A DNA stretch of 56,576 nucleotides, the filler included, from Sluysia triapertura (lineage: Eukaryota): the NCBI GenBank assembly GCA_046118255.1. It is 4 parts of 4 records of this genome, joined end to end, with 100 filler letters (N's around TTAATTAATTAA, not from the genome) between each part and the next. Parts side by side here need not be neighbours in the genome. Positions count along the whole stretch, not along the records: positions 1 to 15,063 come from JBJNIA010240105.1; 3 more parts are not named here. One strand, given 5' to 3'. Shown here piece by piece: positions 1 through 56,576 of this stretch (positions are counted from its first letter, which is position 1; the number at the start of each line of letters is the position of its first letter). The translations under genes were made by a program, and so were the position numbers. The notes under the pieces were generated by a model that saw only the letters and a program-made list of their open reading frames with translations, was not told the origin of the DNA and ran no database searches.

Positions 1-80
1 ACCTTAAGCGCTTTTGAGTACTTTCGCGGTAGATATGAGCGCAATATAAATTAATATATTATTATTATTATATTATTAAA
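1..80 (+). mobile_element. L2-type LINE/SINE 3' tail
   Basis: TTAAGCGCTTTTGAGTAC...GAGCGCAATATAAAT followed by a (TAT)n tract, the typical L2 3' end. The same motif recurs at ~21328-21360, at the end of an L2 ORF2 fragment. Confidence 0.6.
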
Positions 81-1470
81 AATATAATTTATAATTTTTT
101 TCAATTTTTCATATATTATAAAAACTTAAAATATAAAAGTGCAAATAATTAATACTTAATTAAAAGATTATTTTCACATTAAAAATGAAGCTGTCATCCT
201 GATTAAATCATCTCGATATATTTTGTTTTTGGTTAAACTCAGCAATAAATATATCTTTGATTTCACAACATACATTAGGCCCACCTTATTATTTTCATGT
301 TAATGATTCATAAAAATCATTAAATAAAAAGGTGGGTTTTTTCCTCTACATCATATGCAAAAGTAGAAATAATTTTCTTGAACATGATTTCTAAAAACAA
401 GCACTACTCGAAAATAATAGATAATATTAAGATCATTAATTGTACACGAGATAATTTTAAAGTTTTTAAAACGTAAAAAAGAAAATAATTAAAAAAACTA
501 CTTCCTTACTTTAAATTAAATAAAAATGTATCATAAAATTGAGGTAAATTGAAATATTCAAAAGATTAAAATCTTCGAAAAGTATTTTAATTTGCACCCA
601 AAAGCATTTATTGAAACCTTAAAGAATAAGATAAACATTAGAAATTAAAATGTTAATATGAAAAAAATAGCAATGGCATCCTCAAACATAATTAGCGTTC
701 GAAAACATTTACGAATTAAACTTAAATGCTGATAGAATTTGAAAAATTATCTATAAAACAGATTGTAATTTAAATAAAACTCCATAGTCAAAATGTAATT
801 AACCTCTGTAAAAGAAATTGGCCTTAAATGATTTATTATAGAATAAAATTGACCATATAATGAAATTAAATATGAAATCAGATAGAGAAAAGTATCAACA
901 TACAATGAATATTAATTATTTATGGTCATACTATAGTACGTATGGGGGATAATGATGATTTTAGTATTTTGTTGTTGTATGTTAAAGAGTGTTGTATGGT
1001 ATATGATGGGTTTGAGGGCGTTAAATAAAGAAAAGAGATAAAAGCTGGTTTTGAACTTTGAAAACTTATATTCGTTTTTGTTATTAAAATGTGACCACAT
1101 CTTGTAAATTAAGATATGACATTTATGAATTACTTTGTGACACTTTAAAGACATAATTATCTTAAAAGCATGTATGTTTTTGACACCAATGGTACTCTTA
1201 TATAAACGTTTATAACGTTTAGAATATTCTAACATAGGAATATTAGTAATGCTGTAGTTAATTCTGGTACGTATGATTACATATTGTTTTGAGACTCATA
1301 ATTTTAGTACTACAACCAGTGTCGGTCTTATTAACCCTAATTACAATCATGATTAGTATGTGGATGTTTTTGATTATAATAAAATATAAAATCGGAGATT
1401 TATTATAATTATCTTTTGATTCGACCTGATTAAAAACTAACACGTAAGGATACCAAGATATATAATTTAT

Positions 1471-2643
1471 TTAAATTTTTAATGAAAAATCATTGTAACA
1501 ATTTATAAAGTATTTTATAAAATTTTCTCCATGCTTCTCCTCATTCCATGTTTCGGTTCCGCTGGTAGTTGAGTTACTGAAACTATAAATAAGAACATAC
1601 AAATACAAGTTATAATAATTAGAACAAGTAAATTTTAATGTTAAAATATTACCTTCATTGTTGATGAGACAAAAACGTCGATCCAGAAATACGTCAAATG
1701 ACAGGAACGAATAACACATTCGTGAAACGATAAAATTTTCCAATACGTTATTGTGCCTATACTCATGAGGCAGCGTCGAAAAAACTTTATTACTACATAA
1801 TAAGGTTACACCAAGTGAACAACATCCACACTTAACGAACTGCTCCTTGATCATCCTGCTAGTAGCTTCACGAATCTGCACTCCAATCAGCCCATTAGTA
1901 TCTTCATGACATGGTTCTTCTATCAGTTTATGAATGACTTCATGAAATCGTACCTTGAACAGTTCATTAGTATCCCTCTGACGTGATGCTTTGATTAGTC
2001 CACTAATATATTTATAACATGATTCTTCATTCAGTTGACAAACATCTCTATGAAATTGTACTTTAAACATATCGGTAGTATCCACACAAACAACATTAAA
2101 TGCATGGTCTATACATCTGTAGAATCTATCTTTAATTACTTTATTAATATCCAAATAAATCATATTAAACCATTGATCTTTATTTCTCTCTAAATAGCTA
2201 ATAGAATTATCTTTACAAACCTCAAATCTAGCATGAATGAATAGTAATGAGTGCTGTTGTATTGATTTTCGTATTTTTGGATCAGTCGACTGATTAGAAC
2301 AAGTAGGAAATAAATCGTCAAAACTACTTGTAACATTGATTATATTGGTAACATCGTTAGCTTCAACATTGACTTTATGTTGACTTAATATTTTGTGATC
2401 GAATGAATAACCTGTTCCAAATTGTAAATCTGATGATGAACCTAATGCAATTAAAATCAAAGAATCATTTGCAACAGAAACGTAAGAAACATATATATCA
2501 TTTCCTTTAACATTAGAAATTATCGGTTGATTAATATACTGTCTAATAACACCAGTTTTAGATGTACTAGAATTGTTTACATTATAAGAATCCGAATTAC
2601 TATAAATCAAATAATTTGTATCTGATAGAGGTTGAGAGTCCAT
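1471..2643 (-). CDS. Intronless 390-aa orphan protein with internal 12/36-aa repeats
   Basis: 1173-nt uninterrupted ATG-to-TAA ORF in very AT-rich DNA, where such lengths are unlikely by chance. It has a 108-nt internal duplication and upstream CCAAT boxes. No family recognised. Confidence 0.75.
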   Translation of the reverse strand: MDSQPLSDTNYLIYSNSDSYNVNNSSTSKTGVIRQYINQPIISNVKGNDIYVSYVSVANDSLILIALGSSSDLQFGTGYSFDHKILSQHKVNVEANDVTNIINVTSSFDDLFPTCSNQSTDPKIRKSIQQHSLLFIHARFEVCKDNSISYLERNKDQWFNMIYLDINKVIKDRFYRCIDHAFNVVCVDTTDMFKVQFHRDVCQLNEESCYKYISGLIKASRQRDTNELFKVRFHEVIHKLIEEPCHEDTNGLIGVQIREATSRMIKEQFVKCGCCSLGVTLLCSNKVFSTLPHEYRHNNVLENFIVSRMCYSFLSFDVFLDRRFCLINNEGNILTLKFTCSNYYNLYLYVLIYSFSNSTTSGTETWNEEKHGENFIKYFINCYNDFSLKI

Positions 2644-2859
2644 TGAAAGCTAATGATAAACCAAATTTGACGTTGAGTTTCCGTAATATCGTATGGATAA
2701 TTATTGAAATCAAATTCTGTTTTTAATTCGTTTATTGAAACTACCGAATAAGTATACCGACTTTACAAAAGAAATTTTATTGATTATTTTGTTACAATAT
2801 AAATTATGCTTCATATTGTGAGTGAGTTTGTTGTATATAAAAATGATATTAATTAAAGT

Positions 2860-3074
2860 AGCCAATAAAATGATTTCTTTTTGTGATATTGAGCTTCTCC
2901 ATTTCCAACTCTAACTCAACTGCTGTCTACCCAATCAGAGTGTTTTGATTGTAAATAAAGCTGAGTTCACTCTGATTGGGTGATAGTGGATTAAGTTTTT
3001 TAATACTGGTCAGCCGTCATCAGCACTGACATATTAATGACGTTTTAAAATGATTTTATATGTGCTGATGGCGG
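2860..3074 (-). promoter_or_regulatory. Putative promoter of the 390-aa ORF, with CCAAT boxes in an inverted repeat
   Basis: AGCCAAT at ~2861; perfect 14-bp inverted repeat ACCCAATCAGAGTG (2929-2942) / CACTCTGATTGGGT (2968-2981); second 12/13 inverted repeat at 3014-3026 / 3062-3074. Confidence 0.45.
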
Positions 3075-4699
3075 TAGAGACTGATTTGTCGGAAATTAAA
3101 TGGCAATTTGTGGTGCAAATAATGAATTTAATAATAATCATTAATGATAACAATAATAATAATAACAATACTGATGATAATAATAATAATAAAATAACAC
3201 AATAATAAAAATGTAAAAACATAAATTTCTTTAATTCTGAATAACACACGATCTTGTCTTTACTTTTCTTAATATTCTGACATAAAAATGATAGAATAAA
3301 ATAAAGGATAAATAAAGTGGATAAAAGGCTGTGAAGTAGCAACGGTTATGAGTATATACAATGTCATTTGTGGTTGCTGCTTCGCAGTGTAAAATAACAA
3401 GATCTTTAAAGTTATTTAAAATTTATTTTTGTAAATGTGAAATGATTATGGTTAAGTGAAATTAAAGATAGTTTATTGAACTTATAAAAGGTTTATACTT
3501 TGAATGAGGTTGTTGTATTAATTGTGTTGATTAAAATGCTGTTGAAATACTTGGAGTTATTTTGACTTTAAATGATGATTGCGAAATAATTCTGTATATG
3601 CTATAATGTTGTTACAAATGATTGAGGGTGATGAGTAAGGTTATGTGAAGTAGTTTTAAACTGTTGTTGTTGATTATAGTTTTAGGTGAGATGATCTTTG
3701 TTTCTGAAATGGTTATTGGTATTATTTGAATGTTATTATGTTTATGATTTATTAGGTTTATGTTGTGATTATGGCTTGTTTGATGAAATATTTAGTGAGT
3801 AGATGTTATGAGTTGTTTGGAATGAATGTAGTGGTTTATTGAGTTGGGAATGTTTGAGATATAGATTGTTTTGTTGGTGAAGTGTTATGATTGTGTATTA
3901 TTGTTTTATGAGATAAATTGTGTAGTGTTTATGGTTAAAAGTACGCTGTGAGTAAGGTTATTTATTTTAATCTTGAGTTATAAAAGTTGACCACTACAAC
4001 GTTGATGCAGATAATGTAAAAAATATTTACTTTAATTTATTTTCTTTAATATAAAGTTAACTTTATATACGTTGTAATGTTTATCTATGATAAAAAATAT
4101 ATTTCAAATTTATGCTCACAAAGATACCAAATCGACGTGTAACATACTGTTAATGTATGGCATATTTTAATACAAAAATTATTGTGAAAAGAAGTTATTA
4201 AATTATTAAATAAATATTAATAAAATTATTAAATAATATTAAATTTTATTCTGATTGTTTATCACAAATACTATATCTTTGGGTAATGGGTGGGAAATTT
4301 TAAATTCGAAATTATTGTTGAAATTGATTGTTAAAATTAGTCGACACATAAGCGACTCAAAAGATAAGAAATTATGCAAAATAACTTCCAATTTCTAATT
4401 TCCTCAGCAATTATTCACTCATAAGTTGGTAATTATATTACTAATGTGATATTTCGCTTTTTGTAGGTAAAGTGCATTATGATATTGTTTTTGTATTACT
4501 GTTGTTAGTTGACTCAAGTTTTTGTATTTGTTTTGTTAACACGGATACTAACATTTTGGGTGTTGCATCACTCCTAGATTTGAGTATTGTATTTTCTTAA
4601 CTGGTCGTGCAAAGAAATTTATTTATATTAAAGAATAACACATCATTTGTATTTATTTTGTGATTATTAAAAATAAATCAAGATTTCAGATTAATTTAA

Positions 4700-5085
4700 T
4701 TTTGTTAGTGGAAACATCAGTAGAATAAAGAACGTCCAGTCGATCGGGATATTGTGGAGAATGCGATTACAAAAACCATCGGTGAGGAAACAAACAGTGA
4801 TGATAATGAGAGCAACTAAACATTCGTGGAGCGTTTAGACGATGAAAGAATGGTAGAGGATGCGGAGTGTACTTTCTTAATATAAACAAAGCCGAGATGG
4901 TGAATTCCTTGTGAAAAAGAACATGAAAATAACTTTTCTTCATTAAAAAATTATAACTTTAATGATATGTCTTGATTTTCGATTGTTATAAATTCTTTTT
5001 CCACATTTTTGTATTACATTTTTGAAGACCTCAATTTTTCGGACAAAACCTCAAAATGGTGCAAAATGTTTCGAGGTCCCACTAT
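4700..5085 (+). mobile_element. Decayed pogo/Tigger-like transposon 3' end
   Basis: Stop-interrupted frame with an acidic stretch followed by EDAECTF...W*IPC, resembling the C-terminal Cys finger of pogo-like transposases; terminus-like GGTCCCACTA followed by TA. Confidence 0.35.
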
Positions 5086-7500
5086 ATTATTAATGCAGAA
5101 CAATTATTAAATATTGTACCTACTTTTAAGAGTACTCCTAATAAATTAAACTACTATCACATAAAGTTTGTCATTGTCATTGTTATATCATCTAATTTTA
5201 TCATCGTTTAACAGAACAATTTCGATCTGACAACGCATCACTATAAGTTTGATCAAAAGTATACTTTGCATTACATAAAAACTGTTTTAACAGAAAATCG
5301 TGCAAAATCTTAAAATAAATCATCTAGCTCATCTGACAAAAACTCACTTTTAAAATTATCTTTAAGATCATCAATAAAACCATCTTGGAAACCATTTAGA
5401 CTATCGAAATTATCAAAATCGTGCAAACCGTCGAAAAGTAATTCAATTAAATTATTCGATATTTCAACGATTCAAACTGCTTCACAAAATTAATAGTGTA
5501 AATTCGAAATTATCTACTAATTCTAAATCTATTAGACATGATTTATTTAGTCATTATACCTGATTTCAGAATATATTTTGCAGAAAATCGTCAATAGATT
5601 TATTCTTTTCAAGGGTCACAAAGACTTAAAGACAAATTTGTCTTGTCGAAGATGGTACACATCTCATAGGCGCAAGTACGTGTTTTATCTTTTTATTTCG
5701 AATAACACTGCTCAAATTGTCCAAAGTTATTTTTAAGGAAATTTATAACAATTATTAACTATTGAAAATGTAAAGATAAGGTACATCTTTACACATTTTA
5801 AATCTTACAAATTTCAAAATTATATTAATAAACTAAATAATATAATTATTAATAATAATTCTTAATTCTCAAGTTTTAAAATAATTTTTAAAAGTGCTAG
5901 AAGAATTCTAAAGAGTAATGTTAGGTCGTCGCTCATTGACTTGTTAAATCATTGACTTTTGCAATTTTATAAATATTTAATGATCGATAAATATTATTAC
6001 ATTTTGATTGTTTTATATTTTATTGCATAAACATCATTACTTGAATTTGTATTATTTATATTATTTAAAAATATTATTATTGTATTAATAAATATTATTT
6101 ATATTATAAAATAAATGTGATATTAAAGAAATTGTAATAAAAATTTTAACTAAGGTAATTAATAAAGAATTAATAAACAAGAAAAATTGTTTTAGCCAAT
6201 AAAAGTTAGAAAATTTGTTTTACTAAATCAATTGATAAAAAAATTCAAAATGGACGAGACAATGGTGGAAATATACTTTAAATAAATGTACTTTAAATTT
6301 TTGGAAATTTGACACAAGAGAGAAGATTTTTCACAATTACAGACAATTGATTTTCGCCAGTTTATCAATAATCCATGAAGAAGTAATATTTATTTTCATA
6401 AGTTATAACTACCCTAATTTTAACATAATAAAGTTTTTAAAAATCTACTCAAAATCAATTCATTTATCCTAGACCATAACTGGCTAGGTTAACCTTCTAG
6501 CTAAACTTTGATATTCTAATACACCTGAGCATTAAGCTTAAGGCGTTAAAATAATTATTATTATATATTTTATTTTTATTTGTACACGTTTTACTAGTAA
6601 ATTATTTTTGGTCTCTGAATAATAAATATTGAGGTAGTTACGGACATTATTATTAATTTAGTTAATTAAAATATTTGTTGATTTGTCAGACCTAAAAATG
6701 CTGACCCAATATATAAAATCTCACATCATATTGTCAGACCGTTAAAAGGCTGTGTGGTGGCCAACTTCGACAGACAAAATTTTAATTCATCATAGTACAC
6801 TAAAAATCATACTTTACCAACGCTTAAATCATTAAATGCATCAAAAATCATTAAATTTTAAATTTAAAGATAATGATAAACTAAATTGAATTTCTTTGAA
6901 CACCTTTAATTTTGTTAATATTCTCCTACTACACTCCTTCATAATTTTTCTGTACCTTTTTAACAATAATCAGAAGGAAAACTAAAGAGAGAATATCAGA
7001 GAATAAAGAGGATTTTATGAAAGAAAGAACTGTTTTTGTATAATTATTTTTTATTACTATTTATTTTATTTTATCTTATTATTATTATTATTATTATTAA
7101 TTTTTATAATAATAATAATTATTATTACTATTATCATTATTATTATCGTTAACATTTTCATCATTATAATTATTTTATTATTATTAATTAAAACAACTGT
7201 CAATTGTTTTCAATTAAATCATACTTTATTATCTGTCATCTTTTGAAAGCATTGTTTGTCCAAACCATTTTAATTTGACAAAGCAACAAATAGCTGCGTT
7301 TATTGGCTAACAAACCAAACACAATATAACTAGATTTATTACAATCAATACGTTCATAATTAAATTTGTAATCTCAAATTGATCGTAATTTAACAATCAC
7401 AAGTAGTGCAACCAAAAAATTAGTTCACAATTTATTTTACGCTCAATTCAATTTATAATTTTACAGTAACTTACTCACAATTCAATTTAATCTATTGATA

Positions 7501-8037
7501 TGCAATCATGATCTAATGTTTTCAAAAATTGAACTATAAATGTTTCTAGCAATAAACACTATGTCATCGCATTCAGACAAACTCTTAGCATGACTTTATT
7601 CATTCAAGGAGGAAGATTTAGACTTGCTTTACGAAATCTTAGATGTTTATTTATTAAACGTAGTTTTTCTTCAAATTGATTTCGCTACTAATGCTAATTT
7701 AAAATTATCGGATTCAGAACAACACGAAATTAGTTTTCAACAAAATTCTTATAGATATAAAAATATAAAGTCTAATTATGTACCACTCGACCAACTAAAA
7801 TATTGTCTCGAGAATAAATCTAAATTTATATCTAGGCAAATTTATCTTTAACACGGTGTAGTGGTAAAAAGTTTATTTCGGTAATGAATATGACAATTTG
7901 TATTTTAAATTCTTTGATTGAGAGAATTTATTTAATTTTTAAGAAAATTGTAGGAAATATTTGAAAATTATTGCTAAATTTATATTTCTTTACGAATTTT
8001 ACTAAAACATTTAATTTATCTCTTAAAATTTATTGAT
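7501..8037 (+). pseudogene. Decayed intronless ORF, possible paralog of the 390-aa ORF
   Basis: Long frame with in-frame stops (includes ORF 7624-7851) downstream of ATTGG at ~7302. The C-terminal NEYDNLY...FFTNFTKTFNLSLKIY* resembles SNYYNLY...YFINCYNDFSLKI* of the 390-aa ORF. Confidence 0.4.
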
Positions 8038-11000
8038 AAACTAAAATAATATCTAAAACTATTTATTTTTACTAAATCTGCCACAAAATTCTACAAAGAT
8101 ATAAAAAATAACAATTACAAAGATATAAAAATTCAAGTAAAAATATATACTTATTACCATTTCAATGTTGTAGGTATTGGAAAGTAGAATCTGCAAACAA
8201 GTTTCGACTCCCACAAAGCAAGCTAGATAAACGGGAACATAATGGAATTCTAAAACTGTGTGGCAGAAAATGCCGTTTTTGCCGTGTTTATAGCATTTGC
8301 CAGTTGGAGTAGACGTAGGGGCACAGAGCAATTTGTAGATTTTCGTTACCATTATAGAATGACTTAAAATGGCCGATTTTAGAATTATCAGTTGACAATG
8401 TTGTCTCTTATGATTTCGCTTTATTAGTCATGGCTATTGAATTGATATCTACTATATTTTTGATAAGTAAAAAATAATTTAATAAAATTTCATGTAATTT
8501 GATCATTAACCGATACAATTAATGTACTAATATTTTTATTTTTATTTCCCATAATATATTTCAATGAATAAACATAATTTTCATTTGATTGTTTGGATTG
8601 AGGTGCATAAAATCGTTCAGTTAAAATGTTTGTACTAATGTTTTGTACTTGCACTATTTTAGCATAAATTTTATTATTTCTACAATTCAAAAATTTATGA
8701 TTTTTGGTGATACTTCTAGCACTTCATGAAATATACTAACTAAAATTAATTTTTCATTTGTGGTTGACTCTGGTTTACTAAAATTCATATTTGAGACAAT
8801 CGTAATAATCTTTAAAACATCGCAATAGTTAACATCCATCTTTAAATCTCTTATCTTTTACATACATACATGTCGAATTTTGTCATTATCTTTTTCATTA
8901 AAATTGAACACTAACTTTCCATCAACATATTTGAATAAAATGTAAAAAGAAAAACTAAATGTTCTATTCATGATAATATAGTAATGAAATAGTTATCTAA
9001 TATAGAACATCAACATATTGTATTAATTTTAAGTTTTAATTTTGACAATATTTACCTTTTCAATTCTAACAAAAGATATTTATTTCTTTATTTGTGTAAC
9101 CGTAATTCGTAAAATTAATACGACTAATAATTAAATGTCATTAATGAAAAAAATGTGATTTATGTTTACACTCAATATTTTTTTGACACCGTTACAAAAT
9201 TAATTAGAATTATATTTGACAATGATTGGGCGTCCAATCAATTGAAACGAAACACAAATCAGAAGTACAGTTGATTTCACAAATCAGCTGAAATAAATGA
9301 CCCACAATCGACAGTTTAATAGGATAAAGAGATCCAATTTAATTCACATGTGACTAGACTAATTAATTTACTCTAGTAACACATAATAATGATGATTAAA
9401 ATTGTGTACTTAATAATGTTTATTAGTAAAATAATGTTGATAATGAATAATATTAATAATGATAAAGTCATAATAAAGATAATAATAAGGATAATAATAG
9501 TAGAATGTGGTTGAAATAATAATAATATAAATAATAATATAATAATCATAATAATAACAATAATAATAATAATAAATTTGTATAAAATAAAATATTAATA
9601 ATAATAATATTAAAAAGTTAAAATACATAAATGTCTTAATTTTATTTAATTATTCTAACACCATCTTTCTTCTTATAAATCAAACTCAAATATTTCTTGA
9701 CATAAAATTTTCTTGAAATTAAATTGATCAAATTCTTTTCTTTAAATGACTTTGTTTTTATAAAATAAAATTCTTTTAACTTATTTCCTTTAAATAAGTT
9801 TTGTTCGGTGATTAGAGACTGAATGTTAAAAGATTGTAAGCTTTAAATGTTTTGGATTTATTTTAAGATGTGTATTCGATGGTTTAAGGTATAATTGTGA
9901 TTTAAATATTATTAGATAATGCGTAAAATGTTTTAGCTGAGTTTTAAAATGTAGATTGACAGTTTTGAATATAATTATGATTTGATAGTTAACAGATTAT
10001 GAATTTAAAATGTTTTGAGATATCAAAAATGATTTTAATGCATCTGAGAGAAGTAAAATATAAAAAAGTTTTAATAGTATAATAGGTAAAGTGTTATATA
10101 ATGTGGTGACATTGAATTTGCAATGTTTTGAATTAATTTTAAAGTATAAGTTTGATGACTTTCGATGTCGAATATGACTTTGATGTAATGAATTTTTATG
10201 ATTAGAATGTTTAAAAGTATTAAGAATTGTGAAATGTTCTGAAGAGTGATTTTCTAAGTTTCAAATTTTTATAATTGTTTAATTGATTCGGTACGTTTCC
10301 ATTCTCAATTGCACAAATAACATGTCGTTCATCCTCACTTCGACAAAATCAGAAAACATTGAAAAATCTTTATACTTACATAAACTTGGACTTATGATAA
10401 ATACATTTGGATGACTTCTGAGACTAGAAAAATTTATTGCCTTACTTTTATTGTTTAAAGGATAATTATATAAAAGCGTCTTTTCAATTTTGTAAAATTT
10501 AATTTTAATTTCCATTATTATAAAAATAGTATATATTTTCAGTGTAAAATGCTTTAATATAATTGAAACGAATAACAAGTTCGATCATTTAACAAAACAA
10601 TATATAATCGTACTAAAATATATTATTGTTCATAAGGAATCCTGACATCATTGATAATGCTTTCATAATACAACGTAGCATAATTCAACTTCTTATCACT
10701 CATATACACGATTGGTTCTAATACATCATGTATAATTTTGCACATAATAAATGACGTCACTTTGAATCATTGCAGACAACTTCTAAGGATTTAATCCGTT
10801 AAATGCATTTATTTGGCATAGATATAATTTAGAATGTACAATCTTAGAATGTATAAGAAATGTATAATCTTATGAAAGTGGCCTATTTCTGTGTCCAGGG
10901 TTAATATTCAGCTTAGTCTTTCTATTACAACTGAATTAAATAGAGTAACTAAATAATATGATTAGTTTTTTATAGTTAAGTTTTATACAAAAATATTTTT

Positions 11001-11149
11001 TAAATAAAATTTAAGTATCGATATTTAAATAAATTTATCAATATTAATTAGGCAATTTATTTGTAAATAAATGGTAATTAAAGAGTACATTTTTAAACTT
11101 ATTCGTATTATAAACATTGAAAATAGATTTGTTTTAGAAAAAAATTGTG

Positions 11150-11800
11150 GGAACTGTAAAAAGAGATGGTGTGGTTACGTTGACATTTAAATGCAAGTAG
11201 CCTTTTCCCAAGTGCAGATTATCAGTAGATGGAGGCGTGATGAAGCAATAGAACCCACTGTGAAGGATTTATAAACAAGCCATATGCTTAGTGTACTGAT
11301 TGTACAATTTGTAAAATGATTTATTTTTAAATTTTAATTGCATAAAAAATCAAATATTCTTTCTTCAATGAATAAGTTTTACTGAATATATGTCAACATT
11401 TTGTAAGAAAATGAAAACTTTTATCAAATTAGAGTATAGTAACTATTATAACTAATACTACCTTTGCTTCTACAGATGACTAGGTTTTATTTTGTACTAA
11501 GATTGGTTTTATAAATATTCATTTTACATCTATTTTGTTAATGTGATATGGTTGTCTCACATCTTTGAACTCAGAAACTCTCCAAACACTTCATAAACTA
11601 AGATTATTATGCTTGATCATCAAACAAGGAAATGCTAAGACGAAAATAACCAAATGTTGCCATTAAATAATCAATTTTAAATATAATTTAATTTTTATCA
11701 GGACAATGAATTTAATTTTGTGTTTAAACATTGTATAAAAACAGTTACCTGTATAATGCTTATGAACACGAACCAGAATTTATGAGCATACCAAAATATA
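11150..11800 (+). mobile_element. Heavily decayed hAT (Buster/SPIN-like) transposase remnant
   Basis: Fragments CRLSVDGGVM (cf. TDGA.AM), VIWLS/HIFELRN (cf. VRWLSRGKVL.R.FELR) and SYLYNAY (cf. TYLCE). Confidence 0.4.
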
Positions 11801-12904
11801 CTTTATTTAATGTTTACGTTATAAAGAAATATTGACAATCTTCAGTAATTTTTAATATTGAATCGTTGATGCTATTCTCCCAAATAAGTTCACTTTTATA
11901 AAATTAAGATTCAATTATTGAAATTTTTTATTTTCTTCTGTGATTATACATTGATGGATTAACTTTTATTAATATTATATAATAAAATTATTTTGCATGG
12001 TTTTTTTATATTATATAGTTAATGTGTTATATAGTTAATACATTATATAATTAATATATTAATATATATAATTAATAATATAATATAATTAATATTTTAT
12101 ATAGTTTATATATTTACATAGTTTATCTATTTCATATAGTTAATTTCATTCTACATAATAGGACCAATTTAATGTATATATTTTTTAATTTTCTGCCTGG
12201 TATTTGTTTGATTGTATTAGAGTTTTAGTAGTAAATTTATATTTATCTACTTTCTAATTAATTGTTAGTTTGTGTAGGTTTGAATTTATTAAAATGTACC
12301 TTTTCAATTCCATTTTAGTAAAATTATAGGTTTTTCGTTCTTATGACGCTACTTTTTGAGTTACTAATTAGGTGTGGCATGTTCATATATAAATTTCTTT
12401 TTCATTTCTTTTCATTTATGACATTTTTAAAGTATCTATTTAGAGTGTTTGAGTTATTTTTAGTTATTTGAAGGTTACTGAGTTGCTTTTAGATTTATTT
12501 AATTTTATAATTAAAATTAATTTAATATTCTCGTAAATATTATTCAACATTTTGTAATTAATTTAACGATACTATTGAATTATATAATTTAAAATATAAT
12601 ATAAAATAGTAGTTTTCATCATATATTATGTGCGCTATCTAAGTGTGAATAAACTATTTGGAACCTAAAACTTCAATGTACAGTGTCATTATCGTAAGAA
12701 TACATTTGGTGTTTTTAATCTTTCCTTACTTTACTTACTTTAAATTTTTTACGTCAAACTTCGTAACTTTAATTATCGTGAGTACTTTTAACTCTTCTCT
12801 TATTTGACAGAGAATTAACTTAAACTAACTTAAAACTAACTTAAAACTTAAAAGTGAATAATACAATATTACAATTAAAAATTTTATTTTAATTTAAATA
12901 TTAT

Positions 12905-13400
12905 CCCTGTATGACGCGATATTAACGTACCACGTTATAGAACATCGTGTTATATGTAACTATCGCGCTATAAGAATTGTAACTGAATACAAAGCGAACA
13001 TAAACATACAAACATAGAACAATAAAAATAGTTTAATCGTTTAAGTGGGCTTCAAATAAAATATCAAATAAAATATCCAAATAAAATATCATTATTTATA
13101 TTATATTTTTTGCAATAAAATATGACCAACTGATATTCAATTTCTATGATATGATAGCTTTGCTATATTTATCTCCCTCTATTTCATAAGTGCTGCTGTG
13201 GTTTCCTGTGAATCTTATTGCGTTCATCTACAATTCTGACTAATAACATAAATAGGCATTTCTGTAACTATGCGATAAAACATATTAAATAACTTTGTAG
13301 TGACGGTGTCTTAATAATCGCCTCGTTCATGTAGAACACTTATAATTAAACTTAATTGGCTCGAATATAAAACGACTTTATGCCTAAACAATAGAAGATC
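12905..13400 (-). mobile_element. pogo/Tigger-like remnant
   Basis: 12905-13030 is homologous to the TA-CAGT terminus at 36789-36915; minus-strand VFYMNEA resembles the pogo VFNMDET motif. Confidence 0.45.
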
Positions 13401-13922
13401 TAATAAATACATTACAACAAAATAGAATTTTATACCTCATTAAATTGGAGCTTAAGTTGATTTTACAATTTAGGAGTAATATAAACCTTATATAAAATAA
13501 AAATTTTTATATAAAAAATTTCCGAATAAATTTATTTATTTATTTAACTTATATTTTTTATATTACTTGTCATTAATTAAAATATTGTGATGACTACATG
13601 AATTTTAATAATTTGTATGCACATGACTAAACTAATATTAACGATAATATCATTGATTGACTAAATTATATTATTGATTTTATATTTGTATATGTTATAA
13701 ATTTGTAAATTGATTATTGATTAAATTATATGTGTTATAAATAATTGGATTTATTTTCAAATTTTTATTAATATTTCTAAAAGAATTAATCAAATACGGT
13801 TAAAGGATATAATTTTAAATCAAAGTAAGATTAATAAACTACATCTTTAAATTATAAAATTATATTTCATTATTATAAATTACTGAAAATTATTTATTTT
13901 AAAAAAATAAATAAATATTAGT

Positions 13923-13958
13923 TTTGTTTTAGTCTGACCAAGGTCAGACTAAAACAAA
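13923..13958. repeat. Perfect 17-bp hairpin with a 2-nt loop, possibly a Helitron/Helentron-type terminal palindrome
   Basis: TTTGTTTTAGTCTGACC-AA-GGTCAGACTAAAACAAA. Confidence 0.7.
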
Positions 13959-14449
13959 CATAAATAAACAAAATTTTTGTTACAACCACCATAAATTGAT
14001 TTAAACAAAATTGGTATCATAATCGTGCTCTTTTAAATTTCTTCGACGAAAAGTTTGATTAGCCGAAGATTCAGAACATTATCTTTTATTTCGATTGTAC
14101 AGTTAGTTTATTTTTTATAAGATTAGATATCAACAAGATATCATCCGTAAAATCTTACTCAAAATCTTTGTAAATTATATTTTTGAATCTTGTAGCAGAT
14201 TCAGAGTAAAATCACATTAAAATTTTACGAGATAAAAAGAATTGTTTTTTAATTCTTGCGTAACTTTTTATATATATAACTATATTTATAATCTTGTACA
14301 TTTTAATAATATACCTTATGAATCTAAACTTTTTCTTTATTATTAAACCAAATCCAACTTTTATAGTTGCAAAATAAATCAAAATCCACACAATAATTAA
14401 AGAATTTTTGGTTAGAATATAATTCTAACGTCGTAATTTAATCATTTTG

Positions 14450-15063
14450 ATCCTATTTCACAGGATCCGCGTAAAATTACATTTAAACCCTTAAATAACT
14501 TGTAATGGTTAAATTACGATATAATAATTGAAACAGTTAGCCTAGAGCTAAGAAATCTAACAAATTTTTGACTTAACCTCCATTACTTTTACTTTACGCA
14601 AAATCTAATGGCTGGCCCTCGCTGGTAAGTTCAGTACGTTGGTGAACTCACAGCTTTAAATTAACCTTTATTCTAACTTTCTCACAATTTGATACTTCAT
14701 TTCATCTTGGTTACACAGGTATACGATATGGTTTCTTTCTGATAACCTTATCTTCCAATATTGGAATTTCGTGTTTTATTATTACTGAATCACATGTGTC
14801 ATATTTATTTCTAGCTATTGCCCACGGATATCGATAAATAACTTTATATAGTAATTCCTTTTGTTCTTTTGTTAAGTTCTTATTTTAATTTTTATTTCTT
14901 TATCTATATCTCTTTGTAGTTTAATTTTTTATGTTTTGGTTTATTATTATTCGATATTAGATTTATTTGAGTCTCTAATTTATAACTTACTATTTCTCCT
15001 AATTTAGTTCCTGCATATAACCATTTATTTTCTTCTGTGTAATTTATTATTCTTATTGGAATA
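14450..15063 (-). mobile_element. Ty3/gypsy pol fragment (protease-RT linker and RT start), decayed
   Basis: IPIRIINYTEENKWLYAGTKLG; NLTKEQKELLYKVIYRYPWAIARNKYD...IKHEIPILEDKVIRKKPYRIP; SSP...IRFCV; NLLDFL. Frameshifts and stops present; runs into the gap. Confidence 0.8.
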
Positions 15064-15163
15064 NNNNNNNNNNNNNNNNNNNNNNNNNNNNNNNNNNNNN
15101 NNNNNNNTTAATTAATTAANNNNNNNNNNNNNNNNNNNNNNNNNNNNNNNNNNNNNNNNNNNN
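15064..15163. other. Artificial contig linker
   Basis: N44-TTAATTAATTAA-N44, with stops in all six frames. Confidence 0.95.
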
Positions 15164-15764
15164 ACAATTCATCTATATTATAGGAATAAATGTTAAACAA
15201 TATTAATTTATGATTAATATGTTGTGATTAAATGTTAATAAATAATTTTTTATTTTATTAAATATACTTTTAGTTTATAAATTCAGTTTGAGTTTATTTT
15301 GTAGAGTTATAAATTAACTACTCTTAAAAAAGCATAAAACTAACGATTAATATAAATTAGTTTTTCCAAATATCAATATTTTTTTCAAATATTAATAATT
15401 TTTCTAAAGAAATAATTTTCTTTTATCTAGCTATAAATAAACTTTTAATATCACTGAATCAATAATTTTTAAACGTTGAAATTATATATTTGTGTAAGTG
15501 TAGCGATTCGCTATTTATAGTGTTTCTAAATACTATTTTTAGTAGTTTTATAAATAAAAAATAAGTTTAATAATTAAAACAATAATATTTTTTTAAATTA
15601 TTTATTATATTTTTAAATATATTTTTTTAATTTAATAATTTTTAATACATAAATACATTAATAATTTTAATATTTAAATTTAATACATCAATAATTTTAA
15701 TATTTAAAATATCAAAATAAAATATCAAATACACATAATACATTAATACATACATTACATAACA

Positions 15765-16470
15765 ATGATTTTAAATTTTGATTAGGTGAAATTAAGAAGA
15801 TAAGCGGATCGTTGACCACAAATCCTATTATCATTAGATAATTAAAATTAGATTGAATGTGAACATAGACGGCATTTTAATCAGTAAAATTAGTCGGCTT
15901 ATTGCCGACTAAAAGGGAATAGATGGCTTTAATTTCCGTCTTGTTCAATTCTTGATTTTAATTTCTTACAGCATCATAAAACTCCTATACAAGAATTACA
16001 ATTTTGCATAACATTAGAAATAGAACCACAGAGATAGAAGTTAGATTTGAATTATCAGATCTTTATAGCTGATACATTTATGGTTAACGGCGATATCAGG
16101 GCTTATTCTTTAGTAATTGATTAACATAAATATTTAGGACTAGAGGACCTAGGGTTAGTGATTTATTTTATATTGAATATATTTTGCATTAATACGGGTG
16201 CAAAGATTTAAGTTGTGTCACCCCTGTTTTTTATTTTTTTTTAAAAAGTAATTTACGTTGTTATAGAGAGTAATTTGCAATAGTGTTATAAGGAATAATT
16301 GTATTTTGTTATAAAGATTACTTTGTATTGTCGTCATAAAGAATAATTTATATCTTTTGATTGTAATTTTGTGATTATTCAAAGAATATATCGAGATTCT
16401 GAATTTGTTTAGTTATTGGGTTTTGATTAATAATTTATAAAGTAAAAAAGTATACAAGACACAACAATTT
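15765..16470 (-). repeat. Dispersed repeat, copy 1 (decayed coding-like, probably TE)
   Basis: Co-linear similarity to 46750-47325 (for example GATAAG.GGAT.GTT.ACCACAA, TTTTGCATTAATACGG, ATATATCGAGATT.TGAATTT); stop-interrupted frame on the minus strand. Confidence 0.7.
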
Positions 16471-16591
16471 ATATAAGAAAAGTTTTGTGTTTTTATTTTG
16501 GTAAATATTAAATGATTTATAAATTTTCTTTGAATATTCGATGAACTTTGTTTTTAAAAAATTAATTATTTTCATTTTAAAGCAATTTGAA

Positions 16592-16790
16592 ATGAACGCT
16601 GATACTACAGGAAAATTATTATTTTGATTTGTACGTGCTTTTCGAATTCATGAATAAATACTTAGAGAGAGAATAGTTTTAGATGTTGGAAATAAGACTG
16701 AATCCTTACCCGTGTTTGCAATTAAAGTCAGAGCTAAAAAAGTGATTGATTATGCTCGAACTTCTTCCCAGCAATTGAAGCCTCTAAGCT
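16592..16790 (+). pseudogene. PRMT1: PRMT1-like arginine methyltransferase pseudogene fragment
   Basis: YYFDLYV / FRIHE*ILRE-RIVLDVGNKTESLPVFAIKVRAKKVI-DYAR versus PRMT1 YYFDSYAHFGIHEEMLKD...[26 protein letters not shown]...DYA; stop, frameshifts and internal deletions. Confidence 0.75.
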
Positions 16791-17269
16791 CAATCTGAAC
16801 ACATTTTATAAATCAAAAAAATCTGTTACTATTTATTCAATGACGAATTCTGTACAAAAAAATCTATCGGAGCTTTTTATTTTGTTTTTCATTATTTTGA
16901 AATAATATAGAGAGCATTATTTATCATATATTAATTTTTGTTGCGTCAGTCCTAGATTTTCTTTTTGCGCGGGTTGTTGTGTACTTAACATTGTAATAAA
17001 AGTTATTGTTAATTTTCTTTTAATTGTTATAATTTCTAGTTAACTCATTTATATTATTGTTAAAGCGGAGACTTACTGTAGTAATTTGTATTTATTTTCT
17101 TTTGGTAATTGTTATAAAATTTAGTTTTTGTATTATTTTAAATTAAAGAATATAACTTCTGTTGGAGTTGAATAGTTACCGTTACTAAACTAATAGAATT
17201 TAAGATAATTTAAATTTATTTTGGTAAGTATTGAAAATAATAGGATTCCATTAAGTTAAATTAAACTCA

Positions 17270-17470
17270 CATTGACTTATCGTAATCCGTCATTTCAAAG
17301 ACGCAACAAACAACAAATACTTTTGATTGAATTTTACTTCGTCTTTTTCTTAAATATTTCAGTAATTTGACATTCTCTGGTAGCTGGTTATGAATTTTTG
17401 AAACATACAATTTTAACCTATTATCTCTCTTAGTGTCTCTGTGAATTATGTATAAATTGACGCATTTTAA
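17270..17470 (-). mobile_element. L2 LINE ORF2 C-terminal remnant
   Basis: Reverse complement matches 21200-21305 (TATGTTTCAAAAAT..ACCAGAGAATGTCAAATTACTG..AAATATTTAAGAAAAAG); NQLPENVK resembles the L2/CR1 WN.LP motif. Confidence 0.65.
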
Positions 17471-17599
17471 ATACAAATTCAGTTTCGTTTCAAAATTTTT
17501 AGTTATTATAAGAGACCATCGATAATTCGTTGCTTAAAATATTTCTAATTACATTTTATATTATCCGTACTAATTTATGCACATTGCGGAGATATTTTA

Positions 17600-17820
17600 A
17601 TGAAAAATGACACCCCTGAAACAGATCTAACCGCACACAATCAAGCACGTACCACTCATAAACAGTACATTGACAAACCACATTTAGTTTCTTTAGGATA
17701 TTCTAGCACAGATTCTACCTATGACGAATAAATTACATTTACTGTAAGCGGCAGATATGATCTGTGTATAAATGACTGTCGAGGTTCAATAAGCAGAACT
17801 ATCATAATCAATTCTCTAAG
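17600..17820 (+). pseudogene. Exon-like fragment with DKPHLVSLG (PHLDB-like, N-terminal to FHA), containing an in-frame stop
   Basis: ATG at 17600, DKPHLVSLG at 17672, one in-frame TAA, strong AG|GTAAGT donor at 17820/17821. Confidence 0.3.
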
Positions 17821-19054
17821 GTAAGTACATAAACGTTTGCCTCGTTTTATAAAATTATGAGTATCGGTGAGCATGAATGGCAAATAGCAATAAAACATAG
17901 TAAGGAATCAATTAAAAAAGAATGAAGATTAAAACATTTAGAACCTTTTATAAGCGTCAAAGATTACATTAACGTTTATATAGAAGTTTTAGAACCTCAT
18001 ACCTTTGAGGCTTTGATAAACTTTTATTTTTTAATTTTTGTTTCCGTACAACTCTATTTTAAGATGGGTTTAAAAGCGAACATCCATTAGTTAGATATTT
18101 ACATTTAGATTGCAATTTAGAAGGTGCACATTGAGTTCCAATTTATATGCCTTGCTGTCGGATTACCCGAAATCATAACAGGTACTATGAAACATAAAGA
18201 ACGAATCTTTCCTTCATTAGTCAAAAAGCCTTTGTTTTTCAGTCTGTAACTAAATCTTTATAATTTAGGTTACAATAAATTTCTAGTGTCATCAAAAATT
18301 ATTGTGTCGACATACAAATCATGGTTCATGATGTGCATTCCTGCAATTATTCTGGTCTTTAGGAACAGGAAATTCAGAAATGGAAATAAGCGGAAGGTTC
18401 CACATTGAGAAAATCTGTTTGAAATATCATCGTTTGATAAGAATGGACTCATTATCCCCCTATATTCTTATACAAAATATGTAATCATAAGGTAAAAGCT
18501 GATAAAATAGAAAATATTTAACAATTTCAGTTTTATATTTTGTTTAAGTATTAAACTTTACATTTAGAAGTTAAGTTTCATTTGTTAATTCTTATTGGAT
18601 ATTGATTTATATAAATATTTACAATACTTTCTTATCAATATAAATTTTAATATAACGAATTTTCTATGTGCATTCATAAGTTTTTATTCTGTATTTTTAA
18701 CTTAGTGCGACAATACAGAAAAGTGACCTCAATGATTCCCATGGAAACTAAGGGACCATGGTCCAATAAATCAATGATAGAAAGCCAAATACAACACGGT
18801 ATGGTTTATCAAATTTAAATTTTCGAGAACTCACACTGATTTGTTGTTTGAACATAAAAGTGACCATTTTTAAGAGACGGTAATAATTTTTGAAAAGGAT
18901 TGCCCCACACGTGCCACACACACTCCATTGAGAAACAAAATCGATATTTTTAATTAGGAATTCACATTACAGTAATTGTAACAATGATAATATCAATAAT
19001 AAACGGTTTGCATGACAACGCCGAATCGAATTTCAAATCAAGCACACCGGACAG

Positions 19055-19343
19055 TCATACCACGAAGACCTTATGCAGATCTGATTGGCGACATCGCATA
19101 TTGGATCGAGGGCACACTACCATGTCATCCTTCTCCATCATTTCGGGAATCGCCTTCGTGCTGTATACGTAGCCATTCGGAAATGCGACTGGAGGATTCT
19201 GGTCATTCATTCGCAGTCCGGTCTTCCAGCAAATCAGAATCGAGTGATCGTATCTGGCAGCGGGGATGTGACGAGACACACTGTTTACTGGCTCGTTACA
19301 CACCACACATTGAGATTTCTTCGTTTCTGGTCGGTAGCAGTCC
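19055..19343 (-). CDS. MAEA: MAEA/GID9 (CTLH E3 ligase subunit), last exon, RING-like region
   Basis: DCY...CVVCNEPVNSVSRHIPAARYDHSILICWKTGLRMNDQNPPVAFPNGYVYS...VVCPRS...KVFVV* matches MAEA/Fyv10 CPVC...MNENNPPMMLPNGYVYG...VVCPRT...KVYIM. Acceptor TGCTTCAG; phase compatible with the previous exon. Confidence 0.9.
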
Positions 19344-19849
19344 CTGAAGCAATATACAATTAGCTGAAGAGGCACATTTCCACGAGTCGTTGAAGTTCAT
19401 TCAAAATCACTTACTTTCCAATTTAAGACCGGAATTTATATTTACCTGGAAAAATAGTCAGTCTCAAAATTTTGTATCCTCTTTAATCGAATTTCGGATA
19501 GTGTCGCATAGCAACATTTGCATTTATAAGGTTCAGTAATATTCAACAATGGATTATCTTTCAATTTCTGAAGGAATAAGTTGAATAATAGAAATATATC
19601 ATACATTTTGTGCAGAAATACATTTCAATCACTTAGAAAATTGAAAATGGATGTACAAAAAATAGCAGACAAAATAGATAAAATAATATCTGAAATATAC
19701 TAAGACATTGATCTACGAGACCCATGGCGTCACACAGTGTCACTGGAACTGAAAATGTCAAAGCGACAAATCAGCATCCATAAACAGAACCGCCACGTAA
19801 AATCAAGCAAATATAATAACCCGTAAAATGACAAAATAATGGAGCTTAC

Positions 19850-19983
19850 TCAGTCTTGTGTACCGATATTCCAGTATTGACAATAAGAGAGAGCAGTGTT
19901 GGATCTTTGTAGAACGAGTAGAACTGCAGAACGCAAGAGTGGAACTGGTCTATGATCCATTCTTCGTCCACTTTCCATTCTTT
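19850..19983 (-). CDS. MAEA: MAEA/GID9 penultimate exon (CRA region)
   Basis: KEWKVDEEWIIDQFHSCVLQFYSFYKDPTLLSLIVNTGISVHKT (cf. W..LIQQF...LTLQAGLSAIKT); AATTGCAG acceptor, GTAAGC donor; 134 nt. Confidence 0.85.
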
Positions 19984-20160
19984 CTGCAATTAATATTAAC
20001 ATTATCACTGTCACTAAATTGGAAGTATTCGATAAATTCGGTAGCCTGGTAAAAAAAGTATTCTATTTATCATCTAGATGATTCAGAAGTTTCAATTTTG
20101 ACAGAGAAATAATAGTTTTGAAGATTCGAGTTAGAAGAGTATTTCAAATGAATGACTAAC

Positions 20161-20352
20161 CGCTTGTTTCAGAACTTCGTCTCTGGATCTCAAAACCATC
20201 AGCGTCATTACCTGTGACAGCTTTCTCATGGTTGCTTCTGATATAGTCTTAGGGTCGGTGACTGATTGAGCATACTTGATAGCCTTCTCGTAAAGTCCGT
20301 TTTTGATGTATAGGTAGACCTTGAATATTTGAAGGTCAGATTGAAAAGTGTG
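20161..20352 (-). CDS. MAEA: MAEA/GID9 exon (CTLH end / CRA start); upstream exons not found
   Basis: HTFQSDLQIFKVYLYIKNGLYEKAIKYAQ...LSQVMTLMVL (cf. LEFSLRIQEFIELIR...AVRHAR...QVMGMLAF); AATTTCAG acceptor, GTTAGT donor; 192 nt, in frame. Confidence 0.82.
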
Positions 20353-20833
20353 CTGAAATTAATTAAATAATTTCACAAAATTAAAATCTTGTAATTTAAA
20401 ATATAATACCTCGAAAATTTTGATAAATTTGAAGAAAAAATTATTAGTTTTCGATACGGACGAACACTGCAAGCTGACCCTATTGTACAGACATAAAAAA
20501 AACAATGCTGAACAAGAACTATTAAACTCGAGAGTGCCCATTTCCTACTTAGCTTTCGAGGAGTTAAACTTTAGAAAAGACTCGAAAGTTGCACCCAAAT
20601 TTTTAACTTTGGTTCAGAATGAAGTTGTTCCGGAATCAGAAGGAACGAAATCTGACATTCTCGGTGAATTAAAAATAATTGACACTTAGGGTTTATATCT
20701 TTATTGAAGGAAAATAACTTTTTAAAAAAATTTCTAGCATTTCCCCACTATCAAAAATTTATGAGGAAATGTGTATTTCCACAGAGTAAATAAAAGAGGT
20801 TCTACAGTAATAGTATTGATAATACACTATAAA

Positions 20834-20897
<64 letters not shown>
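20834..20897. repeat. (TAT)n microsatellite
   Basis: Pure trinucleotide run. Confidence 0.95.
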
Positions 20898-20898
<1 letters not shown>

Positions 20899-20959
20899 AA
20901 AATTATTTTTAAAACGTTCTACGAATTGGAATAATTTTTAGACAACTATTTTAAAAGAA

Positions 20960-21385
20960 TAGCAGTCGCCAGAGATCTCAAGTAACATTTATCTTAAGGA
21001 AGTACATTGGTTACTAGTAAAATCAAGAATAGAATTCAAAATCATGACAATAATTACGGAAGTGCTGAATATCTCTTAGAAATAATACAAAAATGGGAAA
21101 CCAAGATGATATTTCATTGAGACATAATAATAAGCTATGTTTCAAAAATATACAACCAGTAATAATAATAATAATAATAATCTATATAATAAAAATAATA
21201 ATCTATACAGAATTCACAGTGATAATAAGCTATGTTTCAAAAATATACAACCAGAGAATGTCAAATTACTGGAAGATTATGAAATATTTAAGAAAAAGGC
21301 AAAGTTATATTATGGTGAATGTTTTATTTTAAGCGTTTTTGAGTACTTACTTTGTAGTAGATATATTATTAAAATAAATAATTAA
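20960..21385 (+). mobile_element. L2 LINE 3' fragment
   Basis: QVTFYLKEVHWLLVKSRIEFKIM (cf. HITPVL..LHWLPV..RIEFK), QPENVK...FKKKAK, and a TTAAGCGTTTTTGAGTAC tail. Confidence 0.8.
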
Positions 21386-21639
21386 AAAAAGAAAAAATAA
21401 AAGTCGAATGACACAATAACAAAAACAATAAACAAAAAGTAAGAAACCACTCATAACAATCTCTAAACAGAAATATTCATAGACAACAGCACTAACAAAT
21501 GTTTTATGCAGAAATATTCCAATCCGACTCGTGGCTATTCGATTATACATAACTAATACTATTGTGTGTGTTGGTTATGAGGATTGAATTGAAACTAGTT
21601 TATTGTCATTGAATGTAAAATTATTATTCTAACATTATA

Positions 21640-22190
21640 TTTAATAATAATTCTTGAATAAATTTTTATATTATTCATACTAATACAAGAAAATACACAC
21701 GAAAGGGTAGTGTATTACAAATTGGATATACACAAGTATCGTGAAAATCAAAAAGAGTGAATCTCAAGCTGGAAGTAATTTTATTTCTGATCAACTACAC
21801 ACAAAAGTCGAAAACATGATTTTTAAGAAAACTGTTATCAACTAGGAAAAGTTGACAACAATGTGACTTAATAATATGATTCAAATGATTGATAAGAGAC
21901 AATACGCTGGCACATTCTTGGAAAGATAGACACCACTTTCTCAGATAAATTGAAATATCAGTTCTTCATTCAACTAAAGAGAAAAATTGTTTTTTTACAC
22001 GACATGATACGTACATACTTGAAAATATATCGATTTAACATTTTGTCCAAATCACAATTTGTCACGTTACAACTTTTGAATAATAATGACAACTAAAACT
22101 CGGACAGGAGTCATTTGCTTGCACATTCTCTAGAACTTTCTAAAACTTTACAAAGGCCACAAGCTGTATTATCTATTAATACTTTGCTTT
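21640..22190 (-). pseudogene. Decayed intronless ORF downstream of an inverted CCAAT pair
   Basis: Long frame with many stops (..DLDKMLNRYIFKYVRIM..IFPRMCQRIVSYQSF..), weakly similar to IVSRMCYSFLSFDVF of the 390-aa ORF; ATTGGCTA/TAGCCAAT at 22249-22271. Confidence 0.3.
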
Positions 22191-23359
22191 ATCATAAATT
22201 GATAATGGACTTTGTTAAACTTTATAATAAACATACATATAAATAATGATTGGCTAAATTTAGTAGCCAATATATATCAAATATTTTAGCCACTTTATAC
22301 GTTGCGGTAAATAAAGTTTAATTTGACAAATGTTACTAGAAAGAGTTGAGCTGATATTTAAATGCATAATTTACTTACTTAAAATATTAGGTAACATAAT
22401 ATATGTAAATATTTGAATATGAATCGCACTCGTAGTAAAGTTCGAAAGTTCGGTTGAAAAGAAATACACAATATTATTGCATCGATAAAATTATTGTACA
22501 ATAAGTAATAGAAATAGACAAATATTAAATTAGATAATTGAACTTCATATCTTTATAAACGAATATTTTTATTTTTATTATAAACATATCACCAAGTTGG
22601 GTAATTGCTATGACGAGACAGATTGTACACAGAAATTGATCGTAGTAGGAAAATAACTGGGTATATTTTCTGTACCCTCCTGTAAACTTGATACAACTCT
22701 CTGGAGCGTTGTTACAACGCACTCTTTACTCTTGTAGAATCATTTAAAAACAAATCAGCTTTAAATGTTTGATTGTGAGAACGAAACTTCTCATTTCAAA
22801 ACGTAAAATTTTCCGAAATCTTGTTCACCTGAAACAAGCGATTGTATGAAACATTTCGAGTTTTTGTCATTATCTGCTACTTCTTCTCTCACCTGAATTA
22901 AAATACTATTCTGATGTGACTTTACTGGATCCAATGATAAAATTACTGCCTTGTGATTTGAAAGATTTAATTCCATATGATACTTATGTATTTTTTCTTG
23001 ATCCTAAGCAATAGTATCATCACGATTGAATGTACTTTTTGTTGTGATCACTTGATAAAGAATTTTGTGATTGTTTAAGACAAATTGAAAATGAGCAATA
23101 TGAATTTGTTTTAAATTACTTAGAACAAATATGAAAGACTAAGTGCAACGACGCAGTAACAAATTTCATTTCCGTCTAAGTTAAGAATGATATATGACTC
23201 ATCGAAAACTGCGCGAACGAACATAAACAGTGACGCGACATAAAAGTTACTAATCGACTGACTCCAAACCGATTTTGAATTTGAAACGGGTAGTTGATTT
23301 CACTCTTGCTACGGATGTAATTTGTAATGTGGAATTATTTTGCATATTTTTTAATACGT

Positions 23360-23433
23360 ATTTAATTGCGACTCGCGAAAAATTTCAAATTTTGAAAAAT
23401 GGCTCGGTCTATCAAAGAGTTTGGCCAACCCTG
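23360..23433 (-). mobile_element. hAT (Charlie/Buster-type) terminal sequence
   Basis: Minus strand begins CAGGGTTGGCCAAACTCTTTG...GAGCC, typical of hAT terminal inverted repeats; the other end was not found. Confidence 0.45.
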
Positions 23434-26399
23434 ATCTATATGAGTTGAACTCCAATTCAACTCATCACAATCAAACATCAACACAATCAACACTTCTTAC
23501 ATAAACAAATTATTAAACAGATTACTCAATACATACAAAACATAAACACAGTCGTAATAATTTATAATTATTATAATAATGAGTATAATAATAATAATAG
23601 TAACTATTATCGTTGTAGTAATTTATATTTGTGATTTTATAATTGTTATTATTATGACTATTATCGTTGTTGCAATGTTTCGCTCGTTGTTCCTCTTTTT
23701 GCATGTAAATATGTTTATCTTTATGTATATATTTCTTATAGTTCCTCACATCACTATTATCATTGTTTTCATTTCTGCTACTTCTACTCGTTTCATTATT
23801 ACGCTCAAATTTATTCATTGCAACACTTATGAAACTAAAAGAATTTTATTAAACAATTTTATAAAAGGTTTAAACAAGTATAAATAAATTAAGTACTCCA
23901 ATCACTTCATTAAATTATTCACTATAATATTTATTATTATTATTATTATTATAAAATTTTAATAAAATTAAATTTAATAATTAAATTTATTAGCATATAA
24001 AAAATCAATATTATACCTAGTCACACTGTTAAGTTTTTAATAACAAGGTAATTTATAATGAAATAAATATTTGATCAATAGTTACTAAGCCTTTTTAAAG
24101 CGACACGATGTTGTTAGAAAACGATGCAACGGCTCGGTCATGTGGATGCCTATCTTCAAATCAGCACACCAAGACTCGATATGGTCACTCATTCAGCAAA
24201 TTTACTTGAAGTAGCTCATATTGTTATTAAGAACAAGAAAGCACTATTGCTCAATATATCAGTTTTTGCATTCATTATAATACCAAGTATTAATTCTATC
24301 CATTTTGGAAAACTTACAGAACCTGGTATTAAGACTTATGTAAATACTATTACAAGTAAAGGTATTATTGATACGCTTTACTGGCTTGATCTATTTGTTT
24401 TTGTTTTGTACTTCTTTATTTGCTCGCGTTGATTTTTTGATTATTAAATTTGTTAATAGTTTCAATATCTTTTTCACATTTCACGTATAATTATAATATC
24501 ATTAATTCTGTCCAAGGTCTTAAGCCTAAATTACTATTTGTTGAGATTAAAAATAGAACACTTGAACCCAGCAACAGAACCTACCAAAACATACTTCACG
24601 GGGATCACTACATGACTCTATACAAATCCTCGTATCTTCATCATCAAACCTTAAGAGTAAAATTATAAAATCCTAAATAATTCAAACTAGCACGTATATC
24701 TCTCAACATTATCCAAATATAGTTTCACCAAAGCATCATAACTTTCGATTATATCCATCATTATTATTACCACCACTATCTATACCACAACCCATAATCA
24801 AATTCCAACTTCGCTTATCCGGATCATAATACAAACAAAATTCAGAAATTCTAATAACAGAGCACAATTTAAATTGTCACTACAACGGTTACAATAATGA
24901 CAGCAATACATATCATTGTCATCATGATTTCGTTGCCGTTCTTCTTCTGTTCATTTTATTATTTCTATTTTCATGTATAATAATTGTTTCTATTTTATCA
25001 TTTTATCATTTTATTTCTTTTCGATTTATACAAAATGTATCTGAACGCCAAATTTCAGTCCAGTAATTAAATTTGTAAATTATCCATTGTTCAAATGACT
25101 GAGATTACGATTAAACGATTAAGCCAAGTTTGACACTTTTATATCAGTACAAGAACGGGAATGATGCTTTCCTCGGATTTAATCATCACAGATGTATACC
25201 CAAAAATGTATTATTTTCAAAAAAGCATTTTTCAAGAAGTTGTGTTTATATAATTTTTTCGTTTATATTTAAATTCCAAGAAAGTATCTGATTTACAACT
25301 TCATTTCGTCATGACTAAGAGCTGCTCAGATGTTTCACAGTGGATGCACGTTCGATACATGGACATGATAGTGCGATTCGTTTGGAGATCGATAAACTTC
25401 TGAAGTGTTCGCGGATCCAGTTATATTAAAATTAAGAGATTAATTATTACAATATGTTCCTATTTCAAACTTTGTGGATATTCTTGGATGATGTTTCATC
25501 AAAGTAAGGAGATTATGTGTTACGAGATATGTTCACGTCTTCAAGCCCATACATACCACACATCTTATTACAGTCTAAAGGTCGGATGCTCTAATGTGTG
25601 TCTACCTTAAAGTTTGAGTGACTACCCTGTCGACACGAAAAACGACATGTATCGATCAACCCTACGAATCAGAAGCGATGGATACACTCAACAGTCACTG
25701 ACATAATCCAGAATCTCATAGTATCGCGTCTCCAACCTTGTTCAACATTCTGTACAAGGATCAATGAATAATACGGCAACAGACGAACCTGGAAACGGAC
25801 CCTTTGTTACGACAATTCATACTCGACGTAATTTTTTCAAAATATTTTGCATAATATAACAAATCGAAATGGCAAATGCCATAATAAAATACGAAGCCCT
25901 CAATGCAGAATATGAAACAAACTCGAGACACTTTATTGATTGAAAACATTTTTCGAATTATCATTTCTGTCATTCATTATTTGCCTTTCCTTTTCAAGTT
26001 ATCAATATTGAAATATTCCATGTTTACTAATCGTCATCTATCATCATTATCATTATTATTACTATTGTAAAGTAGTACTAGAAGAAACAGTTAATATAAT
26101 AGTCATAAATTAGTAACAACAATAGAATAATCAACAATTACAAGGAATAAACGAATAATATACACATTCTAAAGGTTACTGTACCGTTAAAGTTATCAAA
26201 TTAATTAAATGAATCAATTATAAACACTATAGTAAAATTTAATTAAAATAAAAACCAGCATAATATTCAGTGGTATAATCAATTTTAATTTCTAATACAA
26301 GATTAAAAACTAAGTAAAATTATGTGTGGTACTTCAATTGTTACATACACAAGTAAATAATTGTAAACATGGCTGCAACTGTTTTATTATCAAGTCCTT

Positions 26400-26760
26400 C
26401 CTTGATAAGCTCTTGCCAAACAGGTAGATTGGAGAAGGGGTTTTGTTGAATATCCTCCCCGTTACCACTAGATTTTTTCTTATGGGAATATCTAAAAGAC
26501 AAAGTATACGCTAATAAATCTGCAACAGTCGCTGAATTGAGAGGAGGAATTGAACATGAATGTGGCCAAATACCAAGGAATAGTTTCATGATGTGTGCGA
26601 TTCCATTGCTTGGCGTTGTGAATAGTGTCATTAAGTAGAAGAGATGTTTCACTAAATGGACGTCGTTTAAGAACGGGCAGTAAACAAAATATTTTTTGTC
26701 TTAAATATTTTACTCTTACATCAATAAAATTCTAATAAATACCAGATTTACAATTATTTT
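26400..26760 (+). mobile_element. mariner-like DD37D (maT) transposase 3' remnant
   Basis: VEYPPR/PLDFFLWEYLKDKVYANKSATVAELRGGIEHEC; 3' flank shared with the copy at 40157-40490. Confidence 0.85.
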
Positions 26761-26995
26761 TGATGTTAATAAATTCCCAAGGTTAATAAATTCTTTGAAT
26801 TTCTAAACAAATAAAATTTACAGCATTTCTAAATCTTGCATCAGAGACGAGTAAAGACTCTAACTTTCAGAACAAATTTAAACATTTAATTACGATTTAA
26901 TAAAGAATAATGTAAGAGTAATTTTACTGAGTTAGATTGACAATAAACAGAAGAAACAGTAACAAAATAAGTTTAAATAAAGAACCAACTTTCTA

Positions 26996-27057
<62 letters not shown>

Positions 27058-27071
27058 GATATTGAACAATA

Positions 27072-27171
27072 NNNNNNNNNNNNNNNNNNNNNNNNNNNNN
27101 NNNNNNNNNNNNNNNTTAATTAATTAANNNNNNNNNNNNNNNNNNNNNNNNNNNNNNNNNNNNNNNNNNNN
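27072..27171. other. Artificial contig linker
   Basis: N44-TTAATTAATTAA-N44, with (TAT)n tracts nearby on both sides. Confidence 0.95.
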
Positions 27172-27406
27172 TTATTATTATTATTATTATTATTATATGT
27201 TATGTTATATTATGTTACTTTATGCTTTAATTTAATGATAAAATAAATTATCAAAAATATAACAAAAATGTTCATAAATTAAAATTTCTGCCTTTTAAAA
27301 GGTGGTAGTTCGATCTTCGAAATTAATCAAATTTATGATTGCATTTATTTCAATCTTTTAAGTAAAATCTATTTTGAGTATTTATATGTAATCTATTATA
27401 TTTTAG

Positions 27407-27658
<252 letters not shown>

Positions 27659-30600
27659 TAAGAAGAATAATAAAGTTTTACCATATTTTCTAAATGATAT
27701 TTAATATATCTACTAAATTGATTTTTAACTTAATTTAATTTCAAAAGAGTTTTCTAATGAAAACTTCTTTAAATTAATTTAACGTTTTCTTTGCGACATA
27801 ATAACTTGAACGTCAAGAAGTTCAAAGTCTCGACTATTTGAATTTTTAGGCCGGCCACAAATACGGATTGGGACCAATAGATAAAATAAATAAATAAATA
27901 AAAATTTAATTTTATAGTAACGTATATTAAAGCCGGCTTTTCAGTTAATCTTATTAAGAGTCAAATGTATTTTGATTAAAATAAGATGATTTTGTGCTCG
28001 ATTGATCAACACTAGCGTTGCTGCTACAATAAAATTATTTTTTATTTAAATATTTAAATAAATTCTAAATCTCTTATTGCTTATATTACTTCTCACTTAT
28101 AAGAAAACTTTTCCGAGAGCATCATTTGATTGTGTTTTATTACTACTGTTCGAATTATTATTGTAAGTATTACGAATTTTTAACTTTAAAATAAGACAAG
28201 AAATTTTTATTTTGTATAATATCGGTCAATCATGTCAATTTATTGTTAGTCCATATATCGTGGTTACTTCTGAACTCGTCTCTGTTCATAGAGAATGAAA
28301 TGCAAATTCTGTAGTTAAAATAAGTCCATCTCAATTCACTAGACTCGGAAATGAATTTAATATAAATATACTTGAAAAAGGACCACGTTTAATAATTATG
28401 ACCTTATTGAACATGTTTGTAATGAAATTTAAATTATTTTAAATTATAACAAACTTATGATTATAGTATTGATGGGCTTCATTTTATATTTCACTTACAG
28501 CAAAATAAAGTTAGTTTATAGATTCGTCTACAATATGTGGCATATAACTCAATAGTCACACCTAAATTATTGTAGCTCCTTCAAATTAGTTTTGTTGAAG
28601 GTATTTTGGAATATCTTTATCGTATGTTATTCCTTAACAAAGAATATTTTTAACTATTATGAATAATTATGTGTGTTCCCAACAATATGGCAGTATTTTT
28701 TTATTAACAAATGAATTAAGGTGAAATTACAATTAATGAATGTAAACAATTTTGCAAGTATTTGTACTAAAAGTTTGCAAAATAATTTTCTGAAGGAGAG
28801 TTAACCTAGAGATGCGGCTTATATCTGGTCGAGGCGGTGTATTAGGACTTGATTTTAAAGAACTTAAAAAGAATGCTAGGCGATGTCAATAGTTAAAATA
28901 TTCCTTTTTGTAAGAATCAATTTTATAAATTAAATTCATTAAATTAAACTAGCCGAATTATGGTCTAGTTTCTAAATAGTTAAGCTAGCTGATTAAGTTG
29001 AGTTTAATTCTTATTAAGATAAGAATTAAAATCCTATGTAATAAACAAATTACTTTTTCTCATGGAAATTGAAAAGCATAAATCGACGATGAATTTTTTC
29101 TTCTGGTTGTCAGTGAAAATTCAGCCATTTATATAGCTAAATTTTCACTGAGGTAACCATACTGAAAATCAATATAGTGTTTATTTAGGTGATTTAGGAA
29201 AACAAAATTGACAAATGAAATTAAATTATTTCCTAGATTGTTTTTAGATTATTATTAGAAATGAAATTATTAAAAATTTTATTATTATCATAATTTTAGG
29301 AATGAAACTATTTTTAAAGTTTTAATTCTTTTATATAATATTTATAATAAATTTAAATATAACATGGACAAATTATACAATAAAGCGTAAATATATAAAT
29401 ATAATGAAACGTAATACAATAAAGCGTTCTTACAATTTAAATTGTAAAAATGAAATGTTAAGTCAAGACTTAATACAATAATTCAGTTAATTTTTTTTAA
29501 TTTGAAGTGAGGATTGAAGTTACCAATAAGATAATCAATAAGATTTTAGTTTATGATATACTAAATTAGGAAGGATTGTTGTAATATAAACTAACATGAC
29601 GAATAATTTAAATAAAAGTGTAAAAATAGTTTTTAATTTGTTGTTCCTTCCCATTTTTTTATACATATATTAAATCGTTCCGTGTGCAAAAGCCTCAACG
29701 TTTCATTTATATTTTAATTCTTTTTGTTTTAGTCTTATTGTGTAATATCTGAATTTGATTCAGTTTTTTATACTGAATATAAAAGTGTGCACAACGCCAT
29801 TTTTAATTCAAAAATAAATTAATAAAATAATTAGCTTAACTTATTATGCCGAGTTTATTAATAATTACTTATTACTATTATTATTGCTACATTATATTAT
29901 GTACTATTAATATTATAATTTAGTTTACTCTTATTATATTATTAGCATATTACTTTGAAGACAACCTTTGCTTTATCAGTATCAATTAATTTATAATTAA
30001 TTTATAATCAATTAATTTATAATTAGTCAAATTGATGGGAGTTAATTAGTGTCGGTATTAGTCCGCGCCTGCTAATTTACGAAAGTTATTCTTTTCATTC
30101 TTAAAGCGTCTCAATTCAATCCGTAAACTTTTTATTTGTTCTTTACATTTTCATTTTGTATTATTTTGTGAATTTTTTAAATTAAGCGCTTTTTGGAAAT
30201 TTTTCAGAAATTTAAAGCTTTTCCTTTTATTTTTATTTTATTAATATTTAAATTATAAAATTATTTTATTTTAAATTTTACAATAAAAATTATTCTCATT
30301 ACTGTTTATGTCTATGATAAGTAGTTAATTATTATTTTGCTGAGATTATCCTATCTGAAGCAGTCTAAAAGTAATAATATAATTAGCACAAGTATTTAAA
30401 TAATTTTAGTACAGTTTAAAAAATATTGTGCATATTTTATTAAATAAAGTATTTAATTCCGTCGTTATTTCACTTTAACATTACAAACTATCCGGCCATG
30501 GCAGACCTATAATTTGTATTAAAATGTTTGGATAAATTTAATAGAGATCCAATTAAGTTGCAAAGTCCGGGTTAAACATTGGTTCAGGAATTAAATTAAA

Positions 30601-31424
30601 TCAATTTGTATTTTCACGATTTAAGCTCGTTCGTTTTTAAGCATGAGATTTTATTAAATCATGTTGGAATAAAACTTTCGGTTGATTAAATCTAGGTATA
30701 AATTTTTAATAATACTTTCGCAACAGTGGTTAGAATCAGTGAATGAACCTTTCGGTACTAAGTATAAGTATATCAGAACTTCATGGTTTTGCTAAATGCA
30801 AAATTTAACCTTTATTTCATTGATACTTCTTATTAACATCAATATCCCACTTTATATAATACCTAGCCTTTTTTATGAAGGAAATAAATCCACTTTTCAC
30901 CTGACATTACAACTTGTTTAAAATATATGCTGTCATTTAGGTATTCTAAATTTATGCATATTTCAAGTCTTACATGTGCTTGATTTTCAGTTAATTGATA
31001 AGTACTTCTGTCAGTATTTTAAAATCAATTTTAGTTTACAAAATACATTTTTACTTGGTATATTTAGAGAACTTAGAGAACCAGGCATATGTTTTCCTTT
31101 GACGTTAGTGTTATCACAAAATTTTCTGAAACGAATTTGATTCATTTGGATTAACAATTTATTTTCACAAATTCTGTCTTCAAAACTATTGTCGCATAAT
31201 ATATCGAATAACCAGTTTCTCGTTTTTTATTTTTTGTTTAAAATGAAGACTTTTGTAATAAATCGATAAATAATACAAACTAAAACAATAGTTTTAATTG
31301 ATATTTTTAATGTTTTCATATCGATTTTAGATTGATATTAATTTGATATAAAACGAATAAGTATGTAAAAATATGATTACTTTTAAAAATATTAATATTA
31401 TGTGACCATATTTGTCAAATTTAG

Positions 31425-31565
<141 letters not shown>

Positions 31566-32415
31566 TAAAAATTTTGTTTAATTTAATTAAATAACTTATA
31601 ATTTATCGAAACTGTATTATTATTTCGACGATTTAAATTATATTTCTATTAAACAAAACTATTTGTGTCTTCAGCTATTAAATCCTATTCTTATTCATGA
31701 TTACCAGTTTTAAATAGATATTGTGTAAATTCTTTGAATAAAATTGCGATTTTTTATTTTCAACTTTAATTAATTATTTAATTTTAAGCACAATTTCATT
31801 CTTTGTTATCCAGTTTGTATGTAGATCTATAATTCAATTAAGTAGGGATAATAAGTATAAAATAAATCTGTATTGTGATTGAAAATCCCACAATTGCATA
31901 ATTATCCGGCTCTTATCCAGAAATGTTTTGAATTTCATAATAGATTTTGACATTTTGATTATCAGGTTAAATTTAAATTATTTTCCGCGGTTTTGAGTGT
32001 TTCAAAAACTCAAATTTTAAATTCAACTTTTGTAACATATTTTGTGGAAAGACTTAACATGTTACTAATTTAGTAACTTTATTTAATCCAATATGGTTGT
32101 CGTATATAAGCCACAAAAGTGTAAAGTTACTCACTTCATATACTGCTCTAAAAACCAACTTCATTGGAGAATGATAGTAATGCAGTATTATTTTTATTCA
32201 TTAATGGTATTTTAATGTTAAGCAACAAATAAATAAAATTAAAAATACTGCCAAATTTAGTTTTTCTCTTTAGTTTTAGATTTTTTTACCAAAGTTACAA
32301 TAAAACAAATCTATTCATAAATTATGTTTAAAAATAAATAGTGTTCTGTTTCTTACTAACACACGAAATATTTCACGAACATTCAAATTAAAAAATGGAT
32401 TATAAATGTTACTTG

Positions 32416-32860
32416 GGTACTATACACCACGCGTATAGGATTAATATAAATTCTCGCATTTGAAATGTACCGTTCTCGAAACCAAAAACTAAAATGATTT
32501 CATGAAAGAACAATAAAATATAATTAAAAAAAATAAAAGAAACAAGATGTTTATACGATAGAGAAAGAAATTAAAGACCATTTATTAATGACGCTTAAGT
32601 TGATCAAGTAAAGCAACATTTTGAATGCGCGACTCTACAATGTCAATTGAAATAGAAGCATCTCATTCAACATTGAGATAAGCCTTAAAATATAAGATTG
32701 TTATGATGACATTCCAAATTAATCTTGTCAATCAATTATTAAATGATTATCAAGCTTATGTTTCATTCGGAATGAGATTAGTAATAAGATTGAAAAAGAT
32801 CGATCAGACTTAAGGCACCTGTGTCATTTAGACGAGGCTCGTGTGAATTTTCCAATTAAT
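32416..32860 (+). mobile_element. mariner-like (DD37D) 5' transposase remnant in a MARK intron
   Basis: Decayed frames VDQVKQHF..ASHSTL..LVNQLLNDY..KIEKD..LCHLDEA (cf. ..FSDEA). Confidence 0.5.
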
Positions 32861-35079
32861 GTTTGAATATCTCTATTTCACGTTGAATTAATTGGGCTCT
32901 ATTTTTTTTCAAAATAACGTTATATATGATTCTTACTTAAATATATTCTAAGATTATTTCGTGCCTGAATTAAGTTATCGCAGATTTGACAAATGAGTTT
33001 TATAAAATGGCCATCCTTCACAATGGGCAACTTCGTTTCGAAATTATTCAAATATTAATTTTTGTTATCGTTGTGTCTGTAATAATTCAATTTCGTAACT
33101 TCCAAGAAATATCGAATTAATACACAATATGATTTGTTTCTGCTGAGTATGTAAAGAATATTATTTATTGATCATTATATGAAGTATCAGTTAAAATTTA
33201 ATTTTATAATTCTGTCTTAAGTATTTATATCATTTTAGACATCCAAACACACTTTGTGATGAAACATGATCTGTTTTAAATATCATTTTTCCTTATACCA
33301 TCCATATATTCATGCATTTCCTGCGTTAATCTATTGTAATCGTTATACGACCCATATGTGACATTTCATAATTTAGAAAAGGAAGATGTGCATTACATGT
33401 CGAAATATAGAAATAATTAAATATGCTTAAGTAATTTCTGATTTATCAAATAAAATTAAATAAACTTTAACGAATTTTAGTTTTTTTTGTAATTTTATCG
33501 TATTTTATATTGAAATGTTTACTTCGTAAATTTAAAAAATTGAAACAAAACATTAAATGTAACTATAATGCATAAATTGAACATATTTCGAAAATGTTTA
33601 CATAAGTTATATTAAACTTCCTGATTTAGTAAAATCATTTGCATTTTGTTAATTAAATTGACTTTATTTTAATATACGTTAAATAAATATAAAATAATTA
33701 ATATTTTTAAAATAAAATAAACAAAACATCAATTCTGCCAAGAACTCTAATACTCAAGAAAAGTCTGAAAATATGAAAGAAGTATTTCAAAAATACACAT
33801 AAGCTTAGAAGAAAATAAAATAAAATGAAAAAATATATGGATGAAAAATGAAACCCACCACACTTAATTAGCCAGAGGAAAAGCTACGGATTGAATAGAA
33901 ATACCATAGGAATACAAAAATATGTAACGTTAGAAATGAAAAACCTGCATTAGCATTAGTGCCAATTAATAAAGCGGATATAAATAAGTTATGTGGATAA
34001 AGTTAACTGCAGGATGAAATTAAAATATTAAAATATACAATTACAAAAGTATACATAACTATAACTATAGAGAAAATTATAGATTAAAATTTAAAAAAAT
34101 TAAAATTAAAAAAATTATTTCAGTAAAAATAATACATAAAGAGATAATTAAACACCTGTGATTTAGAATGTTGATATTTCAAAATTTCTGTTGCTAAAAT
34201 AACTGTTTGCAATATATATGCAATTTAATCTTTGAGTTATGCGATAAAAACGAGTAATTGATTATACATTGTTAATTTAAACTTATGAGTAATAACTCCT
34301 ATTCACTTTAATATTAGTTATAGTCGAACGTTTTATTTGTAGTAAAACTTTTAACTTTTAAATATTCAAATTTAACTTCTCAATGTAAACTTATAAATAA
34401 CTAAATCTTGTTCGAATTTCGTCACATAATTTAAAATTAAGAATTCATATTTGAAATTCTTTGTCAATTTTTAATTCTCTTAAAACTGTTTAAGTTTAGC
34501 TTTATATTTTCAAATTATTTATCAACCGTCTTTATCTGACAGTCAGTTCTAATCGTCTCTGCTGTAAGAGATAGAAGTGCCAATAAAATCGGAAACTCAA
34601 ATTTACGACACGAAATAACACTGATAAATAAAAAAAATGAGATAGTATACTTTAACAAGGAACCAGTCGTAATCCAAATTTAACAAAATTTTCAAAAGAA
34701 ATTTATCTAAATAATTATTTTACAAATTTTAATTATTCTTATTTATGATATTGCACTTACTCAAAATTAGTACGAAACAAAATTGTCACCGAATAAATCC
34801 ATCACATACCCAATAAAATTATCTTTGAATTTATCAAATAAATTATGTCGTCGAATGTATCAAACACTCTTAATCATAAAATAATTAGACTTATCAATTT
34901 ATAAAAATTTTTCTTTTGTGTAAAAAATGTTTTCTTATAAAGTGATGTTTCGCCCTAATGACCAATTTTTACTCTATATTGTACTCTTATATACCGTACA
35001 ATATACTATATTTTATTTATATAATTCCACATATTCCAGTTTAGCATTATTATATTTTCGTTTGGTGGTCTAGCGCAAG

Positions 35080-35470
35080 TGTGATCACGGAAGAAATATA
35101 ATGCAAAAACTTAAAGACAACAAGCCTACATTGGTCAACAGATCGACTCCTATCTTGTTACATGATAACGCTAGACCACAAACTTCACAAACGAAGATGG
35201 AATTTCATCTTTTATATTCATAGATACAGCCAATTTTGATTACCACTTTCCAATTTGGAAAACTTTTTATAGGAAAGTGCTGTAAAACTGATCTTAGAGG
35301 AATTCACTAAATCTCGCCATCCAAGGTTTTATATCACCGATCTGATCAACCTGCTACTTAAATGGCAAAAGTACGTAGTTAATATGAGTGCATGCTTTGA
35401 CGAATAAAACAATTCTTTATGAAGCAACTTTGCTTTTTTTTCGACAAATTTAATCATTTACGACCTGATA
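35080..35470 (+). mobile_element. mariner DD34D transposase 3' remnant in a MARK intron
   Basis: MQKLKDNKPTLVNRSTPILLHDNARP...DYHF...KWQKYV...FDE*; TIR-like end TTACGACCTGATA followed by TA. Confidence 0.85.
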
Positions 35471-35532
35471 TATATATTTTTAAGAACACTAATTTACCAT
35501 TATTTTGAATTATAGAACTATTTAATTTTTAG

Positions 35533-35632
35533 GATGTAATGAAAGACAAGTGGATTAATATTGGTTTTGAAGATTCTCCATTACAACCATATAAAGAACC
35601 ACCCAAAAACTATGATGATCCTGTGAAAATCA
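35533..35632 (+). CDS. MARK: MARK/PAR-1 exon (kinase end and linker)
   Basis: DVMKDKWINIGFEDSPLQPYKEPPKNYDDPVKI; TTTTAG acceptor, GTAAAT donor; phase 1. Confidence 0.92.
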
Positions 35633-35711
35633 GTAAATACGTTTTATGTTTAAATAAATTATTGTTTATTTTGATTCAATACTTAATATTATGTTTAATA
35701 TATTTTTATAG

Positions 35712-35909
35712 ATATAATGGAAAAATTAGGATTTACGAAAGAAGAAGTTTTGGATTCTCTTTATCATGCAAAATTTAATAACGTCACCGCTACTTATTTA
35801 CTATTGGATTTTGATAACCAATTAGATCAAACATCGAAATCAACAGAAAGTGTTAGTACTTTTCAAAATGCAAAAGATAATCAAAAAAATCTCGATCTTA
35901 GTAAAGAAG
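35712..35909 (+). CDS. MARK: MARK/PAR-1 exon (UBA domain)
   Basis: IMEKLGFTKEEVLDSLYHAKFNNVTATYLLL (UBA signature ATYLLL), phase compatible. The 3' end is uncertain: donor at 35910 or stop at 35947. Confidence 0.88.
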
Positions 35910-36788
35910 GTTATTTTTATTATTCAAACTGTTGCCAAAATGATTAACTAAATTTGATTAACAATTAAAATGTTATTTGAAAATAATGTTACGAATGTAT
36001 TATAATTAAATTAAGCAGTAGTCATAATCTTAATTATTTTCTAATTTTAGCAAATTACATAAGATTGCAGATAGATTTTCTGTTTGTAAATTAACTATTA
36101 TTTCTGTTGCAGTCTTTATTTCATTGTTATTAAATATTATTCTTATTATTATTTTGGTACCTTCTCAAGTGTTAAGATTTTAATATAATATAAGGTACTC
36201 AAACTAAGTTCTTGACTACAATCCTGAGACAAGACATACATAGCATTTCTCATTTTTAATCTTAGGTGGATTATTAATAAATTTACTATTTTATAATTTT
36301 GCATATTGGATGAAAAATGAGGAATATTATGTATTAATAAAATTTTCGAAATGCTTTGACTTTCTATAAGCCAACCACTTAACTAAATTCATCAAATTTG
36401 CTTACATGCAAATAAGGTTCTTTTCTGTGTTTAGTGGGATATAACTGGAGTTAAACATTATTAATTATTACAAATGGATGAAACAGATTGTCTGACAGCT
36501 ATTGTCAGCATTTTCATCGTTTACGCCAGAAATTATTAAAATTTCGGCCAGCATTGATCAATAGAATATTTCAAAAGTTCTTACAAAAGTTACATATTGT
36601 CCTTTGCAGATTTTGATTTTTATTATTCTATGTTTAGTTTGATGCGATGCTTCTTAGAAACAGAATTTGAAGAAATGAATAATATAAAACTGACAAAAGT
36701 CAAATATTTCGGCTCTAAATCGAAAGTTTTTTTTATAGCAATAGAATAAAAAGTAAAATTGAAAGAATTATCGAAATGAACGGTGATA

Positions 36789-36930
36789 CAGTGAGTCTCC
36801 ATATAACGCGATAGTTACATACCATGTTATAGGAATTCGTGTTGTATGGAGACTATCGCAGTACGAAACTATCGTGTTATCAGAATTGTAACTGAATACA
36901 ATGCGAACAAACAGAATAATCAAAATAGTT
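36789..36930 (+). mobile_element. pogo/Tigger-like terminal fragment
   Basis: TA|CAGTGAGTCTCCATATAACGCG terminus; homologous to 12905-13030. Confidence 0.6.
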
Positions 36931-37639
36931 TAGATGTAGAACTTGCCGTATTTAGTTTGTTAGCCATTTTTATTAGAAATTTCAATTTTTGTTTCCTATT
37001 AAATTATTACAAACTTTAATTAATCGTTTATTTAAAAATTGAAGTAGTTTGTTTAAATGATTTCTAACAAAAATTTTATTTGAAAAACGCGAACTTAAAA
37101 TCCTTAACAAAAAATATCATTATCAAACAGAGAATAAAATGAACATGCAATATGAAATTCCATTTATTAAAAATCTACAAAAATCGTGAACTTTTAAGAT
37201 GTAACAATATTAAAATATAAAAAATTTAACATGTAAGATATAAAATGTAAAAACTCGTGTAGAGAGCTTCGCCGTAAAGTTTAAGACGTCTTAATACTAT
37301 GCATATTAACAGTTGCTTTCTACGTATGAGTAAGTGTTGAATAGTTTGTAAAGAACGCGATTATTAAAAAATTATCAGAAATAAAAGTCATTGGCAGATT
37401 TTAAAAGCGTTGGTAGATTTTAGAATTTGTAATTCGAATTATTGCAATAAGCATTATTTCTTAAGCGACAGATGTATCAATTTTTATAACAGCTAAAAGA
37501 CCATATTACTTAACTGTAAAATCTGATCTAAGTCGTGCAGGACAATATGAATTTTAATTACAGAATAAATGACATTTTCCAAGTATGAATTTAATAATAA
37601 AACATAACAACTGAAGGAATAATTAAACCATAAATTAGT

Positions 37640-37920
37640 CGAATCTTTTGTTTGGTATTTATTCATCATTCTACCATTAACTGGAAAACTACGCCGTTGT
37701 AATCAATATAAAGGCAATTCTATCGGACTAAATCTAGTAGATATAGCAATTCTTGAATCCTAAAACCAAACCTTCTAGAACCGTTCATGTAACCGTATAA
37801 AGAATAATTATCTGAAATTTTAAAATCAAACAATTAAAGTTGACAGTCCCTCTTACGTACGAGAAAGGACGATCAGTATTTAGATTTTTAGATTCACACT
37901 GTACACTCTCGAACTTCTTG
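37640..37920 (-). mobile_element. Helitron Pif1-helicase remnant
   Basis: GYMNGSR (cf. GLCNGTR) and RIAISTRFSPIELPLY*LQRRSFPV..MNKYQ (cf. IPRI...LPF.L.RRQFPV...TINKSQ). Confidence 0.55.
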
Positions 37921-38132
37921 AATTATTTTCTCAATGTGAATTATTAGCTTTAACATAATTTCAAATTAAATTATGTATTTGGAATTTATTTAAAATTTTT
38001 TAAAGTGCCATAAGGCATTATAATACTAAAACAAAAAGTTGTAGCTAGAAAATCAGAATATGAATCTTACATAAATTTATCGTGAACACAAATCTTTACA
38101 AAAAAGTGATTTAACTTTTGTGCAACTATTAA

Positions 38133-38371
38133 CCCTTTAACTCGCACACTCGAATTAACTCGAGCGAGTTATTTTGACATGTTTAGGTAGAAAATATATC
38201 TAACCAACATATACTGATATAATAAATAAATATCATATTTTTCATTGTTTTTTTTTGTTTTTGAATTTTTTTGTAAATATCACACTAAAATATAGTTTAG
38301 TAAATAATTCAGCAATAAAAAAATGAGTTTCTTTGGACGTTTTTTTTGAAAAAAAATTGAACGTTAAGGGG
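38133..38371. mobile_element. piggyBac-type MITE
   Basis: TTAA|CCCTTTAAC ... GTTAAGGGG|TTAA. Confidence 0.75.
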
Positions 38372-39050
38372 TTAATAATAATGTATTACTAGTCTGAATA
38401 TTGGTGTATCTCTATCTAGTCTGTCTTGTTTTGAAGTTAATTTCAATCGACAATAATGTTATTAATTTTTCATTACATACTGGTTCTATTTAATCTCAAT
38501 TTAGTATGAGTTTATCTTATATTATAATATTCTGAATCATGTTTTTAAGATATTTTTAATCGGCTTTTATGTTCTTAAAGTATGATTTCATATTGTTATT
38601 ATTAATTGTTAAGATAATTTATTGACTATAATAGTAAGGTTTGATGCTTATACAATCTCATTTTAAAATGATTGTTTATACAATTTTCAGTTTAAAATTG
38701 ATTGTTGTTTGTTACTAAATTTTGTATTTATATTAACTGTATGTAATTTTATTTTAAATTAATACAAAAGCATTATAATCTCAGTGATAACGATTTTAAA
38801 TTTTATTTCGGAAATGAAATAAATAATTTTAAATTAAAATAAAGAGAAATTTGAAAATTTAAAGTAAATTAAAAATGAAAATGAATTTGAAGTTAAAATG
38901 AGCATTATGTTACATAGGAAATGATTTTTAATTTCACTCAATTTAATTAATTAATAAAAATGGATGCTACTTAATGAATATATTTTTTTATTTCTTACTT
39001 AACCTTATTGGTCTATGAAAACAATAAAAATTTCCGATGATTTGATTTAA

Positions 39051-39351
39051 CCGTTTGAGTGCGGGAGAATTTTCTTAAGCATATGCTAAAAGTCCAGGAT
39101 GAAATACATAGTACTTTTTGGAGGAAACCAATGAAAATGGTTATAATTAACACTAATTGTTATGTAACAAGTAATTTTGATCAAAAAAATATTTTTTATT
39201 TTCATTGCTGCACAAATTCAATGAACTCCTTTTTTACTAACAGCAGCATCTTCGCATTATCGATACAAAACAAGAAAAGCGATGTCGCGTTGCGTCTTAT
39301 TTTTGGCATACGACAAGTGAAGCGCGATAGCGCTTCGCCGTACTCAAACGG
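39051..39351. mobile_element. piggyBac-type MITE
   Basis: TTAA|CCGTTTGAGTGCGG ... CCGTACTCAAACGG|TTAA (13/14 TIR); subterminal palindrome GAAGCGCGATAGCGCTTC. Confidence 0.85.
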
Positions 39352-40109
39352 TTAATCACTATGCAATTCAATTCTCATGGTTAATGAACTGGGTATTTAT
39401 ATGATCATCAAATGTTGTTGGCAGTCAAAATAACATTGAATAAGAAATATAAAAATGGTTAGAGCCTTACCAAAGTAAATACCAATAAAGTTTTTGCAAT
39501 AGAGTTCATTTGTATATTAATAATGTCTATAATTTATCTTAACCTTTTCACTGATTTCTTGGCAATTGCCTACAAAATTTTTATTAATGTGAATTATTTT
39601 TATTATTCGTTAAATATATTATAGACCTAACAAGATTACAAACGAATAATTTTATATAATTATTTAATGACACATACTTTAAGTAATAGTTACAGTAATA
39701 TCAATTAGCTTTAAAAAGTAAACAGAATAATCAGTAATTAAATTTAATTTGTTGTTTAAGTTTCAAACACCGATGTAATATGTCAAATAAGTGTGATTAA
39801 TACGTATATACTAATGTTATACTAAACATTATATTACTTTTATATTAATATTTTATACTATGATACTAATAATTTGGATTTGAAAATATAAAAAGTAATA
39901 TATTTGTGTTACGTTTATTAGTTTATATTTGTTCTATTAGTATTTTTATTCTATTTCAGTTATTCATATTTTATATTCATGTTTATTTATTTACAAAAAG
40001 TATGTATCTTGTATATATGAATATCATATAATATATTTTCTATAAAATCCTATTAATGTAGTAGATATTCATGTTTACTGTATCCGTTTCATAATTATAT
40101 ACATAATTA

Positions 40110-40156
<47 letters not shown>

Positions 40157-40158
<2 letters not shown>

Positions 40159-40490
40159 CCCAAAAAATGTATAAGAATTTATTAGAATTTTATTGATATA
40201 AATGTGAAAAAATATTTACAAGTATCATTTATTGCTATTGTTTATTGCCTGTTCGTAAACTGACAACCTTTTTGACTCAGGCACTGCACACATCATGAAA
40301 CAATTCCCTTTGTATTTGGCCACGTTCGTGTTCGATTGCTTCTCTCAAGTCAACGACTGTTGCAGGTATGTTAGCGTATACTTTGTCTTTTAAGTATCCC
40401 CGTAAGGAAAAATCAAGTGGTCTGGTGAACGGTGACGATATTCAACAAAAACCATTCATCCAATCTACTTGTTTAGCAAGGAAGGAATTA
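40157..40490 (-). mobile_element. mariner-like DD37D remnant, same family as 26400-26760
   Basis: VEYRHRSPD/PLDFSLRGYLKDKVYANIPATVVDLREAIEHE; abuts (TA)n at 40115-40156. Confidence 0.85.
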
Positions 40491-40749
40491 TATTTGATGT
40501 ATATGTTGACAATGAAATGCTATCATGCCGAGTGGATATTACTGAATTTGAATGAGTCTTGAATGTTTTATTTAAAAATTATGAATCGAGATTTCTATGA
40601 TTGTGATTCATGCAGCAATTGATAATGTATTTCATTAACGTCCTTGATTAAAATTAGAATAATTTTCCTTTATTTGAAGAATTTTGTTTGTTAATACTTA
40701 AACATACACTATAAAATAATCTTCTTCTTATCATTTCTTTATTAAATGT

Positions 40750-42030
40750 ATTTAATTTTATCTTAGAATTGGCAAAAACTGTGAATTGGTTTTTAAACCG
40801 TTGTAGAAGTTATTACTTATAAATTTGATTAATATGCAATGAGGTTTCCAATTGTAGCTCACATTTATTTCACTCTAAATACCGGAATTGATATGTTTTT
40901 ACAATTATCAATATTTAAGGAAAAGTGCAACGTTTTGATTTATTGAGGTCGAGATCTTCCTTAAAAGAAAATAAAAGGCAAGAGTAAACGAGTTCATGGA
41001 TTGTATAATAAAGTGTCAAAAATAAAATTACAAGAATATCACATATGCTTCAATTACGACATCAAGAAAACGTTTAACTGAATTGTTTATAGTAAAGACA
41101 TCTTTAAGCTGACATATTTCATCAAATGACTTCATATTCATTTCAAATACATCTTGAAAATATCTAACTAAATGGTTTAAACTAATGGTATCTTTGGGCT
41201 CAGGCATTTTATCAAATGACTTGATATACGATACAAATATATCATCACGCAAACATTAAACTAAACTATTTATTTTATCAACATTTGTAAACTGAATTGG
41301 TTCATCTGATGCCGTAGGAGGTTTATGTCTTTAATGATACCGTTATTTGACATTTTAATTGTTGCAAACACTTAAATTATCGTTTTTATTTTAACCCTTT
41401 CAATACTTTTGGCCAGGGAAAATATTTCCGTATAATCGAACTAAATGAGCTGTAAATAAGTAAAGGAACATGTTTACATAATTTCAGAGTTTTAGAAAAT
41501 TTGGTTTTTGAAAAAATGCCTTAGTTTAATTATGGGATATATATCCCTGGGATAAATATATTCTCTGGGACTTATATATCTCCGCAGTATTGAAAGCGTT
41601 AAGACACTTGTTCAGACATTTTGTTGCAGGCAATAAAAATAGCTTTACTCCAATAAAAATTGTATTCATACTTAGTTAATTGGGCAGGTTACATAATGAT
41701 TTGCAACTTGTTCGAAATATTATTGTTATATTTAAAAATTAAAAATAATCTTGCTTATAGCTAAACATATATTTAAACACCATTTTTTTAGTTCTATACA
41801 CGATCTATTGTCAGATAAATATAAAAGACGAAATGTGTCTTGTTAAACGTTGATCTTGGCATTCGATATTATGTTTTTTCATAAAAGCATTCACTAATAA
41901 ATTCCGAGTTTCTTTCAGTTTTTTATCTATACAATTTGGATTGCAATTCCTAAAACCGCATCAACTGTCATCATTGTAGTTAAATCATCTGCTTTATTTA
42001 TGTTTTGCATCAATTGACAGTGGCAAATAT
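40750..42030 (-). pseudogene. Decayed unknown coding region, interrupted by a MITE
   Basis: Stop-interrupted frames KKYLPLSIDAKHNKADDLTTMMTVDAVLG, ELLVNAFMKKHNIECQDQRL and HKPPTASDEPIQF...*CLRDDIFVSYIKSFDK (ORF 41028-41252). Confidence 0.4.
41395..41598. mobile_element. piggyBac-type MITE
   Basis: TTAA|CCCTTTCAATACT ... AGTATTGAAAGCG|TTAA (12/13 TIR), with internal GGGA..ATAT..CC repeats. Confidence 0.82.
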
Positions 42031-42759
42031 TTCTTTTTTAATATTATAAAAATAAACATCAATTCTATATTTCAAAACCCATGTATTTTTCAATAATTTT
42101 AAAACATATAATCGGTGAAGTAAAACAAAAGCCGTCTGAAATATGAAATGTCTAATAAAACACTATTATTGAGTAGTTTAAAGTTCGGATAATTTGAATT
42201 AATTAATTGCACAGGTTTATATGATGAGTCCTATTGTATTTAGTATACTGATTTTAGGTATCACATTTGTATCTGTTTACAAATTTGGTGAATGTTTTGA
42301 ATATTGTAATGTATGACTTTTATTGTGTGAAGTGGTATTATTTGATGATTCGATCATCATCGAATTAAGAGTTGTAATTTAATGGTTAAAATTGGAAACT
42401 TGCTTATGGGTAATCTAATGCTACATTAATGTTATATTAATTCAAAAATGAAGATTATAAAATATTAATTGTGTCAGTCAAAGCCGATGAAACACGAATA
42501 TGAAGTGTAATCATGAAGCAGGAGCTATAAAAATTTCAAATATAATATATAGTTTATTTCAGTATAATTTTAAGAGTACATCATATTTTATTCAATTTTA
42601 GTATTTCAAATAATTTAACATGAAATTTCATATTCATATTGAATGTATTACTAAAGATACCTACTAAATTGAGTCTGAATTTGTTGGTAACTAATAATAT
42701 CGATTAAAATAATGTTCCAACTATGAATCAATCAGCAAGTAAGGTTCAATCATGACACT

Positions 42760-42923
42760 AATGACCAATAAAAACAATAGTAGAATTCGAAATCATGATG
42801 CTTATGTTGTTGAATTCTTGAATAATTATTGGTAATGATATGTGCCGAAAATAAAATAATTGTTTTTAATTTGTACAGAATTCACATAATAAGGTATTTG
42901 AAAGGCTATATAAGTGAAATGAA

Positions 42924-42971
<48 letters not shown>
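42760..42971 (+). mobile_element. L2 LINE 3' remnant with (ATT)n tail
   Basis: PIKTIVEFEIM (cf. PVKSRIEFKIM); TACAGAATTCACA shared with ~21206; GGCTATATAAG..(ATT)n tail. Confidence 0.6.
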
Positions 42972-43071
42972 NNNNNNNNNNNNNNNNNNNNNNNNNNNNN
43001 NNNNNNNNNNNNNNNTTAATTAATTAANNNNNNNNNNNNNNNNNNNNNNNNNNNNNNNNNNNNNNNNNNNN
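42972..43071. other. Artificial contig linker
   Basis: N44-TTAATTAATTAA-N44. Confidence 0.95.
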
Positions 43072-43939
43072 TTCATTGAAATTTAATTTATGGTTATTGG
43101 ATATTATGTTTTAAAAGGTTTAAGGTTGTGAGTGTTGGCCACTACAACTAAAACCAATCATCAAATAAAATCATGAAATTTAAATAAGTAAATTAATAAA
43201 TTAAAATTTTAATAAAATTAAAGAATAATAATAATTAATATATTAAATTAATTAGTATATTAAATAATTTATAAAATTTAAATTAAAAATAATAAAGAAA
43301 AAATTTTTTAAATATTTGTTTTAATAAATTATAAATTATTTTTAGGAAGATATACTAAAAAATATTAATTATTTTTAATATTGGAAGCCGTATCAAAAAG
43401 AAAATTACTATAAATAGGTGAGTTTTATTTAAAAAACACACAAAATATTAAGAAAACAGAAAATCAAAATTGGATTCAGGATTTTTAGAATTTAAAAGAA
43501 AGAAGAGTTCCTAATTTAGAATTTGAAATTTTCAGAAGATTAGAATTTAAAATTTAAAGAAGAATTCCATGTAAAAAAGTAAGTAATTTTTATATAAGTT
43601 TATACGTTTTACTGTAATAGGAAAAGAAAAATTTACTTAAAATCACTTTAACTTTCATGCAACACCTTAATACGGGTTGCGAAATCTCCTAAATTATTAC
43701 TATATTTGTTAAAGCAACACCTTAATTCGGGTTGCGTAAATATAAAATCTGTAATTAAATGACACTTCGTAAAAGGTTGTATTATAAATTTATCAAATAG
43801 TTATTGTTGTATACACAGTAAGGTATAAGCAAAAGTTTCTCAGTTAAGAATAAGTTATAAAAATCCTAATAATAGTGGTATAAATCGTATTAATGTATTA
43901 AATTTATGTTTAATATTATTAACCATAATTTTAATCTTT

Positions 43940-44460
43940 GAACATTTCAAAGGTTCCAAACTTTTTACAAGGTTATTCGAAGGTCTCGAAAGTTTATTAA
44001 GGTCTCAAGAGTCTTAAAAGGTTCCAACAAGGTCTCAAATGATTCCAAGGATCCGAAATTCAAAGGTATCTTTACATATCAAGACATCTTTCCAAACCCT
44101 ACTTAAGTCTTCATAAGGGTCTTTGGAACTCCAAGGTGTTCTTCGGTTTCAAAACGAGTATAAACATTTTACAGCTCATTATTCTTGCTCTAGGAATATT
44201 ATATTATCATATTTCACATATTCTATATCACTTTTCTTTATATATTTTAAATTCTTTTGCCCTTTTATCTACTTTCTTACACTAATTGGACAATCCCAAC
44301 ACACACATATATAATAAATATTTAATAATAACAATAATGTAACAATAATGTAATAATAATAACAATAATAATATATTTAATATTAGCTCCCAAGAAAACT
44401 TACAATTTTCATTGTTTATACTTATCTTACAAAACAAATCAAATGTGGGTTTGCGAAACT
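43940..44460 (+). mobile_element. LTR-like segment with degenerate AAGGTYYCAA repeats
   Basis: Repeated AAGGT(C/T)(C/T)CAA-like units, then GAGTATAAA, ACAGCTC and AATAAA; a related segment lies at ~48850-49080. Confidence 0.35.
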
Positions 44461-46333
44461 TAAAAAATAAACACATACTTAAATTAATTTTCGTCAGACA
44501 ATTTTCTATATCAATCTTCATATGTATGTGAGAAAACTAAGTGTTTTAATTATTTGAATTTCTTTTTACTTTGTGATTGTGAGTCCCCTATAATATTGGT
44601 CTTACACAATTAAGGGCCAATTCATATGTGTCAGTGAAAGATAAAAAGGAAGTGTTGGAAGTCAATGAAAGCAATATGCTTGATTTGTGTAAATGATTAA
44701 ATCCGCTATTATAGCGAGGTTAGTCTTCTTTTATATAAATTTATATAGGATCCAATTTATAAGAATCAGAAATTGTAAATGTTTTAATTATTAAATTTTT
44801 TGTGGATTTTATGATTATTTTAAATCTTTGTAATTTGGTTTGTCCGAAAAGAATTGAATCTATGTTAATGTTATCTAACAAGATTAGTAAAGTTTCTTCT
44901 TAAAAGTCTGAATATATCGATTGGCTTTTATTGTAAAAATTATACTTGAATCGTTATAAAATAAAAAGAATGACACAAAAAGTATCTTTATCAATATTAC
45001 TTTAATGTTATAATAATATTAATTTAATGATTATCAACTTTTATTAATTGATAATTTGTATAGATTTCTTAAATTGATTTGTATTATCTTTTATTTTTTA
45101 AATTTAGTCTAAATAGAAAAGAGTTTAAGTACAAATTTATCAATCTTTATTAATATGATATTATCTAAATTGAATTGAACTAACTACGATGATAGTCTTC
45201 TAAAGAAAGTAATCAGAATTTTGTCTGTGAAAATAAATACGAGAATAAATCGATTATTGAAAATAATCGAAGGCTTAGAGCCAAATATTGAATAATGTAA
45301 AGCGATCAAAAATGTCCACAATTAGAATCTTTAATTCTATTATAGTTATGATCGACAATATTAGCCTTTTAAATGACTTGCACATAAAATGTTATAAAAA
45401 TTATTTAAAGGTAGTTAAGTTATTTAATACTAATAAAGTTCTAATAATTATGCAGCTATTCATATTTGCAACTAACTTCATGACCTTTGTCATATGATTC
45501 AAATGACTAATTAATTAATTAGCGATAATAATGTGCTAGATTTTGTTTTAATACTTTTATAAATACACATTAATAATTTCGATAAAATAAATTAATAATA
45601 ATAATGATGACAACTACTTATTTTTATTTTAATATGATGATGATACTGTGATGTTATTATAAGAATTATTATATGAAACTATTACTCCAAAAATTATTAT
45701 TACAATGGAATTTATGATAACAATAACCATAACCGTGATAATTATGTACAGTGATTGTCTGCTTTTTAATGAGTCAAATAATTTATTTAGTGCTTTCTTG
45801 ATGTAACAAATGTTCGTATGTGAAGAAGTGTGTTTGTAATTTTGATGTAATTTCCCAACAGTAATAAATTAAACTAATTAAATTAAATTTATTTAATAAA
45901 ATAATTAAATTTCATAAATTACATAAGATTTCATAAATTATTACATAAGATAAACGTTACATGTATATCAATGATTTTATTCTATCATTCATATGGTATA
46001 TTTTAGTATTAAATTGAATGTGAGTGTCTTCACTAAGCTGATTGGCACCTCATTTACTTATTACATTAAAAATAAAATTCTAATAAAATATAATAAAAAA
46101 TTATTATATATGATAACATATTCATTCAATTTCACTTTTTAAAGAAATTAAATTTTTTAAAATGTTTGATAATAAAATAATAATGATACTAATAATCATG
46201 ACAATAATTAATTAATAATAATAACGATAATAGTTAATAATGATAATAATAATAATAGTTCAATTATAATTGCCGATTTACCCAATATTGCAATTTTTTC
46301 GCTAAGCGGAAATAGATATTTTTAGATTAATTA

Positions 46334-46337
<4 letters not shown>

Positions 46338-46385
<48 letters not shown>
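46338..46385. repeat. (AAT)n microsatellite
   Basis: Pure trinucleotide run. Confidence 0.95.
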
Positions 46386-46386
<1 letters not shown>

Positions 46387-46749
46387 TTGCGTCTTTGAAA
46401 ACTAATAGCTACGATAAATCAATATCAATTTAATGAACTTAAAAATAATCTCAATAATTTAAGTAATCACTCTATCAATTATAAATTATCAGTAATTTTC
46501 TTATTTTGGTGATAATGTCTATTAATTTTTATAATTTAAAAATAAAGTTAAGTATGTTCCAATGTGTAACTATAAGTAAAGTATATATTAGATTGATGTT
46601 TTTAAAGATACCAATCCAAATATGTTATTGAACTTTACGCACAACGTATTATGCAAAAGATTCCTGTGATAAATAAATTTATTATTTCATTAATTTTATC
46701 TTTAATTTAAGTTGACACATTACGTTGTTAATATAATAATAGTATAATA

Positions 46750-47325
46750 ATGATTTTAAATTTTAATTATATGATATTTAAAGGATAAGGGGATTGTTAC
46801 CACAAGTCCCATTATCTTTGGATAATTAGAATGATAATGAAGTTGAACATATACGGAAATTGTTGTGGAAATTTAATCAGCGAAATTAGTCGCCTATTTC
46901 TTGTTCAATTTCTGATTTCTAATTTCTCTAATTATCATAAAACTGCTATATAAGTAGTTACATTTCTGCAAGAAAATTAGAAATGAAACCGCTAATAGGA
47001 TATAGTTAAGAGATGTAGAATTAACTTTTCAACTGTAGGGAAGCTGCTTTAGTTTACCAGTGTATAACTGTGAAACTAAAGTTATTTCTTTAGCAATTGA
47101 CTAAAATAAATAATTTTCTTTTTATTTTGCATTAATACGGTGCTAAAATTTAAATAAGTTGTGTTTAATCTTTAAAGAATAATTTACATTATTATAAAGA
47201 GTAAGTTATATATTTTAGTTGTAATCTTGAAATAATATAAACAATATATCGAGATTTTGAATTTATTTAGTTATTGAGTTTTAATTTAACAATTTGGAAA
47301 AATAAAAGTATTAAAAGACAAATAA
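46750..47325 (-). repeat. Dispersed repeat, copy 2 (homologous to 15765-16470)
   Basis: Co-linear similarity to copy 1, with indels. Confidence 0.7.
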
Positions 47326-49453
47326 ATACATCTTATCACTATTACTCTTACTATAACTTCTATTATTAATCTTCGTCAAAATTCGTAAATTATCTTACAC
47401 AGAGTTTATGAGTATAATTAAAACTTTATTACGTTGCCATATTGTGTGTATTAAAAACTTTCACACATTTTATTAATTTCCTTTTGTTTGGGTTGAACTT
47501 TTACTGAAGATTTTTTTCATAAAAGAAATATCCCAAAAACTTTTGAATTAAATGTAGGTTCATTGTGATTTTGAAAAACTTTGTCCCATAATATTGCTAC
47601 AAACAAATGCGTACCTTCACGCGCAGAAGTTCCACCATTTCAGACAATGATATTGCTGCTAATAAATAAATGAATGATTCTAAATAGCAGTAAAATGGTG
47701 AATAATGGTGAATATAATAAAATATAAATGAAACTGTTACGAAGAATCATATTTTATTGTTCATCATTATGTTAAACGTTCAACAATATCGCATAGTTCC
47801 AGTAATCAACAAAGTACGGTTACATCGCATCAGCATCAGCCAACACCTGGATTCAGTATTCTTTCGAAACCAGTTAACATAAATTCGCATGCAACAATTA
47901 ATGTATTACACCGTCGCAATACAAGAACTTGAAGAATTTGAACATTGAACATTACAAATTTTAGAAAGAGACGTTGAACTGATAGTATAATTGATACCTT
48001 ATGTTTTCTCTGATAAATGTAGAAAGATAATTAAGCAATTGAGCGGATTAAATATAAGATTTAACGCATTTTGCAATTATCTGACTAGTTACCTTTGGTC
48101 TCTGAGTAAAAGAGAGCAAGAAAAAGAAATGTATGCGTTGATAGAACATTGTTGGTTATTACTAGAGTTTCAGATGATTATGTTGATTAATTTGATGATT
48201 TTTGTACTTTGTTATTATCGAACATCATATATAAGATATAGTTTCTTGCCTTCTCATTTGCTTTGCAAACATTTTTAAAGGTTAAGACAGTTAAGTATCC
48301 GGTATTGTATCTTTTGATTAAAAAAGAAATTCAAAATCAGTATTTTAAAAAAGTAAACCATTAATTAATTGCTTTTTCATAGAAATCATTTACTTTTACT
48401 TTATTTTATTTTTATAAAATAGAAACTTTAAAATCATTAACATTAGAATTTAGATTAAATTTTTACAGGAATAAATTTTTGTATCTTAATTGTGTTCATT
48501 TTAATCTTTCGAATAAAATACAAATAAAGAAAGCAAATATAAAAGTTATGAAACAATTTTTTAATATCGCATTTAAATTCCATGATCTTATAATTGTTAA
48601 CCACAATATGCAAATTATAATTCAATATTTAAATCATCTTAATCTAAATAAATGGTGTCGAGAACCCATTTCCACCCCAAAGTTTTATTAAAGTTCTAAA
48701 ATTATTTAAAATTTAATAATCCATTCAGGAAGCTCTAGATGCTCTCATCTTCACCTCTCTTATTCCTTTTTCTCGTTCGTCATGTTAATTATTACCACAT
48801 TAAACCTATCTTTATTATTTTAAACAAAGATTTTATTTCTCAAATATTTTAAAGATCTTATACATTATGTAATATCACTCGAAGATCTTAGATGCTTATC
48901 AAGGTTTCAAGAATGCTTAAAGGTTAAATTAATTAATGAATCAGATGATCTCAAGGTCCACAAGCTCAAAGGTATATTTGTTTTTATTTTCATGATTCTT
49001 ATTTCGACAGTGTTTATAATGTTAAATCCATTAATTTGTACCAGTTTTCTCTTCATCTTATAGCTCCATATGTTTCTTCCTCATTCCCTGATTCACAATT
49101 AGGAATCCCAACAACTCTATAAACAGTTCAATAATGATAAAATTATCTGAATAGACTCAAGAATTTCTGAAGATAATTTTCGAAAGTGGAAGTCACCAAT
49201 AAATAATAAATAAATTAATAACTTCAATAAAGTATAAAGGTAAATGAGCATTAAAAATATTTCTTTTGTTAAATTTTGATTTTTGCTTCATTGAAAATTT
49301 GACATGTTCGATAAAAAATTAGACGTTTGTAAAAATGTGATTAATTTATATTTTAAACTGATATAAATAATTAATGGACAAATTTAAATAAACTATTAAT
49401 AATATACATTATATATAAATTTATATTAACAATTTAATCAATATTATGACCTA

Positions 49454-49751
49454 ATGTTAAAAAGAACCGGACAATTAGTATGGCAACAAAGATCGGTGCT
49501 GAAACTGTCAACACCATTTCGAATAAGTATTACTCGAAATTATCATTTTTTACGACGTAGTCAATCTGCATCAAAAGTTCTATCTAGAATAGGGTATAAT
49601 AAAGTTCAACAAATGACGTCGTTGAATTATTTACAATTTCGAACATTGAAAAAAGGCAATTCATCAAACAATGATGATAAAACTACAGGTGATGATATTG
49701 TTTGTTGTACTAAATGTGGTAATCCTCTGACCATTGTATCCACTGACAAAA
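49454..49751 (+). CDS. CLPX: Probable first exon of mitochondrial CLPX
   Basis: ATG followed by an Arg/Ser-rich presequence-like N-terminus lacking acidic residues, then GDDIVCCTKCGNPLTIVST (cf. CLPX LRCPKCGDLCTHVET); GT donor at 49752. Downstream exons not found. Confidence 0.55.
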
Positions 49752-52700
49752 GTTGGTTTGTTTTATTAATTATTCTTTTATAATTCTAAAATTATGTTCG
49801 ATTTTGAAACGAAAATTCATCAAACTTCATTGATTAAAAATTCCAAGATTATCTTTTAATCTTTTGTCTAAAATGTTTTCTAAGACATTCCAACAGTTCT
49901 TAAACATTGTTCATTGAATTTAATTTTTATGATTTAAGGAAAGTAATTGTCTTTGTGACATCAATTGACAAAAATTGAATAAGTTTTTAGAAATGATTAT
50001 TAGTTGATTTATATAAAAATGAAGAAATTTTTTAATTTAAAATAAATATTTTATTCACTTAACGTTTTCCAATAATTTTATATTAATTTTAGTTTCCGTT
50101 TCCATGTCTTGAAATTATTTCACTTATGTGATTGTACTAACTATAATAATAATAATTAGGTTGTTCATTTATTGAGCTAAATCTTGTGATATTAAAGAGG
50201 TAAAGATATTGTTCTTTCAATTCATTAAATAACATTTATTGTGCCACTCAAACACCTAAGTAATATATGAATAATAAAATTTAGATGTTGATACAGCAAC
50301 ATTCTTATTAGCTTAGTGTTTGTGTATGTTTTTAATCCATTTACTAGAATGTAAGATTTATAAGATTGAAAATCTATTGTATATTTTCTTTCCTGCAGTT
50401 TTAATCATGTTTTATCATTTATTATTTTGATTAATCTGAAAAATATTTTCAGTGAAGTTGAAGAATGGAAAATAAGAAACAAACATGCACTAAATATTTA
50501 CTAAAGCAACAAAAAACTAACTAAATAAGAACAATTAAAAAACAATTGTCATACAATAAAGCTCAAAATATTATGTCTGAACTCAATTATAATACTTTGG
50601 AATTTTAATATTAACTTAATTTTCATATTTGTGGTTGAAATAATCATGTTATTAATTTTAATAGCACTTAGGGCGCTTACTGAAACTAATTATCGATATT
50701 ATGTTTTAAATACATTACTTTATCAAAATGAAGCTTAACGCCATTATCTTTTGACGTTACCTTTAATTTCGTACAAGATGATGACCAAGCCAGGAAACAT
50801 AATATATAAAAAACGTAGATTATCTTTGCGAAAATTTACTGTACCGTTATCATGATTTTCCATCGAATGTGACATTAAGCAGGAACATCTTATCGTTTTT
50901 AAAAATTGTGACGAAAAATGTGCAAATTATGTTTCTGAGTTACGTCGAAGAAAGATAGGAACTATGCCCAGTAGAAAAATCTATCAAAATCACTGAAATT
51001 TGAATATTCACTAAATTTGTCGATCACATTTAAAATGACTAATTTCCAAATAAACATTAAAAGAAATTATGAATTATGTAAAGGTGTAAAAAGTTTTTAT
51101 ATTTTTTGTATGTTTAAAAATAATTGTAAAAATTATTAAAATTACTATTATTTAAAAAATCTTAATAATAATTAAATCAAAATTTATAATTAATTATTTT
51201 AAAAGTAATCAAAAAGAATATTCGATAACAGAGAATTGTTTTACTAAATTAATTTTAAAAATATGCATGTCTTTATACGTATAAGTCTATAAAGAAAAAC
51301 AAAGATGAAGAAGCCATAATTAATTTGCCATCAATTCAAAATTAATACACCATTGTTATTACGCCATTTGTATGAAATTTTGAAGAAAATATAACTGTTG
51401 TAGCAGACGCCATTAATTCAAAATTATCAATTCCATGCACCGTTTTTGGTTATTCTCTGTGATCCATAAGTTATCAAGTCAATCAAGCATCTAGTAGCAT
51501 TATATCCCTCGTGTGCGATAAGAGAGATTGCAACTTCCAATTCTCAGCAAACTATTCAATCAAATTACCTCGAATAACACTTCCAGAGCTTGAACATTAA
51601 TTTATTAATTGAATTTGTAATTTTGTTTTGCATAGATTGAAAACTCGCTAGAGTTAAAATATTCACGTAAAATGTCTAATTTCGGTTGATCATTAAGATC
51701 AATCAAAAAATCATTTTAAAATCTAAAATTATCGCCTTTTAGTTGATCCTTAAGATAAATTATAAAATATTTATCAATAGGTAGAGCCTTCGGGCTAGAC
51801 CTTTTATTATAAATCACTTCATATTATTATTATTATACTTTTATTATTTAAAAAATTTAATTATTGGTGTTTTATATCCTTATAAATTCATAATTTTTTT
51901 ATTTTAATTCATTGCATTTAATAAGTGTATAATATAATAAAATTTGGATATTTTGGAGTTTTAATTTATTGTTATTTTGACGTTCGAATTGTGATAAAAG
52001 TCAATTTTACTTTTTTATATTGTAGAAAGTTTAAAACTTAGATAAGATTTTATTATTGGAAGTATTATGATTAAAGTGTAAACTCATTAATTCTTTAGAA
52101 AAATCGAAAATCTAACGTTTATTATAGTAAGACTTAGTAAAACGTTAAAGATAAAAGAGTAATACGTTTCTATAAGAATATTGTTAACCTTATTCTTACG
52201 TAAACTTAAATATTACATACACCAGCGTTGGTCTTGATTATTTTTAAAGCTATTTAGTATCAGTCGACATAACCGAAGATTTTGTCCACTATCGTTCAAG
52301 TTAAGGCAAAGAGTATTTTTTTATACACTTAATCTTAATAATTGTTTTCACGTAATTTTACAGGTACGCAATTAGTAAGTCCTATACTGTAAATGGACTC
52401 AGAATAATAATAATTTATTTTGCTGGTAGTTAAGTTCTTTTATTAAGAAAATCACCCATCATGGAAATGTTTGTCATATCTATTACAGTTTGATTTCTAG
52501 GATTTTTAAATATTATTAATAAACAAATTACTTTTAAATTTCAATTACGATGATCAACATCTTGATGAAATAAATGTTGAGTTATAAAAATTACAGTCTA
52601 GCTATTTTAATGAATAAATTATTAAAATCATCCTGTTTATTATCTTCCTCGTATAATTCATCAATAACGCTTAATTTATATATTTGTAGTGTTCTTGACC

Positions 52701-54159
52701 AGTTTTCTCCAAATCATTAATTACTTTAATATTTTTTAATTTAACAAATTCGGCTTGAGTTAATCATGTTTCCCGCTCACCTTGATGCCAGTACATTTTA
52801 CTAAATTTATTTTTAAACATATACTTTGTGTGATTTGCATATAAACTGTGTTTTCCACTACTGCTTTGACTTACAATTTGGTACGCTGCGTTATTATTTA
52901 AATCCATTTATAACAACATATATTAAATCAGAATAATATATTAATTAATTATTCACATTTTTTAAAATCTTTCTAGTAATTCTTTGAGAAATGTCTATTT
53001 ATCTTTATATTCCAAATGCTCATATCACGAAATTAATTTAGGAGCAGTGTATGGAAATATTCTTTGCCTAATTAAATAAAATTAATAAAATCTTACCACT
53101 GTTTATAATAGTTTGGCTACAAATAACTGAGATCTACGTCACAAACACAAATTTAAAGACAAAATATAAAGATACTAGAAATAAATTGAAAGATAAGTTA
53201 AAAGTTACGGATACATTGTGTTTTCCTTTGTCTGAGAGTCCTTACTGATATTCATTACTTTTGTTTATTTAGACGCATTACGTATGCAATACAATTTTAA
53301 AATGAATCATAAATAATTATAAATTTATGAATTGCTACTCTAATTTTATAATTATAGAAATATTAGGTTTATTTTGATAGATATATTTGTCAAATATCTG
53401 TAAATAATGTTTATCTTTAAAGACTATTATCGATGAATAAAGTTTATCATAAATTTTTACGAAAGTCCGATTAAGATTTAATTTTTTGGTCATAGTTAAT
53501 TGATTCATTTTTTTACCAAAAATATAAATAATTTAAAGTTTTATTAAAGTTTTCTTAATAATTCTAATAGCTTTAATTGTTACCTGTTGCATTTGTAAAA
53601 TAATCAGAAATGAATTTACAAAATAAATTAACATACAAAAGTAGAAGGTAAAATTATTGTACTACAATTATAATGAAAATTAAATATTTCTAAATTTTCA
53701 ATGTATAATTGTACCTTTTCTGTTAATTATGTTATTTCGTTACATCTAATTTAAGAAATATATAATTTAAGATACTAAGTATTATAATTATAATTATGAT
53801 TATATTGTTATGTTTTTGATTTATAATGATTGTTTTGAATTTTCTCTAAAATTTGCATTCCCTCGGGTTTATGATGCTGATAAATCATTGATTTTCTTTT
53901 TCATTAAATATATATATATATATTATTAATTCATAATGGTTAAAAATATAAAGACTTCTTTTTCTGTGAAGGTAATTATAAAAATATCAATATTATAGAA
54001 AATGTTAACTTTGCATTACACATTATTTAATGTAAATAATTAAATTTGTACTCAATCATACTGTGTTAACATTTACTAAATAATATAATAATGCATATAT
54101 AAAACAAAATACATAATAAATAAAAAACACCTATTGGTAATATATTAATTTTGTTTTTG

Positions 54160-54390
54160 TACTTGTTTCAATATGCTATATCACGGATGGCAAAGACATC
54201 GACAGTGTAATCATCTGCAAATAAAAATTCATATCCTAGAAAAAAATTACATTTACCTATTTTTACTTCCCTGTAATAAAGTAATTAAATATAATTAATT
54301 TCGAATAGACATGAGTAAACGTTAAATAGTATTCTTTTTTGTGTAAATATTCCTGCAACTGGGCACCTCAGTTTGAATTTCGAACTATGT
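54160..54390 (-). mobile_element. Non-LTR reverse transcriptase remnant
   Basis: FEIQTEVP (cf. ..GVPQG) followed by FLFADD. Confidence 0.55.
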
Positions 54391-54559
54391 GGTAATTAAT
54401 TATATCAATTAATTTATTTGTTGCTTCATAAATATGAAGAATTTTTTCTAGTCATATTGACTCAACCACTCAAATAAAACTAAAACATATCACTGTCATA
54501 GTGAATGGGAACAATACTTTTCTTCATTATGGTGTAAGGATCCAATGTTTGGCGACATT

Positions 54560-55770
54560 TTCAAACTGTTCGATTAAAATTCGAAACACGAAAAGGAAAA
54601 GTAAAGTAAATGTACCCGAGCCAATGTTTTTATGAAGCATTTATGATAACTGGGGAACTATTGTTTATAGATTTTGAAATTAAATCTGAAACACTGGATT
54701 TTACCAACACTATTATGCATCAAACGGTGCACACTGGTAAAGATTTGCAGGAATATATTAAGAATTATTTGATGCATCTATAGATTTCACTGATACTGCA
54801 CAACTATTCCTCCAATTAAAGGACAAATAAGAGGTCGAGGTATTTACAATTTATTTAAATATTTTCAGATTCATAAGTTGGTATTAATCACGACTGATGA
54901 TGGGTGATTGGCAAACATGCTGAATCAATTAAACGTTGTAAAATGATGAAGAAATACCAAGTTTTAGTTCGCATTATCGTATTATCCAGCAACAAACTTT
55001 TATTCTCAAAGATAGTGAATTCGAACCATGTAATAAATAATACATTTAAAATGGTTAATTTTATTCGTAGAATAAGCCAACAACAGCAGCAGTTAAAATT
55101 TTTTAATGCCATTCAGAAATACTTTACCTGAAATAAAAAATCATAAACTAAAAACGAGAAGAATCGTATTCTCAATTGGAAAAAAACTGACCACAAGAAC
55201 TTACTTTTCTTTGTGACCTTAGAGAACAGTTGAATAAGTTAAATTTACAGCTTCAGGGGAAACACGAATGATAATGGCAATGAAAATGTTGTCCATGTTT
55301 GAATGTCAAGTAACATGAAATGTTTTGAAATATTTCAAAAAACTGTTTACGATCAATATACCAATCAGGTCACTGCTCTTTTAAACGAATTCAGTACATA
55401 TTTTAACGATTGTTTTAAAACTGTAAAAATTGCTACCTTCACGTCAATTAAGTTTAATGATTTTATCAATAGAGAAGAGATCGCTACGAAAATTAATGAA
55501 TTTATGTATCCAAATGCAGCAAGCCTCGAAAACGAAATAATAATATTAAAAAGTGATATATTCATTACACTTGGCAGTAATCTTTAGCAAGAAGAATGTC
55601 CAAATTTTCGAAGAGTTACGGAATATCTATCTGCATTTTTGGGTTCAACTACCTTTGCGAATTAAGTAAAAACATCGATTTCTTTTAACAGATGGTCATT
55701 TAGATTCATGCCTGAGACTCACCATAAGCCTTTATGAGTCAAAATTTAAAGTTCCAAGTATAAGGTGCAC
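54560..55770 (+). mobile_element. hAT SPIN/GTF2IRD2-like transposase pseudogene
   Basis: DASIDFTDTAQL, PIKGQIRGRGIY, KLVLITTDDG, MIGK, LNKLNLQLQG, and C-terminal S.FLGSTYLCE-like and LTDGHLDSCLR dimerisation motifs; many stops and frameshifts. Confidence 0.85.
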
Positions 55771-56576
55771 ATAGCAATGAATAAGAATTGTTAATTTCAT
55801 TTATGTATTATCTTACTTTCAATTTTTGTCTTATTTGTAACTATATAAACTTATACTTTACTAATTTAATTTGGTATTAATGAAATAAGTAGATTACAGT
55901 TGAAAGCACTCCTTTGATAATTAAAACAATTCCTCAGTGTTAGGTCAAATTTTATGTGCGTTAAATCGGTGTTAGGTTAAAGTTTAAAATATGAACGTTA
56001 AATTCGTTAAAGTTTAATTTATATATAATATTTGTATGTAATTGTATAAATTTAAAGTTTTTATCAACAAGTTAAATCATAATTTGTGTAAATTTATTTC
56101 AAATAAATCAATATTTCAATTAATTTAAATTCTTTAATACTTTGGATAATTTTTTAAAGAAAACAAATAAGTAAGTATTTTTGAATATTTTTTAATATTT
56201 AATTTAATTAAAAAATAATTAAAATGAACAAGTATATTATATAAGGGACTATAAAATATTTATTATTGTTAAAATTTTTATTTGTTTAAATTATTGTGAC
56301 CTCAAGGTCATTTCTTTGATATATAAACCGTTAAACTAAGAACCATCTTTGACGCGTTTTTTCAAGTTAAATCTCATCTGCCAAATTTCTGACAGTATTC
56401 ATTGTTCTTTACTTCGACGTCGCATTAATACTATTAGACTGTTCGATTTATTCCACGGAACGATTTTTGAAACAAAAGTTATCATTAGTATCATTATATA
56501 AGTTTCTCGCAATTTATAATATTGCTTTTCTAAATTATTACGTAAAATATTTTGACTTAACGCTACTATTTAATGG

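What the first reader, a model, noticed from the sequence alone, without database searches (positions are those of the whole stretch)
1471..10260. Recurring module: TGTAGTGGYCAAC end + strand-biased block + TAA tract + paired CCAAT + intronless orphan ORF
Seen: the same order occurs three times in the first 10 kb. Module 1 (-): end at 3998, G/T-rich 3400-3960, TAA 3120-3210, CCAAT 2860-2981, intact ORF. Module 2 (+): TGTGGTGGCCAAC at ~6753, C/A-rich block, TTA 7040-7190, ATTGG ~7302, decayed ORF 7501-8037. Module 3 (-): G/T-rich 9800-10260, TAA 9380-9630, CCAAT pair 9223-9240, ORF remnants ~8490-9000; no end motif found. Similar pieces recur at 21640-26000 and 40750-43146. Inference: an undescribed element family, possibly long LTR-like units with cargo ORFs as in planarian giant retroelements, or a fast-turnover intronless gene family spread by such elements.
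Basis: partly seen in the sequence, partly recalled or inferred. Interest (0 to 1): 0.7.

Follow-up and report, generated by a model that had tools for sequence, protein, structure and literature searches.

The report
Cargo-carrying 3-kb gypsy retrotransposon LTRs
The repeated module is the unusually long (about 3 kb) end-repeat of a gypsy-type jumping gene whose start motif occurs over ten thousand times in this animal genome, and it carries swappable reading frames that stay open while their protein sequence drifts, likely because they are translated as a throw-away leader into the element's own coat-protein gene.

Summary
Module 1 is a 3,058-bp solo LTR (window 3998→941, TGTAGTGG…CCCCCATA) of a CsRn1-like Ty3/gypsy retrotransposon. 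The start motif occurs 10,056 times (control 8). An LTR-end/primer-binding-site junction occurs 137 times, and 25 places have a polypurine tract before the start motif, most with integrase or pol remnants upstream. RT, protease and a CHCC Gag lie further in. One two-LTR copy has a 5-bp target duplication.

The '390-aa ORF' is a broken member of an LTR-internal ORF family (up to about 650 codons). It has no stop of its own and reads through the primer site into a 559-codon leader. Its substitutions fall equally on the three codon positions (dN/dS 0.74–1.05; gag/pol 0.13–0.16), yet the frame stays open. Other LTRs carry unrelated cargo, including ankyrin repeats. LTR ends grew in 27-nt, in-frame steps that absorbed old primer sites. 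Modules 2 and 3 are decayed LTRs of other subfamilies.

Unexplained: 13 of 14 solo LTRs lack a matching target duplication (ectopic recombination or assembly chimeras). Earlier scan notes on other DNA of this genome saw a similar module without its far end or enzyme. Verdict: new variant of a known kind, not Burro.

The parts
941..3998 (-). Solo LTR (module 1), 3,058 bp, TGT...ATA; no 5-bp TSD (only 3 bp shared by the flanks, chance level)
   Evidence: last ~660 bp 81.5% identical to an LTR that ends on a PBS (L220), first 107 bp 84% identical to a PPT-preceded LTR start (L350)
3986..3998 (-). LTR 5' terminus TGTAGTGGTCAAC
   Evidence: 10,056 exact matches vs 8 control; PPT GGGGGCTGA directly before it at 23 of 25 pattern hits
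3400..3985 (-). C/A-rich, G-poor block (inferred U3); the highest-copy part
   Evidence: C 21%, G 5.7% in the first 600 bp of the LTRs with >=2.4 kb held; summed contig depth 174,000-342,000 vs ~15 for unique flank contigs in run X1
3120..3210 (-). TTA/TAA microsatellite tract
3012..3072 (-). First inverted repeat (CATCAGCAC...GTGCTGATG)
   Evidence: fold of this stretch; seen with changed arms in other copies
2928..2981 (-). Inverted CCAAT pair (13-bp arms), inferred LTR promoter or RNA hairpin near the U3/R border
   Evidence: present in 37 of 55 LTRs with >=1.8 kb held; own arms pair 5.5 of 10 outside the core vs 3.9 cross-copy
1471..2643 (-). 390-codon open part of the LTR-internal ORF; premature stop at 1471-1473; contains a short segment like the first helix of the CBP/p300 TAZ1 domain
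949..1470 (-). Broken continuation of the same ORF up to the LTR end
941..948 (-). LTR 3' terminus CCCCCATA; in full-length copies followed by AAA and the PBS TGGTGTCAGGAG
6753..8040 (+). Module 2: decayed LTR of the TGTGGTGG subfamily; right end not found; 3' limit approximate
   Evidence: first 120-150 bp 72-79% to LTR starts L029/L301; ORF remnant without tblastx hits
8059..10253 (-). Module 3: LTR of the L033/L162/L296 subfamily lacking its first ~50 bp, with a different ORF remnant at 8125-8407; 3' limit approximate
   Evidence: 88% over 133 bp to L162, 73% over 465 bp to L296; tblastn E 8e-8
43072..43146 (-). First 75 bp of another LTR, cut by the end of that stretch (a different contig)
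   Evidence: 92% to the PPT-preceded LTR start L340; pack joint at 42972-43071

Best explanation
The module is the long terminal repeat of a CsRn1-like Ty3/gypsy retrotransposon, left mostly as solo LTRs, and its ORF is likely a dispensable N-terminal leader that is kept open so that ribosomes would read from inside the 5' LTR, through the primer-binding site, towards Gag. Shown: TGT...ATA ends, PBS after the right end, PPT before the left end, CHCC-Gag/PR/RT/RH/IN between them, a 5-bp TSD in a two-LTR copy, an ORF without its own stop that is in frame across the PBS, neutral-looking substitution in an open frame, and 27-nt in-frame extensions of the LTR end. Inferred: the G-poor block, TTA tract and inverted CCAAT pair are U3/promoter; the ORF lies in a greatly enlarged R-U5; cargo (ankyrin repeats, a TAZ1-like piece, unrelated orphan frames) was captured by template switching and is copied into both LTRs; U5 grows when a 27-nt piece spanning the LTR end and PBS is duplicated; only in-frame versions survive because Gag translation or RNA stability needs the frame; the primer is a leucine-type tRNA (isotype recalled, not tested).
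For: PBS junction CATAAAATGGTGTCAG 137 vs 0. PPT junction 25 vs 0, 23 of them GGGGGCTGA, with integrase/pol remnants upstream in most (Pfam Integrase_H2C2 E 4.5e-15 and rve E 4.5e-10 for L309). PR-RT with 1,757 homologues at E<=1e-20. CX2HX9CX3C motifs in Gag. L362: 107-bp LTRs, 93.5% identical, TSD TCTTT. Flank base profiles of 97 left and 89 right ends correlate best at a 5-bp overlap (r 0.82). Frame open to the last base in 44 of 53 right ends, median 87 vs 11 and 8 codons. In-frame continuation I|KWCQE for up to 559 codons. L222 leader 35-50% identical to leaders that run into gag/pol. dN/dS 0.74-1.05 (LTR ORF), 0.44-0.65 (leader), 0.13-0.16 (gag/pol); a neutral 558-codon frame stayed open in 0 of 300 runs at 10% change. 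26 of 30 located end-extensions are 27, 33 or 54 nt. Copies of 20-49 nt of a tRNA 3' end, most with the CCA complement, follow LTR-like ends.
Against: No single copy shows one unbroken frame from the LTR ORF to the Gag core: the three copies spanning the leader-Gag link are each frameshifted there. No RNA run was listed, so expression and translation are untested. 13 of 14 both-ended solo LTRs lack a matching TSD, against about 24% in a pear TRIM (250 of 1,038; PMC4079214, passages). Three of four contigs with LTR sequence on both sides of gag/pol have unlike LTRs (70-76% in the left block, or no match). Left-block and right-end similarities are uncorrelated (Mantel r -0.04). No long (~3-kb) identical LTR pair was seen in one contig. 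No RT tree with named CsRn1 members was built. An 8-bp overlap also correlated (0.64).
Confidence: 0.72

Rival explanations
1. Same LTR retrotransposon, but the LTR ORF is a separate accessory gene (ORF0/sORF-like) whose product has a function under rapid diversifying selection; solo LTRs would then be thousands of expressed mini-genes.
For: Long open frames on the sense strand only (median 139 vs 67 codons antisense in 31 LTRs not picked by ORF search). A recognisable ankyrin cargo (Ank_2 E 1e-31). A conserved start context (LLMDSQP) in many copies. Rice Retrosat2 has >3.2-kb LTRs and a fast-evolving ORF0 (PMC3485330, passages).
Against: No invariant column in 16 copies. Differences are equal at the three codon positions. 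No stop inside the LTR; solo copies end at chance stops in the flank. AlphaFold mean pLDDT 30. Retrosat2 ORF0 has Ka/Ks about 0.16 (Ka 0.257, Ks 1.65; same passages), unlike this ORF.
Confidence: 0.15
2. The 3-kb units move by themselves as LTR-only or strong-stop cDNAs, inserted without a concerted integrase reaction. This would explain the missing TSDs.
For: 13 of 14 lack TSDs. LTR ends joined to 18-49 nt of tRNA copy and then unrelated DNA exist (4 of 63 PBS junctions, and most of 10 tRNA-pattern loci). 10,056 LTR starts vs 25 PPT junctions.
Against: Population flank profiles carry a palindromic 5-bp signature on both sides, as expected from concerted integration. Near-identical internal regions collapse in this fragmented assembly, so PPT counts are lower bounds. 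No right-end/left-end tandem or circle junction was found.
Confidence: 0.08
3. A non-autonomous DNA transposon (Ginger-, HINE/Helentron- or Crypton-like) or a host gene family with a portable promoter.
For: TGT start, hairpins, microsatellite and no TSD in most copies.
Against: PBS, PPT, gag-pol-IN and a paired-LTR copy with TSD are attached to these exact ends. No terminal inverted repeats. No fixed target dinucleotide.
Confidence: 0.03

Closest known systems
CsRn1 clade of Ty3/gypsy (CsRn1, PwRn1, AgCR; PMC2582038, passages seen)
   Same: LTR ends TGT...ATA or TGT...AAA; CX2HX9CX3C Gag motif; PR-RT-RH-IN order; GPY/F motif; no env seen.
   Different: PBS TGGTGTCAGGAG (leucine-type tRNA by recall) instead of tRNA-Trp; 5-bp instead of 4-bp TSD; LTRs mostly 2.5-3.1 kb instead of 381 bp (PwRn1); an ORF starts inside the LTR and crosses the PBS; two CHCC motifs; >10,000 LTR starts.
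Rice Retrosat2/RIRE3/RIRE8 and plant Ogre (PMC3485330 and PMC6431247, passages seen)
   Same: Gypsy elements with LTRs of about 3 kb or more and an extra, poorly conserved ORF upstream of gag-pol.
   Different: ORF0 is a separate ORF under purifying selection. Here the ORF lies within the LTR, has no stop, differs between subfamilies and evolves at dN/dS near 1.
Planarian Burro/GYPSM1 giant gypsy elements (PMC6431247, passages seen; the original Grohme 2018 paper was not available)
   Same: Long LTRs; polyprotein extended by captured domains including ankyrin repeats.
   Different: Burro has a ~25-kb internal region, CCHC Gag at the N-terminus and an in-frame env. The internal region here is about 6 kb in L356, with CHCC Gag. 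The env-bearing gypsy in this genome is a separate family.
LTR-mediated retroposition by template switching (PMC5131818, passages seen)
   Same: Intronless host-derived pieces inside an LTR element, copied onward as part of it.
   Different: There the retrocopy replaces internal ORFs. Here the cargo sits inside the LTR and survives in every solo LTR behind a promoter-like block.
Yeast Ty1, whose GAG starts within the 5' LTR (recalled, no call)
   Same: Translation starts in the LTR and crosses the PBS.
   Different: Ty1's LTR-encoded part is a few codons. Here it is ~550 codons and exchangeable.

Membership tests
Ty3/gypsy LTR retrotransposon | Paired direct LTRs with TSD | tested here: met
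   L362: 107-bp LTRs 93.5% identical, TSD TCTTT. Long LTR pairs in L356/L363 are only 70-76% alike.
Ty3/gypsy LTR retrotransposon | PBS directly after the 5' LTR | tested here: met
   137 vs 0; tRNA 3'-end copies at LTR ends
Ty3/gypsy LTR retrotransposon | PPT directly before the 3' LTR | tested here: met
   25 vs 0; 23 identical GGGGGCTGA
Ty3/gypsy LTR retrotransposon | Domain order gag-PR-RT-RH-IN | tested here: met
   L363, L356; Pfam hits
Ty3/gypsy LTR retrotransposon | Solo LTRs flanked by TSD | tested here: not met
   1 of 14; the population profile still fits 5 bp
CsRn1 clade | Gag CX2HX9CX3C | tested here: met
   L342/L357, L353, L361; definition from PMC2582038
CsRn1 clade | LTR ends TGT...AAA or TGT...ATA | tested here: met
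CsRn1 clade | tRNA-Trp PBS (TGGTGAG/CCCCGT/A) | tested here: not met
   PBS is TGGTGTCAGGAG
CsRn1 clade | 4-bp TSD | tested here: not met
   5 bp in L362 and L056; profile r 0.82 at 5 vs -0.29 at 4
CsRn1 clade | RT/Pol groups with CsRn1, Kabuki, Boudicca in a tree | not tested
   the homologue list carried no clade names; no named references at hand
Burro/GYPSM1 | >30-kb element with ~25-kb internal region | tested here: not met
   PBS to PPT about 6.0 kb in L356
Burro/GYPSM1 | CCHC Gag and in-frame env between gag and pol | tested here: not met
   CHCC Gag directly followed by PR-RT; the env-like ORF belongs to another family
Ginger / HINE / other DNA transposons | Terminal or subterminal inverted repeats and a fixed target (features recalled) | tested here: not met
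   asymmetric ends, no inverted copy of the start motif inside left-anchored copies; no fixed flank base

The most novel reading that the evidence does not exclude
A gypsy lineage has turned its LTR into a gene-capturing cassette. U5 grows in frame by absorbing old primer-binding sites, takes up host-mRNA pieces, and is held open by a need for translation itself rather than for the product. Recombination then leaves over 10,000 promoter-plus-open-frame solo LTRs, a genome-wide nursery of de novo and chimeric genes. If the missing TSDs are real, these LTRs are also the main sites of ectopic rearrangement in this genome.
Probability: 0.35. Interest if true: 0.78.

Novelty: new variant of a known kind. 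Interest (0 to 1): 0.6.

Why it matters
It identifies a repeat with 10,056 exact start motifs, and roughly 12,000-23,000 copies by depth in one run, that may fill several percent of the genome (inferred from ~3 kb per copy). It also explains many 'orphan intronless genes' here as LTR cargo, which matters for annotation. The combination of an exchangeable ~550-codon ORF inside the LTR, selection on frame but not on sequence, and stepwise in-frame PBS absorption gives a testable model for how giant LTRs and N-terminally extended Gag polyproteins arise, and a natural substrate for de novo gene birth. The TSD deficit, if confirmed with long reads, would be a direct measure of LTR-driven ectopic recombination.

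Tried and rejected
No outside homologue of the 390-aa protein (near lengths only), no Pfam hit above cut-off. The profile search of 1.84 billion representatives gave only two CBP/p300 TAZ proteins, over ~30 residues. The ESM Atlas could not read the sequence.

AlphaFold on the 16-sequence alignment gave pLDDT 30, so no fold search was run. No RNA holder was listed; this is no evidence on expression.

Tandem/circle junction of right end to left end: none (4 hits with 9-23 nt of unrelated spacer), so YR-circle, Ngaro and HeT-A-like arrays were rejected. A PBS in the reverse orientation: 15 unrelated hits, no shared tRNA match, so that orientation was rejected. Offset or inverted TSDs were at null level.

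A possible GT-AG intron at ~1585-1652 was dropped because relatives read through it in frame. The env-bearing gypsy family was examined as the parent element and rejected.

ARAGORN found no whole tRNA gene in 16 loci and Rfam gave only weak tmRNA 3'-end hits, so the primer isotype is untested. Host lineage was not established (one search found nothing). Run X1 showed no empty-site joint for module 1. The copy number of the internal region and further both-ended copies remain unmeasured.

Literature searches listed no description of this element; Repbase and most subscription papers were not searchable. No supplements were read.
Full report
SETTING. The window is a pack of four stretches (joints at 15064-15163, 27072-27171, 42972-43071). 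The finding lies in stretch 1, contig C240105 of a fragmented 619-Mb AT-rich eukaryote assembly (263,945 contigs). The host lineage was not established here (one search found nothing); an earlier scan note calls it a flatworm, which I did not test.

1. OBSERVATION. TGTAGTGGYCAAC occurs 10,056 times (reversed control 8). Sequence after it is shared and sequence before it is unrelated, so it is an element end. The top DNA matches to window 935-1240 mostly stop at the motif CCCCCATA; TTTTTCCCCCATA occurs 143 times vs 11. Module 1 is therefore a 3,058-bp unit, 3998→941 on the minus strand. In run X1 the summed contig depth is ~15 on unique flank contigs, 174,000-342,000 on the first 400 bp and 400-7,000 on the ORF: the left block is shared by far more copies than this ORF. 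The 390-aa protein has 143 genomic matches among 106 scored of 321 candidates; relatives are open for up to 530-650 codons. The window copy is broken by a stop after codon 390 and by frameshifts beyond. Modules 2 and 3 are decayed members of other subfamilies with unrelated ORF remnants. The '40750-43146' recurrence crosses a pack joint, and 21640-26000 shows no terminal motif.

2. WHAT IT IS. Of 86 right-end candidates (a few are false positives), two shared their flank, AAA-TGGTGTCAGGAG. CATAAAATGGTGTCAG occurs 137 times, control 0. One such contig (L309/L311) runs LTR end, PBS, leader, RNase H end, integrase (Pfam Integrase_H2C2 E 4.5e-15, rve E 4.5e-10), GPY motif, purine tract, TGTAGTG. 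The PPT-plus-left-end pattern gave 25 hits, control 0, 23 with GGGGGCTGA. Upstream of most lie integrase or pol remnants, and in the longer contigs Gag, protease, RT and RNase H; the PR-RT part has 1,757 homologues at E<=1e-20. Gag carries CX2HX9CX3C twice. L362 is a two-LTR copy with 107-bp LTRs (93.5% identical) and TSD TCTTT. PBS to PPT is about 6.0 kb in L356. The window LTR links to both junctions: its last ~660 bp are 81.5% identical to L220, which ends on the PBS, and its first 107 bp are 84% identical to L350, which follows the PPT. The leader of its subfamily (L222) is 35-50% identical to leaders that run into gag/pol. PMC2582038 (passages) defines the CsRn1 clade by the CHCC Gag, TGT...AAA/ATA ends, tRNA-Trp PBS and 4-bp TSD. 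The first two are met and the last two are not; no tree with named members was built. So it works like a CsRn1-type gypsy element but is not filed as a member.

3. THE ORF. The frame ending ...ATA at the LTR end is the longest open one in 44 of 53 right ends (median 87 codons vs 11 and 8). In solo copies it ends at chance stops in the flank. At PBS junctions of the internal type it continues in frame (I|KWCQE) for up to 559 codons, to the contig end in L312. Among 20 ORF copies chosen for long open frames, differences fall 34/33/34% on codon positions and median dN/dS is 0.74 (kappa 1, 124 pairs) to 1.05 (kappa 3, 121 pairs). The post-PBS leader gives 0.44-0.65, and gag/pol of the same family 0.13-0.16 with 62-64% third-position changes; pairs are not independent. 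A neutral simulation left the 558-codon frame open in 0 of 300 runs at 10% change. There is no invariant column in 16 copies and AlphaFold gives pLDDT 30. LTRs picked by the left motif or left block carry different ORFs from ~1.1-1.5 kb, with sense-strand frames longer than antisense (median 139 vs 67 codons, 31 LTRs). One type is ankyrin repeats (E 1e-31). The window family holds ~30 residues resembling the first helix of CBP/p300 TAZ1 (profile E 1.6e-6); the host parent gene was not looked up. The element's plus strand is C-rich and G-poor in U3 (C 21%, G 6%), leader (25/9) and gag-pol (24/13), but not in the cargo (14/13), consistent with later capture (inference). Of 63 PBS junctions examined, 19 lead into internal sequence, 36 are short extensions, 4 are tRNA copies and 4 are unclassified (rough pattern classes). 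In 30 of the 36 a new end motif was located: 14 at +27, 11 at +54, 1 at +33 and 4 at +26, +55 or +56. Old primer sites have thus been absorbed into the LTR in steps that keep the frame.

4. MECHANISM. Shown: anatomy, junctions, frame behaviour, substitution pattern. Inferred: the left ~1.2 kb is U3 with the promoter. The inverted CCAAT pair is present in 37 of 55 LTRs, and its arms co-vary beyond the core (5.5 vs 3.9 of 10 pairs; none of 2,000 permutations reached this, relatedness not controlled). Transcription would start shortly after it, translation would start in the LTR, and the ORF would be a leader whose only requirement is to stay open, either to reach Gag or to avoid decay of the RNA. 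Against this: the three copies spanning the leader-Gag link are each frameshifted there, and no RNA run was listed. The primer: LTR-like ends joined to 20-49 nt of a tRNA 3' end with a long variable arm, most with the CCA complement, occur (33 pattern hits, 10 inspected). These look like captured plus-strand read-through products (inference). The leucine assignment is from recall; ARAGORN and Rfam did not confirm it.

5. UNEXPLAINED. Only 1 of 14 both-ended solo LTRs has a 5-bp TSD, and the length distribution matches the mismatched-pair null. A systematic scan of 46 left ends found 4 with a 5-bp match vs 1.0 expected (max 5 in 300 shuffles), two of them the credible L056 and L362. Yet flank profiles of 97 left and 89 right ends correlate best at a 5-bp overlap (r 0.82; 0.64 at 8; -0.29 to 0.38 otherwise). 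Three of four contigs with LTR sequence on both sides of gag/pol have unlike LTRs, and left and right parts of 12 LTRs are phylogenetically uncoupled (Mantel r -0.04). Either non-allelic copies recombine very often, or the assembly joins copies through shared stretches; the window LTR shares a 115-bp exact match with another copy. For comparison, 250 of 1,038 pear Cassandra solo LTRs lack TSDs (PMC4079214, passages), and LTR/Gypsy elements are enriched at planarian synteny breaks (PMC11410931, passages).

6. COMPARISON AND NOVELTY. Not Burro (PMC6431247, passages: ~25-kb internal region, CCHC Gag, in-frame env). A separate env-bearing gypsy family exists in this genome and is a target of these LTRs rather than their parent. 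Rice Retrosat2 has equally long LTRs but a separate, constrained ORF0 (PMC3485330, passages). LTR-mediated retroposition places cargo in the internal region (PMC5131818, passages). PMC8532177 and PMC13238120 (passages) added nothing; all other papers were seen as search listings only. Nine literature searches listed no description of this element; Repbase could not be checked and may hold relatives. Earlier scan notes, read after my reading was formed, saw a similar module on other DNA of this genome without its far end or enzyme. Two read a similar module as HINE-like; I did not check that they concern the same element. Notes from other genomes report stacked PBS junctions and an ORF inside a gypsy LTR.

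VERDICT. Real, and explained as the LTR of a CsRn1-like gypsy retrotransposon (class about 95% sure; leader mechanism about 70%). New variant of a known kind. Interest 0.6.

Noticed in passing
L195, L199, L205, L207, L208, L210 (G000 contigs C18410, C247007, C208157, C185191, C12650, C193616): A second, high-copy gypsy family with a Monjiviricetes-type fusion-glycoprotein-like region (Pfam E 5e-4, below cut-off) in frame ahead of PR-RT-IN, a Burro-like layout; 239 matches, 2,167 candidates; pol dN/dS 0.03-0.13. Its LTRs were not identified.
   Followed up: partly
L371-L380, L269, L271, L303, L319: Genomic fragments of a tRNA 3' end, most with the CCA complement (18-49 nt), joined to LTR-like ends; L372 folds back into an inverted copy of the LTR end. 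They look like captured reverse-transcription by-products reading past the usual 18-nt stop.
   Followed up: partly
L362 (C29277), L306 (C58565), L133 (C79809): Internally deleted LTRs of 107, 98 and 779 bp that keep both ends. L362 has both LTRs short and a TSD, so it moved without the CCAAT block.
   Followed up: partly
L060 and L323: Another CHCC-Gag gypsy subfamily distinct from the one attached to these LTRs.
   Followed up: no
window 19055-19396 (-), 27407-27661 (+), 35533-35947 (+), 49430-49783 (+): Exons of host genes that look like MAEA/CTLH E3 subunit, a MARK/Par-1 kinase and mitochondrial ClpX (names from recall); the MAEA-like exon found no homologue.
   Followed up: no
window 26412-27071 vs 40480-39849; 15307-16468 vs 46320-47327; 12910-13035 vs 36802-36932: Other dispersed repeats shared between stretches, unrelated to the LTR.
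   Followed up: no
window ~24500-24900 (+): C/A-rich patch followed by a T-rich tract; may be an old LTR U3 but has no terminal motif.
   Followed up: partly
L053 (C227647), L016/L213 (C252187), L057 (C196287): These LTRs insert into other copies of themselves and into RT and env regions of the other gypsy family.
   Followed up: no
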